This document shows positions 1-64,000 of a DNA stretch of 64,000 nt, piece after piece (position 1 is the first letter of the stretch; each line of letters begins with the position of its first letter). The notes under the pieces are model-generated. The model searched no databases, was not told the DNA's origin, and was given only the letters and a program-made list of their open reading frames with translations. Source of the stretch: a virus; the IMG/VR virus record IMGVR_UViG_3300027419_000023. The stretch is one strand, 5' to 3'. The position numbers were made by a program, and so were the translations under genes.

Positions 1-1
1 T

Positions 2-619
2 TAAATTTATTTTATTATACTTTAGAAAGAACCATCCAATTTTGTTTTTTGCTTCTGGCCTTATATATCCTTTAACCTCCCACCAAATATCTAATTCAGG
101 TAAATAAAAATCCGGTGTATATGTCCTATCTGTCGGTATAGAAAAAGACTTTGGTTCGTATTCCCATTTAATCCCGATTTTAGTAAGTACCGTAGCGACT
201 CGTGTCTCGTAACTAGACCTTAACCATATCTTTCTATCATTGTATGCAAAATAAGATCCATTTCCCCAATTACTTCCTATAGCAGATGATTTGCCATAAT
301 TCGGATTATTTTTTCCACTCATTCGTATTGCCTGAGCAATTCGCCTTTCAGGTGTCCATGAAATCCTCATTTTTTCTTTAGCTTCAGGAGAAATTTTCTT
401 CCCAGCATTTTTACCTTTCATTCCTTCTGACATTCTAACTAATGTTTCAGGTGATCTCTTCTTACCAAACAATGGATGTTTATTACCTCTCATTGCATTT
501 CCTTTGCATTTATTTGAACAGAATTTTCCGCCGTTACGAAGTATTCTAGACTTAATAATATAAAAGTCTTTTCCGCAAAATTCGCATTTTCTTATGGTTC
601 CACTTTTATTGTTTGGCAA
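2..619 (-). CDS. NUMOD3 + PD-(D/E)XK putative homing endonuclease (copy 1; runs off window start)
   Basis: Not in ORF track. Manual translation from TTG 619 after GGAGAA SD gives CEFCGK..FCSNKC, HPLFGKKRS, WLRSSYE..WEYEPK..TPDFYLPELDIWWEVKG. Confidence 0.8.
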   Translation of the reverse strand, partial: MPNNKSGTIRKCEFCGKDFYIIKSRILRNGGKFCSNKCKGNAMRGNKHPLFGKKRSPETLVRMSEGMKGKNAGKKISPEAKEKMRISWTPERRIAQAIRMSGKNNPNYGKSSAIGSNWGNGSYFAYNDRKIWLRSSYETRVATVLTKIGIKWEYEPKSFSIPTDRTYTPDFYLPELDIWWEVKGYIRPEAKNKIGWFFLKYNKINL

Positions 620-689
620 TAAAATTCTCCTAAAAAGGTGTTTATAAACAAAGGTGGTATTTTACCTATATATACTTGTTGGTCGTAAT

Positions 690-1826
690 CTATTTATATC
701 TAAATAAATTAGCTTGCGGGTCTTTCTTAGGCAACTCTGAAAACAATGATTTATATCGTTCATATACAATAGAAGACTTATGATTTTCAAAGTCCTTAAA
801 TATATTATTTATATTATCAAATAGCTGTAATTCTCCGATTGATCGAGAGTATTCGCGTAAGGTATCCTCATCATCTACCATACAGTTCATCATTCGATTG
901 ACTTCTATATATTGATACATGTCGTGATATGACAACAGGAGCGGAGTCATCGGATCAGTTTGATTATAAAGTTCTGATATAGTCATTTTACTACATACAG
1001 GACAATCACATGGAACATCATTCACTGCGTTAGCGAATTCTCTCCCAAGTCGTATACAATGCCGTACATCTAGTGGGAACCAGTAGTCCCGGAATCTAGA
1101 TCCCCATGACCACGAAGACGAATCGAAAGTAATCGATGCACCCGTATACTTAGCTAGCATAGCAAGTGATAGCATATTGCTTGGACCGCTTACCCCAAAG
1201 AAATGTGTATTCGTAAGTGGACTTTCTTCTCCCTTCTCTAGTAGATATAAGTATGCAAATACTTTCAAGTACACGTTAGTGCTTGGATGTACTCCTATAG
1301 CCCATCCATCGAAACTAAAGTCCTTTACTTCCTTATACCAAGTATCTATTTGGTCGAGGGTACGCCCATGTAAAATATTATAAAGAGCAAAATCATAATT
1401 AGTACGATTATCCTCGAAGAATTTAAAATTTTCCTTTGATTCTGATAGAGCGCCTTCAAAGTCTCGTACAGGAGGCACATCTAAGTTCATTCCAATGTCT
1501 ACATTATTTTCAAGCCACCTTAATACCTGCATAGGCGTAACATCTACCTGCCTGCCTTTCTTGCCGAATGACATTACTTGGAAGCCGCCGCTGTCCCCTA
1601 ATGTAATAACATCTTCAGGATAATTCATTACATTTTTGTGATCTAAGTCATCGGCTGTTATACGATAGTATGCGCTCATTAATAGAAATTTGTGATCAAA
1701 AAATGAGTTGCCAGACTCGAAAAACTTGAATCCAGATCCTTTATATTCAGTATTTTTTAACCATTGTACGATATTATTATCTCCAATCGCAGGAACGTAG
1801 TTAGATCCTTTAGGAATTATTTTCAT
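690..1826 (-). CDS. dpdA: TGT-family 7-deazaguanine DNA transglycosylase (DpdA-like), paralogue 1
   Basis: DSGGFQ, MNLDVPP, GWAIG, HFFG, FDSSS and CDCPVC..H zinc site; no PUA domain; near queE; start moved to ATG 1826 after GAGGT SD. Confidence 0.82.
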   Translation of the reverse strand: MKIIPKGSNYVPAIGDNNIVQWLKNTEYKGSGFKFFESGNSFFDHKFLLMSAYYRITADDLDHKNVMNYPEDVITLGDSGGFQVMSFGKKGRQVDVTPMQVLRWLENNVDIGMNLDVPPVRDFEGALSESKENFKFFEDNRTNYDFALYNILHGRTLDQIDTWYKEVKDFSFDGWAIGVHPSTNVYLKVFAYLYLLEKGEESPLTNTHFFGVSGPSNMLSLAMLAKYTGASITFDSSSWSWGSRFRDYWFPLDVRHCIRLGREFANAVNDVPCDCPVCSKMTISELYNQTDPMTPLLLSYHDMYQYIEVNRMMNCMVDDEDTLREYSRSIGELQLFDNINNIFKDFENHKSSIVYERYKSLFSELPKKDPQANLFRYK

Positions 1827-2973
1827 TTTTAACCTCTGGATAAGAGAACATATTTCGTTCAACTGAATCCGTATTCCTTAGTGTCATTAGATGTTTGTAC
1901 TTATTATAAGTTTTATCGCATCCATTGTTATGATAGTATTCTATCATAGATGATACTATTTTAACTGTTTTTTCTTCTCCAACTGATTTAGCGTATTCCA
2001 TGAATGCATAATCATCGGTTACTAACGCATTTACCATACGGTTGACTTCTATGTATTGATAGAGATTATGCAGCATTAACAGAGTGCCCACGTCAGTTCC
2101 GGTTCGTTGATACAAATCTTCAATTGTTAAGTTTCTGCATACTGGACAATTGCATGGAATGGATTTCATATTAAGTTTTGATGTTCTACCAAAATCAGTA
2201 CTAAATCTAATATCCTTAGGAAAATAAAATCTTCTATATATTGATCCGGTCGCATAAGAACTAGAATCAAATGTAATTGACGAATCGAAATGATTGCTCA
2301 GCATTGCCATTACAAGCATGTTCTTGATACCGCTTATTCCAAACATATGGAAGTTTGTATTTAAGTTAAGAGCGTCCTTTTCATGCAAAAACATGTAACC
2401 CAATGTTTGTAAATAAACATTATCTGCCGGCCTAACTCCTAGCGCCCACCCGTTAAAACTTTTAAATTTTTCAACGGCGCTATACCAAGTTTTCATTTCA
2501 TCTAGCGTTTTTCCATGCAACACATTATATAGCTTCATATCATAATTTATTCTATTTTTTTCAAATAATTCAAAGTTCTCAATAGATTCCTTTAATGATG
2601 CATTGAAATTGCTCCACGGAGGTACATCTAAATTCATCCCGATATCTGCATTAGCTTCCATCCAACGTAATACCTGTAACGAGCTTACTTCAATTTTATT
2701 TCCTTTGCTTCTAAAGTTCGCTATCTGAAATCCGCCAGAATCCGCTATAAGAATATAGTTTTCTGGATACTTATATTCATTTCTAAAACTTATAGTACCC
2801 TCTAGTAGTTCCCAATAGGTCGTAGTTAAAGCATAATTATATTGAAAAAATGAATCCCCTTGAAAGAATCTCATATCATGGTTTTTATATTTATAATTAC
2901 TTTTCCATAATTTACTTCTAAATACGTCTGCTACCGCAGGTATAAATATAGCCTTCTTTTCTAATGGTTGCAT
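1810..2973 (-). CDS. dpdA: TGT-family 7-deazaguanine DNA transglycosylase (DpdA-like), paralogue 2
   Basis: DSGGFQ, MNLDVPP, GWALG, HMFG, FDSSS and CNCPVC..HN zinc site; full-length paralogue of 690..1826. Confidence 0.82.
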   Translation of the reverse strand: MQPLEKKAIFIPAVADVFRSKLWKSNYKYKNHDMRFFQGDSFFQYNYALTTTYWELLEGTISFRNEYKYPENYILIADSGGFQIANFRSKGNKIEVSSLQVLRWMEANADIGMNLDVPPWSNFNASLKESIENFELFEKNRINYDMKLYNVLHGKTLDEMKTWYSAVEKFKSFNGWALGVRPADNVYLQTLGYMFLHEKDALNLNTNFHMFGISGIKNMLVMAMLSNHFDSSITFDSSSYATGSIYRRFYFPKDIRFSTDFGRTSKLNMKSIPCNCPVCRNLTIEDLYQRTGTDVGTLLMLHNLYQYIEVNRMVNALVTDDYAFMEYAKSVGEEKTVKIVSSMIEYYHNNGCDKTYNKYKHLMTLRNTDSVERNMFSYPEVKNENNS

Positions 2974-3046
2974 TAAAACACCTATAAAAATATAATCTAA
3001 AAATGTAAAAGAGATTCGAGTATAAAAAGGTTTTGCTCTCCGAGAT

Positions 3047-3712
3047 TTACGGCCGGAAGAACAATGGATGTCCGTTCTCGACGAATCTAAGATGTTCCGA
3101 AGCTATATTCACGATCCTCGGAAAGTCTCCGCCTCGAGCTATTAGTCCCGATCGTATATCCATTACTTCTTTTTCTGGATTGCCAACCTCGGTAAGTTTT
3201 CTTGCGATAGCACTTATAGTAGCGAACTTATTCCTCTTTAGGCTACTTACATCAAGTTCAGGTTTTGCTTCTGAACCCTCTGGAAATTCATGGACTTCAG
3301 TGTACTCGACACTCGGAACAGCTGGCTTAATAATAGCCAGTTTCTCCTTTATAACTAATTTACTAGATTCTTCTTCATCTGAGCGTTCGCTAGTTAATAC
3401 ACTATCATTAGAACTAGCTGGAGGCGTCTTAACAACAGAAGGCTCGGGAAGTTCCGAGTCTCCTGTTGAAGCAGCTTCTTCTGCATTATGGACTTCTGGT
3501 GTCACTATTTCTTTATGGGTGAAGGCTTGCCTCATCCTATTCCGGTATGTGGACGACACTGCATGCTTAGAGATTTCCGTTGCATTTTCAGGGATAATAT
3601 CCCCTATATGGAAAGCTCTATGGGTACTCTTTCCGTTCTCCTTTACAATTTTGTAGTATCTAACCTCTTTTCCACAGATCTTGCATATGTCTTTCTTTTC
3701 ATCGACTGACAT
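3047..3712 (-). CDS. Zinc-finger protein (CxxC..HxxxH) with acidic linker and helical C-terminal domain
   Basis: CKICG..THRAFH; paralogue of 3772..4167; start at ATG 3712 after GGAGTGA. Confidence 0.6.
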   Translation of the reverse strand: MSVDEKKDICKICGKEVRYYKIVKENGKSTHRAFHIGDIIPENATEISKHAVSSTYRNRMRQAFTHKEIVTPEVHNAEEAASTGDSELPEPSVVKTPPASSNDSVLTSERSDEEESSKLVIKEKLAIIKPAVPSVEYTEVHEFPEGSEAKPELDVSSLKRNKFATISAIARKLTEVGNPEKEVMDIRSGLIARGGDFPRIVNIASEHLRFVENGHPLFFRP

Positions 3713-3771
3713 TTTTATCACTCCATTACGTATTATTATAATTATTATAAATTTAATATTATGTCCGGAAC

Positions 3772-4167
3772 TCAATTCCGGACGATCTTTAGATATGGAG
3801 CAGCCAGCTCGATATCGGTCTGGAAATTGCTTCCCTTGGCCAGCATCTTTTTCCTCATCTCGGTTGCATCTTCTGCAGACATCCCGTTTTCCTTCATGAT
3901 ATTTATAGCTTCTGTTACCATCACGATGCGATTCATTCCAGTGGCGTCCAGCACCGGTACGGAGACGTGTCCATTATGGGGGATAGCATCCCGCAATCTC
4001 TTTCGGTATGTCGGGCTAATATCATGGATGTCGTTTAGCACAATCATTCCAGCCGGTACCTCTCCTGCATGGAAAGCTCTATGCGTAATCTTCCCATCGG
4101 CCTTAATGACCTTTACGTATTCGACGTTCCTTCCGCAAACCGGGCATATGTTTTTCTTAGTGTACAT
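3772..4167 (-). CDS. Zinc-finger protein (CxxC..HxxxH), short paralogue of 3047..3712
   Basis: CPVCG..THRAFH; both terminal domains align with the neighbour; BRE/TATA at about 4226-4242. Confidence 0.6.
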   Translation of the reverse strand: MYTKKNICPVCGRNVEYVKVIKADGKITHRAFHAGEVPAGMIVLNDIHDISPTYRKRLRDAIPHNGHVSVPVLDATGMNRIVMVTEAINIMKENGMSAEDATEMRKKMLAKGSNFQTDIELAAPYLKIVRN

Positions 4168-4361
4168 ATTTCATCATTCCTGCTGTAGTATCTTATACAT
4201 CAGCAATACTATATACGGCAGGCAAGTATTTAAAGGTTTTGCCATATGACCTAGCATTATTTGATAATATGTACGAAATCGATAACCATAAAAAATAGAT
4301 TGATTTTCTATTAGATGGACTGACGGAAATGCGCGACTAAAAAATATGAATTCGCGACGTG

Positions 4362-4823
4362 CTAGAAATCAAAAAGAGATTTACCACACTTCTTTTTAGG
4401 TTGCTTTACCTTTTCTATCTTTACTTCGCGAAGTCCTAGTAATTTTCTTTCCTTATTATCGCATCCTAATGATGTAGCTATTTGATTCCAATCAATATAA
4501 TCAAATACTTTCTTATTATGATTAAATTCTTGATCAGACCATTTGTAGTACTTCATTACGAGAGTTTTTTTCAATTCAAATGATTTATCTCTCGCTTCTT
4601 TTGATGACTTAGGATACTTTACATATACATTAGTATCTTTCATTCCTGATGCCAGCATATGCAGCGTAATCTGAGGATCCAAGAAAAATATATATTTATT
4701 TACTTCTTGACACCATGATAAATCTCGTATACTCGCGCTAGCCCATCGCAACAAAGGGTAGAGCATTTTGGTATCTACTTGAGATAATCTCTTTGCCTTG
4801 AGGTTATTAAAGCTATTATACAT
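4362..4823 (-). CDS. Putative second clamp-loader subunit (T4 gp62-like position and size)
   Basis: Directly follows RFC ATPase; KY(P)K..(K)YY pattern; C-terminal PIP-like KSLFDF. Confidence 0.6.
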   Translation of the reverse strand: MYNSFNNLKAKRLSQVDTKMLYPLLRWASASIRDLSWCQEVNKYIFFLDPQITLHMLASGMKDTNVYVKYPKSSKEARDKSFELKKTLVMKYYKWSDQEFNHNKKVFDYIDWNQIATSLGCDNKERKLLGLREVKIEKVKQPKKKCGKSLFDF

Positions 4824-4833
4824 GAATATAATC

Positions 4834-5700
4834 CTATTTCATTAGTTTGATCATTAAATTCTCTATAAGGATTTCTTTCCATGCTACTTGGCCCAACCAT
4901 TTATATGATTCGGCAATAGATGTTACCGCGCGCTGTTTATATTCAGAAGATTCTGAACTATCATATATTGTTTGATCGAGATCTTTCAATAATTGTTCAT
5001 AGTCTGGATGACTGTCGAGAATAATCTGCCTAATGGAATTAAAGTCTTTCTTTTTTATTAATTCAAATATTTTTGTTGATAATTTTATTTCACTTAATAT
5101 TCGTGATGATGTTATACCATCCTTATTTTGTTCTATTTTGTTTATAGCAGACCGTATATCATTCCCTGTTTGATCGACTATTTTTTTTAGTGCATCCAAT
5201 TCATAAGGTATTTTTTCATTTTCGCATATAAATTTCAGACGATCGACTATTTGTTCTTTCGGTATATTATCAAATTTAATTAATATACATCTAGATTTTA
5301 ATGGATCTATAATACGATTTATGTAGTTACATGTTAATATAAATCTAGTATTTCGCGAATATGTTTCCATGGTGTTGCGAAGAGCGGTTTGGGCGTCTGG
5401 AGTTAAATGATCGGCTTCGTCTAGAAATACTATTTTTATATTACTATCCATGCTTTTAGTCGATGCAAAGTCTCTTACTTTATCTCGCACGACATCAATA
5501 CCGCGTTCTGAGCTTGCATTCAATACTATATAATCGCATTTTAATGTATTTATAATAATTCTTGCCAGCGTAGTTTTTCCTATACCAGGGCTTCCATAGA
5601 GTAATAAGTGAGGTAAAGAGTCATCGATGTTAAAGGTATTATTAAATCCTATTAAATCTTCTATCTTTTGAGGCCGATATTTTTCAACAAGTAATGGCAT
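4834..5700 (-). CDS. rfcS: Replication factor C small subunit / clamp-loader AAA+ ATPase
   Basis: [32 protein letters not shown] motif. Confidence 0.95.
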
Positions 5701-5731
5701 TAAAATCCTCCTAAAAAAGTGAAGTTAAGGT

Positions 5732-6454
5732 TTAGCTAGTCTGTACTTCATCGACTGGAGATACAGGAGATACCATCCATTTGATGACACTATCTGTATC
5801 TTTACTGACTATCAGCATCGGATAGTCGTTATTAAAAGAAATATTAACTCGTCCTGTTATAACGGATATAAATTCTAAGAAAGTGCATCCATATTTCCCG
5901 ATAACGTCCTTATAGTCGGCTGATGTTTTTATAGTTATCTTATTAAAATTATCCTCGCCTGTTCGGACATATAGTATCCTATCTTTTACTTCTGCAATGA
6001 CTCCTATTTTGCTGGTACCTAATATTTGAGTCGACTTCTTAACATTTGTCCAAATAGCGCTATCTACTTCGAATCCTCCGTCATGTGCTAAGGTAGGCAA
6101 TTCTTCGAGGTTACATTCCAAGAATTGTTCATCTGGAATAATCAAATCTGCATCTATTCCACTAGATGATATATGGAAAATATTTTCTCCTTGCCGGGAC
6201 AATTCTATAGTACCATTCATAGTGCCTAATATGCTAATTAAGGTAGACATATTTTTAATTGGTACATTCATTTCATGATATTCGGTGAAGTTACTAATTT
6301 TCAGGAGACCCGTAGTCGCACCGGTCATCGTTATGTCTTTTAGTGTAACTACAAGACCTTCAGGACCGAACTTTAAAATTCCATCTGTTATACTACCATT
6401 TATACTTACTTTCTTTATAAAGTCTAATAGTGTCTTTGCGTTGATTTTCGTCAC
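5732..6454 (-). CDS. DNA sliding clamp (PCNA/gp45-like)
   Basis: 240 aa beta-rich, ends in PMLI..IKWMVSP like PCNA; adjacent to RFC. Confidence 0.8.
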   Translation of the reverse strand: MTKINAKTLLDFIKKVSINGSITDGILKFGPEGLVVTLKDITMTGATTGLLKISNFTEYHEMNVPIKNMSTLISILGTMNGTIELSRQGENIFHISSSGIDADLIIPDEQFLECNLEELPTLAHDGGFEVDSAIWTNVKKSTQILGTSKIGVIAEVKDRILYVRTGEDNFNKITIKTSADYKDVIGKYGCTFLEFISVITGRVNISFNNDYPMLIVSKDTDSVIKWMVSPVSPVDEVQTS

Positions 6455-6546
6455 TTATAATACCTCGCTAAAAAATAGAATTCGTATAATTCTATGCTAG
6501 TTAATCTAGTTAAAATAATAGTATATAAAGATTTTGGTTGTTCTTT

Positions 6547-7197
6547 CTATTTTCCTAAGTTTCGGATATGTAATCTATCTGAAAAATTTGTTCCCAATCG
6601 AAGAGATGTTTTCCATGTATTTGGACCGCTAATACTAAGTTCATGAGGTGTTGCTCCGCCTGGCATTACAAAGATCTTGCCGACATCAAGATTAAATTCC
6701 TGAATTAAAGATCTTAGTGTTCCTTCGCTATACATCCAGGGAGCTGCGCCTACTACAAACTTAAATACGCAATTATCAATAGATTTCCAGTTATTAAAAA
6801 ATTCTCGTCTCTGTTGTAAGGATTTAAAGCAGTCTTGTTTAGGACTAACCATTATAAATCGGAAATACTTTGCAAATTCGGAATCTAAAGGAATAATGCC
6901 ATTAGTTTCTAAGTCTACTTTTTTATCAGTTAAGTTGTCTAATAATTCTTTTAATTCCTCTTTTTGAAGTAATGGTTCTCCTCCGGTGATAACGAGTTGG
7001 GTGTTTGCAGGATGTCTTCCTAAATGTTCCCGAATCCGTTGTAGTAAGTCCGGTATAGTTATTTCTTCGATTTTTATCGCAGGGGTATCGCATCCTTTAC
7101 ATGAAAGTTGACATCCGGCTAGTCGAACGAATAAAACCGGCCTTCCTTGAATTGGCCCTTCGCCCTGAAGGCTATAAAACAAATCATATATCTTCAT
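6547..7197 (-). CDS. queE: 7-carboxy-7-deazaguanine synthase (radical SAM)
   Basis: SLQGEG, FVRLAGCQLSCKGCDT (CxxxCxxC), ITGGEP, LETNG, VSPK, RLH. Confidence 0.92.
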   Translation of the reverse strand: MKIYDLFYSLQGEGPIQGRPVLFVRLAGCQLSCKGCDTPAIKIEEITIPDLLQRIREHLGRHPANTQLVITGGEPLLQKEELKELLDNLTDKKVDLETNGIIPLDSEFAKYFRFIMVSPKQDCFKSLQQRREFFNNWKSIDNCVFKFVVGAAPWMYSEGTLRSLIQEFNLDVGKIFVMPGGATPHELSISGPNTWKTSLRLGTNFSDRLHIRNLGK

Positions 7198-7220
7198 ATT
7201 CAATTCAATAGACGCTTATT

Positions 7221-7238
7221 GTATTTAAAGATTTTGGT
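7221..7238 (-). promoter_or_regulatory. Archaeal BRE+TATA promoter (ACCAAAATCTTTAAATAC), representative of a motif found many times in the window
   Basis: About 25 nt upstream of queE ATG; related copies near 6521, 13301, 16341, 30661, 33741, 48111, 48241, 50301. Confidence 0.75.
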
Positions 7239-7306
7239 TCATTTTCGATTACTTTTTGTAACTGCTACCAAAAAGACTATATACGATACGGTGGTAGTAA
7301 GTTTGT

Positions 7307-7426
7307 ATGATAATCACTGCTTGGGAAATACTGATATTCATATTAGGTATAGTAACAGGAACCAGCCTATCATTGATTGTATTCATGTTAGGAGTTGAAT
7401 CCGGATTAAAATCATATAGGACCTGA
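7307..7426 (+). CDS. Small single-TM membrane peptide
   Basis: Manual translation MIITAWEILIFILGIVTGTSLSLIVFMLG..; plus-strand BRE/TATA at about 7267-7283. Confidence 0.45.
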   Translation: MIITAWEILIFILGIVTGTSLSLIVFMLGVESGLKSYRT

Positions 7427-7431
7427 TTAAT

Positions 7432-7644
7432 ATGATAACCGAAATAATATTCGTCACGTTGTCGTTGACCACGACAATCAATGGAACTGGCAACGGTAGT
7501 TATTACCTAATGAATAACGATACGAACGTTACAGAAAACGTAACAGGAGTATTATCCTTGGAAACCAACCATATCATAGAAGGGATACCAGATGCTCCAC
7601 CAGCATTGCAACCTAGATTCCCGATGCCTGTTCCAAGCATGTAA
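7432..7644 (+). CDS. Small exported protein rich in N-glycosylation sequons
   Basis: Hydrophobic N-terminus; NGT, NGS, NDT, NVT, NVT. Confidence 0.5.
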   Translation: MITEIIFVTLSLTTTINGTGNGSYYLMNNDTNVTENVTGVLSLETNHIIEGIPDAPPALQPRFPMPVPSM

Positions 7645-7694
7645 ACCAAAAAGTATTTAACGTTAGAAAGTAACTACAAAGTAGAGGTGAACTT

Positions 7695-8231
7695 ATGTTA
7701 TTAATCGAGAAAGAAAAAGTTGCCACAGAAAAGAAAGTAATTAAGTCGAAAAAATCTACTTGCAAGTATTTCTCAGAAATGTCTATTAAGAGGTTCTCAG
7801 AAATCAGCATAACACCAAGATATACAGTAGATGTAAGAAAAGCAAATTCAGAGTTACAAAAAAATCATGTTTATGTATCCAACGAATCCTGTAAGTCGTT
7901 AAAAGTTAATGTAACAGGAAGTATAGACGTTAAAATTAACATGAAGACTCCTAGTGTTTACGAGGAACTTATTGAACATCTCGAATTAGAAAAGTTCTTG
8001 ATAGACGGGAAAGAAATCGACTTGCCATTATATGATATGGGAGAAATAATTGAATCTCTGGATGGCTATAAAGCCATACGGATCGTGTTAAATAACCTTC
8101 ATACTCTAGGTTATTACCTACCAGAAAAGAATACGTTTGTGTTCGGCAATATCGTTTGGCATGACCATTACTTGTCCATAGTGCTTAGAAATGTATGGCC
8201 ACAAATCCTAGAGAAATTAAATCTAGGATAA
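7695..8231 (+). CDS. Hypothetical protein
   Basis: BRE/TATA at about 7645 and GAGGTGA SD. Confidence 0.65.
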   Translation: MLLIEKEKVATEKKVIKSKKSTCKYFSEMSIKRFSEISITPRYTVDVRKANSELQKNHVYVSNESCKSLKVNVTGSIDVKINMKTPSVYEELIEHLELEKFLIDGKEIDLPLYDMGEIIESLDGYKAIRIVLNNLHTLGYYLPEKNTFVFGNIVWHDHYLSIVLRNVWPQILEKLNLG

Positions 8232-8239
8232 CTTCTTTT

Positions 8240-8875
8240 TTATTCCCAGGAAAATTCTGAGTATTTGTCCAGGAAATCTTCGTAACCTTTTTCTAGTTCC
8301 TCCATGGTAAAGTACTTTACGACAGCTTTCTGTTCTGGATTGCGGTCTAAAATACCGTCTAGGTAAATAAAGCAAACTTTTGGTTTTCTATTCAACATAT
8401 GCCAATATGCAGCAGCTTGCATAATATGATTTGGATAATCTTTTCCAGTTTTTAAATCAATCAAGCAAAGTTCGTTATTTATTTTAGCTAACATATCCAA
8501 CCGACCCGCATATCTTGGATCATTACAAAATAATGCCGTTTCTATAGCAATTGGCCTGATATCTAAATTTAAATCGTTCCACATTTTTAAGCACCGAGAA
8601 ATACGTCCTCGAACTTCAGATCTTGATACATTCCAAATAGGTTCATATGGTAAAGGCAATATTTCTTTAGAATATCTTTTTAGAATATGATAATGAACTA
8701 ACGTTCCAATTACCATTGATGGACTCGTTCCATAATTCTTTTTAGCGGATTTTTGCTTTTGTTGACTAATTATAGTAGTTACAGAAGGATACGGAATATC
8801 AAGATCATTTTTATAATAAAAACGACTACCTTTATTTTCTTTAGTATAATATTTCGAATTGTCTTTTATTATCAT
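8240..8875 (-). CDS. PD-(D/E)XK exonuclease (phage Cas4/RecB-like, no Fe-S cysteines)
   Basis: YPSVTTII, GTLVH, YAGRLD, IDLKTG, QAAAY. Confidence 0.85.
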   Translation of the reverse strand: MIIKDNSKYYTKENKGSRFYYKNDLDIPYPSVTTIISQQKQKSAKKNYGTSPSMVIGTLVHYHILKRYSKEILPLPYEPIWNVSRSEVRGRISRCLKMWNDLNLDIRPIAIETALFCNDPRYAGRLDMLAKINNELCLIDLKTGKDYPNHIMQAAAYWHMLNRKPKVCFIYLDGILDRNPEQKAVVKYFTMEELEKGYEDFLDKYSEFSWE

Positions 8876-8880
8876 AAAAA

Positions 8881-9825
8881 TCAGTCCTGAATCACATTTT
8901 TACTTATTAAATATTCGTTTAACGGTATTCCGATACTAGTTATGGGTTCATTACTATATAAAAATTTTATTATATCATCATATTGTAAAACAATTAATTT
9001 TTTATCAGGATATTTATTATTAAACATAATCATCTTTTGTTTAGAATCATCTGTTAAATATCCTTTTACTTCAACGTATAAATCATACTCCGGTAAATAA
9101 AAATCTGGATGCCAGATAATATCATTCTGCAGTTCTATTCGTTTTTCATATTCCCATGCAACTGTTTGTTTTTCTAATTCAGTTGCAAACAATATTTCAT
9201 ATGACGATCTTAACCATATAATAACATTATTTGATTTAGTAAAATATGCTCCGTTACCATGTCCGGATCCAGGATATGCAGGTTTCCCATAACGAGGATG
9301 ATCTTTTCCTGATATTCTGGGTATCTTTGATAGATGCTGTTTTGTTTCTTCTGTATGATGCTTACCATAAAACGGGTTTTTATCACCAACTAATTTACCC
9401 GTCAATGCTTTTGATATTCTTTCTCCTCGTAATCTTAGAACATCTTCTGAAATATTATATTTTTTACCTAAATGAGACTCAGAGCAATTACGAGCTTTAA
9501 TGCCAAATTCTTTCATCCAATGGCATATAGTATTTTTTTCAATATTAAATTCGCGTTCTATTTGTTCATAAGACTTTCTATGAAAAATATATTGTTCTTC
9601 TAACCATTCTTTGTTCCTAAATTTTATTATGTCAATATTATGACAAAGATCAATAGCTTCTAATAACGTTCTTTTTGGTATACTAAATTTAGCTAACCAC
9701 TTAGATATTGTGACATTAGTACATCCAACTTCTTTAGCTATTTGATTACAAGATCGTTTGAGTATAATATATTGATTAAATAACCATTCTTTATTATTAT
9801 ATTTATTAGAATATTTCTTTACCAT
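8881..9825 (-). CDS. HTH/NUMOD3 + PD-(D/E)XK putative homing endonuclease (copy 2)
   Basis: KEWL..QY repeats, NPFYGKHHTEETK, WLRSSYE, HPDFYLPE, VEVKG. Confidence 0.8.
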   Translation of the reverse strand: MVKKYSNKYNNKEWLFNQYIILKRSCNQIAKEVGCTNVTISKWLAKFSIPKRTLLEAIDLCHNIDIIKFRNKEWLEEQYIFHRKSYEQIEREFNIEKNTICHWMKEFGIKARNCSESHLGKKYNISEDVLRLRGERISKALTGKLVGDKNPFYGKHHTEETKQHLSKIPRISGKDHPRYGKPAYPGSGHGNGAYFTKSNNVIIWLRSSYEILFATELEKQTVAWEYEKRIELQNDIIWHPDFYLPEYDLYVEVKGYLTDDSKQKMIMFNNKYPDKKLIVLQYDDIIKFLYSNEPITSIGIPLNEYLISKNVIQD

Positions 9826-9843
9826 AATAATACACTTTCACAA

Positions 9844-10113
9844 TTACTTATTATAAATATATCTCTGAACTGCTATCGTAGCCCACATCAAAGTCGTAGT
9901 TGATCCCATTGTTACTGATAACCAGAAGTCGTTGGAAATATAAACTAGCGTTACCACTATCATGAATAGAGTTGTTAAAATAGAAGTCTGATATGGTATT
10001 TCACTGCATTTATTCCTATAGTTATATAGAACTTGTGGAAATAGTGATATGGCAAAGACGGCAGAACAAACCATTAAGATCTGATCTGAATAAGGTTGTA
10101 TAAATTCTAACAT
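9844..10113 (-). CDS. PQ-loop / SemiSWEET-like 3-TM membrane protein
   Basis: LFPQV motif after TM1; three hydrophobic segments in 89 aa. Confidence 0.7.
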   Translation of the reverse strand: MLEFIQPYSDQILMVCSAVFAISLFPQVLYNYRNKCSEIPYQTSILTTLFMIVVTLVYISNDFWLSVTMGSTTTLMWATIAVQRYIYNK

Positions 10114-10115
10114 GG

Positions 10116-11156
10116 CTATAACTCATCAATTTCCAAATATTCTTTCAATATTAATCCAGCATATTCTAAAGTTATTTTATTTTTTATCAATAAATCAATA
10201 TCTTTCTTTTGTAACACTCTTAATTTAATAAAAGGATATTTATTATAGAACTTAATCATTTTACGTTTTGCATCATCCGTTAACCATCCCTTTATTTCGA
10301 TATAAAGATCATACTCGGGCAAATAAAAATCAGGATGCCATATATCATTGTCTAATTCAAACAATTTTTCATATTCCCATACACATTTAATCTTATCAAG
10401 ATAATCAGCAAATACAGTTTCATAAGATGAACGTAACCATACAGTAGATCCATCTAATTTAGTATGATAAGAACCTTTACCAAATCCCGTACCGGGTCTA
10501 GCAGGTTTACCGTACATATAATGATCTTTACCAGATATTCTTGGCCAGAGAGCCATTTTCCTACGAGTTTCTTCAGATGGATTAGAAAGTTTCTTGGATA
10601 ATATTTGTTTGGTTTCTTCAGTATGATGCTTTCCGAAAAACGGATTCTTTTCACCTGTTCTACCATACATCGGATTATTAGAACCAGTATACTTTCCTTT
10701 TCTGGAAATCGACATATGCTCTCGTGCTTCTGCATCCAACGTCCAATGCTTTCCAAAATTTGGATGGTTTTCTCCTACAAATTTTTTACGGGAAAGAGAT
10801 ATCTTCCTACGAGTTTCTTCAGATGGATTAGAATTTGCTTCCGATATCTTACGTTTCGTTTCTTCGGATCTTAGTTTGCCATATATGGGATTATTTTCAC
10901 CAGAAACATCTGCGTGATTTTCAGACATCTTTTTCCTAGTATATGAAGTTTTGCACTGTTCTGATGATGGTCGTATGCTAAAACCAAATAATTTTATATA
11001 TTTACCTACTATATAATTGGTAGTATTTAATTCTTTTGCAATAGACGAAATTGATCGAAATATCATATTATATTGTTCGTTTATCCAATCATAATCAGTA
11101 AGAAGTAATTTCGCTTCTTCGGTTAATATAGAATCTTTCTTTTTTAAGCGTACCAA
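10116..11156 (-). CDS. NUMOD3 + PD-(D/E)XK putative homing endonuclease (copy 3)
   Basis: Multiple SEETRRKIS and NP.YG repeats, WLRSSYE, HPDFYLPE, IEIKG; probable TTG start at 11156 after GGAG. Confidence 0.8.
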   Translation of the reverse strand: MVRLKKKDSILTEEAKLLLTDYDWINEQYNMIFRSISSIAKELNTTNYIVGKYIKLFGFSIRPSSEQCKTSYTRKKMSENHADVSGENNPIYGKLRSEETKRKISEANSNPSEETRRKISLSRKKFVGENHPNFGKHWTLDAEAREHMSISRKGKYTGSNNPMYGRTGEKNPFFGKHHTEETKQILSKKLSNPSEETRRKMALWPRISGKDHYMYGKPARPGTGFGKGSYHTKLDGSTVWLRSSYETVFADYLDKIKCVWEYEKLFELDNDIWHPDFYLPEYDLYIEIKGWLTDDAKRKMIKFYNKYPFIKLRVLQKKDIDLLIKNKITLEYAGLILKEYLEIDEL

Positions 11157-11407
11157 GAATTCCAGACTCCTCTTATATTCATACACTCATATAAAATGAA
11201 TAATATTGAATAAGGTATATTTTTTGCTTTTAAAAAGCCTATTAACATATAGCCATTTGAACCGATCCATAGAAAAAATCCAAGACCTCTCCAAGAAGCA
11301 CTGATATCAGAAGAAAATGTTGCACCTAATACAGCAACTAACATAGTTAAATATTCTAATGGATGTATTTTGATGTCATTATAGATATCAGTAATGCTAT
11401 TATTCAA
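11144..11407 (-). CDS. Small 3-TM membrane protein (PnuC/SWEET half-transporter-like)
   Basis: Three TM segments; GFFLWIGSN and GVWNSW pattern. Confidence 0.55.
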   Translation of the reverse strand: MNNSITDIYNDIKIHPLEYLTMLVAVLGATFSSDISASWRGLGFFLWIGSNGYMLIGFLKAKNIPYSILFILYECMNIRGVWNSWYA

Positions 11408-11559
11408 TTACTCACTTCCGTCTCGAAGTCAAACAAATCCATCTGCTCGTGTTCATCTTCCTGGACTTTTAGAAAACATATCAGTCCGTAACCGCGTTCC
11501 TGACTGTCTGGATCCTTGAGGTTACGTCCGCATCGCTTACATTTATAAAAAGTAGGCAT
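11404..11559 (-). CDS. Small Zn-ribbon protein (DUF6011-like) with C-terminal PIP-like motif
   Basis: Manual translation MPTFYKCKRCGRNLKDPDSQERGYGLIC..EQMDLFDFE. Confidence 0.65.
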   Translation of the reverse strand: MPTFYKCKRCGRNLKDPDSQERGYGLICFLKVQEDEHEQMDLFDFETEVSN

Positions 11560-11577
11560 GCTATCCTTCCTAACGTA

Positions 11578-12072
11578 TTAAATGTTCCTCTGGTATATAT
11601 CGTCAAACGACAACAGGAAACTCTCTAACTCCCTAGCATTAGATATACGAAGTGGTACGTCCAGATGTTTGTTATACTCCCTGGTTATTAATACTACCTG
11701 GGAATAATCTCGGAATTTTGGGTAATCCTCGACAATGACATCATGAGACTTCAATATCCGCATCTTTTCTTCAGGACCACTAGTATAAATTACCTGGTAC
11801 GGTATCTTGATGTGGTTATTTAGCCACTGGCTGGTATATGGAGCCCAAAGTGGCAACTGGTTAGAAAGGATTACGATTCTGTCAAGCAGTTCATTTACGA
11901 CTCCTAGATATTCTGTTTCTGGGCACTCCAAGCAGATTTCCGGATGTTCATTAACTATCTGGATAACTGTCTTGCCGTCTTGGTTCGTTGCATCCCAACG
12001 GTCTGGCTCTCCCCCTAAGACATAAGAACCGAACTCACGAAGCACTCCGTCTAAATCGAAGTATAGGGCCAT
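11578..12072 (-). CDS. HAD-family 5'(3')-deoxyribonucleotidase-like protein
   Basis: FDLDGVL, EEK, IVEDYP, ITREYN. Confidence 0.75.
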   Translation of the reverse strand: MALYFDLDGVLREFGSYVLGGEPDRWDATNQDGKTVIQIVNEHPEICLECPETEYLGVVNELLDRIVILSNQLPLWAPYTSQWLNNHIKIPYQVIYTSGPEEKMRILKSHDVIVEDYPKFRDYSQVVLITREYNKHLDVPLRISNARELESFLLSFDDIYQRNI

Positions 12073-12220
12073 TAACTTTCCTCGTTGCCTATATTTAAAT
12101 AAAATAAGTAAAATCCTATCAACCCAAATAGAAACGTATAGTTATATCTAAATTCGGAAATAGACTTAACTATCATTATAAAGCACATTATCATGACGAA
12201 TATATCTAGTATTTTCATTA

Positions 12221-12412
12221 TTATTTCACTTCCTGTAACCAAGGCATTAAATTTTTAGCGGCTTTTTCCAGATCTTCTTCCGGAATCTCTTCCCGGGAAG
12301 AGTACATTCCTCCGCATTCAGTGCAGCGTGAGTGGCCAACTACTTTATTATAGTGCCAGAGTGTTTTTCTCATGCAGCTCAAGCAAAATCTTTCTGTATC
12401 CGGTGGTGGCAT
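12221..12412 (-). CDS. Small Zn-ribbon protein
   Basis: CLSC..CTECGG. Confidence 0.55.
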   Translation of the reverse strand: MPPPDTERFCLSCMRKTLWHYNKVVGHSRCTECGGMYSSREEIPEEDLEKAAKNLMPWLQEVK

Positions 12413-12467
12413 GTAACATTATTCCTCCTCTAGTTATAGTATTTAAGTAGTTTATTTAAGTTATTAC

Positions 12468-12908
12468 TTATAAAATTCCTGATGCTCTTTCAAGGCGTTT
12501 TCTATTTAGATCCTCTAATGGCATACAAATATTTTCTGATATCGCTAATGAATATAAAGATTTAGCTACTCTAATTGCATCACTTTCTAATACATATACA
12601 CTAGAATATATGCCACCCACTCCCATTACACTGCGTGGTTTCAACGTAGAAGATTTGAATAATTTGCGTATTGTATCATTTGTTGATCTATCAAATCCAC
12701 GTTCGGATGTATGCAATAAGTCCAATTCTACATATGCATATTTTCTTCGTAGTGTTATTGCGACAAACGGTATTCCGTTATCTGCACACCATCCCCAATA
12801 TCGATTCGAAATTTTATAGGACTGATTTTCACGGATAACAAATTTGGCTTCTATAGATTCCTCAAGAGTGGTATGAGGAACTAACCTATCAGATATTTTT
12901 GCGATCAT
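12468..12908 (-). CDS. Hypothetical protein
   Basis: ORF with GAGG SD. Confidence 0.6.
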   Translation of the reverse strand: MIAKISDRLVPHTTLEESIEAKFVIRENQSYKISNRYWGWCADNGIPFVAITLRRKYAYVELDLLHTSERGFDRSTNDTIRKLFKSSTLKPRSVMGVGGIYSSVYVLESDAIRVAKSLYSLAISENICMPLEDLNRKRLERASGIL

Positions 12909-12921
12909 TATTATTCCTCCT

Positions 12922-13281
12922 TTACTTATTGTACTCGAAACCTATCCCAATTTCTATATTCTCGCCAGTTTCCTGAGAAATTTCATTGGTATGTTTTATG
13001 GCAGCTAATACAAAATCAATATAATCTGGATTATCTACGGATATGTAATAAATTCCCCCAAAATCCCAACCATCTGGACTTGCCCAGACTCCTATTATAA
13101 TTTCATCATCTTTGTATATTAATTCAGGAAATTCTTCAGAATCTCGAAGATGATTTCCAGATTTAAATTCTAGGATGCCACGGTCAAGTAGTAATACCGT
13201 AGGGAATCCAGAATCCTGTAACTTTCTTTGCAAATTGGCCATAAACTGTCTTGCTTGAATTATAATTTCTTTAGACTTCAT
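12922..13281 (-). CDS. Hypothetical protein (probably leaderless)
   Basis: BRE/TATA at 13301-13320, about 25 nt upstream of ATG. Confidence 0.6.
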   Translation of the reverse strand: MKSKEIIIQARQFMANLQRKLQDSGFPTVLLLDRGILEFKSGNHLRDSEEFPELIYKDDEIIIGVWASPDGWDFGGIYYISVDNPDYIDFVLAAIKHTNEISQETGENIEIGIGFEYNK

Positions 13282-13319
13282 AAGTTAGTTAACGGTTTTG
13301 TAGTATTTAAAACTTTTGG

Positions 13320-14246
13320 TTAGTAATCATTGCTAATTATTCCGCCGTATTGCTCAGCAAATCTCCAATCCAATTGTATATTAACAGGCTTATTGTCAAT
13401 TACCGAATAGGACAATATAAGACCGCATACATCAGCTCCGCCGTAACTTGCCAAAATAACTTCATCAGGAGCTTGAAAGCAACCAACTCCGATCAGTACC
13501 TTTCCCATGAAGGAGGGCACATAACAACACGAGTGACAATGGCCATACAAAAATATGGTGCCTATCTGTTCTTCGGACATCAATTGGAGTGTTCGTGTCT
13601 TAATACGCTTATTACGATTTTGACCTGGTGCGGCACACGAACCTCCGCCGTGATTTACATTGATCAAGATGTTGCCAGGACCAACTATTGGAGTTCCCTT
13701 ACGGATATATGTCAAATCAGGTCTTCTTATTACCATTTCGTTACAGAAATCGTAATGCCAGTCAAATTTGGCTAAGGAAGCCTCGTGGTTACCCTTAGTA
13801 ATGATATTCGTTGCAAAACCGCTAGGATAATATCGTTGGAAATATTGTTCAAATTCGCTGGTGGTATTAAGGAATCTTACTTCATTATGGTACTTTTGAT
13901 TCATTAATCCGTCAATTGCATCGCCACAATGAATTAAGAAGTTAATTCCGCGTTCTTTACAATCCTCGATAAAATTATCAAAGACGGTTTTCTGCTGGTA
14001 TATGGAACCCCAGTGCGTATCAGAGACAACTGCAATTTCATAGCGTTGCAATTCTTCATTACTATAGTCAGTTCTTGATGATCGGGGTGAAGGTAGGCCA
14101 ACTTCGTACCACTTGCATTTCCAGCGGTCTCTTGAAACTCTTACACACCTAGCAGAATCATTGAAGTTACCGCAACGAGCATACACCCGTAACATGTCGT
14201 ATTCGGAAAATTCATCAAACGGCTTTTCTGGGATAGTTATTACCAG
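13320..14246 (-). CDS. Calcineurin-like metallophosphoesterase
   Basis: SDTH, GDAIDG, GNHE, HG, GHCH; frame open to CTG 14246 behind AAGGAG. Confidence 0.85.
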   Translation of the reverse strand: MVITIPEKPFDEFSEYDMLRVYARCGNFNDSARCVRVSRDRWKCKWYEVGLPSPRSSRTDYSNEELQRYEIAVVSDTHWGSIYQQKTVFDNFIEDCKERGINFLIHCGDAIDGLMNQKYHNEVRFLNTTSEFEQYFQRYYPSGFATNIITKGNHEASLAKFDWHYDFCNEMVIRRPDLTYIRKGTPIVGPGNILINVNHGGGSCAAPGQNRNKRIKTRTLQLMSEEQIGTIFLYGHCHSCCYVPSFMGKVLIGVGCFQAPDEVILASYGGADVCGLILSYSVIDNKPVNIQLDWRFAEQYGGIISNDY

Positions 14247-14269
14247 AAGATCAGCTCCTTGCTATTGAT

Positions 14270-14596
14270 TTAATCAGTGCACAATTCATTAGATCCACAC
14301 TTTGGACAAACTTTATTAGGATCCTTGCAATATTGATCATAAGTTGTCCATTTCATTTCTCGAATTCTACGACCGAAATATTCATACCAACGCGCAATAT
14401 TTTCCTGCATTGTCATGTCCGGACGAATTGGTATACCATTGATAAATTCGCAACAATGAATTGTTTCGTTTAATTTGCTCGTTTGCAATCCAAATAGCGT
14501 TTCATCATATTCTCTAGATAAAAATTTCGACGGGTTATAAGACTTATCATAAAAATCGTCTTGTTCCCATCCACACTTATGACAATGTACGAACAT
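14270..14596 (-). CDS. Zn-ribbon protein
   Basis: CHKCGW..CPKCGS. Confidence 0.6.
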   Translation of the reverse strand: MFVHCHKCGWEQDDFYDKSYNPSKFLSREYDETLFGLQTSKLNETIHCCEFINGIPIRPDMTMQENIARWYEYFGRRIREMKWTTYDQYCKDPNKVCPKCGSNELCTD

Positions 14597-15194
14597 GATT
14601 ATTAATCTCCTTTTTATTAGAAACTAATATGGTTTCAATACTATTCGTTCCCATGATAACGTTAACTAGGGATTTGACATTATAACCTTGATCTCGGAGT
14701 CGTTCTGCAGCACCATCCTTTTCGATTATAGTATATGATCCGATTACATTAATATGGTTACTTTCTAAGGTATCGACAATAACAGAAATTGTTCCACCTG
14801 TACTAACAACGTCATCTATGATAATAACATTACGTCCTGGCTTAATACTATTGATGTACATAGTTGACTCCGAATAGCCAGTTTGTTGATGGACTTCTAG
14901 TTCTCCGGGTAATCCATATTTTCGTTTTCTAGCAACCACGTAAGGTCTATCCATTAGTGTACTAACCACTGTTGCGATGGGTAAGGCCATTGCTTCTGGT
15001 GCAATAATGAAATCAAGATTTGAATGGGTTACATCGCGTTCTATTAGTTCTTGTAGTCTACGAGCTGTTTTAAAAAGAATTTCTGGATCAATTGGCAACG
15101 CGCCGTCTGTTAGTGCATGAACAAAGTAGTTATATCCATTTTTATTTATAATAGGAGATTCTTTTATAGAATCTATTAAAAATTGAAGATTCAT
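14577..15194 (-). CDS. hpt: Archaeal-type hypoxanthine/guanine phosphoribosyltransferase
   Basis: YNYFVHALTDG, EAMALP, RKRKYGLPGE, QQTGYS, IIDDVVSTGGT PRPP loop. Confidence 0.88.
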   Translation of the reverse strand: MNLQFLIDSIKESPIINKNGYNYFVHALTDGALPIDPEILFKTARRLQELIERDVTHSNLDFIIAPEAMALPIATVVSTLMDRPYVVARKRKYGLPGELEVHQQTGYSESTMYINSIKPGRNVIIIDDVVSTGGTISVIVDTLESNHINVIGSYTIIEKDGAAERLRDQGYNVKSLVNVIMGTNSIETILVSNKKEINNHVRTLS

Positions 15195-15196
15195 AT

Positions 15197-16021
15197 CTAA
15201 GTCCTCATAATTCTGTCCGGAACAAAATCAATAAACTTATTAACCACATTTTCCAAAATCTCGACATCGGCAATACAATGTGTCACAATGTAGTCTAATG
15301 CGTCATTATCCCTATTTAATACCACATTATTCCATTCGATTAGACCCAGTTTTGTTTTGTCTGGTGAAGCATCTGGATTAGACACTTGCAGAATTTGATT
15401 TATGCGTTCTAACCGTCTTGTGGATGGATTAGTTACTCGTTTTACCGTGAAATATAAATCTAATGACTTGATCTTTTTAAGTGGCTGAATTCCGTGATAC
15501 AACGCACGGGTTCTTATAAATGGTATGTCAAAACGATTTCCAAAATATGTCACTACACCATCATAGGTAGTTAATTCTTCGTTTAATTTTATCAAAATTT
15601 CTTTTTCTGCTTCCACTAAACTGTTATTAGATAAATTAATTCTAAATATCTTTGGATCTTCTCTGGAACCGTAAGTTCGGATAACAGCACAAAGCATAAT
15701 CCCAAAATCAGATTTTAGAGACGTCGTTTCTATGTCCAGTACAGCCACTTTCGATGAATCTGGGTTTAGAAACAGATTAGAACTCATTGATTTCGTGACT
15801 TTCTTAGTTCGGGCAAGTAATTTCGGTACATTAATTACATCTGGTAAAATAGAATCATTTGTTTTAATATTTTCCAATTCTTTTTTATTATTATAATACC
15901 TTATGTATGTTGGATGAGTTGTATTTGTAAATAAAGCACACTTTCGGAATGATCCACATTGTTGATATAGATCGTCTAGTTCTTTGAATGTCCATTCGGA
16001 TAACGGTTTTAATTCAGTCAT
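15197..16021 (-). CDS. RNase H-fold 3'-5' exonuclease (YprB/RNase_H_2-like) with N-terminal HTH-like segment
   Basis: LDIETT, YFGNRFDIPF, SLDLY, HCIADV. Confidence 0.8.
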   Translation of the reverse strand: MTELKPLSEWTFKELDDLYQQCGSFRKCALFTNTTHPTYIRYYNNKKELENIKTNDSILPDVINVPKLLARTKKVTKSMSSNLFLNPDSSKVAVLDIETTSLKSDFGIMLCAVIRTYGSREDPKIFRINLSNNSLVEAEKEILIKLNEELTTYDGVVTYFGNRFDIPFIRTRALYHGIQPLKKIKSLDLYFTVKRVTNPSTRRLERINQILQVSNPDASPDKTKLGLIEWNNVVLNRDNDALDYIVTHCIADVEILENVVNKFIDFVPDRIMRT

Positions 16022-16029
16022 TTCTATAT

Positions 16030-16299
16030 TTACTCCTTGCTATTGTTTTCCAGTTTCCAGGCTATTGTAATTGGATGAAATTTCATTTCGAGCAAGTACT
16101 GTCCCGAATCATCTTCGTATATTTCGATAGTTGTCTTATTTCGTATCTTGGATTCTATGACTTTCGAAAGTTTGTTGATGTCTCGGTTAGGTAGCTCTTC
16201 CCAACTGGATACTATGTCTTCGAGGGTCCCTATGTCGATTTTATAGCCTTCGAAAATTTTTGAAAGTTGCTTAATTTGGTCGTCTAAAAATTCGGACAT
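16030..16299 (-). CDS. Hypothetical protein
   Basis: AGGAG SD; promoter at 16341-16360. Confidence 0.55.
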   Translation of the reverse strand: MSEFLDDQIKQLSKIFEGYKIDIGTLEDIVSSWEELPNRDINKLSKVIESKIRNKTTIEIYEDDSGQYLLEMKFHPITIAWKLENNSKE

Positions 16300-16340
16300 A
16301 ATAATACTCCTAAAAATAGAATAATCAAAATATAGTGTTT

Positions 16341-16360
16341 TAGTATTTAAAGGTTTTGGT
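16341..16360 (-). promoter_or_regulatory. BRE+TATA promoter (ACCAAAACCTTTAAATAC)
   Basis: Same 18-mer at 48243-48260 and 50302-50319. Confidence 0.75.
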
Positions 16361-16920
16361 TACTCTCGTAATATCTCCTTTTTAATTATTTGGAACGGCG
16401 GAGCACAACCAGCATTGAATTTGCATGCAATTTCTAATGCTATCCTGACACGAGTTTCTGGTTCCATACTGAAATTTCGCGTGGCTTCTAAAGCACCTAA
16501 CGCATAATCACTGCCGGAACCGATAGCAGTGAAATCCCTATATTCCACGATAGAATAATCACATTCTACTGTATAAAAATTATTATTGTACAATATTAGT
16601 AGGGCTGACTTATCCATACTGGATGTACTGTCCTCTTCGACAAAGGAAGTCTTAGCTTCCTCTAAACATTCCCGAATCGAGTTGACAAAATCGCTCTGCA
16701 AGTACTGGATGTCAGATTTCATACCGGGATGATACGGCACTTCAAACGAGGAATTAATAACATCGTGTATTCTACAGGAACCACAAAACCCAATAGAGAC
16801 ATTTTCGAGTTCGATTATCTTGTTCGGACAGGAATTAAAAATATAGTTCCCGGATAAAATTCTTGAATCGGACCCCAATACGATTTGATTGTCATCTTTT
16901 AATCCGATGATGCAAGTTAT
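16360..16920 (-). CDS. HslV/proteasome-beta-like Ntn hydrolase
   Basis: Upstream extension gives (M)TCIIG..GSDSR with N-terminal Thr, plus AIGSG..ALG; start is ATA 16920 behind GGAGGT. Confidence 0.82.
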   Translation of the reverse strand: MTCIIGLKDDNQIVLGSDSRILSGNYIFNSCPNKIIELENVSIGFCGSCRIHDVINSSFEVPYHPGMKSDIQYLQSDFVNSIRECLEEAKTSFVEEDSTSSMDKSALLILYNNNFYTVECDYSIVEYRDFTAIGSGSDYALGALEATRNFSMEPETRVRIALEIACKFNAGCAPPFQIIKKEILRE

Positions 16921-16934
16921 TTAGATACCTCCAA

Positions 16935-17219
16935 TTATTTTGTTAAACTCTCAATACGTTCCCACATATCTTTGTGAAAATATAATGACCTGGTAGATTT
17001 ATTACTATTAGCTTTGTTACGTCCACGAGTTTCGTCATGAACAATAATGAGGTCATTTCCGATTTTTCTGAGAAGAACACTTACCCGGCCACTATTATAT
17101 CTAGTTGTATTATAAATCTCTGTAAATGATATGCCTGGGAATCTTTTGATTAAATTCAATATATCGTCCTCAGTTCGGACAAGTTTATTCCTTCTATAAT
17201 ATTCATAACTATGTTTCAT
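16935..17219 (-). CDS. Winged-HTH-like protein
   Basis: ILNLIKRFPGISFTEI..GRVSVLLRKI. Confidence 0.55.
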   Translation of the reverse strand: MKHSYEYYRRNKLVRTEDDILNLIKRFPGISFTEIYNTTRYNSGRVSVLLRKIGNDLIIVHDETRGRNKANSNKSTRSLYFHKDMWERIESLTK

Positions 17220-17503
17220 AACCGGTAACTCCGTGGTAGAATTTTATTGTCATGATTTAAAGTTTTCTCTTCAAACCATCTACCAATATTTCCGCAAGTA
17301 TTTTTATCATCTCGATAATATCTCAATGCATATGGCGATTTTATAAAATTAAACTTACCTGTCACTAGGTTAATAGGTGCTAGATTATTACTATGCCAAC
17401 ATTGATGTTGTCTATTAATTTCTCCATGATTAGGTGCACTTGGATCGAATTTGTAATACTTGCAATCACAACAATATCTCTTTATCATACCAAATCTCCT
17501 CAC
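17216..17503 (-). CDS. Small Cys-rich protein (family with 43321 and 49820)
   Basis: CCDC..C..NLVTG..CGNIGRWF. Confidence 0.55.
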   Translation of the reverse strand: MRRFGMIKRYCCDCKYYKFDPSAPNHGEINRQHQCWHSNNLAPINLVTGKFNFIKSPYALRYYRDDKNTCGNIGRWFEEKTLNHDNKILPRSYRL

Positions 17504-20004
17504 TGAAATGCAAATAGTCCTGTCTTCTTTGGTAATACTACTTTTTGTTTTTCAGTATTTAATACTTTTGGTACGCTTTCGAATCCGAAGAGACTGCTCT
17601 CCGTAAGTTTCCTTTTGCCAGTCGCTATATTTATGCCTATAGCCGAGAACACTCTTTCAAGGGGTGGCAACAATTGATGCTCTATATAGAAACTAGTATC
17701 AATACGACCGTCTGTCTCCTTAATATGCTCTAAGGTATCAACCATGAGACTAATGCCATCCTTAGATGCACCAGGTAAAGCCATATATCGAATACGATCA
17801 CCTAGTCCGGGTAGATTCTCACCACGTTCTCTCATTTTCTTATAACAAGTTACATGAGGTTGGATATTCTTGTAGCCTTCTATATTGCCGATCTTACGGC
17901 TAAGAACAAGTTTTTCTGCTAGTTCTGGATTAACTCTAATATCCTGTAGGGTTTTAACGGATAATATAACCTCATTGGTATATTTCCAGGCTTCGTCTAC
18001 TTTACCTTCGCATAGGATTAAATGAAGTACCTTATCCATGCTTTCGCCGACTAATGAAACCCAATCCCTCCTGCGTGTTTCGATGCCCCTGTACTTAATC
18101 TTGTCTTTCCAACCATCTTTTCCTTGTTCGAATATCCACATGGCATAGCGTTTTTTCTCAAAGATAATAGCACGTTTCGCAAAACACTCGAAATCGATTT
18201 CCATGGGCGGAGGCAATTTCGTTAGCATACTGTCATGGATGATTTTAGCGCACTTTTTACTCTCATCTGGGTCTGTTACTTTATTTAACCGGATAAACAC
18301 AGAATCTGTATCCCCGCCAACTACATGACAATCTACTAGTTCTTCCGCCGTTTTTCTAGTCAACTGAATCGCCATACGACCTACAGAAGTCACTGAATTA
18401 GCAAGTCTTGGATCGTAAAGCCTACCCCGAATAGCCCCGGTGTAGCCGTAAAACGAATTTAACAAAATTTTCACACTGTATTGTTGATTATCGTAGAATT
18501 CTCTCTCATTTTTGTCACTACACGACTTCATTAGTTTTTTTAATTCTACTCTTTTGTTGTATAGGTTAGTCAGAATCCTTGGCATTATACCTTCGTACAC
18601 GGAATGATCGGTATATCGTACTTCATTAGGAGCAGTTATTGTTTTGACATCTGTTTCTTCCTCATTTATGATAGACGACCAGCATATATTATAAGCTCGA
18701 ATAGCTGATGGATAAAGACTTTTATAGTCCATGATAATTAGGTTTTCGTGTAGCCCGCGCTCCGAATCAAGCACTTTACCTCCTGTTACTTTCTCGACTT
18801 TTTTGTCTTTGTCGTTGAGAGGCCATAGTCTTCCTTCCTTATAGAATTCTCGAAGTAACATTGACTCTATACGGCGAGACTGACCACCATTGATTGTCTC
18901 ATGAAGTAATAAGCCACAGTCTTTACTAATATTGATGTAACGGTCTATTAGTTTAAGTTCCTTTATGATGTCTTGGAGTAGGTCAGCATCTCGTCCCGCA
19001 TAATCAAGAAAGGACCGTAACTTACTTTCGGATCCGTTTAACCATATTTCACGCATTTCACTGGCTTTAATGTCTAGTTTTGGTCTGTTAAGTAATGTTT
19101 TGGAAACATTTTCCAAGCTATATGAAGTCAACGAATAATTTAGTTTAATTGCATTTAATAAGTCTATGTAAGCCCGACCTACCATATTAACTTCTTTACT
19201 TGCACCAAACGCTCTTATCTGGAATGGAGTTCCATCTCGGCCTAAATCATTAGGAATACCTAATATTTCTAGTCTCTTCTCAATATACGGAAAATCGAAT
19301 GTATCACCATTAAAAGCCATTACGATATCTGGATCATATTCTTTGAATATGTCCATAAAGGTTGATAACATCCAGAATTCATCAGGGAAATATTTGATGT
19401 TTTCGGTGTCTTGTCCTGGCTTAGCAACTAACACAAGGGTATTTCCAGTGTTGAAACTTATCGAAATTATGGTTATAGGATCTCTTTCCGGTATAGGCAC
19501 TCCAAATTCGGGAGGCAGTACTTCAATATCCAAGCCAAGAAATCGTAACGGAGCATTTTCCAGGATATTATGTAAGGGCTTCACGTTATTGCTATCAGCT
19601 TCGAGCCACTTCATGCCCCATAAGTCATTATCAGTCAGGAACCGAGCTGTAGCATATAGCACGTCAGCTTCGAAAATATCAACTATAGCTGGATGCCTTC
19701 TTAAGGAGTCTCGGATCTTCGGGACATCACTAGGTCTATTGACATAGACTTGCAGGACTTCTGTTCGTTCCTTTTGAAAACCAATTGGTAGAAATTTATA
19801 GTCCTCGAATACATCAGTAACTTCAGGAAGTTCCGACAGCATTTGCTTGACTTCGCTAGAGTTTCTTGGTAAAATATAAAAGTATGGCCTGAATCCAAGG
19901 ATGTCATGCTGAATAGAATTACCAGACTTATCGCGACCATATAAAGTAATCACCGGACCACGGCCACTATTCCTATATTTAGTGGATATTAATTGAAATT
20001 GCAT
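17500..20004 (-). CDS. polB: Family B DNA polymerase, archaeal type, intein-free
   Basis: LDIE, FNGDTFD, DYKSLYPS, KILLNSFYG, GDTDS, KKRY; ATG 20004 after GGAG. Confidence 0.97.
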   Translation of the reverse strand: MQFQLISTKYRNSGRGPVITLYGRDKSGNSIQHDILGFRPYFYILPRNSSEVKQMLSELPEVTDVFEDYKFLPIGFQKERTEVLQVYVNRPSDVPKIRDSLRRHPAIVDIFEADVLYATARFLTDNDLWGMKWLEADSNNVKPLHNILENAPLRFLGLDIEVLPPEFGVPIPERDPITIISISFNTGNTLVLVAKPGQDTENIKYFPDEFWMLSTFMDIFKEYDPDIVMAFNGDTFDFPYIEKRLEILGIPNDLGRDGTPFQIRAFGASKEVNMVGRAYIDLLNAIKLNYSLTSYSLENVSKTLLNRPKLDIKASEMREIWLNGSESKLRSFLDYAGRDADLLQDIIKELKLIDRYINISKDCGLLLHETINGGQSRRIESMLLREFYKEGRLWPLNDKDKKVEKVTGGKVLDSERGLHENLIIMDYKSLYPSAIRAYNICWSSIINEEETDVKTITAPNEVRYTDHSVYEGIMPRILTNLYNKRVELKKLMKSCSDKNEREFYDNQQYSVKILLNSFYGYTGAIRGRLYDPRLANSVTSVGRMAIQLTRKTAEELVDCHVVGGDTDSVFIRLNKVTDPDESKKCAKIIHDSMLTKLPPPMEIDFECFAKRAIIFEKKRYAMWIFEQGKDGWKDKIKYRGIETRRRDWVSLVGESMDKVLHLILCEGKVDEAWKYTNEVILSVKTLQDIRVNPELAEKLVLSRKIGNIEGYKNIQPHVTCYKKMRERGENLPGLGDRIRYMALPGASKDGISLMVDTLEHIKETDGRIDTSFYIEHQLLPPLERVFSAIGINIATGKRKLTESSLFGFESVPKVLNTEKQKVVLPKKTGLFAFQ

Positions 20005-20022
20005 GAGATTCTCCAATGGTAA

Positions 20023-20346
20023 TTAATATATGGCAACTAGTGTATTATTTTCGTCTCTTCTAAAATGATTACTATTCTTGACAATTTTATAATATTCTTT
20101 TGGTGTTAGCTCACTGAATCTTGGTGCAGCCTTAATAGCTTTGTCCCTAGCAACAAACTCATCAATGAAAAGTAACCTCAAGGTATTTAAAATATCTGGC
20201 ACCTCATCAATATTTTGGTCTCGTAATTCCTGGTACAATATGCATGGTTCTGTGCAGTTATCGCAGTTACAAGTTGTTAAGTCCGGACAATCTTGAATAA
20301 GCTCAATTATTATTGAATCGAAACGACTATTATTAATATGGAACAA
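20023..20346 (-). CDS. Hypothetical Cys-containing protein
   Basis: GGAGG SD with TTG start; CNCDNC..C. Confidence 0.5.
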   Translation of the reverse strand: MFHINNSRFDSIIIELIQDCPDLTTCNCDNCTEPCILYQELRDQNIDEVPDILNTLRLLFIDEFVARDKAIKAAPRFSELTPKEYYKIVKNSNHFRRDENNTLVAIY

Positions 20347-20413
20347 ATATATGCCTCCTAAAAAGTTAATAGGGTGTTAGTTTGGTTACTATGTTGTTAC
20401 TATGTTGTGGCAG

Positions 20414-20608
20414 CTATAATTTCCTTGGTTCAATTGCTTCTATGGAATGAGTTTCCAAGACGTCAATTACTTCGAAGTCAGCTGGTTTGACTGACGTTCG
20501 TACTATATCATTTGCGTCTTCTTCACTGATTGCATCCACAAGAACGGTAGCAGTTGAAACAGTCGTGGCAACAACCACGACCTCATAAGTCTTTAATTTT
20601 TCTGACAT
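20414..20608 (-). CDS. Hypothetical protein
   Basis: GGAGG SD; VDAISEEDA pattern common in small phage proteins. Confidence 0.55.
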   Translation of the reverse strand: MSEKLKTYEVVVVATTVSTATVLVDAISEEDANDIVRTSVKPADFEVIDVLETHSIEAIEPRKL

Positions 20609-20840
20609 GGTTTTTGATTTCCTCCATAAGATATAATAATACCGGCTTTTATGGCACCTATAGTAGATTTATTGGCTGATGTTTTTAGTAAATTTTCTAA
20701 CGCTTGTTCTTTGTTTTCAGGCAAATTCTTAAAGAACATTTCGATTTTTGACCGGGAAACTCCCCTTCTTCCACATAGTTTCGTTATCTGGCTTTTTGTT
20801 ATAGTTATGTTGATTCCTCCTGCGAATAATATAAAAATAA

Positions 20841-21164
20841 TTAGATTTTCTCTATTCTATATGCGTTCTCATATAGACTAAGGAACGGCATTCGTATTCC
20901 AAAAGTCCATATTTTGTAAGTCTGTCCTACTTCAAGTGAGGCATATCGATTAGCTGAAGAAAAGTCCATATGCCACAAGGTATCCTGAATGGAATATACG
21001 TTACCGTTTATGTCACTGAATAGATAAAGTCCACGATCGTTTACTACTTTAGACCACTTTTCTTTTACTGTTATGGTCATAGGACCTTGGTCTGTTGGCA
21101 TAGATGATGCTATTCCAATCGAACATAAGGACAAGACAATTACTATCGCAAATATTTTGTTCAT
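20841..21164 (-). CDS. Exported protein (DUF1523-like)
   Basis: Signal peptide; TVKEK..YLF..DT.W..F.S..Y..L..G.TY..GIR.PFLS.Y.N. Confidence 0.6.
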   Translation of the reverse strand: MNKIFAIVIVLSLCSIGIASSMPTDQGPMTITVKEKWSKVVNDRGLYLFSDINGNVYSIQDTLWHMDFSSANRYASLEVGQTYKIWTFGIRMPFLSLYENAYRIEKI

Positions 21165-21216
21165 TTCAATCCTCCTCTAAGTTATTCTTTACTTTTATTG
21201 TATTTATAAGTTTTGG

Positions 21217-21498
21217 CTACTTTATCTTCAGCACATTCCCGGTGTCTCTATCGTCCCAATCATCAAGGAACTCCACGAAACAACCTGGAGCCAACTGGAC
21301 CCTATCAATGATATTTGGCTGTTTTGTCAATATTCCTCCAATTTTTGTGAATACGTGAACGAGTTGACTAGGTTTTTCCGTTATGATCCTATACGAATCG
21401 CCTTCCAAGCAACCACCTGGAATTGGCTTGCCGCACTTACTACACGTAGTTGGCAACGGGTTTCCAAAGAACCTACCGCAATCGCATTTATAGCCCAT
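21217..21498 (-). CDS. Zn-ribbon protein
   Basis: CDCG..CSKCG; GGAGGT SD. Confidence 0.55.
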   Translation of the reverse strand: MGYKCDCGRFFGNPLPTTCSKCGKPIPGGCLEGDSYRIITEKPSQLVHVFTKIGGILTKQPNIIDRVQLAPGCFVEFLDDWDDRDTGNVLKIK

Positions 21499-21944
21499 GT
21501 TATACCTCCATAGAGTTTATTAGTATCCCTATTCCAAGGACAATCAACACTCCAATATGACAAATCCTATGAACAATATGACCAAACTTAGAAGAAATAG
21601 TAAACCCCCGATTAATATTCCAAAAAACGAGCTATCGTTATCATCGGAATAAATACCAAGTATCATCAATACAAACGAGAATGGCAACGTTAATAACCCG
21701 ACTACTTGTAAGTCATTCATATCAAATCACCAAGTAACTAATAGTTAGCTAAGTATTAATAGTTTTTGGTTGTTCAGTCTTTCCTGAGCCATGTAGGTTT
21801 ATTGTTCTTGACTTCTTGTTCAGTTAGCCAGCCTTTGCTGTGACATTCCGGACAATCTAACCAGCAGCCATAGTTTTCTGGTCCGGTTACAAAGAAACCT
21901 TGTCCATCGCAAATGAAGCACTTAATTGCTTTCATTACCGCAAT

Positions 21945-22160
21945 TTAACGCAACTGCATCCATACGCATGTATCAACATCAACGTTGCAATAAACATAAA
22001 TAGTATTATTTTTAATTTCGAAACTAGATATTTTACCCGTTTTCACCATTTCACTTAACTTTTCAGAAATTACGATATTTAAACATCCATGTTCTAATAT
22101 ACTAGCTAGTTTACAAACTTCTTCAAGCCTGTCATTAAGTTCATTAACTATATTAGTCAT
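21945..22160 (-). CDS. Hypothetical protein
   Basis: Coupled to helicase stop; GGAGTGA SD. Confidence 0.5.
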   Translation of the reverse strand: MTNIVNELNDRLEEVCKLASILEHGCLNIVISEKLSEMVKTGKISSFEIKNNTIYVYCNVDVDTCVWMQLR

Positions 22161-23765
22161 TCAATCACTCCTAATAGCTTCGAGAAACCACGGCATAAAT
22201 AGTCCACGGTATCTATTGACAAATGGTCCAAAGCTCTGATCAAGTATCCATGTTTCCGAGAAGTCGTCTGGTCCTCTAGTCGTCCTTCCACAGGCTTGCT
22301 GTAGCAGCATTGCAGTTGTAATATTATACCATTGCTGGTTGTCCAATTTATTGCGGGCTTTTATCCAAGCATCTCCAAGATGTGGAAACGGCACCTTCGC
22401 TATGATATTCATGGGATATTCGGGACCGTCCAACGAAATTCCTTCCTCGTAACGTACCGAAAGAAATATCGAGTCATCCTTCTTTTGCCACGACAACAGT
22501 GCCTTTTCTCTATAATCTCGTTCTTGTAGTAAGATATTATTATGGAGCTTATATAAGTTGTCGTATAGTAAATTGGCAACTACGTAGCTGCCGCAATGAA
22601 CGATAGTTTTCATACTATATGTATCATGAAGTTGCTTAATGCGAATAGCCATTTGTTTGGCTGTATGCTCTCTACTAGCATAGTTCATTGATCCAACGGG
22701 ATCATAATGTATGAGGCGTCTGGAAACATCTATTGGATGAGGAATCATTACGGACTTATATTGCGAGGTAACCATGCTGGTGGTAGGTGTTCCACTGGCC
22801 AGTACTACGCAATCAAGTTTAGCAACTAGATCTCCGAATACCACATGAGAATCCAGTAACTTAAAGTACGGTACCGGTAGTAACTCTTTCCGTCTCATTC
22901 CAGCATTCCAGACTTCTTCAATGTCCGAAGTCAATACGTATGGAACACCTGCCTTGATATAACGGAGTGCATTTGCACAAGCTGTTTCTTGTCTATGATA
23001 CTTATTATACTCGTGTTGGATGGCTTTAAGCCTCTTGATTTCGGGTGAAGTTGGTTTATTTTTAAATATCTGAGATCTATAATCGGTGCACTGTTTACCG
23101 AGATCCTTTACTATTTGCTGTAATTTATCATACTGACTTTCTAAGTGTGGTTTAACATCGAAAGTTTCCAGAAATTTCTGCAAGTTATTTGATTTATCAT
23201 ATATTTTAGATTTCTTGGTAATGTCTTTCAAGTTTAGATTCAATTCGATAGTTGCTTTATCCAGTAGAATACCCTCTAATTCCGAGGATTCATCCACGAA
23301 AAGTACAGAACACTCCGAATAAATTGATGGATCCGCAAGATACCTATGGAAGGTTGCTGCTCCGAAATCAAACTCTTTAAATGCTTTTTTGGCTGCCCTA
23401 TACGAACAATTCTCGCATACGGCGAAACCTTCTTCTTTGCTCGTGAATGGACACTCTTCGGCAGTGCAATCTACTATTCCGAGACACGGATAATTCCGCT
23501 TCCCTACAAGTTTCGGCAAGTCGAACAGGTTACCTGATTCAATTAGGGCTACCTGCGGCGAAGTGTAAACAACCTTGGCTAAATTATGCTCCTTTTCTAG
23601 GATTTTGCCTAAGACATACAAGTCAACCGATTTACCGCTGGCTGTTGGAGCGTTCAACTCAATTACTTTTTGTCCGCCTTCCCAGAGCTTTAGCATGCTT
23701 GTTATAGCATGTTCTTGACCTTGCCGAAACTTTCCGTATGGATTGTACTTCTGAAGGTTTGACAT
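22161..23765 (-). CDS. DinG/XPD-like SF2 helicase
   Basis: APTASGKS, GKRNYPC..C..C..C (Fe-S), VDES, SGT, EGISL, KVPFP, QQACGRTTR. Confidence 0.9.
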   Translation of the reverse strand: MSNLQKYNPYGKFRQGQEHAITSMLKLWEGGQKVIELNAPTASGKSVDLYVLGKILEKEHNLAKVVYTSPQVALIESGNLFDLPKLVGKRNYPCLGIVDCTAEECPFTSKEEGFAVCENCSYRAAKKAFKEFDFGAATFHRYLADPSIYSECSVLFVDESSELEGILLDKATIELNLNLKDITKKSKIYDKSNNLQKFLETFDVKPHLESQYDKLQQIVKDLGKQCTDYRSQIFKNKPTSPEIKRLKAIQHEYNKYHRQETACANALRYIKAGVPYVLTSDIEEVWNAGMRRKELLPVPYFKLLDSHVVFGDLVAKLDCVVLASGTPTTSMVTSQYKSVMIPHPIDVSRRLIHYDPVGSMNYASREHTAKQMAIRIKQLHDTYSMKTIVHCGSYVVANLLYDNLYKLHNNILLQERDYREKALLSWQKKDDSIFLSVRYEEGISLDGPEYPMNIIAKVPFPHLGDAWIKARNKLDNQQWYNITTAMLLQQACGRTTRGPDDFSETWILDQSFGPFVNRYRGLFMPWFLEAIRSD

Positions 23766-23898
23766 GATTAGTATCCTTCAGTGATTTGGTAGGCTGTATT
23801 CACTACATCGATGTCAGCCATCATCATGACGTACTCTTTTGAATATTGATATGTTTCAATGAGATCTCTTCTCCACCAGGAAACATCCTTAGCCATAT

Positions 23899-24177
23899 TT
23901 AATCCTCTCCGTTTATTTTAAATTTCACCCATATGAAACTATCCTGGGAACTACCAGATTTTGCTCCTCCAACAAACTTATGATAATGGTTACCTGAATC
24001 CAATACGGTTATATCCGGAAATTCCTCTCGGATAAAGTCCGCAACTACTTCGGTTGTCATTCCTATACCATAGAAATAGGAGTGCCATGCAGTTATCGTT
24101 CCGTTCTTATGAAACTTGAAGCCGTCTATTCCAACGATACCATTCTTCATAATGGATTTAGATGCTTTGGATGTCAC
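23899..24177 (-). CDS. Hypothetical protein
   Basis: GGTGA SD; promoter cassette at 24191-24229. Confidence 0.55.
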   Translation of the reverse strand: MTSKASKSIMKNGIVGIDGFKFHKNGTITAWHSYFYGIGMTTEVVADFIREEFPDITVLDSGNHYHKFVGGAKSGSSQDSFIWVKFKINGED

Positions 24178-24235
24178 TTAATTCACCTTCAAGTAGTAAT
24201 AGTGCTTTTGAGAATAAATAGTTTTTGGTTGGAAG

Positions 24236-24700
24236 TCAATACAATAAACCATATTTTAATTTAAAATTTCTAACAATACTAACAGCTTCATTTACTAGTC
24301 TCTCATAATTAACATTACAACAATGTCTTAAACATGTAGTACTTCGATTAATTCTAGGCAATTTACAACAATGATTCGTTATGTCAAAAAACCCGTACTT
24401 TTTATCAAATAAATAAGCTTTCTTTAGTTCTAGTAATTTGTTTGGATGTTCTTCTATCTGGCATTCATTGAAGAATCCGTTATATTTAGAACATTCTGTA
24501 CAACATCCAGATTCTAGCGTTCTATGCTTCTGCTTATTGCCAAGTTCTTTATTATATCTTTCTACATCCGGACAATTCGAACATACTGTTTTATTAAATT
24601 CTCTAAATACTAAATCTATAACTTCAAGAGATAACTCTACTAACTTCTGATCTTCAATTGATATAGCTTTTGTCATTCGTAATTCAGTTAATTCGTCCAT
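24236..24700 (-). CDS. Cys-rich hypothetical protein
   Basis: CSNC..GCC..C..CC..C..CC; ATG 24700 after GGAG; cassette at 24713-24754. Confidence 0.55.
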   Translation of the reverse strand: MDELTELRMTKAISIEDQKLVELSLEVIDLVFREFNKTVCSNCPDVERYNKELGNKQKHRTLESGCCTECSKYNGFFNECQIEEHPNKLLELKKAYLFDKKYGFFDITNHCCKLPRINRSTTCLRHCCNVNYERLVNEAVSIVRNFKLKYGLLY

Positions 24701-24783
24701 ACGTTTATCTCCAAGTACTAATAGCATCTCTAAGAATAAATAGTTTACGGTCCGAAAAATTTAATAAAAAAGGATAAAAAATA

Positions 24784-25164
24784 CTAGAGGTCCTCTAGCA
24801 TCTTGGTAAGTTCCTCTTCGGATTTGCTCGCTAAAGCACCTTCTTGCTTTTCTGCTAGTATGGCAAGGATTTTCTGACGCTTTGCTATCTTTTCGGCTTC
24901 CATCTGTCTTGCTGCAGCTTCAGCGAGTTTAACTTCAACTATGTACCGAACGATAGCCACCTGAAGGTCGAGCTCGGTATTCTCACTACTCTTTGAGCCA
25001 AGTAGACTCTCTTCCTTGCAAACCTTCAGTTTGGCATTTAGGACCTTAAAGATTCTATCAAGTTCCTGGACTGACAAGTCCCAAAGATCTTCAACTGACA
25101 GCATTCCTTTGTATGAGAACCGGAGTTTCATCCGGCTCGCTAATTCAAATATGTTTCCTACCAT
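24784..25164 (-). CDS. Conserved phage coiled-coil protein (partner of the 683-aa protein)
   Basis: FE.ASR.KLRF..KG.LSVEDLWDL; translationally coupled to 25165..27216. Confidence 0.7.
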   Translation of the reverse strand: MVGNIFELASRMKLRFSYKGMLSVEDLWDLSVQELDRIFKVLNAKLKVCKEESLLGSKSSENTELDLQVAIVRYIVEVKLAEAAARQMEAEKIAKRQKILAILAEKQEGALASKSEEELTKMLEDL

Positions 25165-27216
25165 TTAGAACACCACTTTTACGATTCTATTTACGTGGCC
25201 AGTGACCCTGACCACTAGGGAATTCCTTTGAGTCGAACTGAAGCCAAGTCCCGAAAGCTGTTCCTCGGAAGGTTCGACCCTCATCTTGCTACCCAGAGCT
25301 TCGAATACTCGCTTATGTTCTAGCAACTCGTTTTTCAAGTACTCGTTAAAGAAGCCATTAGGCTGTTCCGAGTTCTGACATCCCTTCAACATGAAGAAGA
25401 AATGCCGATTGCCGATACTATCTTGACCGTCCCAGTAATTAGGCGACATCATGACTACTGATACTAGATGGAATTGTTGGGTATCTAGATTCCAGAGTTT
25501 TCGAGATGTCAAACTGGACGGAATCTTTTCGATGATCTTGAAGCCGTCACGCCTACTATATTCAACGTCAGCTACTGGTACCTTTTCGCCTTGTCTCAGT
25601 TCCTTGTTATAGGTGAAGGAATGTATTTGTCCGTCAAACTCCACTTCAGCGGTGAAGCCAGACCTACCTCCTTTATGATTATAGTTATGGACGAATAGTT
25701 GGTAGGTACCCTCTGGTATCCGGGACAGATTGCTCCAAGTAATATTCTCTACAGCAATACCGTCCTTGGTTTGACGGGAAGGCTGCGTAATATCGACATC
25801 TAGTTCACCGGACGACACATGCATTCTCTTATGTGCGAAATATATATGGCCACCAGTTGGCTCAATGCAATGGGCATCAAAGTCGTTCTCGTTATCGTGG
25901 TTATCATTCCACTGGATGGAGAATCGCAGTGCACCACTAATATCTCCGCCAAGTGATTTAACACGTTGTTTCATGGAGTCGGTAATATTCCCGGAGTAGG
26001 CCCAAGAAAATCCATTATTCCACTTGAACATACTTGGAGCGTTTTTGTCCTGAGGTGCAATTAGACTTACCAAATTGCTCTGATGTCGGTTCTCTAGCAA
26101 GACCTCTACGTTTTGCACGGAAGGCAACACTTCGGATACAAATTTCTCTATTGAGATCTCTTCTATTCGATCAAAGCTCTTAGGAGAGATCGCCTGTTCC
26201 TTTGCAAGCTCTCCAAAGACATTACCCTTGAGATGCTTAGCTACGTCACGGTTAGCATAGATAATGTTGTTTACAGTGATGTCGTTTAATGTAGCATGCT
26301 GCCGTCCCAACGATTCCATGAAGCCTAGTTCTTTGACGGTCTTTTCTGCGTCCTGGAGCATCTTGGCCGTGAATATAGCTTTTGGCCTCTTGTAGTTACT
26401 TGGAGCGACTATAGCTTCGTACTTCCTTACTGCTTCGTCAAGATCAATTCCCTTGGAGATATCAACTAAGAGCACTCCAATGGAATGATTACGGATCTTG
26501 CTGATGACCGGACCTGCTAGGACAGATTGTTCCCAGGCATATAGGTCTTTCTCCCTAGGAGATAACTTTGCATATGCTTTTTGATGTTTCTGGAAGCTCT
26601 CTAAGACAGTTTTCCATTCTTCGCCCTTATAGAGAGAATTCTGGGCTATTAACTCCAGCACGGAAGCCACTGCATCTTCAGAGATTTCATCCAAGGATCT
26701 CTTGAATACGTTCCTTAGATCAGAGGCTCGTCCTCGAACAGTATCCAAAGTTAATCTTCCTGAAGTCTTAAATCGGTCTGGAAGCTCCACATACATATGT
26801 TCCCAGGTTACCACTTCCCCGGACTCCAATCTCTCGAAGTCTTTTTCTGTTCCCATACAGCAAGTATCTGTCACGAAGATTCCTGAGATGGTTCGTGACT
26901 TTACATACTCGGAAAGTACCTTAACTGATGGTCCGTATTTTGGCCCAGCTTCAAAGTCCCAAACGGAAGTTACAATACCGTTCTTTATGCTTACGACATT
27001 TCCGAAGGCCTTAACAAAATGCCGGCAAGCGGAACAGTCATTCTCGGTTCTTGTCCGGTAGACCTTGTTCATGCCCTCCGGAAAATTATACAAGTAAAGA
27101 TTCCATAGGGTATCCTTATCTACGTCAACGACGAATAGAGTATTTACGTCCTTGATCATGCTATCAACATGTTTATTTAATTTCCTTTCCAAATCTGCGA
27201 AGATTTCCGTCATCAT
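25165..27216 (-). CDS. Large conserved phage protein with YfaP/DUF2135-like C-terminal region
   Basis: 683 aa; N-terminal CSACR; DFDAH..ELDVD..AVENITW. Confidence 0.65.
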   Translation of the reverse strand: MMTEIFADLERKLNKHVDSMIKDVNTLFVVDVDKDTLWNLYLYNFPEGMNKVYRTRTENDCSACRHFVKAFGNVVSIKNGIVTSVWDFEAGPKYGPSVKVLSEYVKSRTISGIFVTDTCCMGTEKDFERLESGEVVTWEHMYVELPDRFKTSGRLTLDTVRGRASDLRNVFKRSLDEISEDAVASVLELIAQNSLYKGEEWKTVLESFQKHQKAYAKLSPREKDLYAWEQSVLAGPVISKIRNHSIGVLLVDISKGIDLDEAVRKYEAIVAPSNYKRPKAIFTAKMLQDAEKTVKELGFMESLGRQHATLNDITVNNIIYANRDVAKHLKGNVFGELAKEQAISPKSFDRIEEISIEKFVSEVLPSVQNVEVLLENRHQSNLVSLIAPQDKNAPSMFKWNNGFSWAYSGNITDSMKQRVKSLGGDISGALRFSIQWNDNHDNENDFDAHCIEPTGGHIYFAHKRMHVSSGELDVDITQPSRQTKDGIAVENITWSNLSRIPEGTYQLFVHNYNHKGGRSGFTAEVEFDGQIHSFTYNKELRQGEKVPVADVEYSRRDGFKIIEKIPSSLTSRKLWNLDTQQFHLVSVVMMSPNYWDGQDSIGNRHFFFMLKGCQNSEQPNGFFNEYLKNELLEHKRVFEALGSKMRVEPSEEQLSGLGFSSTQRNSLVVRVTGHVNRIVKVVF

Positions 27217-27290
27217 ATCACTCCTTTGTACTTCTTTATACTATACTCGATGAGAATAAATAGTTTTTGGTTGAATATCAAAAACTAATT

Positions 27291-27596
27291 TTATATATTT
27301 TTTAGTTTTCTTTGTAGTTTTTCGATTTCCTCGAGTATGTTTTGCTTTTCTTCCTCTTTCTTCGAATTTGCTCTTTCTGATTCCATGCTATTAACTACGT
27401 CCATAAGATCCCGAACGCTTTCTACTACCATACAGCTAATTAGAGGATTTTCTTCCTGAATATACTCTCCCAGAACTTGTCGTATTTCCTGATGTTCGTT
27501 TTTAGTTCCGTATTTTGACAAATGAATTAATTTGCTTCCGCACCCAATCGTATAATCGCAACCTTCTCCTTCTTGTTTCATGTAGAGATAATACAC
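27291..27596 (-). CDS. Hypothetical protein
   Basis: Q.GEGCDYTIGCG motif, C-terminal coiled coil. Confidence 0.55.
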   Translation of the reverse strand: MYYLYMKQEGEGCDYTIGCGSKLIHLSKYGTKNEHQEIRQVLGEYIQEENPLISCMVVESVRDLMDVVNSMESERANSKKEEEKQNILEEIEKLQRKLKNI

Positions 27597-28205
27597 CTAA
27601 ATCGACCTCCAAACTTTAACGGTATTCTTCGGACTCCATATACCAGAATCTTGCCATTCAATTGGCTTGATACTGTGGACATACGGTACGCAACATGGGA
27701 TAGCTACGAGACTGCGAACCTTGCCTTTAACATGTTGCAAGATGTTCTGGAGACTAGCATGGCTATGGACAGCTACAATAACTACCCTTTCAAAATCTAA
27801 TAGAGTTGGATAGATTTCCTCAACTTTAGAATCATAGCATGTTAATCGTTGAATCTTTTCTTCGTAATCGCAACAATTCTTAAGCAACGGATCAATACTT
27901 ATACAATTCCATTTGGTCCGGAAGGCAAATAATGCGGCAGTCCTAGGAGTAGTACCATCTCCTACCGAAACCAAAGTAATATCAGGATCATTGAAGTCGT
28001 ACTGCTTGAGTTTGGTACGTACAGCATTTAATGCTCCATAACTTTCAGTGACTTCTTTCGCATCCGGAAATAGTCCTAGATGTAACATGTCGGATCCAGA
28101 CTTATTAAGTCTAATAAACTCATTCATGTAACGGTATTGGCCGTGATTGAAGGACCAGATTGTCTTATTGATAGCTTCTGAGAGTTCTGCATTATGCTTT
28201 GACAT
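27597..28205 (-). CDS. Putative class I SAM-dependent methyltransferase
   Basis: VSVGDG.TPRTA, SIDP, AVHSHA, AIPCC. Confidence 0.6.
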   Translation of the reverse strand: MSKHNAELSEAINKTIWSFNHGQYRYMNEFIRLNKSGSDMLHLGLFPDAKEVTESYGALNAVRTKLKQYDFNDPDITLVSVGDGTTPRTAALFAFRTKWNCISIDPLLKNCCDYEEKIQRLTCYDSKVEEIYPTLLDFERVVIVAVHSHASLQNILQHVKGKVRSLVAIPCCVPYVHSIKPIEWQDSGIWSPKNTVKVWRSI

Positions 28206-28448
28206 ATTAATCACCTTCCTACGAACATAAATCCGTTATCATGCCTAAGCAAAAGATCATGATCATTAGTGATCCTAAGAAACATATCATTCCTGCAGCA
28301 TCATCTCTATTCCATATATAAGCCGAAAATATTAGTGATCCAATAGCTATGATAGTTGATCCAACTATTCCTACTAATGCTAAAGTGTTATCTAACATAC
28401 TATCATATAAGTTGTTTTTCTATTTATAAGTTTTGGTTAGCAAAAAAG

Positions 28449-28886
28449 TTAAATAACGTTCTTCTCTTTCCTAGTACGCACTGCTGCTAAATTCGAATAT
28501 CCGTTGATGTCGTCCCAGGCGGACTCATCACCTTGGTCTCCACGAGCAATCCTGAACAACTTATCTACGACGCGAACTATTACTAGAAAATCCTTCATTT
28601 GATCTAGCTTAACACCATCTGGATAAAGTACTTCAAATATTTTATGAGAATTACCAAAACTATCTCCGTATTCAACCTGCTTTCGAGAAACCAATTTTGC
28701 GATTTCCAGAGCAACTTTTTCATATACGGTACCTAAGGGTTTAAGCGGTAACTTCTCTCGGGTCTCGTTATCCGGGCAATTCGCTGTATTCGATACCTGA
28801 CAATTGGTACATAATACCATATGTCCGTTCTGTTGACAACCAGTTATTTCTCCGTCTTTTATTAATATGGCCATAATTTTATTCAC
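28449..28886 (-). CDS. Nucleotide-modification-associated domain protein (Nmad1/DUF1599-like, MazG-like helical fold)
   Basis: K..EYGDSF, RVVDKLFRI, ESAWDDINGY. Confidence 0.7.
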   Translation of the reverse strand: MNKIMAILIKDGEITGCQQNGHMVLCTNCQVSNTANCPDNETREKLPLKPLGTVYEKVALEIAKLVSRKQVEYGDSFGNSHKIFEVLYPDGVKLDQMKDFLVIVRVVDKLFRIARGDQGDESAWDDINGYSNLAAVRTRKEKNVI

Positions 28887-29901
28887 CCCATTTCATTAGG
28901 AACAAATTACTAACGGCTTTCCAGGATAAACGACCATCCGGCATATTAGAGTCTTCTATTTCTTGTAGTGGTCTAAACACTATACCTTCACGTAAAGTAT
29001 CCGAGACGGTTGATTGGCCGTCTGCAAGACTCAGCAAGTCATCCACGGTGTGCTCTAAGGTCAACTTTCCAAGATACGGAACTAAGAAGTCCTTGCCTAG
29101 ACCAAAGGATTCTACTGCATCTTGCATGATATCCCAGTCCAAATACCTATGATTCGTCATGTCCCAGATGTTGAATACTCGGTAATACAGACCTTTCAGC
29201 CCGTATTTATTCTTCTGGATGCCCTCTCCAAAGAGTTCGCCCTGTAACGCAACATTTCCTAGCTGCTTTAGGATTTCCTGGATGTTATGTTCTGTTGCAT
29301 ATCGCCAATAAGCATCTCCATTAAATTTATGGTCGAAATCAGGTGCCAAATCTACGTTCCTAGAACAACAATGTAAACCAGTTTCCGGATCGTTATAATA
29401 ACTTGCGCTAGCGCCATCTAGCTTCTCTGTGAGGTTAAATTCCATGCCTTGATACTTCTCTAGTATCCTGGGAATGTTCTGGATTCGAACTTCGTCGGTT
29501 TTCGGTACAGCTAATCTATGAATTGGGCACCTTACTCGACCACGGAGTTGCACTGGTATCGGAGGTTCGTACTTTGTAATGCCTAGAAGTTCGCTGACGT
29601 CTTCATTTAGGGAATATGATCCTTCCGGCAAAATATCCATAGGGAAGCATATGCCCTGAGAGGTTGTACCACGTAGTCGGCACGTCCGAATCCTGAAGTG
29701 CTTGGACCTCATAAATTCGAATTCAGGCCGATCAGGTAGTAAGGAATCTGGCTCGCAGAATACAACGCTCTCTCCGATATGAAATTGTCCCTTTTTGACT
29801 ACAGATTTCCAGCCGTCAATTTGAGCCAGTTCAATGCTATCAGCATTCTTGATTGGTGTAATTCCTAGAATTTCCTTAACTGATGCCATATGGCGAGTCA
29901 T
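28879..29901 (-). CDS. RNA ligase, DRB0094 (Rnl5-like) family
   Basis: N-terminal ADSIE..GW..VVKKG..EPDS OB domain; TEKLDG, QGELFGEGIQKN, REGIV, KAVSN. Confidence 0.9.
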   Translation of the reverse strand: MTRHMASVKEILGITPIKNADSIELAQIDGWKSVVKKGQFHIGESVVFCEPDSLLPDRPEFEFMRSKHFRIRTCRLRGTTSQGICFPMDILPEGSYSLNEDVSELLGITKYEPPIPVQLRGRVRCPIHRLAVPKTDEVRIQNIPRILEKYQGMEFNLTEKLDGASASYYNDPETGLHCCSRNVDLAPDFDHKFNGDAYWRYATEHNIQEILKQLGNVALQGELFGEGIQKNKYGLKGLYYRVFNIWDMTNHRYLDWDIMQDAVESFGLGKDFLVPYLGKLTLEHTVDDLLSLADGQSTVSDTLREGIVFRPLQEIEDSNMPDGRLSWKAVSNLFLMKWGE

Positions 29902-30167
29902 GTTAATCCCTCCGAAATGAAATTAATGCAGCTTTTGTTACATTCCATTCGGTCATTCATTATCTGTTCGTATTCCCGACACGGAATATTACTGTCATTT
30001 GCCGTGACACAAATAAAGTTTTCCTTGGCTAATTCTAACATAGCCTCCATCACGTTATTTTCGTCTTCAAGTTCTATCAGGAATGCTAGCCATCTATCCA
30101 CATCCTGCTTGAAATCAATACCTTCTGCTAGATCGTAACACTCCCCATCAATGTAACATTTTTCCAT
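29898..30167 (-). CDS. Hypothetical protein
   Basis: GAGG SD; overlaps ligase start by 4 nt. Confidence 0.5.
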   Translation of the reverse strand: MEKCYIDGECYDLAEGIDFKQDVDRWLAFLIELEDENNVMEAMLELAKENFICVTANDSNIPCREYEQIMNDRMECNKSCINFISEGLT

Positions 30168-30168
30168 G

Positions 30169-30612
30169 CTATCGCCTCACTCGGCTTAACGACTGCAAGT
30201 ACTGTTTGCTAGATATCTCATGAGAAAGCCATGCCTTCTTGAGATTAGAAAGAGCTGGTTTAGTTGTAAACTGATCTTTCTGTTTGGATTCTAGCAGTTG
30301 CAACATCTTGATTCCGTAATCCATTGATCCATCTACTCTCCTAGTATACTTGAATATTGATCCCAGGAATTTTATTTTATTTCCTGGCATTATCCGGGAA
30401 TATACTAATGGTACCGCTGGAATCTCTTTTCCAACGGTCATAACTAAGTGATCGGCCACTAATCGATCTTTTAGTTTCACGGCTAACAACAACTTTTGCA
30501 GTGATGGTTTGCTAGCGAATCTTATTCCTCCGTGTCTTCGAAATCCTACATTAGCATCGAAGACGGTATTTCCCGATCCATTTTCGTAAAGTTCCTTGAG
30601 TTCCAGACGCAT
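30169..30612 (-). CDS. Hypothetical OB-fold-like protein
   Basis: LLL.V..VADH.V..G.KI.F.G...Y.R..DYG; GAGG SD. Confidence 0.55.
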   Translation of the reverse strand: MRLELKELYENGSGNTVFDANVGFRRHGGIRFASKPSLQKLLLAVKLKDRLVADHLVMTVGKEIPAVPLVYSRIMPGNKIKFLGSIFKYTRRVDGSMDYGIKMLQLLESKQKDQFTTKPALSNLKKAWLSHEISSKQYLQSLSRVRR

Positions 30613-30703
30613 AATTCAGTCCTCCTCTTCTATACTACATCAAACTAATACTTAAAATTTGTCTTTAAATACTTTTTGGTTGCTAACTTTTTACCCACTT
30701 TTT

Positions 30704-30808
30704 CTACTTACTTTACAGTATATACTTATACTAATATATACTTTATACTACTATATATAGTATATATAATAGTAATATAGTATAATATATAGTAATATAA
30801 GTAAGTAG
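30704..30808. repeat. Imperfect 105-bp AT-rich inverted repeat (candidate replication origin)
   Basis: Arms CTACTTA.. and ..TAAGTAG symmetric about ACTATATATAGT (30750-30761); C-containing left arm, G-containing right arm. Confidence 0.65.
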
Positions 30809-30939
30809 TTAGTGATTATATAGTAATATAGTAGTTATATTGAAAATAAAAATTAGTTTTATATAAGCTAGTATAGAGAAATACCCTATTTTTAGAAATA
30901 GTACTTACCCATAGTGATTCCATGAAAATGACTTTATAG

Positions 30940-31113
30940 TTACCACTCTATACCGGATTTTAAGGCTGCTTTCATTGCAGCAATCTGTCTTGCTTTCCGG
31001 GACTTTCCGGATTTAGACAAGACTTTTACTTTTTCGCCAAAATTATTGATGACGTAGCCAGTACTAGTTACTTGGCCACAATCATCTGAACGGCTTATTC
31101 GATCAATGGTCAT
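30940..31113 (-). CDS. Small basic protein
   Basis: Manual translation MTIDRISRSDD..KSGKSRKARQIAAMKAALKSGIEW; follows 31116 gene. Confidence 0.5.
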   Translation of the reverse strand: MTIDRISRSDDCGQVTSTGYVINNFGEKVKVLSKSGKSRKARQIAAMKAALKSGIEW

Positions 31114-31115
31114 AG

Positions 31116-31424
31116 TTATAAAATTTCAACTAATCGGAATTCAATTCTTGATCCAGCGGGTAGTTCTTTAACTCCTTCAGGCAGCTTCGGACCGATATAT
31201 TGAGCTACGATCATTTTCTCGCCAGAAACCAACTTTACATTAATCCTAGCAAAAGGAATTTCAATACCGATTATACTAGATACTATAGCAGCAATATCTT
31301 TATGCCCTAAGCAAGACTCAAACGGAGCAAAATTTCTTACTTGATCAGCATTTAACGATTTTACATCTATTTGGCATGGAACATCAACCATGCTTAATGC
31401 AAATGCATTACCAATTTTAGTCAT
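31116..31424 (-). CDS. STIV B116-like (DUF1874) protein
   Basis: NAFALSM, SCLGH..IA, R.NV.L..G, VAQY.GP.LPEG. Confidence 0.8.
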   Translation of the reverse strand: MTKIGNAFALSMVDVPCQIDVKSLNADQVRNFAPFESCLGHKDIAAIVSSIIGIEIPFARINVKLVSGEKMIVAQYIGPKLPEGVKELPAGSRIEFRLVEIL

Positions 31425-31452
31425 TTCATTTCACTCCATATATTAGTAGTAC

Positions 31453-31863
31453 TTATAAGTTAATATAGTTTTTGGTTGCCGGAGCTAAGAAAACTCCAGT
31501 AGCTTCGTATGGTTTACATGCCCTAGGACATGTATTCTGAGCTTGGGCTAGTAAGGCTCCTCCTTGTTCTCGGATCGCAGAAAAGCATACATTCTTTGTT
31601 TTCTTATTCGACGAGATATATTCCTCTGCGATGATAATTATCTCGTCGTCTACCGCATCATCTGGATTCGCTTTTACCATTACTAGATTGTTATCTTGGA
31701 TAGTTATTGCTGCGGCTAGTAACTTATCGCTTCCGATTATCGTAGTGATATTGTAGGAGGTATCACGTCCAGGACGACTTATGAAGCCGCATTCTGGAAC
31801 CTCAAATCCGGGTTTGATAATGTTACCTTTTTGATGGAAAACCCTTCTCACTGTAGGTTTCAT
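31453..31863 (-). CDS. Hypothetical protein
   Basis: Coupled to 31860..32378. Confidence 0.55.
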   Translation of the reverse strand: MKPTVRRVFHQKGNIIKPGFEVPECGFISRPGRDTSYNITTIIGSDKLLAAAITIQDNNLVMVKANPDDAVDDEIIIIAEEYISSNKKTKNVCFSAIREQGGALLAQAQNTCPRACKPYEATGVFLAPATKNYINL

Positions 31864-32378
31864 AACCATTCAACCTCCGTTGGATTAGCCTTTATGGCTT
31901 CGATGCTCTTCCTGGCTTTTCTTTCCGCTACGGATTCCATGACTAGTTTTCCTTTAGAGACTCTATACCAATGACTAGTATATTTTGAGTTTAGCCGAAA
32001 CTCCGCAAACGGAGCCAGAATCGCTAGTATCATCTCCCCACCGTTTATACGTCCGGCTTGTCCGAAAGCAACAGACCCAGATTCGATGTCAGCTACTCCG
32101 GAATCATCGAATAGCCCGTACGATCTATGACGGTCATACTGTCCTACTGTATTAATGATGGCTAATATTCTATCATCATTGTCATCGTGGTTAGATAGGG
32201 CTATCACTATTCCTTCCTTAGTCTTTCCTACTTTTGCAAAGGGACCTTCCCCAATTACTGGTATTTTCGATAGGCTTCGACCTCTACCAGATTCTCCAAG
32301 CTCAAGGAAACCATCTTCCATTACTGGAAGTCCTTCTTCTGGAACACTTCCGGGACTTCGTATCATATATGTTTTCAT
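31860..32378 (-). CDS. Hypothetical protein
   Basis: GGTGA SD; LGE.GRGR motif; cassette promoter. Confidence 0.6.
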   Translation of the reverse strand: MKTYMIRSPGSVPEEGLPVMEDGFLELGESGRGRSLSKIPVIGEGPFAKVGKTKEGIVIALSNHDDNDDRILAIINTVGQYDRHRSYGLFDDSGVADIESGSVAFGQAGRINGGEMILAILAPFAEFRLNSKYTSHWYRVSKGKLVMESVAERKARKSIEAIKANPTEVEWL

Positions 32379-32393
32379 CTGTATTTCACCTTC

Positions 32394-32435
32394 AAGTACT
32401 AATAGTACGTTCGAGAATAAATAGTTTACGGTCCG
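32394..32435 (-). promoter_or_regulatory. Promoter cassette: BRE-TATA plus AGTACTAATAGTAC quasi-palindrome at the start site
   Basis: 23 nt (AGAATAAATAGTTTACGGTCCGA) identical to 24733-24755; divergent plus-strand promoter at 32441-32458. Confidence 0.7.
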
Positions 32436-32491
32436 ATCCCGACCAAAACTTATAAATACATTGACTACTAATAAGTCTTCGGAGGTAAATT

Positions 32492-32713
32492 ATGCCAAAC
32501 ATGATTAAGATATGGCCTTGGGAACAAGCACCTAAGAAGTATAAGAAACTCTCGAAACTCGGAGGAGACGAAGACTGGGTAGTTTACGTTCCAGGAGAGT
32601 ACAAGAACCAAGTTGATATTTCCCAATGGATCCAGGCTATAGACATGCTAGGTGAACCAATAGAAGTCATGTTGGAAAGTGGAGACTACATTTATATTGG
32701 CGGACATGCATGA
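32492..32713 (+). CDS. Hypothetical protein
   Basis: GGAGGT SD; W..AP..Y..LS..GGDEDW. Confidence 0.65.
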   Translation: MPNMIKIWPWEQAPKKYKKLSKLGGDEDWVVYVPGEYKNQVDISQWIQAIDMLGEPIEVMLESGDYIYIGGHA

Positions 32714-32898
32714 ATAACTATATTAGTAGTTTTATTTTATTTTTTGGAAACATGTTATTAATATTTATATTACTATTAATAATTGCTTATATGTTAGTAT
32801 ATCGAGGTACAACCAATCAGATTTATATACTTGCGATGTTATATACTCCATTATTACATGATCTAATATTCGGATCACCTTGGGAGGAATTCTCATAG
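32710..32898 (+). CDS. Small membrane protein
   Basis: ATGA overlap; hydrophobic. Confidence 0.5.
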   Translation: MNNYISSFILFFGNMLLIFILLLIIAYMLVYRGTTNQIYILAMLYTPLLHDLIFGSPWEEFS

Positions 32899-32904
32899 AA
32901 GACC

Positions 32905-33258
32905 ATACCACTCCATATCGTTAAGTTAGCTGAAAAATTAGCCGAAAAAAGTACAATGAAATATCGGTTGTCAGCTGTCATATTCGACAATAAATTTCGG
33001 GTCATAAATACGGGGTATAACCGATGGCTACTAATTGGACACCGCGAGAAAATTCCGTTCAAAACGTCAATTCACGCGGAAGCTGACGCAATAATCGGTA
33101 CATCTCGTCAAGATCTTCATGGAAGTTCAATACTAGTTTTCCGGCATAACTACGGTCTTGCAAAACCGTGTCATTGTTGCGAGAATTTAATTATGGTTAG
33201 TGGCATTAAAAATATATTCTATAGCAACGGAAACGGATGTATAGAAAAGATGAAATAA
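32905..33258 (+). CDS. Cytidine/dCMP deaminase-like zinc protein
   Basis: TGYN, HAE, PCHCC; N-terminal helix (LAEKLAEKS) lies upstream of ATG 32956, so the start is probably ATA 32905. Confidence 0.8.
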   Translation: MPLHIVKLAEKLAEKSTMKYRLSAVIFDNKFRVINTGYNRWLLIGHREKIPFKTSIHAEADAIIGTSRQDLHGSSILVFRHNYGLAKPCHCCENLIMVSGIKNIFYSNGNGCIEKMK

Positions 33259-33278
33259 TTATGTAAATAAAAATATTA

Positions 33279-33722
33279 TTAATTTTTGACCCAACTAGAT
33301 TTGATAATCACTTTTTTCTTTTCATAGCTCGGTCTTGCAATATTTCTCTGTATAATTGGTTGAATAGTTTTAACATTCGAATCTTCCCGTATGGCTTCTT
33401 TATCTTCCCAGGTCATATGACGTTGCCAGTACGGGTCGAAAAAGTCTTCAAGCTTGACATTTGGTATAAATATTCGGTACTTTCTATAATAACAATCGTA
33501 ATAGGCGTCTATGCCGTCCATAAAATACTTGGAACGAAATTCATCTTCTTCCATTGCTCGATGAGCATACTTTACCAATATCGAGTTATGATAGTACATG
33601 AATCCGTTCATTACTTCGTCCTCTGCCCATATTTGGCTGGAATCTTTATGAGATGCTGCAAAATGTAGTATTGAAATCTCTTCCCAAAATTCCGATTTTT
33701 TCTTAGCTATATCGTCTTCCAT
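33279..33722 (-). CDS. Hypothetical protein (probably leaderless)
   Basis: BRE/TATA at 33741-33761. Confidence 0.55.
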   Translation of the reverse strand: MEDDIAKKKSEFWEEISILHFAASHKDSSQIWAEDEVMNGFMYYHNSILVKYAHRAMEEDEFRSKYFMDGIDAYYDCYYRKYRIFIPNVKLEDFFDPYWQRHMTWEDKEAIREDSNVKTIQPIIQRNIARPSYEKKKVIIKSSWVKN

Positions 33723-33820
33723 GTTGGTTAGTTAAGTTACTAGATTTAAATACTTTTTGGTAGCATTTCGACCAAAAGCTTTATATACTAGAAGTACTAA
33801 TTATACTTTGCCCAACACCA

Positions 33821-33872
33821 CACTCAACGAGAAAGGAAAGTTTCATCACCTTCTTTCCTTTTTCTGAAAGTG
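33821..33872 (+). promoter_or_regulatory. Structured 5' leader of hsp20 (12-bp hairpin)
   Basis: GAGAAAGGAAAG (33829-40) pairs with CTTTCCTTTTTC (33853-64); outer CACT/AGTG. Confidence 0.5.
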
Positions 33873-33889
33873 AAGAGAGGCGCGAGAGT

Positions 33890-34234
33890 ATGCAGAGAAG
33901 AATGATTTCAAATATTTTAGACGACTTTTTGAACAGTTTTGTGGAATACCCGGTCTATTACATCTCTATGCCGGAGATCCGGTCAGATATTAGGAAAACA
34001 AAAGACGGTTTCGAACTTGATTTACCGGGCTTCGAAAAAGAACAGATCGAAGTTTCGATAAAGTCCGGAACCCTGCATGTGGAAGCTAAGTCTAAGGACC
34101 GTACCGTAACCCGGATGGTTTCGATATCCAAAATAGTGAATCCAGAAGATGTTAAAGCCCAGTACAGAAATGGCGTGCTTACGATAGCTATTACTAGTAA
34201 TGAAGTTCTGGAAAAGAAAATAGAAATAGAGTGA
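33890..34234 (+). CDS. Small heat-shock protein (Hsp20/alpha-crystallin)
   Basis: DLPGFEKEQIEV, AQYRNGVLTI, KKIEIE. Confidence 0.92.
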   Translation: MQRRMISNILDDFLNSFVEYPVYYISMPEIRSDIRKTKDGFELDLPGFEKEQIEVSIKSGTLHVEAKSKDRTVTRMVSISKIVNPEDVKAQYRNGVLTIAITSNEVLEKKIEIE

Positions 34235-34280
34235 GTAACTTTTTTAAACAAATTTTTAAAAAAATAACCTTTTTCCTTTT

Positions 34281-34613
34281 TTAACAGCCTCGATTCAAGA
34301 TACCATTAATTAACGTGTATTCCGGACATATAATACCCTGGATACAAGATATAGCTAATACGCAAAGGAAACCTATTACGAGAAAGGTCAAGAAGCCAAA
34401 TCCCATTGCTGCACCTTCTTTTTCGTTTGGTTCTTTTGCGTATACATACGAGCTAACTATTATAGTAGCAAATATCGTAACGGCAAGTCCAATTAAGTTC
34501 AATTCATTGGATACTATTGTACCTTGGACCATATAATTGAATCCAGAACCTGCGGCGTTCTTAATTTCTTGTAGCACGGTTTGTGCTAGCTGAACTTCCG
34601 AGTCGTTGAACAT
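34281..34613 (-). CDS. Membrane protein (2 TM)
   Basis: Two hydrophobic helices; C-terminal PEY. Confidence 0.6.
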   Translation of the reverse strand: MFNDSEVQLAQTVLQEIKNAAGSGFNYMVQGTIVSNELNLIGLAVTIFATIIVSSYVYAKEPNEKEGAAMGFGFLTFLVIGFLCVLAISCIQGIICPEYTLINGILNRGC

Positions 34614-34634
34614 ACTTAAATACCTCGCTATACC

Positions 34635-34994
34635 CTATTTTACTGCAATGTTATATAGTTTTTGATTTTCGATGCAATGCTTGATGAATTCCTCTTGGCT
34701 ATCACATTCGTATATTTTTTTGGAATAATATTCGGATTGAAAATGCATTGCTCTATCAACTGAATACTGCTGGTATTTGTCCTCGAAAGCACTCCCGCGT
34801 AGAACCACTATATTATTATTATCTATAGTCGATACACTGAAAAATCCATACTTATAGTATCCAAATTTATTCAGGTATAGTTGTTCAGTGAATGGATCAA
34901 AGTCACTTCTAAAATGAGCTACTAGAAAGTAAATTTTATTACTATTCAATACGTTTAGAGTTCCATCTGGATTTAGGGTAATTTCTCTTATCAC
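34635..34994 (-). CDS. Hypothetical protein, paralogue of 35469..35846
   Basis: Shared LNPDGTLN, YGF, KYQQYSV, YE..SQEEF. Confidence 0.65.
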   Translation of the reverse strand: MIREITLNPDGTLNVLNSNKIYFLVAHFRSDFDPFTEQLYLNKFGYYKYGFFSVSTIDNNNIVVLRGSAFEDKYQQYSVDRAMHFQSEYYSKKIYECDSQEEFIKHCIENQKLYNIAVK

Positions 34995-34999
34995 GGTAA

Positions 35000-35284
35000 T
35001 CACCTCTTCTTCTTGCTAATTATTTTTGGGTTCAATATTTTTGCCTTTACGGTAGCATGCTCTATATGACCTTCTGATAACACGAGTTCTGTGCCGAAAC
35101 GGCCTTTATGTTTTATGCTACGTGTCGAAATCAATCCAGCGGCTTTAAGTTCCTGGATGGCGGCTATAGTTCTGTCCGTCTCCTCAAACGACAATGCTTC
35201 AATTAGGTCGTCGACTACCACTGGGCCAGTCTTATTTTTCCTCTGAATTTTTGACAGTAGCCTATCGGCATACTCCGTAGTCAT
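35000..35284 (-). CDS. Winged-HTH-like basic protein
   Basis: AIQELKAAGLI..R. Confidence 0.55.
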   Translation of the reverse strand: MTTEYADRLLSKIQRKNKTGPVVVDDLIEALSFEETDRTIAAIQELKAAGLISTRSIKHKGRFGTELVLSEGHIEHATVKAKILNPKIISKKKR

Positions 35285-35468
35285 TTAAGTACCTCGACCC
35301 ATGCTGACTTTATGCACGATACGCTATTCGAGTTGATTAGGTCCGTGCATCTCCGTACGCTACTGTAAAAGAACGGAGATCTCCAGACTTTACCATTGAA
35401 CAGAATTGCGATGCGATACTTCATAATGTTACCTCCTTGTATCTAATTATAGGTATTCGCGGCTTGGT

Positions 35469-35846
35469 TTAAATATCTTTTGGTTGGTCTTCGTGAGATT
35501 TAGTAGATTTGTACCAGGCTACGAATTCTTCTTGGCTTTCGAATTCATATACGGATGTTTTAATGACCGAATCAGCCATTTTCAATATCCTTTGCACGGA
35601 GTATTGCTGATATTTTGAGCTGGCTAACGTAAAAACGTAACTATTATGAATTCTATCGTCTGAACTTAGTTGAAAACGAACAAATCCATAACGATCTTCG
35701 TACGGAATTTTTGTATTGATATAGTAAGATGGTTTAGTGCACGATCCACTTGGCAGTATAACATATGAAACTAAAAGGTATAATTTATTCTCGGTATTTA
35801 ATATGTTGAGAGTTCCATCCGGGTTCAAAGAAAGTTGTCTCATCAA
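35469..35846 (-). CDS. Hypothetical protein, paralogue of 34635..34994
   Basis: Shared LNPDGTLN, YGF, KYQQYSV, YE..SQEEF. Confidence 0.65.
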   Translation of the reverse strand: MMRQLSLNPDGTLNILNTENKLYLLVSYVILPSGSCTKPSYYINTKIPYEDRYGFVRFQLSSDDRIHNSYVFTLASSKYQQYSVQRILKMADSVIKTSVYEFESQEEFVAWYKSTKSHEDQPKDI

Positions 35847-36301
35847 TGGTCACCTTGCGGCATAGGGAAACTAGTATTCCAGGTACTTGATATATTTCCT
35901 GTACTATAAGTATGATAATAGTTAGGTGCAACAGTCCAACCATTTGATGTAGGAGGAACTTGAATAACAACAGCTGTCTGCAATTCTTCTATTGGTATAG
36001 GTATCGAACTTTTTCCTACGGTAATTACAACGAAATGTATATCTATCTTGCCGCTTGATAATGCCACTTGAAATGGTAACGTATTCATGCGGCATTTTTG
36101 ATAATATTGTTTTAGATTGTCGCTAACTATACTAAAGTAATGTCTTTCCAACAATTTTTCTTCGATTTCTTGGTACGATTCCAAGGATAATTTAAATGTC
36201 CCGGATATTTCTAGTGTCATGAAATTGTTATTTGTAACAAGACTAATTAATTCAATGCTATAATCTTTAATATAATTGTCGAATATGATTTTCAAGGTCA
36301 A
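35843..36301 (-). CDS. Hypothetical protein
   Basis: GGAGGT SD; promoter at about 36333-36349. Confidence 0.55.
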   Translation of the reverse strand: MTLKIIFDNYIKDYSIELISLVTNNNFMTLEISGTFKLSLESYQEIEEKLLERHYFSIVSDNLKQYYQKCRMNTLPFQVALSSGKIDIHFVVITVGKSSIPIPIEELQTAVVIQVPPTSNGWTVAPNYYHTYSTGNISSTWNTSFPMPQGDH

Positions 36302-36348
36302 TACCTCCTAAAAAGTTTATAAGAAATCTAACTATAAATACATTTTGG

Positions 36349-37725
36349 TTATACAAGTACGGCATCGCTTACAGGTATGAGCATAGTATTGAGAAGGGCA
36401 GTATGCCTACACCCTCCGAAATCCCGTATACCTGAGCAATACCAAGGAATGCAGGCCTTAAGAGCTTTACCGAACGGCACAACATGCAACGGGTCAATAT
36501 GGTTCAAGACGCAAAACTTTCTATATTCATGATAGATACGTTCTTTGGCCACACATTCATCAGCGACTTCTTTGATATGTAACTCTACGAATGTATTGAT
36601 AGGATCGGACTGTTTCTTGTACTGGTCTTTTGCGGTAGCAACCTCGAAACTATTAGAGAATCTACCGCGTTCCAGTAGAGGCTCTAAGTAGGGCAGGACA
36701 ATATTTAGAAGACCACTCAATTCCTTAGGATTCGTTACTTGTTCTAGGATGTTTACACCGTCTGCCTTTTCTTGCTCGGAAAATATATGTTCGAACGGTA
36801 AAATTTCAATGCGCCTGTAAAATCCTGAAGTATCGTCTTTGACCCTAGCTAACTTATTCGCAGCGAAAATAATTTTAGCGAAGTTAACAAAATCAAAGGC
36901 TCGTTCCCCTTTGCGTTGGGCCCTAATAGTATCCTTGTTTGAGGTCAACATTTTCAGTACGTTAACGTTCGGTAAGGTATGTTGAGCTAGGTCACCGTTC
37001 TCGTTGAGTAATTTATTGTGTAGGTCACTGCTGGCAAATCTATCTTCCTCTAGATCGTGCATGCTAACAGAGCTAACGTTTTCGTCGCTTAACATAGCTC
37101 GGATAATGTCGATGAAGTGTGATTTACCTGTGCCACCAGGACCAAGTAGAATAAACGCTTTCTGGATTGGGTACTCCCTGTACAGACAATACGCGATGAA
37201 CTCCAACGCTTTCTGGAAATCTTCCTTACGTAAGATCTTGTCGAAAACGCCGAGTATTATTGGACACGTGGCATCAGGATCGTAGTTGACGTTGAGCTGT
37301 ATGCGGCTATAATATTCCGGAGTATGCTCTATGAATTCTCCAGTCTGCCAGTTCAGTAGGCCATTCAAACAATTTATGATCTCGATACGGCTGTCGAATA
37401 CCTTGTCTTCGTTGTAGGTGAGGCCTTTTATTATGCCGACAACTTCCTTGAGGACGTTAGAGTTGTAAGCTGTCTGGCCATTCTGTTTATGCCATGGCGC
37501 TAGGATCGTGACCAATACTTTATGGATGATTTCGAGACCGTTGGGTACATAATGTCCGCGAATATACGTGTAAATTTCGCCGGTTTCCACGACGGTAACC
37601 ATTGGTAAGTGTTCCAGGATTTTCATGGCTAACGAATGATGGTTAACGGAGATTACTTCGTTGGTTTTAGGATTAAGTTCCAGGCAGGGTTTAATTTCTT
37701 CTTCGGTAAAATCTGACATGCTCAT
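36349..37725 (-). CDS. D5/P4-family SF3 helicase (D5_N + ATPase + wHTH), no primase domain
   Basis: NCLNGLL..H.P, YDP.A.CP, GPGGTGKS, IRAQRK, FAANK, GFYRR. Confidence 0.9.
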   Translation of the reverse strand: MSMSDFTEEEIKPCLELNPKTNEVISVNHHSLAMKILEHLPMVTVVETGEIYTYIRGHYVPNGLEIIHKVLVTILAPWHKQNGQTAYNSNVLKEVVGIIKGLTYNEDKVFDSRIEIINCLNGLLNWQTGEFIEHTPEYYSRIQLNVNYDPDATCPIILGVFDKILRKEDFQKALEFIAYCLYREYPIQKAFILLGPGGTGKSHFIDIIRAMLSDENVSSVSMHDLEEDRFASSDLHNKLLNENGDLAQHTLPNVNVLKMLTSNKDTIRAQRKGERAFDFVNFAKIIFAANKLARVKDDTSGFYRRIEILPFEHIFSEQEKADGVNILEQVTNPKELSGLLNIVLPYLEPLLERGRFSNSFEVATAKDQYKKQSDPINTFVELHIKEVADECVAKERIYHEYRKFCVLNHIDPLHVVPFGKALKACIPWYCSGIRDFGGCRHTALLNTMLIPVSDAVLV

Positions 37726-37757
37726 TTTAAGTGACTCCAAAGGTATATATATTATTT

Positions 37758-38099
37758 TTATTCTATATTATTATTAATTGAATTAAGTTGAGAAGTTAGT
37801 CTATTTATTTCGGATATAAGATAATTTTTATTATGCTGTTTACGATATTCAAGTTCCTTCTCAATTTCATCACGAGCTTGGCTAACATATTCCATAAATT
37901 TTATTACGTCAATGCATGGAAGTGGTTCAAATTCTGAATTGTGGCAAAGGAAGTAACCAGCATACCACTTATTTTCAGGATGTTTTTCTATTTTGTCTAA
38001 TATATCACGGGTTACACTTAGTTGCAATTCGTTGGTAGATAGTACAGATATAGAACATTCATTATTATTAAAATCATCTATATATATGTGATATTTCAT
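37758..38099 (-). CDS. Hypothetical protein
   Basis: ATG 38099 after GAGG. Confidence 0.5.
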   Translation of the reverse strand: MKYHIYIDDFNNNECSISVLSTNELQLSVTRDILDKIEKHPENKWYAGYFLCHNSEFEPLPCIDVIKFMEYVSQARDEIEKELEYRKQHNKNYLISEINRLTSQLNSINNNIE

Positions 38100-38116
38100 A
38101 TCATTATTCCTCTTGA

Positions 38117-38395
38117 TTAATAAATTATTGTAATAATTATACGTAATATTAATAATATTGCCATACATATACAGAATATTAGTGACAGTACTGCAAAAGT
38201 ATCCAGTAATTTCCCCCAATAGGATATGTTTTGCGGTTCGATGTCGTATAATCTTTTTGAGCATTTAGCGCAACAACCCGCGCATATTCCATACTTTTCG
38301 CATGGAATACATACTAAGCATGAATGTATTATAATACCATCTTGCATGACTATGTTATAGCAGTTTTCGCAAGCTTGATTTACGACAGGCTTCAT
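38117..38395 (-). CDS. Cys-rich membrane-anchored protein
   Basis: Several CxxC; C-terminal TM. Confidence 0.5.
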   Translation of the reverse strand: MKPVVNQACENCYNIVMQDGIIIHSCLVCIPCEKYGICAGCCAKCSKRLYDIEPQNISYWGKLLDTFAVLSLIFCICMAILLILRIIITIIY

Positions 38396-38634
38396 TAGTC
38401 ATCCCGGCATAGCAAGTCCAACTTCTCGAACATCTTTTTGAAGAGGAGGCGTCCTTGGAATCTCATAGCATCTTCTTGGTTAGCTACGATAGAGATATCG
38501 AAACCATGATTGTTAAGAACGTCACGTAGTTCCTGGAACATCTCGTTAATAGATTCTTGGGAACGTTCATCTGCAGTTTGATCGTCTGCGATTAACGTGA
38601 ATCCGCTGCCAATAATTTCACTGGCTGTTAGCAT
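38395..38634 (-). CDS. Hypothetical protein
   Basis: GGAGG SD; coupled to neighbours. Confidence 0.5.
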   Translation of the reverse strand: MLTASEIIGSGFTLIADDQTADERSQESINEMFQELRDVLNNHGFDISIVANQEDAMRFQGRLLFKKMFEKLDLLCRDD

Positions 38635-38818
38635 GCTTTGCCTCCCTGATTTTTGCTTTCAAACATTCATGACTACAGATTGGTACGTCCAAACCCATAT
38701 ATCTATATTCTGTTGGTTCTCTACATTGGCCACATGGTTCAAGCCGTCTGAATTTAACTATGCTAGGTTCGACTTCTTGGTGTAGTTCGGCCTTCGGATA
38801 TTTCTTATGGAATTTCAT
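38618..38818 (-). CDS. Small TRASH/Zn-finger-like protein
   Basis: PCGQC..ICSHEC. Confidence 0.55.
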   Translation of the reverse strand: MKFHKKYPKAELHQEVEPSIVKFRRLEPCGQCREPTEYRYMGLDVPICSHECLKAKIREAKHANSQ

Positions 38819-38839
38819 AAAGTGACCTCCTATCTTATC

Positions 38840-39097
38840 CTATCTTAGTAGCTTCAAGCAAGTATATGGAAAGTACCAGCCGCCTTGTTGATAATCCGGG
38901 CCAGGTACTTCAGGAACCTTAACAAGTATACCAGATGGTGTAATATCAAGTACGGTACCAGACTTACCAACTGACGCATCCATTTCTTCGGTCCATATAT
39001 CCCATTCGTTATCTAAAGATTTTGTGAATATGGTTACGGTGTCTCCGATTCGACAATCAAACGAACGTTGACGTCGTGAATAACCAATAGTTGTCAA
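38840..39097 (-). CDS. Small KOW/SH3-like protein
   Basis: IGDTV.I..W..EMD..VGK.G.V..WYFPYTCL. Confidence 0.6.
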   Translation of the reverse strand: MTTIGYSRRQRSFDCRIGDTVTIFTKSLDNEWDIWTEEMDASVGKSGTVLDITPSGILVKVPEVPGPDYQQGGWYFPYTCLKLLR

Positions 39098-39116
39098 TTT
39101 ATATCACCTCGATTTC

Positions 39117-39325
39117 TTACCGTATTATTCTGAGACAAGTATACGGATAGTAGAATTCATTACTATCTGCACGGATTTTTATTCCAGCACCTTGATCGTC
39201 TCCGGTTTCTACTATGATACCATATTTGCCTTTCTAAATATATGAACTATATCCCCAATTTTATGATTAAATGAACGCTCCCTTTTAGCGTATTCTCGAC
39301 TTTCTATAATGGATGGTATCGGCAT
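39117..39325 (-). pseudogene. Frameshifted, internally deleted paralogue of 38840..39097
   Basis: Frame A: ..RERSFNHKIGDIVHIFRK; -1 frame: GKYGIIVE..FYYPYTCLRIIR*. Confidence 0.65.
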
Positions 39326-39392
39326 TTTCTACACCTCATTATTTGCTTTATTTGTCCGTATAAAAAGGTTTTGGTTATAATCTCATCTTTCT

Positions 39393-41267
39393 TCATGAGA
39401 ATACGCGCCTTGGAAATTCGTATTCCCTTCTTACACGTCCCCATGCCTCAGTTTTGGTAAAATAGCCAACAATTCGCGTCATGTGGCTTACGATAGGACT
39501 GCCGCATACAGAGCATTTTTCAGAGTTGCCACAAACGGTAACGTGACCTTGTTCGCACTCGCCAAAACCGTAATTGACGGCCATATGTGAAACACCCTTG
39601 GACACCGCATACTCCACAAGATGTCTCATGACGGAAGGATCCTCAATTCTATCCTGAACATTTAAGTGCAGGATGCCGCCACCGCTGAGAATATCCTGGA
39701 ACTTGCCTGTAAGTTCTATACGCTCTGGCATAGACGCATCCAAAATTAGAGGAATATATTGGTTACTATACAATTCGAAAGGTATTTTTTCAGGACCGAA
39801 AAGTACTTTATCTTTCTCGACAAGTTTGGATGCTACACTCTCGCCTGGGATTTCCTCGACGTTAAATGAATTTCCGGTATCGATACTAGCTTGTATAGCA
39901 AACTCTTCGATAAACTTTAGGACATTCGTTGCAAATGCAGTTCCTTCTTCTGTCTGTATATCTAAGCCCATAAAGTAACATGCTTCATGGATGCCAATGA
40001 TACCGATAGTAGAGAACAATCTTTTCAGCGTAAACCAATGCATTGGATTGAAGAACTGAAGGAATCCTTGGTCAATACGGCGTTGCAATATTTCTTCCCG
40101 ATGCACGATTAGTAAGTCTCTACATATTTCAAGTTGCTTGGTCAAGTCTGCAAAAAACCTGTCCATATTTTTATTAGCCTTTAATGCAACTCTAGGTAAA
40201 TTTACTGTAACCACCCTATGAGAACCTAGATTAAGACCGCCATTTCCGAAAGAGTCTCCACGAGCTTCCATGCGGGATTTATCGCTGAGCAAGCGACAGC
40301 AACTAGCGATCTTGTTACCACTGTTCACATAAATATTGAAAGTGCCATTCTTGCAGTTGACTTTCGAGAACCATTCCAGAAATTCTGTATCTATAATTGA
40401 TTTGTCTTCTCGGCAAGCAATATTACAAGTCACTATCGGAAACCTATAGGGTAGTCCACTTGCCGGATCACCATTAGCAAACCATTCTGCGAAAGCCTTT
40501 TGTACGGAAATCACGTATTCGTAGTCAATGCTAGAACCGTCTGGATAAGTATAGTGTTCGAATAGTTTTTCTAGATTAGGCCTGTCAAAGATACTTAGGT
40601 TTGTGAATGGACTTTGCCCACCTACCCTAAACTTATTCGACATGACATGGGTAAAGCCCTGGAGCAAATTGATGATTTGATAGTTGTCTAAGTTTTCTTT
40701 CTTGGTATAGTAACATAAGTTTACTATCAAATCAGAAACCGCAATCGCGCCGGCAAAGTTTTGTGACAAATCCATGGTTGTTTCGATTACCTGTGCCATA
40801 AAGGAACTGGCTCGTTTAGGAGGCAAACTCTTCAATTGACCGTATTTTCTGCCCTCGTTCATAATGAAGGATGTTGAGTATGCCATACAGTACGGAATTT
40901 GAGTTGATGCAGCATCATGAAAATAGACTGATGAATTAAATACAGCTTTGAGCAGTTCGTTGGCTCGTTCTAAGCCAAAACGTCCCTTGGAGTAGCAATG
41001 TAACAAGTAATAAGAATTAAGTTTTGATAGACCTTTTACTATTTCCGCTGAATAATTATTATGAGAAATTTCGTCGTTTGAATTTGAGTTAGCATCTAAA
41101 CTGATGTCGGATACTTTATTTGTGAAATATTTTTTGCTCATCACTCCTATGTCCAATGCATCGCGAGAAATTCCCTCGATGTCTAGTAATGCTTTTCCTT
41201 TGTCGTTAATATTATATTTATTATATAGTTCTTCGAAATCATTATCGAATGTTGTTTGTATGCGCAT
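39393..41267 (-). CDS. nrdD: Class III anaerobic ribonucleoside-triphosphate reductase, no ATP cone
   Basis: YFHD, PYCMAY, SCCRL, VNLPR, EEIPGES, C..H..C..CG, RIVGY glycyl-radical loop. Confidence 0.95.
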   Translation of the reverse strand: MRIQTTFDNDFEELYNKYNINDKGKALLDIEGISRDALDIGVMSKKYFTNKVSDISLDANSNSNDEISHNNYSAEIVKGLSKLNSYYLLHCYSKGRFGLERANELLKAVFNSSVYFHDAASTQIPYCMAYSTSFIMNEGRKYGQLKSLPPKRASSFMAQVIETTMDLSQNFAGAIAVSDLIVNLCYYTKKENLDNYQIINLLQGFTHVMSNKFRVGGQSPFTNLSIFDRPNLEKLFEHYTYPDGSSIDYEYVISVQKAFAEWFANGDPASGLPYRFPIVTCNIACREDKSIIDTEFLEWFSKVNCKNGTFNIYVNSGNKIASCCRLLSDKSRMEARGDSFGNGGLNLGSHRVVTVNLPRVALKANKNMDRFFADLTKQLEICRDLLIVHREEILQRRIDQGFLQFFNPMHWFTLKRLFSTIGIIGIHEACYFMGLDIQTEEGTAFATNVLKFIEEFAIQASIDTGNSFNVEEIPGESVASKLVEKDKVLFGPEKIPFELYSNQYIPLILDASMPERIELTGKFQDILSGGGILHLNVQDRIEDPSVMRHLVEYAVSKGVSHMAVNYGFGECEQGHVTVCGNSEKCSVCGSPIVSHMTRIVGYFTKTEAWGRVRREYEFPRRVFS

Positions 41268-41721
41268 TATTATTCTTCCTGAAGTCTTGATTAGTTAATT
41301 TTCCATGGTCCCAAATTCGTTGGTTATTTGATGCAGGAAATCCAGACGTTTTCAATTCTTGAATGTATGGGCCATCCACGATAATGTCAATGGCTTCTTT
41401 GATGTTGTCCGGAATTTCCTCGTATAAAAAGCCTGTATATAAAATAGAAGGTAATTTACAGTTAGTTGATAGAGTATTTAAAGCTTTTGGCTGATAGACG
41501 GGATCTCCTCCAGTGAAGACTACACTATCATAGAAACCTTGGTACCGTTCCAAATGACTTAAAATGTCATTGGTGTCTAGGTCGTGACCATACGAAAAGT
41601 CTTGTAGTTCAGGATTCTGGCATCCGGGACAGGCATGACGGCAGCCGGAAAAGAATACTTCATACGAGATACCGATGCCATTTATGGTGCCTACGTTGGT
41701 ACCCGCGCATCTAAATTTCAT
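41242..41721 (-). CDS. nrdG: Anaerobic RNR activase (radical SAM)
   Basis: GCRHACPGCQNP, TGGDP, YTG, VDGPY, SNNQR. Confidence 0.93.
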   Translation of the reverse strand: MKFRCAGTNVGTINGIGISYEVFFSGCRHACPGCQNPELQDFSYGHDLDTNDILSHLERYQGFYDSVVFTGGDPVYQPKALNTLSTNCKLPSILYTGFLYEEIPDNIKEAIDIIVDGPYIQELKTSGFPASNNQRIWDHGKLTNQDFRKNNNAHTNNIR

Positions 41722-41871
41722 AGGATCCCAACTATAATATATTAGTATCTATTCGTATTACTTTCAGAGGTTTACCTAGTTTCTTCTCTAGAAATTTGTC
41801 CACGTCTTCCGTGGTAGAGAAGTTTTTAATCCTAGTTCCGTATTTATCTTCGAAAAAAATAGTTTTCATGG

Positions 41872-42066
41872 TCACCTAGCTTTATCAATACTAACAGCCA
41901 TGACGTTAATAGCGGAACCTAACATATTAGCATACTGGTTTAATTCCTCGGAATTGTTGTCCAGTACCCAAAGCAACGATAAAATAGTAATGAAGTTTGT
42001 TAGGTTGTCTCCTCCACTGCTAGAGAGTTCCTTGATATGGTCCCGGATTTCCTGTTCGGTTTTCAT
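41872..42066 (-). CDS. Hypothetical protein
   Basis: MKTEQEIR..L.WVL; GAGG SD. Confidence 0.5.
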   Translation of the reverse strand: MKTEQEIRDHIKELSSSGGDNLTNFITILSLLWVLDNNSEELNQYANMLGSAINVMAVSIDKAR

Positions 42067-42076
42067 GTTGTGTGCC

Positions 42077-42367
42077 TCAAATTACTATATTCAACTGGCA
42101 ATTATTCATATTTTCCCAACGCAAATTAAATACGCAATTAACGTTATTATTACTGTCTTGGCTAATATCGCATATATATGCATCTATTCTGGGATCTATA
42201 TCAGTATACCAATCTGGAGCATAACAACACCATCTAAAATTACCTGGATCGGATTTAATTATTTCCTTTATTGTATTAATATTATTATAAGTATTTTTTA
42301 GATGATTAATGTATCCAGATAAATGTATTATTGCATGGTTAAGTGTTCTTCTAGAATTTATGTCCAT
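42077..42367 (-). CDS. Hypothetical protein
   Basis: Follows dUTPase. Confidence 0.45.
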   Translation of the reverse strand: MDINSRRTLNHAIIHLSGYINHLKNTYNNINTIKEIIKSDPGNFRWCCYAPDWYTDIDPRIDAYICDISQDSNNNVNCVFNLRWENMNNCQLNIVI

Positions 42368-42368
42368 T

Positions 42369-42890
42369 TCATAATCCCTCTCCCTGATAGGCTCCATTAT
42401 ATAGTACTTCTGACTCTTTATTTAGCTTCATGAAGACAATCTGCAAGAGCTTGGCGTTCGGAAAGATCTGGATGCCTTGCGTATTATGGACTACTAGCAT
42501 GCATTGACTGCGACCTTTGTAGCCTGGGTCCCATACGGAGGTTTCCATTGTGGCTCCCATGCGGAGTAGACTTGATCTCGGTCTAGCAATGCCCATGCAG
42601 TCAGACGGCACCGAAACAACTTCATTGAAGGTAATAAGATAACATCCTGTGGGTAGTTGCCAGCTCTCTGATTTCTTACTAATTTCCCAAGTTTGCCTGA
42701 TCTTGCCGGCTTCCTCTAGTCTTGGTAACGACCGTTGAGAATTATCGAAGTCTATGGTGCCACGACCCTTATACATCTCGATTTTTGAAACGGTAAGATC
42801 AACTCCACAAGGTTGAACTTGCTTTACTGGGTCAATAAGTTCGGATACGATGCCTTGCTCTAAAATTTGTTGTCCAGTTAAAATTGTCAT
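42369..42890 (-). CDS. dut: Archaeal-type trimeric dUTPase (dCTP-deaminase fold)
   Basis: QVQPCGVDLT, RPRSSLLR.G, VWDPGYKG, Y.G.YQ; lacks the deaminase ExxN pattern. Confidence 0.85.
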   Translation of the reverse strand: MTILTGQQILEQGIVSELIDPVKQVQPCGVDLTVSKIEMYKGRGTIDFDNSQRSLPRLEEAGKIRQTWEISKKSESWQLPTGCYLITFNEVVSVPSDCMGIARPRSSLLRMGATMETSVWDPGYKGRSQCMLVVHNTQGIQIFPNAKLLQIVFMKLNKESEVLYNGAYQGEGL

Positions 42891-43324
42891 TGCTTTAAGT
42901 CCTCGTTATTGTAGTAATACTTCATAAAATATGGTAATCCTTTATTATACAACGATGCTATTGGAGTATAAATTCCTGTATTGATATTTAGAAGTCCGGG
43001 AGGATTCGCAGAATTCCCATCTTTATCTGGTTCAACATCTAATAATACCGTAGTTGATAATTCGCCTTTTGGTACAGATTTCAACATCCATAGGCGTTTT
43101 ACTGTATTGTTCTCCTTGGATAATTCTTTATAGATTAGTCCGGAAATTTCGGTCCAGTTCGGATATTCTCGGAAATAAACTGGTTCAAAATCTTGATATG
43201 CTGGGTCCCACTGTAGTTGCATGTATTGACAACCGCAGTAACCCATGCCACCGTTGCTTAGTTCGTCGTTGATTTGGTCACTAGTTGTTAAGTTGCCACA
43301 CGATTCGCATACGTAGTATTTCAT
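42887..43324 (-). CDS. Zn-ribbon-containing hypothetical protein
   Basis: CESCG..CGC. Confidence 0.55.
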   Translation of the reverse strand: MKYYVCESCGNLTTSDQINDELSNGGMGYCGCQYMQLQWDPAYQDFEPVYFREYPNWTEISGLIYKELSKENNTVKRLWMLKSVPKGELSTTVLLDVEPDKDGNSANPPGLLNINTGIYTPIASLYNKGLPYFMKYYYNNEDLKQ

Positions 43325-43683
43325 AGGGAATCTCCTTGTGTATTGATTATAGAATATTGTATAGCGCCTCTAGGTCTATCAGGTCCTAATGTTATACTTC
43401 TTGATAACCTTGGTTTGAAATATTTACCAACTCGACTACACTTATCTCTTTTCATACCAAACAGTAGTTCAATGTATTCTTTAAAATCTTTTGAAACTTC
43501 TCGTTCACTATCACAATTTAATGCTAGTTTATATGATAGATACTCTAAATTACCCGATACGGGATTAATTTCTTTTTTAGTTTTCCTCATGCACCTATAT
43601 ATACGTTTGGAACTTAATGGTATGCATATACTATGAACACAATTATTACACGGATTTATTTGGGTATTCGAAACGGATGCCAT
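43321..43683 (-). CDS. Small Cys-rich protein (family with 17216 and 49820)
   Basis: CNNC.H..C..NPVSG..LNCDSER..DKC..GKYF.P. Confidence 0.55.
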   Translation of the reverse strand: MASVSNTQINPCNNCVHSICIPLSSKRIYRCMRKTKKEINPVSGNLEYLSYKLALNCDSEREVSKDFKEYIELLFGMKRDKCSRVGKYFKPRLSRSITLGPDRPRGAIQYSIINTQGDSL

Positions 43684-43856
43684 GAAAATCATTCCTAATT
43701 ATTCATCACCGTTATGGATTTCAGGTGCGCAAAAATATTCAATATCGGATTCTCGTTCTAATCTAACATAACAACCTGTACTATATGCATGCGACAGAGC
43801 TGTTAAGTAATCATGTCTGTTCCTGACTATAATAACTGGTAAATCTTCTTCCATAA

Positions 43857-44474
43857 TCACCAAGACTCCAAAAGTTGTTTTGCCTTCCTCGGTAAGTTCT
43901 GCAATGCTTCTAACGGCGTAGCATACTCTTTTTGCAGTGTTAATAAAGTTTGCGGTCCAATACCAGGCAGCTCTGCAATCCACTCTAAAGGAGATCCTGC
44001 TTTGATGGCTGGTTTAGGTTCGTCTAGTTTCAACAAATAATTATATATATGGATTAGACGCCAAATTGACTCTTCCAAATTCATTGTGTGAAAGAGCTTG
44101 GTGCCCATGTCTTGCTGATGAGTTAAGAAATTGCTCATAGTTCGATACGGCATACGGGCCTTTAATTGGGTACCTTCTCTAAGCCAGACCATACCTTGTG
44201 AAACAACATAAGTACCTTCCAGTAAGAGACCAGTCCTTTCATAGTCTAGCTTGCGCATACGGGCTAATCGAGATTTTAGTTCCCGATAGGACCCACAGAA
44301 ATCCGCAATGCTTTTTCGCTCAATCAAAAAGGTATGGCTACCGTTTTCCAACAAGTAGTCGGCTAAGGGAAGACACTTAAATTCGAAAGGAGGTACGTCT
44401 TCCCCCAGTATGGATGTAGCTAATAGGTCCTTAATCTGAGGGATGAGATGTTCCCTGGTATCTACGGTTATCAT
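43857..44474 (-). CDS. ERCC4/XPF-family structure-specific nuclease with HhH
   Basis: VDTRE, L.LADY, IERKS..DF, LLLEG, LPGIGP. Confidence 0.88.
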   Translation of the reverse strand: MITVDTREHLIPQIKDLLATSILGEDVPPFEFKCLPLADYLLENGSHTFLIERKSIADFCGSYRELKSRLARMRKLDYERTGLLLEGTYVVSQGMVWLREGTQLKARMPYRTMSNFLTHQQDMGTKLFHTMNLEESIWRLIHIYNYLLKLDEPKPAIKAGSPLEWIAELPGIGPQTLLTLQKEYATPLEALQNLPRKAKQLLESW

Positions 44475-44758
44475 GCGGAAGACCAGGCAAAAGTGTAATG
44501 TGTGCCACAGGACGTATCACTAGGGCAGAACCTAATCGCAGACTTATCAGTACGATCATTGAGTATGTCTTCTGGCTGTTCTGTTATACGGTAATTTATT
44601 CTATTAAAGCATTCTGGATCGGCTAATTGTATGATTTTAGTATTCGAACATCCTATGAGGGTCTTACATTCCTTGCAATAGAAATCGGTAATATTAACCG
44701 GATGTATAAGCCAATTATTTTGCTTGCCACAAACATGGCAAATATAATTGAAGTACGT
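44471..44758 (-). CDS. Zn-ribbon protein
   Basis: CHVCG..CKEC; GGAGGT SD places the start near ACG 44758. Confidence 0.5.
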   Translation of the reverse strand, partial: TYFNYICHVCGKQNNWLIHPVNITDFYCKECKTLIGCSNTKIIQLADPECFNRINYRITEQPEDILNDRTDKSAIRFCPSDTSCGTHYTFAWSSA

Positions 44759-44784
44759 TATAATACCTCCCAAAAAAATTATTG

Positions 44785-44937
44785 CTAAGCTACCTTCTCG
44801 TATAGTTTTATTTCACGTCCATTAGAATAACCTATTGGTACATGATATTCCTTGCAAGCATACTCAGAAATATTAACGGTATCTACTATCCAAGAATTAA
44901 CGTAATTGCATTTTAAGCAACGAAATTCGAAGATCAT
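44785..44937 (-). CDS. Short paralogue of 44471..44758
   Basis: Manual translation MIFEFRCLKCNYVNSWIVDTVNISEYACKEYHVPIGYSN.. Confidence 0.5.
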   Translation of the reverse strand: MIFEFRCLKCNYVNSWIVDTVNISEYACKEYHVPIGYSNGREIKLYEKVA

Positions 44938-45977
44938 GAAGTTACTCCTTTCCATTTTAATACTTGATCATTTATCGAAACACCCCAATTTGCAATATCG
45001 ATAAATATATTATTATTAATATAATCTTCTACATCAGTTATATCATTTCCATACATTATAATAAGTTTCTCAGTTGGGTATAACTCATGAAATAAAGTCA
45101 TTTTCTTTTTTGCTATATCTGTTACAAACCCTTTAACTTCTATCCATAAAGAGTACTCAGGAAGCCAAAAATCTGGAAAATACGTACCTGCTATACCTAA
45201 TCCATAGCCAATACCTTCATAATTCCATTCTATATGTAGTAGATCTAGTAAAGTGGCTAGTCTAGTTTCAAAACTTGATCTAAGCCAGACTACGGTATTA
45301 TCTAATTTTGTATAATGTCCTCCCTTTCCATGACCAGATCCTGGATACGCTGGTTTTCCAAATTGTGGATTATTAGGACCAGTCATCTTTTCTTTTATTT
45401 CAGGTAAACTTTTTGTTGCTTTTATTCGTTCCTTAATATCTGTTGTCTCGTATAACAATTTCTGACGTTTTGACATTTCAATTTTCTGTTCTTCAGTTAC
45501 GATATGAGAACGCCCTATAGAAGCTTGGCGTATCTTTTCTATTGCTTCTGGGGTATGATGTTTTCCATACAAAGGATGTTTTTCACCGGAACGATCAAAA
45601 GAAAATTTTTGTTTTTGTTCATCTGACCATTTATAACTACCTAGATTCGGAGTATCTTCTTTTGTGCATCCTTTATTCCACGGAATATGTCCTTTTTGAA
45701 AATGATTGTCTTTATTCTTCTCAGCTATACGAGCAACTCTTTCATCAGTTTCTTTAGTTAAGCCTTTACTCCAGCCAATACGTCGTCTGTTTGGCTTTAA
45801 TATACCATATTTTCTAATATAATATCTTACATTACCGGCACTATCATTGCATATCATAGCAATTTCTTTCGGACTAAGATCTTTCACTATATAATGATCA
45901 TATAACCATTCTTTATTATTAAGAGGATGACTTTTATTATTTTTAATTCTACCTGCCGCATTTCCCATATTAAACAC
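44934..45977 (-). CDS. NUMOD3 + PD-(D/E)XK putative homing endonuclease (copy 4)
   Basis: KEWLY..Y, KGLTKETDERV, HPLYGKHHT, GKPAYPGSGHG, WLRSSFE, PDFWLPE, IEVKG. Confidence 0.8.
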   Translation of the reverse strand: MFNMGNAAGRIKNNKSHPLNNKEWLYDHYIVKDLSPKEIAMICNDSAGNVRYYIRKYGILKPNRRRIGWSKGLTKETDERVARIAEKNKDNHFQKGHIPWNKGCTKEDTPNLGSYKWSDEQKQKFSFDRSGEKHPLYGKHHTPEAIEKIRQASIGRSHIVTEEQKIEMSKRQKLLYETTDIKERIKATKSLPEIKEKMTGPNNPQFGKPAYPGSGHGKGGHYTKLDNTVVWLRSSFETRLATLLDLLHIEWNYEGIGYGLGIAGTYFPDFWLPEYSLWIEVKGFVTDIAKKKMTLFHELYPTEKLIIMYGNDITDVEDYINNNIFIDIANWGVSINDQVLKWKGVTS

Positions 45978-46790
45978 TTACCAAAATGGTCGAGGTATCT
46001 TTGCTGCTGCTAATACATTTTCTGGCGTAGGATCAATAACTTCTGTTTGATAGTCGGAATTTTGTGGCTCGAAATCATGTCCTGTTGAATGTATTAACGC
46101 AACTTGATGTTTTTGGCCGTCTGATGTACTTCTATGAATTAATTCTATACTACAATCTGAATTAAATTCAGTTGACGTGGGATAAACCAGAGGTACCTTG
46201 TTGCCCGTTTCAAATTCCTTGGTTGTGCGATGAATTACGAGAACGTTCGCAAAGTTCTGGATGGCTGTGATTTGAGATGACATAGCTTGCGTTATGAGTC
46301 CAAATTCTTGTTGGCTTGGCCACTTTCTCTTATTAGCCGTAATGTAATGCACGATTTCCATAGCACGCCACCTATAGGAGTCGTCGAGTACGACCCATAC
46401 TTTACCGGAATTTGGTATAGCGGCTATATCTTCGGCATAGAACTTTGCCTTTTCTATAGCAGTTTGAAACTCTTCCCAGGACTTGGGAAAGTGATACTGG
46501 TTTTTGTAGTCGAAGCCATCGATCTTAGGTTTCCAGACTAATGAGTTGTCAGGCTTTCTTAGTGGCGAGAATAATGACCGGAATCCTTCACCGACACTCC
46601 TAGATAAAGCAATCTGGTCAATTTCAACTTTTCCGAAGCTAAGTTTTGCCGGGGGAAAATCGATTACGATAGCGTTGGGAAAGTTTGCCCCGAAATAAGT
46701 TTTACCAATTTTTGTGTCCGCATACAATGATACTAGTAATGGATATGCCACTTCTCCAGCGGAAAGTCCTTCGATAGTAATTTCAGTCAT
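45978..46790 (-). CDS. AAA_24 / Sak4-like recombination ATPase
   Basis: LYADTKIGKT, VVLDD, LVIH. Confidence 0.65.
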   Translation of the reverse strand: MTEITIEGLSAGEVAYPLLVSLYADTKIGKTYFGANFPNAIVIDFPPAKLSFGKVEIDQIALSRSVGEGFRSLFSPLRKPDNSLVWKPKIDGFDYKNQYHFPKSWEEFQTAIEKAKFYAEDIAAIPNSGKVWVVLDDSYRWRAMEIVHYITANKRKWPSQQEFGLITQAMSSQITAIQNFANVLVIHRTTKEFETGNKVPLVYPTSTEFNSDCSIELIHRSTSDGQKHQVALIHSTGHDFEPQNSDYQTEVIDPTPENVLAAAKIPRPFW

Positions 46791-47150
46791 TATTAACTCC
46801 TTGCTAAACTTTTATGATTGACGTTATTAATTCAGATATTGATAATAACATCATGTATTCGTATTTATCATAATCGAAAAAATATTCTATTGATCCGATT
46901 ATTAACGTGATAAATGATAAATAAAATAAAAAATAATTCTGGACTTCTATCATCAGTTCTTGCCTCCCAAATCTTTCTGTAGTTTTCTATTCTTAATTTC
47001 TAATTCTATAATTCGGGTAATGGCTTGACTTACTGTTTCGCCTTCGCGACAAAGATAATTTCGGACATCATTTTCATTATAATTAATGGTAATCTGAGAC
47101 ATTTTCTACCTCCCTGTATTATTTAAATAAATTATTAAAAGTAAGGCTAT

Positions 47151-47921
47151 TTAAGCCTCACTGAAATCAAGTGTCTTTCCGTCGGTCGTATACTTTATGT
47201 TCTTCATGATTTCCTGCCAAGCTGCAGTAGTCTCCGCGTAGGATCCGAATTGACCGGAGCCATAGAGGTCAACTACGTCACGCTTTGGTCTGCCCTGGAA
47301 GTTTGCCTTCAGGAACTCAAGCATCTGCTTGGCCCTTTCGGAAAGAGCTTCCTTGCCTTTTACGATAGGCTTGGCAAGCTCCTTTTTCATGACGGATTCT
47401 GGATCAATCTGGCTGTAGCCCTTTACCTTCTTAATGGAAAGGACGTACTTGTCACCGGGCTTGAATAGATCGCCCATGACTAGTTCATCGCCAGTCTCCA
47501 CTGGGATACCGGTTGCTCGTGCAATAAACTCTGTGAGAGTTCTGCCAGCTCCGTCGATTGGCTGCTTTGCCGCGTTATAATTCTGGATTGGGAAAGTAGC
47601 GCCCTGCTTCATTTCAGTGCCTGTCTTCGGGTCAACGAACACGAACCTGTACTGATCCACGAAAGATGCTTTGATTCTCGGAGTGTCAGTAGACTTTCTA
47701 GGTGGCCAGAACTCATCAGTTTGAGAGTCTACGACAGCCTTCTGTTCTGCGGTAAGGGTTTCGTATTCCTTGTTGGAAACTTCTTTAATGCTGCGAATGC
47801 CTTCCTTGAACAAGACTACCATGTTCTCGCGGACGATATCTTTGAGTTCAACTTCGTACTGACCCTCGGCTAGACCCTGTCCCTTTACAACAACCTTTTC
47901 ATTCCATGCTGAATTACTCAT
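47151..47921 (-). CDS. Putative single-stranded DNA-binding protein
   Basis: L.EG.Y.V N-terminus typical of phage OB-fold SSBs; near Sak4-like gene; biased codon usage suggests high expression. Confidence 0.5.
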   Translation of the reverse strand: MSNSAWNEKVVVKGQGLAEGQYEVELKDIVRENMVVLFKEGIRSIKEVSNKEYETLTAEQKAVVDSQTDEFWPPRKSTDTPRIKASFVDQYRFVFVDPKTGTEMKQGATFPIQNYNAAKQPIDGAGRTLTEFIARATGIPVETGDELVMGDLFKPGDKYVLSIKKVKGYSQIDPESVMKKELAKPIVKGKEALSERAKQMLEFLKANFQGRPKRDVVDLYGSGQFGSYAETTAAWQEIMKNIKYTTDGKTLDFSEA

Positions 47922-48150
47922 TTATTATCTTCTCCCATACTTGTTTGGTTTTCTTCTGCGATAATCTTATGGGTCACGATTATAGTAGTCAACCCATAAC
48001 TATATCTAAAGGATATTTTAGAGCTATATATAGTTTTTGGCTTCCGGGTAATATACTATTCTATGAGTATTTGTCCACTAGCCAAAAACTACAAGTTAAC
48101 GTTTAGTTTTGAGTATTTAAACTTTTTGGTTGCTTAAACAAGTAACCAAA

Positions 48151-48215
48151 TTGGAACCAGTAAGAGTCGAACTTACAGCGAATTACGCTTCCAACCCAGT
48201 TTCGGACAATTCCAA
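48151..48215 (-). ncRNA. tRNA-like small RNA with T-arm and D-like arm but truncated anticodon arm
   Basis: TTGGAATTG/TGGTTCCAA closing stem; TCCGA-AACTGGG-TTGGA; AGCG-TAATT-CGCT; GTAAG-TTCGACT-CTTAC; own promoter at 48241-48260. Confidence 0.6.
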
Positions 48216-48240
48216 CGTATTAATATAGTAAAAAGTTTTG

Positions 48241-48260
48241 GTGTATTTAAAGGTTTTGGT
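48241..48260 (-). promoter_or_regulatory. BRE+TATA promoter driving the tRNA-like RNA
   Basis: ACCAAAACCTTTAAATAC about 28 nt upstream of the folded element; no ORF follows. Confidence 0.7.
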
Positions 48261-48268
48261 TGTATTAC

Positions 48269-48505
48269 TTACGGTACGACTTGCCAAATGGTTCCGTTGC
48301 CGAAAGTTATTGTACCGTTCCGGGTCACATTAGGTGTTTCGGCACTGAACGCCAACATATATATGGCTTCTTCTGGAGTTATGTTTGTTCCAGGGCATAA
48401 CTCCATTGCGTTACTGGAGTTATTTTGTTCCACTAAGTAGATAGCTGAACATGACTGAGATAAAACTAGTAAGACGACTAAAATGCTAATAAAATTTAAG
48501 TTCAA
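48269..48505 (-). CDS. Small secreted protein rich in N-glycosylation sequons
   Basis: Signal peptide; NNS, NSS, NIT, NVT, NGT, NGT. Confidence 0.55.
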   Translation of the reverse strand: MNLNFISILVVLLVLSQSCSAIYLVEQNNSSNAMELCPGTNITPEEAIYMLAFSAETPNVTRNGTITFGNGTIWQVVP

Positions 48506-48523
48506 TCTTGGCTGTTCCCTTAA

Positions 48524-48865
48524 TTAAATTACTAGCCGGTACCCGAAGGCACCTTTAGGGCCGACCTGATCATCTAAGATTTCCAATGAACCAACTAAAT
48601 GCTCGTCAATACGAGTCATTAGGTTTCTTAAGGATCGCTGGTACTTTGACTGATAGGATCTGGCCTTGCCTTTCAGTTGGCTACCAGTGGCTTCGTAGCC
48701 AATTATATAGCCATGATTTATTAGGTTCTCCACGACGTCTTGTTGCCAGGAGCCCTTGGCTTGGTTTCTCAACAATTTAGACAGTTCTGGTCCTGGTAGC
48801 CAGCAAGGCTTTCCATTGGGTGTCTTACCGTCCATTACGGGTTTATAGATGTTTATCGAAGTCAT
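48524..48865 (-). CDS. Hypothetical protein
   Basis: L.G.A.SY.SKY pattern; cassette promoter and GGAGTGA SD. Confidence 0.6.
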   Translation of the reverse strand: MTSINIYKPVMDGKTPNGKPCWLPGPELSKLLRNQAKGSWQQDVVENLINHGYIIGYEATGSQLKGKARSYQSKYQRSLRNLMTRIDEHLVGSLEILDDQVGPKGAFGYRLVI

Positions 48866-48878
48866 TTCATTTCACTCC

Positions 48879-48917
48879 AAGTACTAATAGTACTGGATAC
48901 TATTAATAGTTTTTGGT
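48879..48917 (-). promoter_or_regulatory. Promoter cassette with AGTACTAATAGTACT quasi-palindrome
   Basis: Same palindrome at 50835-50849; leader 48860-48879 identical to 31419-31438. Confidence 0.7.
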
Positions 48918-49235
48918 CGGCTTCTCTGGAAATTGCATTGGCATCCAGTACAAGATAGTATAGTCGTCCGCAAATGGAAAATCGAGTATGTCTGACCAAG
49001 CTTCGTTATTGTAAAATATACCTATAGATACGCGGTCTTTGACGTCGTCGTAGGATGAATCTTCATAGACTATATATATCCAGACTAAGGTTCGATCTTC
49101 TGGCAGACAATCTTTAACGGATATCCATTCTCGTCTATTATTAAGTTTTGATATAAATTTTAACATATTTTTAGTATGTGACGTATCATTATTATCCAAT
49201 GGGTTATAATCATATAATTCTTGAAAATGTTGCAT
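48903..49235 (-). CDS. DUF551-like protein
   Basis: EWISVKD.LPE..YWMP..PE.P. Confidence 0.7.
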   Translation of the reverse strand: MQHFQELYDYNPLDNNDTSHTKNMLKFISKLNNRREWISVKDCLPEDRTLVWIYIVYEDSSYDDVKDRVSIGIFYNNEAWSDILDFPFADDYTILYWMPMQFPEKPTKNY

Positions 49236-49413
49236 AAGTTAACCTCCTTGAAGTTCTTGTATTTTATTATCTATATAATTATATAACTTCTCCTGCTTTT
49301 CTATCCAGTCTATTTGATAATGTAATAGCACTACCATATGGTAAGGACTCGCACCTCTTTTAGACCAGTATAAAAATTGTGATAGCACTATATCATATAG
49401 CTTAGATATATAA

Positions 49414-49722
49414 TTATTTTTCATTATTATTCCTTACTTTATTTATTATGATTTTCTGTTTCGACCAGTGTTGGTCTGTTTGTACATGGTTTGCTCTCAC
49501 ATACTTTGCGATATTTTTATTAAATTCTACATTACTAAATGAATCTATGTTGCGGGCTGCAATATGATCATGAGTCCAGAGGCAGTTTGAGCCATCCATT
49601 TTGATAGTTACGACTAACTCCTTATTTAGGAAGTTATCTATATTAAAGTAGCCGGATTCTCGGACGTCCTCCTTATCCGCGGAATCTGAAAATGTGAAGT
49701 ATGGAGTTCTAGGATATTTCAT
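49414..49722 (-). pseudogene. Internally deleted RNA/DNA-ligase-family gene
   Basis: KYPRT and motif I KMDGSN fused directly to C-terminal AKYVRANHVQTDQHW; central motifs missing. Confidence 0.65.
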
Positions 49723-49819
49723 AAATTAACCTATTAACTTCTAATTCTCTTGTCAGATACTTCACGAGGTCTGCTTCTCCCACCCTGCTTTTCGGCATAA
49801 GTTCTTTTTTGTTTTCCGT

Positions 49820-50080
49820 CTACTTCTTTGGCTTCCAATATTTACCCTCCTTACCACACTTGTCTTTACGTTCGCCGAAGATCCATTCGGACAGATCCTT
49901 GGATAATTGGCGTTCGGATTCGCAGTTCAATAGTTTGCTGTAGTCAGAATACCAGAAGGTGCCATAGATTGGATCACAGACTCGTTTTTGATGACGTCCA
50001 CATTTACTATCCCAACCGATATCAGCCACGACTCGTTCGTAATGCTCATAAGTTGTACATAATTTCTCACACGGATTCAT
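49820..50080 (-). CDS. Small Cys-rich protein (family with 17216 and 43321)
   Basis: DPIYG..LNCESERQLSKD..DKCGKEGKYWKP. Confidence 0.55.
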   Translation of the reverse strand: MNPCEKLCTTYEHYERVVADIGWDSKCGRHQKRVCDPIYGTFWYSDYSKLLNCESERQLSKDLSEWIFGERKDKCGKEGKYWKPKK

Positions 50081-50084
50081 AGGA

Positions 50085-50207
50085 TCACGTCTTTATTTTA
50101 TCATATAGTTCGTGGTATTGCTTGTCCAGCCACCTTATATAAGAGTTAGCAGCTTCCAACTTCAATTTGAGCAGTTCGATTTGCTGTCTTTCGGTAAGTT
50201 CTTTCAT
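50085..50207 (-). CDS. Small coiled-coil protein with structured leader
   Basis: Manual translation MKELTERQQIELLKLKLEAANSYIRWLD..; GAGGTGA SD. Confidence 0.5.
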   Translation of the reverse strand: MKELTERQQIELLKLKLEAANSYIRWLDKQYHELYDKIKT

Positions 50208-50229
50208 TTAGTCACCTCGGATAATTGTT

Positions 50230-50269
50230 AGGAAAAGAAAACAAGACGGATTAACTTGCTTTCTCTCCT
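50230..50269 (-). promoter_or_regulatory. 5' leader hairpin (about 15 bp)
   Basis: AGGAGAGAAAGCAAG pairs with CTTGTTTTCTTTTCCT downstream of promoter 50301-50320. Confidence 0.5.
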
Positions 50270-50305
50270 TTTGGGTTGGCACTCTAAATACGGTTATATT
50301 CGTAT

Positions 50306-50833
50306 TTAAAGGTTTTGGTTAATGCAAATAGTATCTGAAAATATGGGTATAAACCCGTTATTGGTACAATAACCATCAAAGAAATATAAATTGGTATGAC
50401 CAGGATTACCAGTAACTTTAATACCTTTTGGTACAATTATATTAATGCTTGCGGAACCATATAGTGGCGTAATTACAAAATCTTTATAAGCTATATAAAA
50501 ACTATCCCATTGACTAAACGGATACGAGTACCTATGAGTTGGTGTTTCTCCAGAATCTAGAAATCCATCTAGCCATTTTATATATTCATTAACGTGAGCT
50601 ATTCGTATATTCGGTAAAATATACTCATTTTTATTTTCTATATATTTTCTATGTTTTTGCTCCTGTTTGATACGATCAATTTTTCTTTTGTTATCCTCTT
50701 CTTCTTCCTTGGTAATAAATTTTTCTAATCTAGGATCGACTTTAGGAACACGAATATGATTATTCGAGGTTTCTGAAGTATTCTGTTCATTTGATATGTT
50801 TAATATTTCGTGGCCAAATAATACTATCCTCAT
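50306..50833 (-). CDS. Hypothetical protein (probably leaderless)
   Basis: Y..WL.G....G..PTH.Y.YPF; cassette at 50834-50872 abuts ATG. Confidence 0.6.
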   Translation of the reverse strand: MRIVLFGHEILNISNEQNTSETSNNHIRVPKVDPRLEKFITKEEEEDNKRKIDRIKQEQKHRKYIENKNEYILPNIRIAHVNEYIKWLDGFLDSGETPTHRYSYPFSQWDSFYIAYKDFVITPLYGSASINIIVPKGIKVTGNPGHTNLYFFDGYCTNNGFIPIFSDTICINQNL

Positions 50834-50886
50834 AAGTACTAATAGTACTGATTGATATTTAAAGGTTTTGGTTACAAAAAAAATAA

Positions 50887-51102
50887 TTACTTATGAAATG
50901 CAGATGCAGTAGATATTGTTTCATTTATCATATCTATGCTATAATGCATTTCTTTAAGCAATGATTGCCATTTAGCATTTATGGCCTTATCGTCCTCGAA
51001 GTCGTAGAACGTGGATTCCAGATAACCAGAATCATTTTCATCAACCACGTGAATTCTACGTATTTGAAAGTTTGCTGTGCCAATTACTTCCATCATTTCC
51101 AC
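50887..51102 (-). CDS. Hypothetical protein
   Basis: GAGGT SD; cassette promoter at about 51115-51153. Confidence 0.5.
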   Translation of the reverse strand: MEMMEVIGTANFQIRRIHVVDENDSGYLESTFYDFEDDKAINAKWQSLLKEMHYSIDMINETISTASAFHK

Positions 51103-51230
51103 ATGTATTACCTCTAGTAAGAATAAGTACTGCTAGAATAAATAGTTTTTGGTTACGCTAAATAATATAGATAAATATTATAAAAATAGAAATATAATAT
51201 TAATTAAAAAATAATGAATAAAAAAGCTAA

Positions 51231-52652
51231 TTATGTCACTGTAACCGTTATTGTTCTTGCTCTAATCCTCTGATCTTCATCTATGTCAATAACGGAACCT
51301 GGAGTTGAAATGGTCATACTATTTCCTACGGCGGAACATAGTGTTATACTGTCAATACCTTCCAGCATTTCCGAGGTAGTATAGTCCATGTAAATATAGA
51401 GAAATAGATCCGACCACTCTAAGTCTTTGCCAATTGTAAAATCATTCAGGAAGTCCGTTACAGAATCTTCGATATTAGCATCCAGGCCGCTCGGAGCTGT
51501 AGAAGTTCTGATTATGTTTATGGTGACGTCGACGTAGACCGTCCTTGGCAATATATAAAGATATGGATATGTTCCCATGCCGATTAGAATGTCGTAACTA
51601 CCTGTACCGGCATAAATAACTTCATCAATATAGTCAGCTCGGTCATCCACACTTTCCATGGTAGCACTAATAGTGTCTCCAATTACGGTATCAACGGGAA
51701 CGATTACCGTAGCTGTTCTAGTGCGACCAAGAATATCAACGTAACTTATGCTAAAAGATTCTCCGGCTAGCATGTTGTCGTAGGCTCGAACTAAAATGCG
51801 TCCGCCAGAGCAATCCGAAAGATGATTGTTTACTATACCGGTTCGGACAGTAGCTCCCAACTTCCCACGACAAGTAATTCCTGCGGCGACATTATCCTCT
51901 AGGGAAGTTTCGATGTCCGCACAGTCATCACCTGTACCGCCACTATAGTCTACTATGACTTCGAGATCACCATTGCTACGAGAAAATATATGGGCTTCTG
52001 AAATGTCTTCTAGGTCAGTCAAATGATCTTCGACTACGGTGGAAGTTGCTGTACCTGTTGCTAAAACTGCATAATAATAACGATTACGTAGGTCGTCATC
52101 ACTTTCTTGGTCGGTGCCGCCAACAAAAGCTTCGCTATTTTCCACGCGATCAATATCATCAATGGCATATGGTATGTTAGTAATCATGTATGCAGAGACG
52201 TTGCCATTCTCACCGGACTCTACTGCACGAGCTGCCACTGTAACAGAATTCTCACCTATAGAGACTTCGCCGTATGCAGTAGTCTCAAAAAATATTCGAC
52301 TACCATCTGATCCAATTGCTAGAGCTTTAGATCCTAATGGTACTGGAATTATTTCTGTAGCAATATCAATACTAGAAAAAGTTAATGTACCAACGGCTTG
52401 ATCTCCGTCTAGTCTGCCTGCGGGTAACCGATCTACCACTAAAGCATCTAAGTCTGTATCGGTTGCTGTTAGTACTGAAAGTTTATAAGTTTCATCTTCG
52501 ATCCTTTGATACATTAGATTTACCTGAATGGCAATTATTTCTGAAAGGACATCTAACATGCTACCGGATGAGAAATTCCGGATTTTAGGATGCCTACTGA
52601 TTAATTCCTCTCTTAAATCATCTTTTATTTCGTTAATGGTTGGTACTAACAT
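51231..52652 (-). CDS. Baseplate J-like wedge protein
   Basis: ATDTDLD, G..GNV, GGTDQESDDDLRNR. Confidence 0.9.
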   Translation of the reverse strand: MLVPTINEIKDDLREELISRHPKIRNFSSGSMLDVLSEIIAIQVNLMYQRIEDETYKLSVLTATDTDLDALVVDRLPAGRLDGDQAVGTLTFSSIDIATEIIPVPLGSKALAIGSDGSRIFFETTAYGEVSIGENSVTVAARAVESGENGNVSAYMITNIPYAIDDIDRVENSEAFVGGTDQESDDDLRNRYYYAVLATGTATSTVVEDHLTDLEDISEAHIFSRSNGDLEVIVDYSGGTGDDCADIETSLEDNVAAGITCRGKLGATVRTGIVNNHLSDCSGGRILVRAYDNMLAGESFSISYVDILGRTRTATVIVPVDTVIGDTISATMESVDDRADYIDEVIYAGTGSYDILIGMGTYPYLYILPRTVYVDVTINIIRTSTAPSGLDANIEDSVTDFLNDFTIGKDLEWSDLFLYIYMDYTTSEMLEGIDSITLCSAVGNSMTISTPGSVIDIDEDQRIRARTITVTVT

Positions 52653-52665
52653 GATATGACTCCAA

Positions 52666-53121
52666 TTAATAATAATTTATTATATTACTGAGTTCCGAAG
52701 TTAGTGACATCAATTCGTTTGGGGTATACAAAAATTGTAATTGGTCAGTTTGAGACATTCTGAGGAGAATTTCCGCCTGAAATGGATCGGAATCACTTTT
52801 CAGGCAAGTAATAGAATTTATTTCTAGTTCCGGAAATTGATAATCCATATCTGCTTCAAGATCTTGTTCTAGTCGCCGCAAATTCCCAGTCGTATTCTTC
52901 TCGTGCAGATAATCAAGGCAACTACAACCAATCTTTGGATCATAACGTTCGCCTTTGGGGGTTGCCAGGTATAAGAAGAATCTTTGTTTGAGTTCTTCTT
53001 GTCCACCAATTAGAGCTATGTCTCCAGTTGCGTCAAGCACTAAGTCCAAGCTGGAATGACACTGACCATGTCCAGCCGAGATGTCCAAATTGGTCTTCAA
53101 ATCATAATAAGTTATTGTCAT
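52666..53121 (-). CDS. Baseplate gp25/GPW-like protein
   Basis: GDI..I.G.E.L.Q..L.TPKGE..P..G. Confidence 0.8.
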   Translation of the reverse strand: MTITYYDLKTNLDISAGHGQCHSSLDLVLDATGDIALIGGQEELKQRFFLYLATPKGERYDPKIGCSCLDYLHEKNTTGNLRRLEQDLEADMDYQFPELEINSITCLKSDSDPFQAEILLRMSQTDQLQFLYTPNELMSLTSELSNIINYY

Positions 53122-53138
53122 AATATACTCGATTCATA

Positions 53139-53282
53139 TTAATATTTCGCGTGCCAATAAACCGTCTGGGTGGTCGTGACTCCTGAGAAATTCACTGCGA
53201 AAGTGCTTGCCCCGATGCTTGCAGGCGTGGCTATTGTACCTTCGGTGTTCTGGGCCGTCGCAAAGCAGCATAAACCATCTGT
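53139..53282 (-). pseudogene. Start-less relic of a tail-fibre C-terminal domain
   Basis: Open frame TDGLCCFATAQNTEGTIATPASIGASTFAVNFSGVTTTQTVYWHAKY* directly after the fibre stop; GC-rich; no SD or start. Confidence 0.5.
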
Positions 53283-53289
53283 TCAGTGA

Positions 53290-55545
53290 TTATACCTCGA
53301 TATTGTGGGCAATCTCTTTTGTCACACTACCAGAATTATCGCAGATACCATCACCACACCCGATCGCAATGTTCCCTATTGCCGTAAAGTTAGTGGCACC
53401 TGAAACGATGAATATCCCATAGTCATCGTAATTGTACATTACATTAGAATTTACAACACTACCAGAATTTCCGGATTCAATTCCGATTGCAATTGTGTTG
53501 TCGCGTGAGTTTCCATTGCAATGATTCGATACCACTACATTCTGATCTCCCCCCGACATGATCTGTATGGCATTACTGTATAAATTCTCGCCTGTGTTGA
53601 TGTCGCGTAGTTTATTCCCCATAATGATTGTGCCTGACCCATTCGATCTAATGCCATATACTGCGGATACTATTGAATTTCCTTCAATGATGTTATCGTC
53701 TCCGCTGGCAACATTAATTCCGAATGATTCGGATGGGCTAATGTAACTTGCACCGAATATATTCAGAACGTTTCCTTGTATGTGGTTGTCGTTGGATAGA
53801 ATTAAATTTATGCCGTAACTAGTCCGATCACACCCATTATTTGTGACAAATGCATCATCTACTTCATATAAATATATCCCATATTTATACCCCCAACAAA
53901 AATTATCTTGAATTCGGGGCCAGTCAGCATCTACTATATAGAATGCATATGCATTCGCCATTACCCAGGCAACTAATGTCTCGCCGCGCCCTGTATAATA
54001 ATTCGGATTGAAATGATTACGTTGTATGTAATCGATATCTGTGCTATCTTGAGTACGAACTCCTACGTATAATGGATATCCGGCGCAATCTTCGACGATA
54101 AGTCGATAATGTGCACGGTATGCATCCACAAAGATATACGGGTTCGCTGCCATGACCCTGCGTATGGTCTGATCAGAAGCGGGTACTGATCCGTCCGCAG
54201 TTATATAGAATGCTCCTGGATATACTACTGGTGCAGCATTTGTGTTTTGATTTGGATAATAGACCCATAAATCTTCTACAGTTGATGCGGGATACATTTT
54301 GAACGCTGGCACAGTCTTACTATATACCATGATCACTGACCCATGCGCGGTAGTATATGATTGAGTTAACGTTCCGTCCATTGGATTGTTGACGCCTCGG
54401 ATTGTTACATGCTCCTTGACAGTAACTCCTGCATCCGACGCGAAATGGTATTCGTCTAGTAAAAGTTGAACGACCCCTCCACCCAGTGCGTATACGGTGT
54501 CTACTGCGGCTTGAATCTGGACATTATCTGCTACTCCATCTGTTATATAATCAGCATCTGCGGATGTTCCCACTGTCACAAATGGTAGTGCGCTTGTTTC
54601 ATCTCCGGCTGGGGTTGCCCATGCGCCTTGACCATTCAAGAAGTGCGTAGCAATATTATCTAATTTTGGCAACAGTCCGTGTGCTGATGCCGAGGCATTC
54701 CTAGTTGTGATATCGGTGCATGCTGCCAGAGTATCCAACGCGGGATTCGTGATTGCGTGTTTGTGGTCGCTTCGTGAAAATGTCGCTGCTGCCCCGTTTG
54801 CGGCAGATCCGCCGACAGTCTCTGACCCACCACCCAAATCAGCACTAGTGGGGATAGTAGGCAATCCACTCAAGTTCGCATATGCTATCTGCCCACCATC
54901 TCCACCGTTATGGTCGTGACTGTCTCCATTGGTCACTCCTTTAGCTATAGGTGCATAATCGGATGATGCAGTATATGCAGCACTGCCTAGTCCCAGTATA
55001 GTTTTTAGTTCCGAAAGCGTTTTTTTTGCCCATTCGTGAGCTGAATTGCTCACTATTACGTCATTTTCCGATGTGGACTCTGGTATAACGTTGGGATGCG
55101 TATGCCCGACCGCAGAATAAATTGTATCAAAATAAGTTTTCAGCGTTGCCTTTATATTAGCCCAGGTAAGTTTCTTGACATTATAACTATTATTGCTATC
55201 TAATAATTCTAATTCGTCGGCGTCAATGGGTGTAGTCTTGGAACTAGCAGAATGTACTGATATTTGGTCGCCAATTAATGGAAATCCTTTTGGATATTCA
55301 AATACGGTATCTGCATGATAAGTTATAGTAGCAGAAGTTAGCGTATATATACCGAAGCCATTTAGTGTTATCGTGGTATTAGGTGCCGAGTAAACTACCG
55401 AAGTTATTTGAAAGAACTTTGTAGTCCCTTGTACAATAATTATTTTTTGTCCTGGCCAATATGTTGTAGACATATCTCCTGGAACTGTAACAGAGTTTGC
55501 AGAAGCATACGTCCAAGTATCAAATCTATTATAATATGTTGCCAT
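53290..55545 (-). CDS. Tail fibre/spike with C-terminal right-handed beta-helix (pectin-lyase/NosD-like)
   Basis: Fibre repeats (DSHDH, RSDHKH, AHGLLPKL); ADY.TDG..D..IQAA; many I.GN/NN rungs. Confidence 0.85.
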   Translation of the reverse strand: MATYYNRFDTWTYASANSVTVPGDMSTTYWPGQKIIIVQGTTKFFQITSVVYSAPNTTITLNGFGIYTLTSATITYHADTVFEYPKGFPLIGDQISVHSASSKTTPIDADELELLDSNNSYNVKKLTWANIKATLKTYFDTIYSAVGHTHPNVIPESTSENDVIVSNSAHEWAKKTLSELKTILGLGSAAYTASSDYAPIAKGVTNGDSHDHNGGDGGQIAYANLSGLPTIPTSADLGGGSETVGGSAANGAAATFSRSDHKHAITNPALDTLAACTDITTRNASASAHGLLPKLDNIATHFLNGQGAWATPAGDETSALPFVTVGTSADADYITDGVADNVQIQAAVDTVYALGGGVVQLLLDEYHFASDAGVTVKEHVTIRGVNNPMDGTLTQSYTTAHGSVIMVYSKTVPAFKMYPASTVEDLWVYYPNQNTNAAPVVYPGAFYITADGSVPASDQTIRRVMAANPYIFVDAYRAHYRLIVEDCAGYPLYVGVRTQDSTDIDYIQRNHFNPNYYTGRGETLVAWVMANAYAFYIVDADWPRIQDNFCWGYKYGIYLYEVDDAFVTNNGCDRTSYGINLILSNDNHIQGNVLNIFGASYISPSESFGINVASGDDNIIEGNSIVSAVYGIRSNGSGTIIMGNKLRDINTGENLYSNAIQIMSGGDQNVVVSNHCNGNSRDNTIAIGIESGNSGSVVNSNVMYNYDDYGIFIVSGATNFTAIGNIAIGCGDGICDNSGSVTKEIAHNIEV

Positions 55546-55557
55546 AGTTATTGATCC

Positions 55558-57072
55558 TTAGAAACACGGGGTCCATCCGCCATAACAAGCCCAGCCATCA
55601 ATTGGAGGTATGCAGATGATAGTACATGGTATATCAGCAGTTGCTGTAAAATTTACGGTAGTTGGAGTAACATAATTTATTGCGCAGGTGCCGCCTGTTC
55701 CGCATGATGCCGAAACTCCACCGGGACAGCAAGCTTCTCCAAGTGTATTTTTCATGTCAATGGAAATGGATTCTGCGCTACCAGTCGGAGTTTCAACTAC
55801 GGTCACTATGCTACCCGGAGGAGCAGTAGTACCATCAGTTGAACAACTACATGCATGATGACGGCAAGTACCGTCAATTTGCAGGTCTCCGGTCACATGA
55901 GTTAGTGGTGTAGAACATTTAACTTTGGTATTAGCAACTATTTCAATATCGTTGGTGCCATTCAATGTAATTTTATTAGACGGACCATCTAAGGTTATAA
56001 TGGAACTATCGCTGTTTGCAGATAATTCTATTATTCCAGACTTGTAGCATCTTATATAGGAATCAGTAGGAAAATTCATTAACTCGTATGCCCATGTGAC
56101 TTGAGTATCTGCAGTACGAGTTGCTGCGAATCTAACTCCTTGAGATTCATTGCATAATTGTAAGGCTTCATGATCGGTGTGAAGATCAAAAGTGCCAGCT
56201 CCATTAGCACCATATCGATCTCCTTGTACATTGAAATGGAATCGTTGATCATTCTCAGTCAATGAATTACCTAGGCGTATATGACCAATTTCTTCGGAAT
56301 ATTCGCTGGAAGCTGTACCTGCTGGATTTTCATCGTCGGATTCGAATCGTAAGTAAGAACCACATCTTCCATGCCATTCCATGCGGCTATTGTACGCTTC
56401 TAGAGATTCTGTTTTCGTTGAATACTGTTTAAACCACTGTTCTCCGCTGCGTGGTACAGAGTCAATTATTTCGCATAGTCGGCAGGTTGGTTCAGCATCA
56501 CCCATCTGACAGTCCCAGACAAACATTTCGTCACGGCCCTTGCCGCCAGCAGCTCCTGTTACAGGTCCATGGAATAATTTGCGACAGATTGGCATTTTGC
56601 CTTGGAGATGGTCCTTGTAGTCCATGTTTTTGTCCTCATACGGACGTAACCATTGGCACCATTTCCAGACTTCGTCGTACATTGCGTCCTGGGACGTAGG
56701 AGCACGGAACGGTGGAGTCTGATAAGTGGTGTTAACTGGCCCCAGAATTATAGGTTGAGTATTATATAAAAATAATACTAAAACAAGATCGCCTACTCTA
56801 GGAGTCCAAGGATGTCCAAAACAATTTCCGGTAAAATCCTGTATTACGACCTCATAAACATGCTGCAATTTTTTGGGATCTACGTCTTTTTTAGCATTTC
56901 GTACTTTAACCGTGACTGTATTATAATATTCTGGATGGTCTGGACTGTGACATTGCACTCCGGGCCTACCAAATTTGTCGACTTCGACTATGGTACAATA
57001 CTCAACCTTAAAGAGATTTTGCATCCAACGTTGGACGCTATTTCCCATGGAGGTCATTGGGCCAGATGGCAT
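55558..57072 (-). CDS. Baseplate central spike (gpV/Gp5-like) with Cys-rich C-terminal extension
   Basis: PRVGDLVLVLF OB-fold; beta-repeat region; VTGDLQIDG..HH. Confidence 0.75.
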   Translation of the reverse strand: MPSGPMTSMGNSVQRWMQNLFKVEYCTIVEVDKFGRPGVQCHSPDHPEYYNTVTVKVRNAKKDVDPKKLQHVYEVVIQDFTGNCFGHPWTPRVGDLVLVLFLYNTQPIILGPVNTTYQTPPFRAPTSQDAMYDEVWKWCQWLRPYEDKNMDYKDHLQGKMPICRKLFHGPVTGAAGGKGRDEMFVWDCQMGDAEPTCRLCEIIDSVPRSGEQWFKQYSTKTESLEAYNSRMEWHGRCGSYLRFESDDENPAGTASSEYSEEIGHIRLGNSLTENDQRFHFNVQGDRYGANGAGTFDLHTDHEALQLCNESQGVRFAATRTADTQVTWAYELMNFPTDSYIRCYKSGIIELSANSDSSIITLDGPSNKITLNGTNDIEIVANTKVKCSTPLTHVTGDLQIDGTCRHHACSCSTDGTTAPPGSIVTVVETPTGSAESISIDMKNTLGEACCPGGVSASCGTGGTCAINYVTPTTVNFTATADIPCTIICIPPIDGWACYGGWTPCF

Positions 57073-57504
57073 TTAGTCCACCAGCCCGAAGTACTTGCAA
57101 CGTCTAGCAATTGCCTTTAGCATAGAGTACGGCATTTCGACATACTTTCGTGAGAAATCTTTGCCTTCAACTAACATCCAGAATTTGTGGTTTTCGAACT
57201 TCACGTTAAGGTGATGGGCTATAACATATTCGATAAATTCTTCGTCTGTCATACCAGTATCAGAGGAATTTTCTAGGACTTCAGTTGTCAACGGATTTGG
57301 AGTAACTTCTTCTTGTTCAGACCACTTTCGATCAGCAGCATCCCGAAATTCAATAGCAATACGTACTGGAAGTTCTGATAAATCGAAATGATCATAATGA
57401 TCGGAATTTGTTTTAGCTCTAACTATGTTACCTGATTTATCGCAACGATAGACCCAGGTAGTCGTAGCATCGCCATAAAATGAATATAGGAAATTGTCGC
57501 TCAT
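57073..57504 (-). CDS. Hypothetical virion-module protein
   Basis: Coupled between hub and spike. Confidence 0.6.
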   Translation of the reverse strand: MSDNFLYSFYGDATTTWVYRCDKSGNIVRAKTNSDHYDHFDLSELPVRIAIEFRDAADRKWSEQEEVTPNPLTTEVLENSSDTGMTDEEFIEYVIAHHLNVKFENHKFWMLVEGKDFSRKYVEMPYSMLKAIARRCKYFGLVD

Positions 57505-59189
57505 TAGTACATCGACTTCCAGTTGGGAGAGCTTTGGTTGTTTGCACTTTCAATGTTTTTAATTTGCTCAGCGAAATGACTGGTAACTTCTGCTGGAGTA
57601 CTTCCATATTCCGAATATTGTAAGAATGTTTGTAAACTATTACCAGACTGACCATACAACCATCGACCATTTCTAAAAACAGCTTGCCAGACTTGGCCAT
57701 CTAAAGCAGTATATTCATCAGTTTGTAGCGTAACATCGCCTTCTTCTGCCGTCAGTTCGTTGCCATGATTTACGTCTATGCGAGCTACTTCCAAATGGGA
57801 AATTATACCAGCGGAACTGTATTCGACTTCTTTCTTGCGAACTCCTCCGTAAATCCATGTAAGTTCTCCAGTTATCAAGTCAGGTACTTGGAATAAGACT
57901 AATCCAAAAATCTTTGGTATTCGATTAGCAACAACTACTTTTATATCTCGGTCAATATATTGTTTAAAATTTTCGTCTGCTATTTCGGTTTCGATATCTA
58001 CTTGAACAGAAGTTAAGTTAGGATCGTGAATGATATCTGCTTCTATCCTACCATACTTGCTAATACTTTCTAGATCTTCATATACGGAAAAGATTTCGTC
58101 TTTTACAGGCGTCGGAATTGCCCGTAGTGTTGGATCTAATTTCGTGGTTCCTGCTATAGCCGTTACTAGATTAGCATGTCCAAATATAGTCGAAGTATCC
58201 GCGGGTTCAATTACATATGGATCCAAGAACATTGTTTCCGTATATGATTCTGGATCTGTCATTACGAGATAAACATTATCCTCGAAATCGTGTCCGAAAT
58301 AGAAACTTTCCTGATTGTCCTGTGCTATGTGACGTAGAGATTCATTTCCAGATAGATCAGAAGGAGTAAAATCTTGCTTTATGAGTTGGGAAACATTTTG
58401 CTTGAGATTAAGGATCTTAATATCCTTTTCTGTTATTTCGTTAATCTTATCAATAGTATCCTGCATTTTTGTTTCGTAGCCGTCGTCAGGTGACCAGGTT
58501 TCGTCATCAAATGATCCAGCTGCTTCAATAGAGATACATCCGAATGTCACTGTAGCAACCTCATTATTATATTTGGCGTCTGACATGAAGCCCTGGAATA
58601 TCATGTAGGTACTGGTTTCAACTCCATTATCGGTATTGTAATCTATAGCTGCTTGCGACCATATGCTTGTTACGCGCGGAACCCATTCATAATTGGATAT
58701 CTTTTTACCATACTTTTGATAGTTGTTGTTAAGGGTGACTACACAGGAGGCTTGTTCGTTGCCTTCGTCATAACCCGAAGCCATAGTCGCAGTGATACTA
58801 ATAATGTCTTTGGAAACAATATCTCCGCCAATTACAGTATATGTTCGAATACCCTGACCTAATCCGGAATTATTGTCGGCGATAGGGTCTTCATCATCGG
58901 GTGCCGTAGTAATCGGTTCAGTTGAAGTTGGATCCTTTTCGTCGATGAGATTCGTGGTACCCCAGGTAAGCAAAGCCATCTTTAGGGCCACCGGAGGAGT
59001 TTCTTCGTTTGCTAAATATTCTTGGTATTGCTGGATTTCCTCATATAAATGATTGTAACCTTGTTTATACCATTCGCTTAGTTTGTCGTTGCTCTCTTCC
59101 GGAGCATTAGGACAGAATAACGTTATGACGGTACCTGGATATTCCGCAGGATGGGCTTCCAAATATTCTGGAATCGTCCATAAAACCAT
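57504..59189 (-). CDS. Baseplate hub / tail protein (gpD/gp27-like)
   Basis: Position; IFQGF..D, L..IA, D.ESI.KYG. Confidence 0.7.
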   Translation of the reverse strand: MVLWTIPEYLEAHPAEYPGTVITLFCPNAPEESNDKLSEWYKQGYNHLYEEIQQYQEYLANEETPPVALKMALLTWGTTNLIDEKDPTSTEPITTAPDDEDPIADNNSGLGQGIRTYTVIGGDIVSKDIISITATMASGYDEGNEQASCVVTLNNNYQKYGKKISNYEWVPRVTSIWSQAAIDYNTDNGVETSTYMIFQGFMSDAKYNNEVATVTFGCISIEAAGSFDDETWSPDDGYETKMQDTIDKINEITEKDIKILNLKQNVSQLIKQDFTPSDLSGNESLRHIAQDNQESFYFGHDFEDNVYLVMTDPESYTETMFLDPYVIEPADTSTIFGHANLVTAIAGTTKLDPTLRAIPTPVKDEIFSVYEDLESISKYGRIEADIIHDPNLTSVQVDIETEIADENFKQYIDRDIKVVVANRIPKIFGLVLFQVPDLITGELTWIYGGVRKKEVEYSSAGIISHLEVARIDVNHGNELTAEEGDVTLQTDEYTALDGQVWQAVFRNGRWLYGQSGNSLQTFLQYSEYGSTPAEVTSHFAEQIKNIESANNQSSPNWKSMY

Positions 59190-59191
59190 CT

Positions 59192-59587
59192 TTAGTCATC
59201 CCTTTCTTTGAGTTTCATAGAGCAATTGAAATAGTAATCGTTTCTTCCTTCTTCTCCAGTAGCTGAAAACGATTCAATATACATATACATAGATTTAAAA
59301 GGAGTTCGGAAATAATACGGACCTACATTATCAACTAGTTTTTGTATTTGTTGGACCCTTTCATTAGTGACTACCACAAATTCCATATCACATTTCCATA
59401 AGGTTTTTTTGGAAGTACGACATGTTTTATGAGCTGGCCAAGGAATTTCATGTGTCTTAATTATATTTTCTTTTGACCACGTTATTCTCTTAGGATTTGG
59501 CTGACCAGATGGAATATAACCATCACTATCAGCTGCTTTTATTTCCTCATTGAAGGTATAACTGCCTAGTACTATGTCAAATGCCAT
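59192..59587 (-). CDS. Tail-tube initiator / distal tail-like protein
   Basis: After tape measure; LG.Y.F, NP..I, HEIP, YIESF..Y...M.L.E. Confidence 0.6.
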   Translation of the reverse strand: MAFDIVLGSYTFNEEIKAADSDGYIPSGQPNPKRITWSKENIIKTHEIPWPAHKTCRTSKKTLWKCDMEFVVVTNERVQQIQKLVDNVGPYYFRTPFKSMYMYIESFSATGEEGRNDYYFNCSMKLKERDD

Positions 59588-59616
59588 TTCTTATCTTTCC
59601 TATAGTTATTATTATT

Positions 59617-62163
59617 TTAGTATGCACCGTATGTTCGGATACATTTCCCTATGATGTTCTTTACCGCTCGTTCGAACGCGAAATCGTCTAAATAACGGCC
59701 ATTATTAGAACTATTATTAGCATTGTATTCCATTTGCACGATGATGGTCGGACTGCTTTCTTTGTTGGTTACGGTATTCGAAGATAAATCCTCTAGCAAC
59801 GATATTAAATTAGAATCCCGGGCAACTTCAGCCGGCACAATAGGTTCTCCATTATCGACCCATGCCATACCAGACTTTGTAACTTCGCCTCCGATTGCGT
59901 TCTTAGTAATATAATTATAGAGATTTTTTCCGCCGCTGTAAAGAGATTTAGCTCCTGTAACAAACGGAGTCATTACTGACCAATCAGCAGCTGCGGTACC
60001 GGAGAGTCCTTTGTCTAAATTTTCTTGCGTTTTCTTGGTACGTTCTGAAGTATCTTCTTCAAGTCCTGTTTTTATGCCAGATGCTAAGGCGTCTGCTGAT
60101 CCAGATGGGCTAATACCGCCGGTTAGCACACCCTTCGGTTTATTTAGTGAATCTGCGATTTTCTTAACTTCTTCTTTCATAGATTCTGTTATGCCTAAAG
60201 CAGTAGACATTTCAGGAGTTACTGATTTGTCTCCGGTAGCGTATTTTGCTAAGTAATCTATTTGTTCGGGTGACAATCCTCGGAGAGACGTACCTGGATT
60301 TGCACCGAAAGCATAATCCTCGACACGTTTAGAAATTTCGGTGCTAACAGCTTCGGTAAGTGCGGAACCAGTCTTTCCTTCGCCTCCGATAAGATAGGAT
60401 ACTAACTTTTCAACCCAGTCCCAGATAGCTTTCAGTGGCGCATAAACATACTTGTAAAATATTCCAGAAAGGTATTCTACGAATTCTCGTACTTTCTTTA
60501 GCAAGTCCCTTATCTGCTCGGCAAAGTCAATTAATTTATATAGGGGAACTCCAAGTAGCCGTATTATCGTAGTTATGAAGCTGGTACCAGAAAATATTTC
60601 GCTTAGTGCTCCTTTTATTCCGCTAGCACTAAAGTCCCATTTGATGGAGGGTAACTTGATGTCGGTTAGAGTTTTCCAAGCTCCGGCAAAATCTCCGGAG
60701 ATAGCTTTCTTGAACGAATTAATTATAGGTTGCAGTATGCCAAATTTATTTGCAATGAGTGCTAGGACTCCGACAATCAATGCTCCAGCCGCAATAAAAG
60801 GTAGCAACGGAGTTAGAGCAGCCCAAATACCAGTTGCTAGACCATATGCCCCTATTGTTGCGACTCCTTCAGCACTGGCTAGTCCTAATAAGCTAGAAAT
60901 TCCAAGGAAGTTAGCCGCACTATTTGCGTAAGTTACTGTGGTATCCCATATTTTAGCGCCTACTAATCTCAGTCTTGTAGCAAGTGACACGTTTTGGGCT
61001 ACGGTAGTTAATTCCGTTACAGCAAATTCGCCTTCCATGGCCCCGGTTAGCATCGCTTGGGCTCCCGCATCTACGACCGTTGCAGAAGCATTACTGGTAT
61101 GAAGTAATGTCTGTATGCCCGTGATAATATTGAGGGCTTTCATTACATTGTATAGTGGTGTTAATACTCCTATTACCAAGCTGAGTGCAGAAGCTAATGC
61201 TAGACTTGCTCCTATTAGTCCAATTAGAGCAGGAAGTCCTGGTATTTTTGAGAGTTTTTCTACAATAACAGCAATTACATTTGTCAAACTGACAAGTGGA
61301 CCAGCAATACTGTCACCAATAGCATACTTTAGTTTACTGACGTTGACTTCTAGTTGCTCCCATGGACGCTTTTCCATTTCAACTTTCATGTTGACGGTAG
61401 CGCCTTGTTCCATGAAGTATTTCATTCTAGCTTTCGCTGATTTCATAGAAGCATCGTCGGGACTAACACCCATAGCAGTTGCGAACTTGGTACCAAAACG
61501 TCCAGACATTTTACCTTCTGTCATTATGGCACGTTGTACCATTTGCTCAGCACTGCCGATGCCTTGTTCTTGCATCATTTCCTGATGCTTGAAGTAGAAA
61601 TCAGTGATAGCGTCAGCTTGACTTAATTTTGTTTCTCCAGTACCTTTGAAAAATTTTGAACCTGCTGTTAGAACAGAATACATTTCTTTAACAGTATCCT
61701 GTTTAGTACCTTCACCTGCTTCTGCTTGTCCTTTCACGAACTTGTCTAGTTCTTCGTAAGATATGCCAAGCTTCCTGTTATTGGTAATTGCTTCCTTTAC
61801 TTGTTCGTTGTATAATTTAGCTTCTGCTGATTGTTTCCATGCTAAGCCAGATAAAGTACCGCCAATTGCAATGCCGGCTAACGACGTGGCCATAGTTTGG
61901 ATGCTGCCTTGGAGGTCAGTTAGTGATGACTTGACGTTCCCGAACGCAGAAGTCATCTTGCTGGTTAGAGATGAGGTGGCCGAAGAAACCCTATCAGTGC
62001 TCCCAGACAACTTATCCATGCTACTAGCGGCTTGAGAAGGTCCACTGGCATCAACTTTCTTGCTGGACAACCCATCTAGTTTTTTATTGATCTCGTCGAT
62101 ACGAGCTTCTGGATTACCAGCTATCTCGACCAAAATTTGTACTGACCTACTATAATCAGAAAT
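59617..62163 (-). CDS. Tail tape measure protein
   Basis: About 850 aa, Ala/Gly-rich helical with hydrophobic middle; C-terminal A.GG.V..G.A.V..GE.IVP; start probably ATT 62163. Confidence 0.88.
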   Translation of the reverse strand: MSDYSRSVQILVEIAGNPEARIDEINKKLDGLSSKKVDASGPSQAASSMDKLSGSTDRVSSATSSLTSKMTSAFGNVKSSLTDLQGSIQTMATSLAGIAIGGTLSGLAWKQSAEAKLYNEQVKEAITNNRKLGISYEELDKFVKGQAEAGEGTKQDTVKEMYSVLTAGSKFFKGTGETKLSQADAITDFYFKHQEMMQEQGIGSAEQMVQRAIMTEGKMSGRFGTKFATAMGVSPDDASMKSAKARMKYFMEQGATVNMKVEMEKRPWEQLEVNVSKLKYAIGDSIAGPLVSLTNVIAVIVEKLSKIPGLPALIGLIGASLALASALSLVIGVLTPLYNVMKALNIITGIQTLLHTSNASATVVDAGAQAMLTGAMEGEFAVTELTTVAQNVSLATRLRLVGAKIWDTTVTYANSAANFLGISSLLGLASAEGVATIGAYGLATGIWAALTPLLPFIAAGALIVGVLALIANKFGILQPIINSFKKAISGDFAGAWKTLTDIKLPSIKWDFSASGIKGALSEIFSGTSFITTIIRLLGVPLYKLIDFAEQIRDLLKKVREFVEYLSGIFYKYVYAPLKAIWDWVEKLVSYLIGGEGKTGSALTEAVSTEISKRVEDYAFGANPGTSLRGLSPEQIDYLAKYATGDKSVTPEMSTALGITESMKEEVKKIADSLNKPKGVLTGGISPSGSADALASGIKTGLEEDTSERTKKTQENLDKGLSGTAAADWSVMTPFVTGAKSLYSGGKNLYNYITKNAIGGEVTKSGMAWVDNGEPIVPAEVARDSNLISLLEDLSSNTVTNKESSPTIIVQMEYNANNSSNNGRYLDDFAFERAVKNIIGKCIRTYGAY

Positions 62164-62176
62164 ATATATCACCTTA

Positions 62177-63103
62177 TTATAATATATGGTTACCGAGTAA
62201 AATTATCTCATAAAGGTCAGTACATATAGGAAAACTTTCTAAATCAATTATATCTTTTTCTCTTATTATTTGTAAATTAATATTAGAATATATGACAAAA
62301 AATATTTCTAATTTTTGCTTCGCTTTTTCGTGCATCCAGCCTTTAACTTCCCACCACATATCTAGTTCAGGAAGATAAAAATCTGGAAGGTAGGTTGTAT
62401 TTAATTCTGGTATATCAAACGTTTTAGATTCGTATTCCCAATGTATTCCTAATTTATCTAACATTGTAGCTACGCGAATTTCGTATGAAGAACGAAGCCA
62501 TATATTATTGCCATCTATTTTTGTATACCAATTTCCTTTCGATTTATAAGTATTATAAGACGGGCCGGGCGGATGTCCTTTCCGTCCACGCAACTTTTGT
62601 TTTTGTTCTTCTGTCCAGCTTTTTCCATACAAAGGATGATCTTTACCTTTTGGAAATACTCGATGAGACATCTTTTCCCTAAAATCAGGATTTTTCCATA
62701 ATTCAGTAAACCTATCAGAAAATCCTTTTTTAACTTCTTCTATATTCGATCTTCGTTTACTAGATATGGATAATTGTTCTGAATAACTTCTGATTGGTAT
62801 ATCAAATTCTTTTAATTGTGTTCTTATTTTATGCGGTGGTAAATGCAAAAGGTTGCTACTTATATGTGTTATAGACAATTGGTCAATATAATATTTTTCA
62901 TATAGCCAGTCATAGTTTTGTAATAGTTTCATAGATTTTTCTATTTCAGATTTATCCTTTCCATTACACGTTGCTCTAGCTGGTAAACCAAAAAACTTTA
63001 ATGCTTTACTAACATCTGTTTGATATACGCCTAATTCGTCTGCTATACTGCTCATGGGACGTTTATTGATTATATATTCAGTTTCTAACCACTCCTTACC
63101 CAT
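62177..63103 (-). CDS. HTH/NUMOD3 + PD-(D/E)XK putative homing endonuclease (copy 5)
   Basis: KEWL..EY, HPLYGK, WLRSSYE, LPDFYLPELDMWWEVKG; frame open to ACG 63148 behind GAGGAG. Confidence 0.8.
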   Translation of the reverse strand: MGKEWLETEYIINKRPMSSIADELGVYQTDVSKALKFFGLPARATCNGKDKSEIEKSMKLLQNYDWLYEKYYIDQLSITHISSNLLHLPPHKIRTQLKEFDIPIRSYSEQLSISSKRRSNIEEVKKGFSDRFTELWKNPDFREKMSHRVFPKGKDHPLYGKSWTEEQKQKLRGRKGHPPGPSYNTYKSKGNWYTKIDGNNIWLRSSYEIRVATMLDKLGIHWEYESKTFDIPELNTTYLPDFYLPELDMWWEVKGWMHEKAKQKLEIFFVIYSNINLQIIREKDIIDLESFPICTDLYEIILLGNHIL

Positions 63104-63190
63104 TTTAATAACTTTATCTATATTTCTTATTATATGTTTATTAGACGTATAATCCGCTCCTCTATTGCATTGATTTAAATAAAAAATTGG

Positions 63191-63475
63191 TTATTTTCCC
63201 TTGTTTACTATGGATAACCAACGTTGCTTGGCACTATCACTACATTTATCGTATTGGAAGTTATCTGGTAGCTTGCCCTTAATCGCATTGATAAATTCTT
63301 TATGACTGTAAGTTCTAGGAGTCTTCTTACCAGATTTAGCTAGTGCGATAATTTCCTGCATTTTGGAAATAGAATCAATTTGCAGGCGTGTTAACTTACC
63401 TACAGGTAAATTACTTATTCGGTATCCACTATAATGGAGCCAGACAAGTTTTTGGCCTTCTGGCCCTTGAAAAAA
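63191..63475 (-). CDS. -1 frameshift extension of the tail assembly chaperone (gpGT-like)
   Basis: T TTT TTC slippery heptamer at 63475-63469 opens FFQGPEGQKLVWLHYSGYRISNLPVGKLTRLQ..NKGK*. Confidence 0.75.
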   Translation of the reverse strand, partial: FFQGPEGQKLVWLHYSGYRISNLPVGKLTRLQIDSISKMQEIIALAKSGKKTPRTYSHKEFINAIKGKLPDNFQYDKCSDSAKQRWLSIVNKGK

Positions 63476-63846
63476 TCCAAGAGTTCTTGACTGCCTACAG
63501 TAGAAATATTAATAACTTCGCGTCCGATTTCGATAAGTGCATTACCTAGCATTAGTTCGAAGACTTCAAGAGTTTTCTTTTTGCCGGGTTCGTCGATATC
63601 GTCGATTTCTATGCGTTCGTGTAGGGCTGGATCTACGATACCGTAGCGACATGCTTCCAATTGCAAAATGTAGTTGTCGGACAACTTCGGATCAGTGGTC
63701 GAAAAACCAGAGTTTTCTACCGTTTTGAAAACTTTAGCAATTTCCAGTTCGCTAAGAGGTTTTATTTCAACGTCCTCGTCATACATAGTCAAGTGAACGT
63801 TCTTTCGGAACTTGGTTCCTTCTAAAATTAATTCTTTTGATATCAT
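63415..63846 (-). CDS. Tail assembly chaperone (gpG-like)
   Basis: Between tail tube and tape measure; V.IKPLS..E, GIVDP, ends near DFF slippery site. Confidence 0.8.
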   Translation of the reverse strand: MISKELILEGTKFRKNVHLTMYDEDVEIKPLSELEIAKVFKTVENSGFSTTDPKLSDNYILQLEACRYGIVDPALHERIEIDDIDEPGKKKTLEVFELMLGNALIEIGREVINISTVGSQELLDFFKGQKAKNLSGSIIVDTE

Positions 63847-63886
63847 ATATGATTTTCCTTGCTTTATTTTATATTATATTTCTTAT

Positions 63887-64000
63887 TTATTTCGGTGTTC
63901 TGTACATTGCACTGAAGGAGTACTTCGTTGAGCACGTTGATCCAACGTTGCCAACACTTAGTGAATCTCCAGTAAGTAGACATCTCTTAAATGTAACGAT
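63887..64000 (-). CDS. C-terminus of probable tail tube protein (partial)
   Basis: IVTFKRCLLTGDSLSVG..TKYSFSA; directly upstream of the chaperone. Confidence 0.6.
   Translation of the reverse strand: MVTFKRCLLTGDSLSVGNVGSTCSTKYSFSAMYRTPK

Follow-up and report, generated by a model that had tools for sequence, protein, structure and literature searches.

The window, a stretch of 64,000 nucleotides, derives from an uncultured virus that is large, tailed and myovirus-like in type, and whose hosts are probably anaerobic archaea. Positions 690-7197 hold a block of genes, all on the minus strand, in the order queE, clamp, RFC, small loader subunit, two Zn-ribbon genes and two TGT genes; read from the open reading frames (ORFs), this order bears out the arrangement from queE to the tandem dpdA genes that an earlier sequence-only reading had given. 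The queE gene (6547..7197) is recognized by phrog_2076 (4.8e-39) and TIGR03963 (4e-20) as well as by Pfam Radical_SAM and Fer4_12. That reading had also proposed a preQ0 supply fed by QueE, and queE is indeed present in the window, but the operon is larger than claimed and additionally comprises queD, folE and queC. These genes lie directly downstream of the TGT genes, just past the window edge, on a contig identical to the window (L001), where genes 12355-15681 correspond to PTPS, GTP_cyclohydroI and QueC. Hence, a complete preQ0 operon encloses the genes for the clamp, RFC and the small loader subunit. The window itself begins within a 373-aa ORF, whose N-terminal part (2..619, minus strand) resembles a homing endonuclease (NUMOD3 4e-13; endonuclease I-like) and whose C-terminal portion, a PTPS (QueD) domain, falls outside the window start; on L001, folE, queC and possibly a D12-like methylase come next. 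The order queE-PCNA-RFC-small subunit-TGT-queD-folE-queC is repeated in about eight related contigs (L003, L005, L008-L010, L012, L013 and L071).

The two Zn-ribbon proteins are paralogues of 131 aa (3772..4167, from the ORF) and 221 aa (3047..3712, as called on L001), the latter of which is syntenic in L003, L005, L010, L013 and L071 and found no family match in Pfam, PHROGs, NCBIfam or PADLOC. In addition, a pattern search placed BRE/TATA-like promoter motifs on the minus strand upstream of TGT paralogue B (3020..3036) and of the clamp gene (6521..6537); the pattern matched 12 times, with 0.62 matches expected, and 11 of the 12 lie on the coding strand.

The clamp gene (5732..6454) encodes a 240-aa protein for which no match was obtained in Pfam, its PCNA families included, PHROGs or NCBIfam. 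Its AlphaFold2 model, built from a homologue alignment, reached a pLDDT of 88 and a pTM of 0.85, and all top matches listed by Foldseek against the PDB were PCNA (E 3e-14, TM 0.71-0.82); comparison of the profile with PDB sequences likewise pointed to PCNA (4e-4). The model features a coil at approximately residues 106-127, of lower confidence, in keeping with an interdomain connecting loop. By its predicted two-domain fold, the protein is thus a PCNA-type sliding clamp. The adjacent gene encodes an RFC small-subunit-like AAA+ clamp loader of 288 aa (4834..5700; phrog_168 5.5e-73, NF001679 1.6e-65), which is adjoined by a 153-aa ORF (4362..4823), probably a gp62-like clamp-loader small subunit. 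The latter found no Pfam match at E 0.01, and its closest atlas clusters (score 0.91), of whose members 29-34% carry PF16790 Phage_clamp_A, provide a lead only. It ends in KSLFDF (4365-4382), and the C-termini of its distinct homologues read [ST]L[FL]xF in all six cases; this conserved tail and the location behind the RFC gene fit the assignment.

Similar peptides occur farther along the window. The family B DNA polymerase (PolB; 17500..20016, minus strand; phrog_262 6e-93) contains ESSLFGF (17581-17601) and, one residue before its C-terminus, KTGLFAF (17506-17526; the protein ends KTGLFAFQ), and both LFxF motifs are kept in the PolB of three relatives with 65-87% identity. Clamp-binding motifs at the C-terminus of B-family polymerases are established (PMC3201878), and judged from their sequences PolB and the clamp loader of this virus appear to grip the sliding clamp via the same short peptide. 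A 51-aa DUF6011 protein (11404..11559, minus strand; PF19474 8e-8) carries QMDLFDF (11425-11445) five residues before its end and is possibly a small clamp-binding protein.

The two TGT-fold, DpdA-like paralogues close the block. Paralogue A (690..1826; Pfam TGT 4e-10) starts with the ATG at 1826 and comprises 378 aa; an upstream TTG at 1862 constitutes an alternative start, and the gene caller on the identical L001 gives 378 aa. Paralogue B (1810..2973; Pfam TGT 3.5e-9) comprises 387 aa, has 137 homologues found, and overlaps the start of paralogue A with its 3' end by 17 nt (1810-1826). Their PF01702 (TGT) scores of 39.7 and 36.6 bits exceed the cut-off of 26.3, and no further Pfam domain was found in either. 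An alignment of 34 sequences shows no variation at D78 (DSGGFQ), D116 (LDVPP), D235 (FDSS), C273/C275/C278 and H301, and the equivalents of D95, D130, C279/C281/C284 and H307 of ArcTGT (1iq8) are conserved in the alignment to that enzyme. Judged by the conserved aspartates and the zinc site, both paralogues are catalytically intact TGT-fold enzymes. Their best solved relative is the archaeosine tRNA-guanine transglycosylase; the alignment spans chain residues 91-323 alone of the 582-aa ArcTGT, and the paralogues end after the catalytic domain, without the C-terminal tRNA-binding (PUA) domains. The top NCBIfam match is TgtA, far under its cut-off, the PADLOC DpdA models gave no match, and hhalign of the family against the DpdA of Cellulophaga phage phi38:2 reached a probability of 26% (E 7e-4). 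Moreover, no similarity to DpdA4 was detected, and tblastn among cultured phages matched only remote jumbo-phage TGTs. From the gene context, we infer that DNA is the substrate of both paralogues.

Paralogue A terminates in PQANLFRYK, in which QANLFRY (696-716) aligns with conserved tail columns, while paralogue B, as seen in its translation and in the alignment, carries ERNMFSY (1840-1860) nine residues from its C-terminus. It ends ..ERNMFSYPEVKNENNS, the nine residues past the motif overlapping the start of paralogue A. All tail motifs that the sequence-only reading had assigned to the two paralogues, the small subunit, PolB and the DUF6011 protein were recovered on the proteins named and, where it had stated positions, at these. 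In the window, 5 of the 98 ORFs on the minus strand have [LM]F.[FY] within their last 16 residues, where internal positions would predict 0.37 (Poisson 4e-5), the motif having been defined post hoc. Among 238 full-length homologues, a Q-anchored motif lies within the last 12 residues of 57, compared to 0.17% of internal windows and to 0.5 of 238 shuffled tails. Alignment of 112 homologues reveals a terminal island with the consensus Q-x-[NGS]-[ILM]-[FW]-x-[FYW] that is kept among orthologues beyond a variable linker: linker columns carry 0.7-1.3 bits, whereas Q reaches 2.2, N/G/S 2.1, I/L/M 2.65, F/W 1.6 and F/Y/W 2.3 bits. The motif is flush with the C-terminus in 63 proteins, and in L003 and L005 it is kept on all three tandem paralogues. 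With respect to the canonical PIP-box pattern Q-x-x-[ILM]-x-x-[FYW]-[FYW], positions 1 (Q), 4 (I/L/M) and 7 (F/Y/W) are conserved family-wide, and position 8, the second aromatic residue, is absent or, in paralogue A, replaced by K; paralogue B features E at position 1 and a motif that is internal by nine residues. Conservation in homologues, on which the proposal of clamp docking had been made to depend, holds: the tail is kept and matches those of PolB and the loader. Several close relatives have degenerate tails of the form N-L-x-x-hydrophobic (NLSAIL, NLTSIM, NIEGQF).

Across virus lineages, the flavour of the DpdA tail follows that of the polymerase. PolB and DpdA tails read LFAF and LFRY in the window, IFDF and IFNF in L015, SRFF and NQFF in L058, and VLSW and VLEF in HVTV-1, and the true pairing of these four virus lineages gives the best score of 24 permutations. 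The TGT homologues devoid of a tail form one clade, which includes small methanogen elements that must use host replication, so that tail loss and its association with the lack of a nearby clamp count as one evolutionary event.

The cultured archaeal tailed viruses HVTV-1 and HCTV-1 (Druskaviridae) resemble the window virus in the placement of preQ genes next to RFC and PolB and in a DpdA tail of the PolB/RFC-L type. They differ in employing DpdA4 (DUF6610, 6.9e-61), in the form of the tail, V-L-x-[FW], and in a pathway that proceeds onward to preQ1 (QueF); dPreQ1 is present in HVTV-1 DNA (PMC10516641). Their DpdA4 tails read VLEF and VLDF, the RFC-L tail VLDF, the PolB tail VLSW and that of the D12 (Dam-like) methylase of HVTV-1 again VLDF; these four HVTV-1 proteins are the only strict tail matches among 808 ORFs on 85 kb of HVTV-1 sequence, and the tail is kept in 11 of 12 DpdA4 orthologues. 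By the recurrence of the tail pattern in a DpdA subfamily in which no sequence resemblance to the window family could be detected, the haloviruses lend independent support, and the HVTV-1/HCTV-1 literature searched makes no mention of a tail shared by DpdA4, PolB and RFC-L. Phage phi38:2, likewise cultured, presents a bacterial-type analogue: its DpdA has a DpdM-like protein and a ParB-like protein as neighbours on either side, both with the tail VNLF, and a phage beta clamp adjoins.

Taken together, we regard the DpdA tails as a real feature and the tethering of the DpdA-like enzymes to the clamp as probable. The N-[LM]-F-x-Y tail would constitute a viral clamp-interaction motif, a PIP-box variant of the form Q-x-x-h-F-x-aromatic, through which the DpdA enzymes would dock on the viral PCNA ring, in its hydrophobic pocket. 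Since the clamp is loaded at primer ends and stays on the new duplex DNA, docking would enrich the enzymes on DNA that has just been replicated, where they would swap guanine for the preQ0 supplied by FolE, QueD, QueE and QueC. A homotrimeric ring could hold PolB together with either or both of the paralogues simultaneously. The presumable benefit is that progeny genomes would be modified fast and efficiently, as a defence against host restriction. Hence, if the DpdA tails are the clamp-gripping peptide, the virus may physically link the protective modification of its DNA to replication.

It is less likely, though deserving of some weight, that the tails dock to a different hub, be it host PCNA, a single-strand-binding protein or some other shared component of the replisome, and that the DpdAs, along with PolB and the loader subunit, are recruited to a replication compartment rather than riding the viral ring. 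The data yield a shared, conserved tail and not its receptor; distant homologues that form a marine group terminate in ..FF or ..FFG, with no clamp loader or polymerase found in their fragmentary records, and HCTV-1 gave no match to Pfam PCNA_N. Nevertheless, no partner other than the clamp is established as common to a PolB C-terminus and a subunit of the clamp loader (PMC3201878), the modification operon itself contains the clamp and loader genes, the tail is missing in the homologues of small methanogen elements that depend on host replication, and HVTV-1 is reported to possess its own divergent clamp and loader (PMC4889955).

Alternatively, the tails might serve the enzyme itself, in paralogue dimerization, as an autoinhibitory plug or in stability, their likeness to PolB and loader tails being a coincidence of short hydrophobic peptides. 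The TGT enzymes of bacteria and eukaryotes function as dimers, the paralogues come in tandem arrays of two to three, and the motif comprises just 4-7 residues and was defined post hoc. This explanation is improbable in view of the tracking of same-genome PolB in four lineages, of the match of the unrelated DpdA4 and Dam-like methylase to the PolB/RFC-L tail in HVTV-1, and of the retention of the tail by single-copy homologues. Modification of tRNA in an archaeosine- or queuosine-like manner, with an incidental clamp-gene neighbourhood, would accord with the closest solved relative, the sub-threshold TgtA match and the silence of the described DpdA models, but is very improbable for enzymes that lack the tRNA-binding domains and bear a replication-type tail ill-suited to a tRNA enzyme, in a window in which no tRNA genes were found, and given that all viruses tested so far with 7-deazaguanine synthesis genes use DpdA on DNA (PMC10516641).

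With clamp tethering as the preferred reading, the window virus shares with the viral DpdA1-4 systems (PMC6884629, PMC10516641) a TGT-superfamily transglycosylase combined with FolE, QueD, QueE and QueC in one virus, and the presumed role of replacing G by a preQ0-type base for restriction resistance. On the contrary, its family is nearest to the ArcTGT catalytic domain and not placed in DpdA1-4, and it features two to three tandem paralogues, clamp and loader genes inside the operon and a clamp-client tail; the published work on DpdA1-4 describes modification as post-replicative only and does not mention clamps. Archaeal and eukaryotic PIP-box clients and B-family polymerase tails (PMC3201878) likewise have a short peptide at the terminus, beyond a flexible linker, in which position 1 is Q, position 4 aliphatic and position 7 aromatic, and the peptide is common to polymerase and clamp-loader subunit, whereas the window tails are devoid of position 8, carry F/W at position 5 and belong to a base-exchange enzyme.

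Tethering of a DNA-modifying enzyme to the clamp has cellular counterparts. Eukaryotic DNMT1 carries a PIP box and thereby couples DNA methylation to PCNA. PCNA-linked 6mA maintenance complexes have been reported as well (PMC11761967). In both settings new DNA would be marked behind the fork, as proposed here, but PCNA-coupled methylation is cellular, epigenetic and carried out by a methyltransferase, while the viral process would be anti-restriction and performed by a transglycosylase that swaps the whole base.

A helper of DpdA is also a feature of bacteria, where DpdB is a ParB-like ATPase. In the bacterial Dpd system, DpdA acts together with DpdB and is reported to need help on duplex DNA (PMC10164549); the ParB-like neighbour of DpdA in phi38:2 has a beta-clamp-type tail. 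The window, by contrast, contains neither a ParB-like nor a DpdB gene, and the proposed helper would be the sliding clamp itself.

More tentatively, and at somewhat under an even chance, virus-encoded clamps might be general landing pads for DNA hypermodification enzymes. If so, 7-deazaguanine modification would be co-replicative and not merely post-replicative, and such clamps would help to explain the large differences in modification level between systems. The literature searched contained no link between DpdA and a clamp, and to our knowledge a base-exchange enzyme has not previously been described as a clamp client. The landing-pad reading spans two sequence-unrelated DpdA families, a Dam-like methylase, a phage DpdM-like enzyme and a ParB-like neighbour of DpdA, each of which seems to have acquired the clamp-client tail of its own replisome.

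All genes of the region reside on the minus strand. QueE (7197-6547) is followed by a 240-aa PCNA-fold clamp (6454-5732), an RFC small-subunit-like AAA+ ATPase, i.e. the clamp loader (5700-4834), a 153-aa putative small loader subunit (4823-4362), two paralogous Zn-ribbon proteins (4167-3772 and 3712-3047) and two TGT-fold proteins, paralogues B (2973-1810) and A (1826-690), which is the gene order that the sequence-only reading had proposed. QueE, the loader and the TGTs were assigned from Pfam, PHROGs and NCBIfam taken together. In PHROGs the two TGTs, the clamp, the small subunit and the Zn-ribbon genes had no match. An ORF running off the window edge (619-2) encodes a homing-endonuclease-like domain fused to PTPS (QueD). 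On L001, an identical contig of 68 kb that shows the genes past this edge, the fusion ORF is succeeded by GTP cyclohydrolase I (FolE), QueC and a possible D12-class methylase. Since QueD, FolE and QueC continue on L001, the clamp, loader and small subunit sit inside a complete preQ0 operon. In the fusion ORF (373 aa; window 2-619, minus strand; L001 12355-13476), QueD stands in frame behind NUMOD3 and an endonuclease I-like domain; QueD of the relatives is plain and carries no such fusion, and two more NUMOD3 endonuclease genes occur in the window at 8881-9825 and 10116-11186.

The IMG/VR contigs L003, L005, L008-L010, L012 and L013 share the order queE-PCNA-RFC-small subunit-(Zn, Zn)-TGT-queD-folE-queC, as does L071, a MAG contig labelled Nanoarchaeia. 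The Zn-ribbon pair between the loader and TGT genes (3047-4167, minus strand), which is syntenic in several relatives, could represent accessory DNA-binding factors of the module.

For the 240-aa protein, Pfam, PHROGs and NCBIfam gave no family match. Its fold model, built with an alignment of 29 homologues, is confident (pLDDT 88, pTM 0.85), and among the top PDB Foldseek matches listed all are PCNA (E 3e-14, TM 0.71-0.82); in addition, its sequence profile picks up PCNA at 4e-4. The closest likeness of the 153-aa protein in the protein atlas is to phage clamp-loader small subunits (Phage_clamp_A), which constitutes a lead towards a small subunit of this type.

Both paralogues retain DSGGFQ, LDVPP, FDSS and the CxCxxC..H zinc site, the columns of which are invariant in 34 diverse homologues, and their conserved residues align with the catalytic Asp95 and Asp130 and the zinc ligands of Pyrococcus horikoshii ArcTGT. 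Unlike the 582-aa ArcTGT, the window TGTs stop shortly past the catalytic domain and are devoid of the tRNA-binding domains. Because the full preQ0 pathway adjoins, DNA modification is their likeliest role, DNA being the substrate that we infer; all viruses with 7-deazaguanine synthesis genes studied so far use a DpdA on DNA (PMC10516641). PADLOC returned no DpdA match for the window TGTs, hhalign of their family against the Cellulophaga phage DpdA gave a weak match, and no similarity to DpdA4 was detected; none of these comparisons placed the family in a described DpdA subfamily. In the searches, paralogue B had 137 homologues, and paralogue A was matched by 1,019 library representatives. The TGT relatives of cultured phages, remote jumbo-phage proteins of greater length that have lysine-rich tails and another gene context, were uninformative for comparison. 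Long TGT homologues, examined as possible fusions to replication proteins, contain inteins instead (Intein_splicing, LAGLIDADG), as in P0155 and P0157. PolB of one relative (L082/L083, G009) is split by about 400 inserted aa that leave its open frame intact and are probably an intein.

Each of the PIP-like motifs quoted in the sequence-only reading, from which clamp docking of both DpdA paralogues had been proposed, lies at the coordinates given there. The pattern [LM]F.[FY] falls within the last 16 residues of five window proteins, namely both TGTs, the small loader subunit, PolB and a 51-aa DUF6011 protein, as opposed to 0.37 expected. Internally it has five matches over 17,115 positions, the second PolB motif among them. 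This enrichment test is post hoc, and therefore the weight rests on comparative data. In 112 full-length homologues, the linker ahead of the tail holds 0.7-1.3 bits per column, and the final seven columns with residues are Q (2.2 bits), x, N/G/S (2.1), I/L/M (2.65), F/W (1.6), x and F/Y/W (2.3). Of 238 full-length homologues, 57 have a Q-anchored motif in their final 12 residues; the motif is seen in 0.17% of internal windows and, once the 238 tails are shuffled, in 0.5 of them. A looser core motif stops exactly at the C-terminus in 63 proteins. At three-paralogue tandem loci the tail is kept on every copy; L003 and L005 (7669-11149) carry three tandem TGTs instead of two, with the tails NMMSF.., NLFRSW and NLFGWQNL. 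Part of the window's own clade has a weaker tail (N-L-x-x-hydrophobic), and the nine sequences of another clade have no such tail at all. The 51-aa DUF6011 protein (11404-11559, minus strand), with QMDLFDF five residues before its end, might bind the clamp as a small regulator or competitor.

The tail-less homologues (39-47% identical) come from small elements or from contigs that were binned with Methanotrichaceae. These contain DUF5906 or a Methanothermobacter-plasmid-like domain, and within 10 kb neither a clamp, a loader nor any que gene was found. A link between tail and clamp is in keeping with this clade, which nevertheless counts as a single evolutionary event.

B-family polymerases grip their clamps via short C-terminal motifs (PMC3201878). 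Both LFxF motifs are kept in PolB of three relatives (65-87% identical), and the C-terminal sequence [ST]L[FL]xF is common to all six distinct small-subunit homologues. Moreover, the PolB and DpdA tails change together: they are LFAF and LFRY in the window, IFDF and IFNF in L015, SRFF and NQFF in the marine contig L058, and VLSW and VLEF in HVTV-1. The true pairing by genome is the best of 24 permutations across these four lineages; each DpdA tail takes after the PolB tail of its own genome. In the fragmentary records of the marine homologues ending in ..FF or ..FFG, no RFC, PolB or PolA was found. Chance as the source of the tails is rejected on conservation and co-variation; the observation is real and well above chance. 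The best reading, which we consider fairly probable, is that the tails are clamp-client peptides holding the DpdA-like enzymes on the viral PCNA, so that base exchange is coupled to replication; if they bind in this way, guanines may be exchanged at the fork, with a possible benefit to the virus.

In the cultured Druskaviridae HVTV-1 and HCTV-1, the preQ genes adjoin RFC-S, PolB and RFC-L, and the gene after folE belongs to DUF6610 (6.9e-61), the DpdA4 of Hutinet et al. 2023, who found dPreQ1 at about 30% of G in HVTV-1 (PMC10516641). The strict tail pattern is confined to four HVTV-1 proteins among 808 ORFs in 85 kb, i.e. PolB (VLSW), RFC-L (VLDF), the D12 methylase (VLDF) and DpdA4 (VLEF), with none in the structural half. 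PolB, RFC-L and DpdA4 of HCTV-1 likewise share a tail type, and V-[LM]-x-[FY] is kept at the end of 11 of 12 metagenomic DpdA4 orthologues. Several non-polymerase enzymes of the HVTV-1 replication block have the PolB/RFC-L type of tail; besides DpdA4, tails occur on the D12 N6-adenine methylase (6941-7792), a GNAT protein (PLDF, 6441-6938) and an HNH endonuclease (VLDY, 3388-3684). HVTV-1 is reported to encode a divergent clamp together with its loader (PMC4889955). HVTV1_83 was discarded as a candidate for this clamp, having no similarity to the PCNA profile, and Pfam PCNA_N is absent from HCTV-1.

For Cellulophaga phage phi38:2, mdPreQ1 has been shown (PMC10516641). A phage beta clamp follows its que cluster with one small gene between, and its DpdA is flanked by a CxxCxxCC (DpdM-like) protein ending in QVNLF and a ParB-like protein ending in SVNLF. 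Bacterial clamp-binding peptides conform to the pattern Q-x-x-L-F, which these two tails fit. Two further phi38:2 proteins, a VirE-like protein (5348-6574) ending in DEDDVPF and a 221-aa protein (19001-19666) ending in EEDDLPF, resemble the acidic C-terminal tip of bacterial SSB. In phage CAjan (11693-13793), a 75-aa gene stands between dpdA and a divergent beta-clamp-like gene (DNA_pol3_beta_2, 1.7e-4, below cut-off), after which comes PolB; its DpdA ends in ..RVMELF, and the tail beside a clamp-like gene provides a lead to a further case.

The DpdA reaction is currently described only as post-replicative (PMC10516641), and our literature search found no paper tying DpdA or deazaguanine modification to clamps. 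A clamp-docking tail would offer a concrete and cheaply testable mechanism for DpdA targeting, addressing how the DpdA of a phage or archaeal virus reaches and modifies a large share of genomic guanines in the brief interval before packaging or restriction. On this mechanism, base exchange in vitro should be stimulated by clamp and loader, enzymes without the tail should modify poorly, and the residues to mutate are specified. As the tail signature also occurs in HVTV-1 and phi38:2, both of known modification, the idea is testable without culturing the window virus. If true, base-exchange enzymes would join the list of sliding-clamp clients, and metagenomes could be searched with the tail, as a simple sequence marker, for DNA modification enzymes that are coupled to replication.

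Other genes in the window code for a helicase, a primase, NrdD and a baseplate wedge protein. A BRE/TATA-like motif, CCAAAA-NN-TWTTTAWWY, occurs 12 times in it (e.g. 3020-3036, 6521-6537, 24212-24228, 27254-27270 and 51136-51152) versus 0.62 expected, with 11 copies on the coding strand upstream of genes and two copies ahead of the clamp gene and paralogue B, which suggests archaeal-type promoters. These promoters and the archaeal labels of the closest related MAG contigs render a bacterial host less likely, and the virus is likely a tailed virus of anaerobic archaea. A 683-aa protein (25165-27216, minus strand) matches phrog_1735 (3.7e-261) and 542 phage records, Salmonella and Klebsiella phages among these, and shares 54% identity with proteins from Bacillus Tsarbomba-like phages, a conservation that is unusual given the divergence of the other genes of the virus.

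Follow-up and report, generated by a model that had tools for sequence, protein, structure and literature searches.

DpdA is regarded as the one hallmark enzyme of 7-deazaguanine modification in DNA, and its subfamilies replace anything from <0.1% to 100% of guanines. DpdA1 is found in phages 9g, CAjan and Iggy, DpdA2 in Vibrio phage nt-1, DpdA3 in phiST and CP220, and DpdA4, which is defined by DUF6610, in HVTV-1. ArcS, a TGT paralogue, lies beside DpdA in some viruses. Single DpdAs are motif-specific, that of CAjan acting at two motifs (PMC7544227) and that of Iggy at GA only (PMC10484667). DpdA2 is a promiscuous enzyme that takes preQ0, preQ1 or CDG, and three modifications are found in phage nt-1 (PMC10516641). 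The active site of bDpdA from Salmonella Montevideo comprises an Asp general acid, an Asp nucleophile, an Asp and a His at the edge of the base, and a zinc site (PMC10164549).

A preliminary description of the DNA studied here held that phages usually carry one dpdA, and database searches bear this out. A tblastn search with the 9g DpdA found 236 places in 233 phage records, with an extra place in ≤3 of the 233, so that ~99% of DpdA1 phage records have a single copy. Among isolate records, each of the 31 that match protein A, the upstream enzyme of the present locus, had one place. We analysed a 64,000-nucleotide stretch (the window) from an uncultivated tailed virus of ~140 kb known from digester samples; megablast of 25 kb of the window against isolate phages gave no match. 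Genes past the window edge were taken from L001, a contig of the same genome. The features of the locus are as follows.

2-619, minus strand: 5' part of a homing endonuclease (NUMOD3 and endonuclease-I-like, by Pfam), whose frame runs on into QueD past the window edge
690-1826, minus strand: DpdA-B (B), downstream paralogue, 378 aa from ATG 1826
1810-1836, minus strand: A/B junction, with a 17-nt overlap (1810-1826) and the B ribosome-binding site GAGGT (1832-1836) within the 3' end of A
1810-2973, minus strand: DpdA-A (A), upstream TGT-family DNA guanine transglycosylase paralogue (predicted), ATG start, 387 aa
2979-3035, minus strand: control region upstream of A, with the BRE/TATA-like CAAAA-CC-TTTTTATA (3021-3035) and an AGGTG ribosome-binding site (2979-2983)
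3047-3712 (221 aa) and 3772-4167 (131 aa), minus strand: two paralogous small CxxC...H...H proteins, directly upstream of the DpdA genes and conserved
4362-4823, minus strand: 153-aa protein in the gp62 position, ending ...SLFDF, in relatives too
4834-5700, minus strand: gp44/RFC-type clamp loader (phrog_168, E 5.5e-73; Pfam AAA/RFC lid)
5732-6454, minus strand: sliding clamp (Atlas model TM 0.85 to archaeal PCNA clusters; gp45 features)
6547-7203, minus strand: QueE (the five best NCBIfam matches are QueE models, best E 4e-20, all under equivalog cut-offs)
14577-15194, minus strand: archaeal-type hypoxanthine/guanine (or adenine) phosphoribosyltransferase (NCBIfam HPT_Archaea 185.5 bits; APRT subfamily model 189.5 bits)

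In the ORF listing of the window A and B are TGT-family genes lying head-to-tail on the minus strand, and their products share 43% identity over 379 residues (E 4e-118). The longest-ORF start for B is TTG 1862 (390 aa), but ATG 1826 is preferred as the likely start because GAGGT sits 5 nt ahead of it and because the resulting N-terminus matches those of all B orthologues (MK/T-I-I-x-K-G-S-N-Y-V-P-A). With this start, the frames overlap by 17 nt, the TAA of A occupying 1810-1812, whereas TTG 1862 would make the overlap 53 nt. Thus two full-length TGT paralogues in tandem with overlapping frames were found, as first described. Junctions in the tandems of relatives range from -17 to +3 nt, and a search of the sequence between A and B for a promoter-like site found none. 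The CAAAA-CC-TTTTTATA element ahead of A may be an archaeal-type promoter, as read from the known BRE/TATA consensus. The lineage consists of large tailed viruses from anaerobic habitats with a probably archaeal host; the host labels of MAGs conflict (Methanotrichaceae and Nanoarchaeia, but also Bacilli and Paceibacterota) and give weak support at most.

The catalytic motifs reported earlier (DSGGFQ, LDVPP, FDSSS) are all present in both proteins, as is the zinc site (CNCPVC...H302 in A, CDCPVC...H301 in B). Residues D78, D116 and D236 together with C274, C276, C279 and H302 (numbered as in A) do not vary among 88 family members, and the Asp triad and zinc ligands are likewise invariant in every A-, B- and sister-clade sequence aligned. 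They align to Asp95, Asp130, Asp249, Cys279, Cys281, Cys284 and His307 of archaeal TGT (ArcTGT, 1iq8). Both proteins match the Pfam TGT model PF01702 (36.6 bits for A and 39.7 for B; gathering cut-off 26.3), and AF2 models of TGT-type (beta/alpha)8 barrels were obtained with a pLDDT of 94.3 for A and 93.1 for B. In a Foldseek search with the A model, ArcTGT 1iq8 was the best match (E 4.6e-12), and the top matches, which also include Z. mobilis TGT and mouse/human TGT, had a probability of 1.00 and a TM of ~0.6. The proteins stop shortly past the zinc subdomain and a helical extension, and are without the C1-C3/PUA tRNA-binding domains.

Purifying selection acts on both A and B: dN/dS is 0.13 (A) and 0.08 (B) between L004 and L018, the closest orthologue pair and the one for which the ratio is usable, most other pairs being dS-saturated. 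Intact catalytic and zinc sites, these ratios, the confident models and co-inheritance in many diverged relatives together make it well supported that both copies, as originally predicted, are full-length and active enzymes. ArcS identity for one copy was considered and rejected: the NCBIfam matches (E up to 0.01) contain no ArcS model, and both copies keep all the catalytic Asp residues, whose loss marks ArcS.

The tandem duplication is old and maintained. The A clade (SH-aLRT support 99/96) and the B clade (100) are separate, and their internal branching is congruent. An A-B tandem is present in at least nine related metagenomic viruses, the window genome included (window/L001, L004, a JGI 137-kb contig, L018, L019, L013, L105, L106 and JGI 3300075153), and two relatives, L007 and L107, have three copies. 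The sister clade is single-copy, and a single A-type copy occurs with the full pathway in L006 and also in L003, while a B-type copy without A was found at none of ~11 loci. L003 also retains an open 282-aa A-like copy that has an internal deletion and lacks the nucleophile and zinc site, and L010 has a decayed DpdA fragment of 195 aa. A 164-aa ORF in B's place in L003 and L006 was rejected as a B remnant, hhalign giving no more than a CxxC match of nine columns (probability 0.8%).

The surroundings of the pair are conserved in the order QueE, sliding clamp, clamp loader, A, B, QueD, FolE, QueC, with the same module in >15 related loci. QueE, QueD, FolE and QueC lie within 6 kb on the same genome. 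The complete homing-endonuclease/QueD product has 373 aa (L001:12355-13476), the QueD domain being residues 242-368, and is followed on L001 by FolE, QueC (185.7 bits, over the cut-off) and a Dam-like methylase. A distinct NrdG is encoded at 41242-41721, adjoining NrdD. The layout in phage 9g is similar (polymerase, clamp, dpdA, FolE, QueD, QueC). This module of preQ0 genes and replisome genes around A and B points to their being DpdA-type DNA transglycosylases, with DNA as the probable substrate. No QueF, ArcS or Gat-QueC was found within 10 kb either side of A/B, which makes preQ0 the expected product, and no QueF, amidotransferase, DpdL, DpdM or DpdN-like gene was recognised near the pair, where the plain preQ0 pathway alone is encoded; preQ0 is most likely the base that A and B insert. 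The phosphoribosyltransferase gene adjoins QueE in L004 and L005, and it is possible that the viral enzyme salvages the guanine released by DpdA.

The two small CxxC...H...H proteins share 43% identity over 72 aa (E 3e-18) and have no match in Pfam, NCBIfam or PHROG. A one-to-one pairing of these zinc-ribbon proteins with the DpdA copies was rejected, as both occur in single- and triple-copy viruses.

Around the substrate pocket A and B differ as the preliminary description had quoted (GWALGVRP in A vs GWAIGVHP in B; FDSSSYATG vs FDSSSWSWG; HN vs HD), and the two clades are strictly separated at only nine positions. Directly after the nucleophile motif there is Tyr240 in A and Trp239 in B; Q189/K188 and G192/A191 (A/B) are further clade-specific pairs. 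Position 181 of A (180 of B), within the G-V-x-P loop, carries R/K in the A clade, H in the B clade and D in the sister clade, and lines up with V198 of ArcTGT; the loop corresponds to the stretch of TGT by which the 7-substituent is read. H153, invariant in A, B and sister clades, aligns to Gln169 of ArcTGT and by position is the likely equivalent of bDpdA His181. The C-termini are disordered in both AF2 models and carry [LMI]-[FY]-x-[FWY], which also ends the viral PolB and the 153-aa neighbour of the clamp loader. It occurs in 43 of 120 family members vs 8.8% of background ORFs. The tails resemble a clamp-binding motif and could tether A and B to the clamp.

Tentatively, and as a reading that may well be correct while falling short of probable, we favour two active enzymes with differing DNA-context preferences. 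The virus would convert GTP to preQ0 by means of its own FolE, QueD, QueE and QueC, and A and B would be co-transcribed and translationally coupled. By TGT chemistry, in which the three Asp serve as general acid/base, as nucleophile and as reader of the base, each would put preQ0 in place of guanine in viral DNA. A and B may have sub-functionalised by the guanines that they accept (flanking sequence or DNA context), so that together they would modify more sites than either alone, and three-copy lineages would extend the same strategy. Through the flexible tails and their clamp-binding-like motif, A and B may act at or behind the replication fork. That A and B differ in site preference is a guess drawn from their sequences, because very few residues separate the two clades. 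In CAjan a single DpdA suffices for two motifs, and covering more than one does not strictly call for a second enzyme.

One alternative is that the working enzyme is a heterodimer of A and B, as also raised in the preliminary description, or a hetero-oligomer, resembling QTRT1/QTRT2 but with both subunits catalytic, or that B works only when bound to A. We consider this unlikely, although several observations speak for it. Every B-type copy follows directly on an A-type copy, all junctions are tight, which favours equal co-expression, and the 282-aa A-like copy of L003 could serve as a non-catalytic partner. TGT works as a homodimer in bacteria and as a heterodimer of paralogues in eukaryotes, and mouse QTRT is among the fold matches. 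The constant presence of A beside B and the conserved tight coupling are equally compatible with a complex and with independent action. However, L006 and L003 combine the full pathway with a lone A-type enzyme, which makes an obligate heterodimer disfavoured for A; for B, never seen without A, it may hold. Members of the sister clade occur as single copies too. Furthermore, A and B keep every catalytic residue while QTRT2 has lost its own, and three-copy arrays are a poor fit to a fixed two-subunit enzyme. The earlier premise about dimers holds with a caveat, as Salmonella DpdA is monomeric both in solution and when crystallised (PMC10164549).

It is distinctly unlikely that the two enzymes differ in the 7-deazaguanine base inserted (say, preQ0 by one and CDG or a further pathway intermediate by the other), giving the genome a mixed modification. 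The R/K, H or D residue of the G-V-x-P loop and the Tyr/Trp switch beside the nucleophile would be natural places for such a difference. However, the 7-substituent is read in TGTs mainly via main-chain atoms, so these side-chain changes need not alter base choice. The presence nearby of only the plain preQ0 pathway also argues against two bases. In favour of this reading are the promiscuity of DpdA2 and the three modifications of phage nt-1 (PMC10516641).

Improbable, too, is that the copies are redundant in chemistry and target and are kept for dosage, timing, host background or escape from a host inhibitor. A copy number of one to three, with decayed copies in L003 and L010, amounts to birth-and-death turnover of the kind typical of arms-race genes. 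Against this, the copies are only 43% identical and have fixed clade-specific residues, and congruent A and B trees over deep divergence, with dN/dS ~0.1 in both, indicate stable distinct roles. Differences in timing are unlikely since A and B share one transcription unit.

Very improbable is the earlier suggestion that one copy modifies DNA and the other host or viral tRNA, which has in its favour that the nearest solved and curated relatives are tRNA enzymes (ArcTGT 1iq8, TIGR00432), but against it that both proteins are without the C-terminal tRNA-binding domains of ArcTGT, score far under its cut-off (TIGR00432 equivalog, 62.6 and 48.7 bits vs 350), have His at the Gln169 position, are linked to the preQ0 pathway and replisome and share a replisome-like C-terminal tail with PolB, and that the window contains no tRNA genes.

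Two active enzymes with separate DNA-context preferences can also be placed within a wider and decidedly speculative picture, which as a whole we regard as doubtful. The viruses would be probably archaeal (methanogen-associated) tailed viruses with an unnamed ArcTGT-like DpdA subfamily, whose two to three paralogues would each have their own site or base specificity. Tethered by their tails to a PCNA/gp45-type clamp, these would travel on it jointly and rewrite guanines co-replicationally, and the freed guanine would be salvaged by the viral phosphoribosyltransferase into the preQ0 pathway.

Closely related viruses that have inherited one, two or three paralogues together form a natural comparative system, and with few fixed differences near the active site the determinants of DpdA site and base specificity become findable. 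The series also permits a test of whether extra paralogues let a genome be camouflaged more densely or in more varied ways against restriction and CRISPR; the lineage may in this way diversify the disguise of viral DNA from host defences. The analysis points to a DpdA lineage beyond DpdA1-4, in which modification may be coupled to the clamp.

Compared with known systems, the A/B family lies closer to the archaeal TGT core than bDpdA, DpdA1 or DpdA2. ArcTGT (P. horikoshii 1iq8; TIGR00432) is both its best solved sequence match and its best fold match. However, ArcTGT has 582 aa with tRNA-binding domains while A and B have 378-387 aa and the catalytic domain only, identity is 18-21%, His replaces Gln169, and A and B are viral and replisome-linked. 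With the phage DpdAs the family shares the expected role of post-replicative exchange of G for 7-deazaguanine, and the 9g gene also lies by clamp and polymerase genes. Viral DpdAs are fold matches of the family (nt-1, E 8.9e-11; several of DpdA1 type; phiST, E 4.9e-5), whereas at the sequence level, in database searches and in direct comparisons with 9g and nt-1, A and B fall outside the named DpdA subfamilies. The Pfam TGT model that matches A and B finds nothing in the 9g or nt-1 proteins, an A1 profile matches nt-1 at E 0.009 only, and hhalign against the 9g DpdA is not significant (probability <1%). Searches with A and B gave no match in PHROG or to DUF6610.

The bDpdA of the Dpd restriction-modification system has the same predicted chemistry and active-site layout as A and B, but is a single-copy monomer while these are tandem paralogues; a PADLOC search with A and B at E up to 1 found no match, and no DpdB-like ATPase was recognised nearby. 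Eukaryotic QTRT1/QTRT2 likewise provide two TGT paralogues per genome, and the fold search recovered the mouse and human structures, but QTRT2 is non-catalytic whereas A and B both keep all catalytic residues. In copy number, finally, two to three tandem paralogues here contrast with the lone gene of nearly all DpdA1 phages.

The two TGT-family paralogues, DpdA-A (A) and DpdA-B (B), are arranged head to tail:

1810-2973, minus strand: A, ATG start, 387 aa, TGT family
690-1826, minus strand: B, ATG start at 1826, 378 aa, TGT family

The longest ORF for B begins at TTG 1862. However, GAGGT (1832-1836) stands 5 nt ahead of ATG 1826, and a start there yields the N-terminus common to all B orthologues, which together favour a 378-aa B and a frame overlap of 17 nt that takes in the TAA of A (1810-1812). 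Both proteins exceed the Pfam TGT gathering score and they share 43% identity (E 4e-118). The preliminary description of tandem TGT paralogues with overlapping frames is borne out, and every motif it cited is found in the translations and alignment.

The closest solved relative of both is Pyrococcus horikoshii ArcTGT (1iq8). In A, D78, D116 and D236 align to ArcTGT Asp95, Asp130 and Asp249, and C274/C276/C279/H302 to its zinc ligands. None of them varies among the 20 aligned sequences of the A, B and sister clades (alignment A1) or among 88 family members. AlphaFold2, with family alignments as input, gave pLDDT values of 94.3 (A) and 93.1 (B), with disorder confined to the last 15-25 residues, and Foldseek groups the A model with ArcTGT, Zymomonas mobilis TGT and the TGTs of mouse and human. 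In the closest orthologue pair (related viral loci L004 and L018), A has a dN/dS of 0.13 and B one of 0.08. ArcS and QTRT2 have lost their catalytic residues, whereas A and B retain theirs, and no ArcS model matched either in the NCBIfam search. The earlier claim that both are active agrees with conservation, confident folds and purifying selection, and two active enzymes are a well supported prediction. The most economical mechanism, which we prefer tentatively and put a little below even, is that A and B would be independently active DNA transglycosylases that both insert preQ0 but differ in the guanine contexts they modify.

Querying with A and B and then reading the relatives' loci showed a single module to be conserved: QueE, clamp, clamp loader, a 153-aa protein, between one and three TGT genes, QueD, FolE and QueC. 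Position 1 of a tandem is A-type and position 2 B-type (SH-aLRT: A clade 99 and 96, B clade 100, single-copy sister clade 100, joined at 96). Tandems occur in the window, L004/L005, a JGI 137-kb contig (P0005 and P0122), L018, L019, L013, L105, L106 and JGI 3300075153; L007 (with duplicate records) and L107 carry triple copies (A, B, B'). Branching within A mirrors that within B, therefore the pair has been inherited together. Inter-copy junctions are uniformly tight (-17 to +3 nt), and B without A was found at no locus among those read; A-type genes without B occur in L006 and L003, and distant family members (25-30% identity) have one copy, still Que-linked. A heteromer of A and B is unlikely.

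Only nine positions are fixed differences between the A and B clades. Just after the nucleophile motif, A and the sister clade have Tyr and B has Trp; Q189/K188 and G192/A191 (A/B) lie in the helix following the G-V-x-P loop. At loop position 181 the A clade has R or K, the B clade H and the sister clade D; in the alignment this position falls on ArcTGT V198, part of a segment that we take to face the 7-substituent of the base. Judged from sequence, such changes could alter flanking-nucleotide contacts or base choice. Insertion of different bases by A and B is somewhat less likely again than a heteromer: preQ0 is the expected base because no QueF, ArcS, Gat-QueC or DpdC-like gene was recognised among the neighbourhood genes read. 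The features of this neighbourhood, with L001 being the same genome's contig, on which the genes beyond the window edge were read, include:

window 2-619 continuing in L001:12355-13476, minus strand: in-frame homing endonuclease (NUMOD3/endonuclease-I-like)-QueD fusion, 373 aa, QueD at residues 242-368
L001:14707-15681: Dam-family adenine methyltransferase-like protein, 324 aa, N-terminal match only
window 3047-3712 and 3772-4167, minus strand: two paralogous small zinc-ribbon proteins, upstream of A
window 4362-4823: 153-aa protein in the gp62 position, upstream of A, neighbour of the clamp loader
window 14577-15194 (minus strand) and L004:257-835: archaeal-type hypoxanthine/guanine or adenine phosphoribosyltransferase, adjoining QueE in relatives
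L004:5560-5877, L105:2052-2369, L106:2043-2363 and L018:51-374: Pyr_excise glycosylase gene of relatives
L001:19147-19482: Pyr_excise glycosylase gene of this genome, ~8 kb from A

The fusion, FolE, QueC (which passes the NCBIfam cut-off) and the Dam-like gene lie 3' of B. QueD ORFs are also enlarged in L105 (378 aa), L023 and L098. The Dam-like gene, absent after QueC in most relatives, may be a second DNA-modification layer. Upstream of A are QueE (its five best NCBIfam matches are QueE models, and a separate NrdG adjoins NrdD), a gp44/RFC-type clamp loader (phrog_168, E 5.5e-73) and a sliding clamp with gp45 features (Atlas model TM 0.85 to archaeal PCNA). The phosphoribosyltransferase could recycle DpdA-released guanine to GTP for preQ0 synthesis. 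The zinc-ribbon pair (N-terminal CxxC...H...H domain, 43% identity across 72 aa) matched no known families, is kept beside the module at any DpdA copy number, and may be accessory DNA-binding factors. In several relatives a T4 endonuclease V-like pyrimidine-dimer DNA glycosylase (Pfam Pyr_excise) lies just before DpdA-A, overlapping it.

Some copies are incomplete:

L003:7176-8024 (P0078): second A-like copy, open ORF, 282 aa, adjoining the clamp loader

An in-frame internal deletion of ~92 aa has removed its nucleophile motif and zinc cysteines; it would be a gene in decay or else a partner without catalytic function. The sister-clade viruses L010, L011 and L022 retain a 195-aa B-like C-terminal fragment. 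A redundant second copy, or an arms-race spare, is nonetheless doubtful, less plausible still than different bases, for a pair with the dN/dS values given here.

An [LM]-F-x-[FY] tail resembling clamp-interaction peptides is common to PolB, the gp62-position protein and both DpdAs. B ends in QANLFRYK, A has NMFSY nine residues short of its end, viral PolB (window 17500-20016) ends in GLFAFQ, the 153-aa protein in SLFDF (in relatives also), and distant DpdA family members in Q-x-x-I-F-x-F. Of 120 family members, 43 carry the strict motif within their final 16 residues, versus 8.8% of background ORFs, and the tails are disordered in both models. This would agree with putative binding to the clamp and with DNA as the substrate of A and B, and a tRNA/DNA split between them is very improbable.

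The window comes from a tailed virus and codes for baseplate J and V proteins, PolB, a D5-type primase-helicase, NrdD/NrdG and an RNA ligase; the same DpdA protein is present on contigs up to 141 kb, and no near relative was found among isolate phages. Its load of NUMOD3/endonuclease-I-like homing endonucleases is unusually heavy, with at least five NUMOD3 genes (2-619, 8881-9825, 10116-11186, 44934-45977 and 62177-63103), mostly with an endonuclease-I-like domain, spread over replication and structural modules. We tentatively favour an archaeal host, possibly a methanogen, because of the PCNA-like clamp, RFC-like loader, archaeal-type phosphoribosyltransferase, ArcTGT-like DpdA, a BRE/TATA-like element upstream of A (archaeal consensus), digester, sludge and sediment sources, and the assignment of MAGs to Methanotrichaceae and Nanoarchaeia. 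Bacilli or Paceibacterota labels on other bins run counter to this.

Direct matches of A and B are to Pfam TGT and ArcTGT models. PHROGs and PADLOC gave no match, the Pfam TGT model and A1 profile had no hit in phage 9g and in nt-1 a sole match at E 0.009, and hhalign against 9g DpdA was not significant. DUF6610, the defining domain of DpdA4 (PMC10516641), matched neither in the Pfam search. Among viral proteins, unnamed metagenomic ones come closest in fold (TM 0.79); lower in the ranking are jumbo-phage TGT-domain proteins, nt-1, DpdA1-type proteins and phiST. On these matches we file A and B as probably DpdA-like by function and context, outside the named subfamilies.

A 9g DpdA query matched 236 places in 233 isolate-phage records, and all 31 isolate records matching A had a single place. 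Full-text literature searches turned up no description of two dpdA genes in one virus; BFVD holds two TGT-like proteins of Microbacterium phage Megan (A0A649VLV5 and A0A649VKF2; 319 and 305 aa), a possible isolate precedent. A second copy is therefore rare, not unheard of, and relatives with one to three copies offer a good experimental entry point. In phage 9g (L108, KJ419279: 2006-3960), as in this virus, dpdA is the immediate neighbour of the genes for the replicative clamp and polymerase, in the same kind of layout of polymerase, clamp, dpdA, FolE, QueD and QueC.
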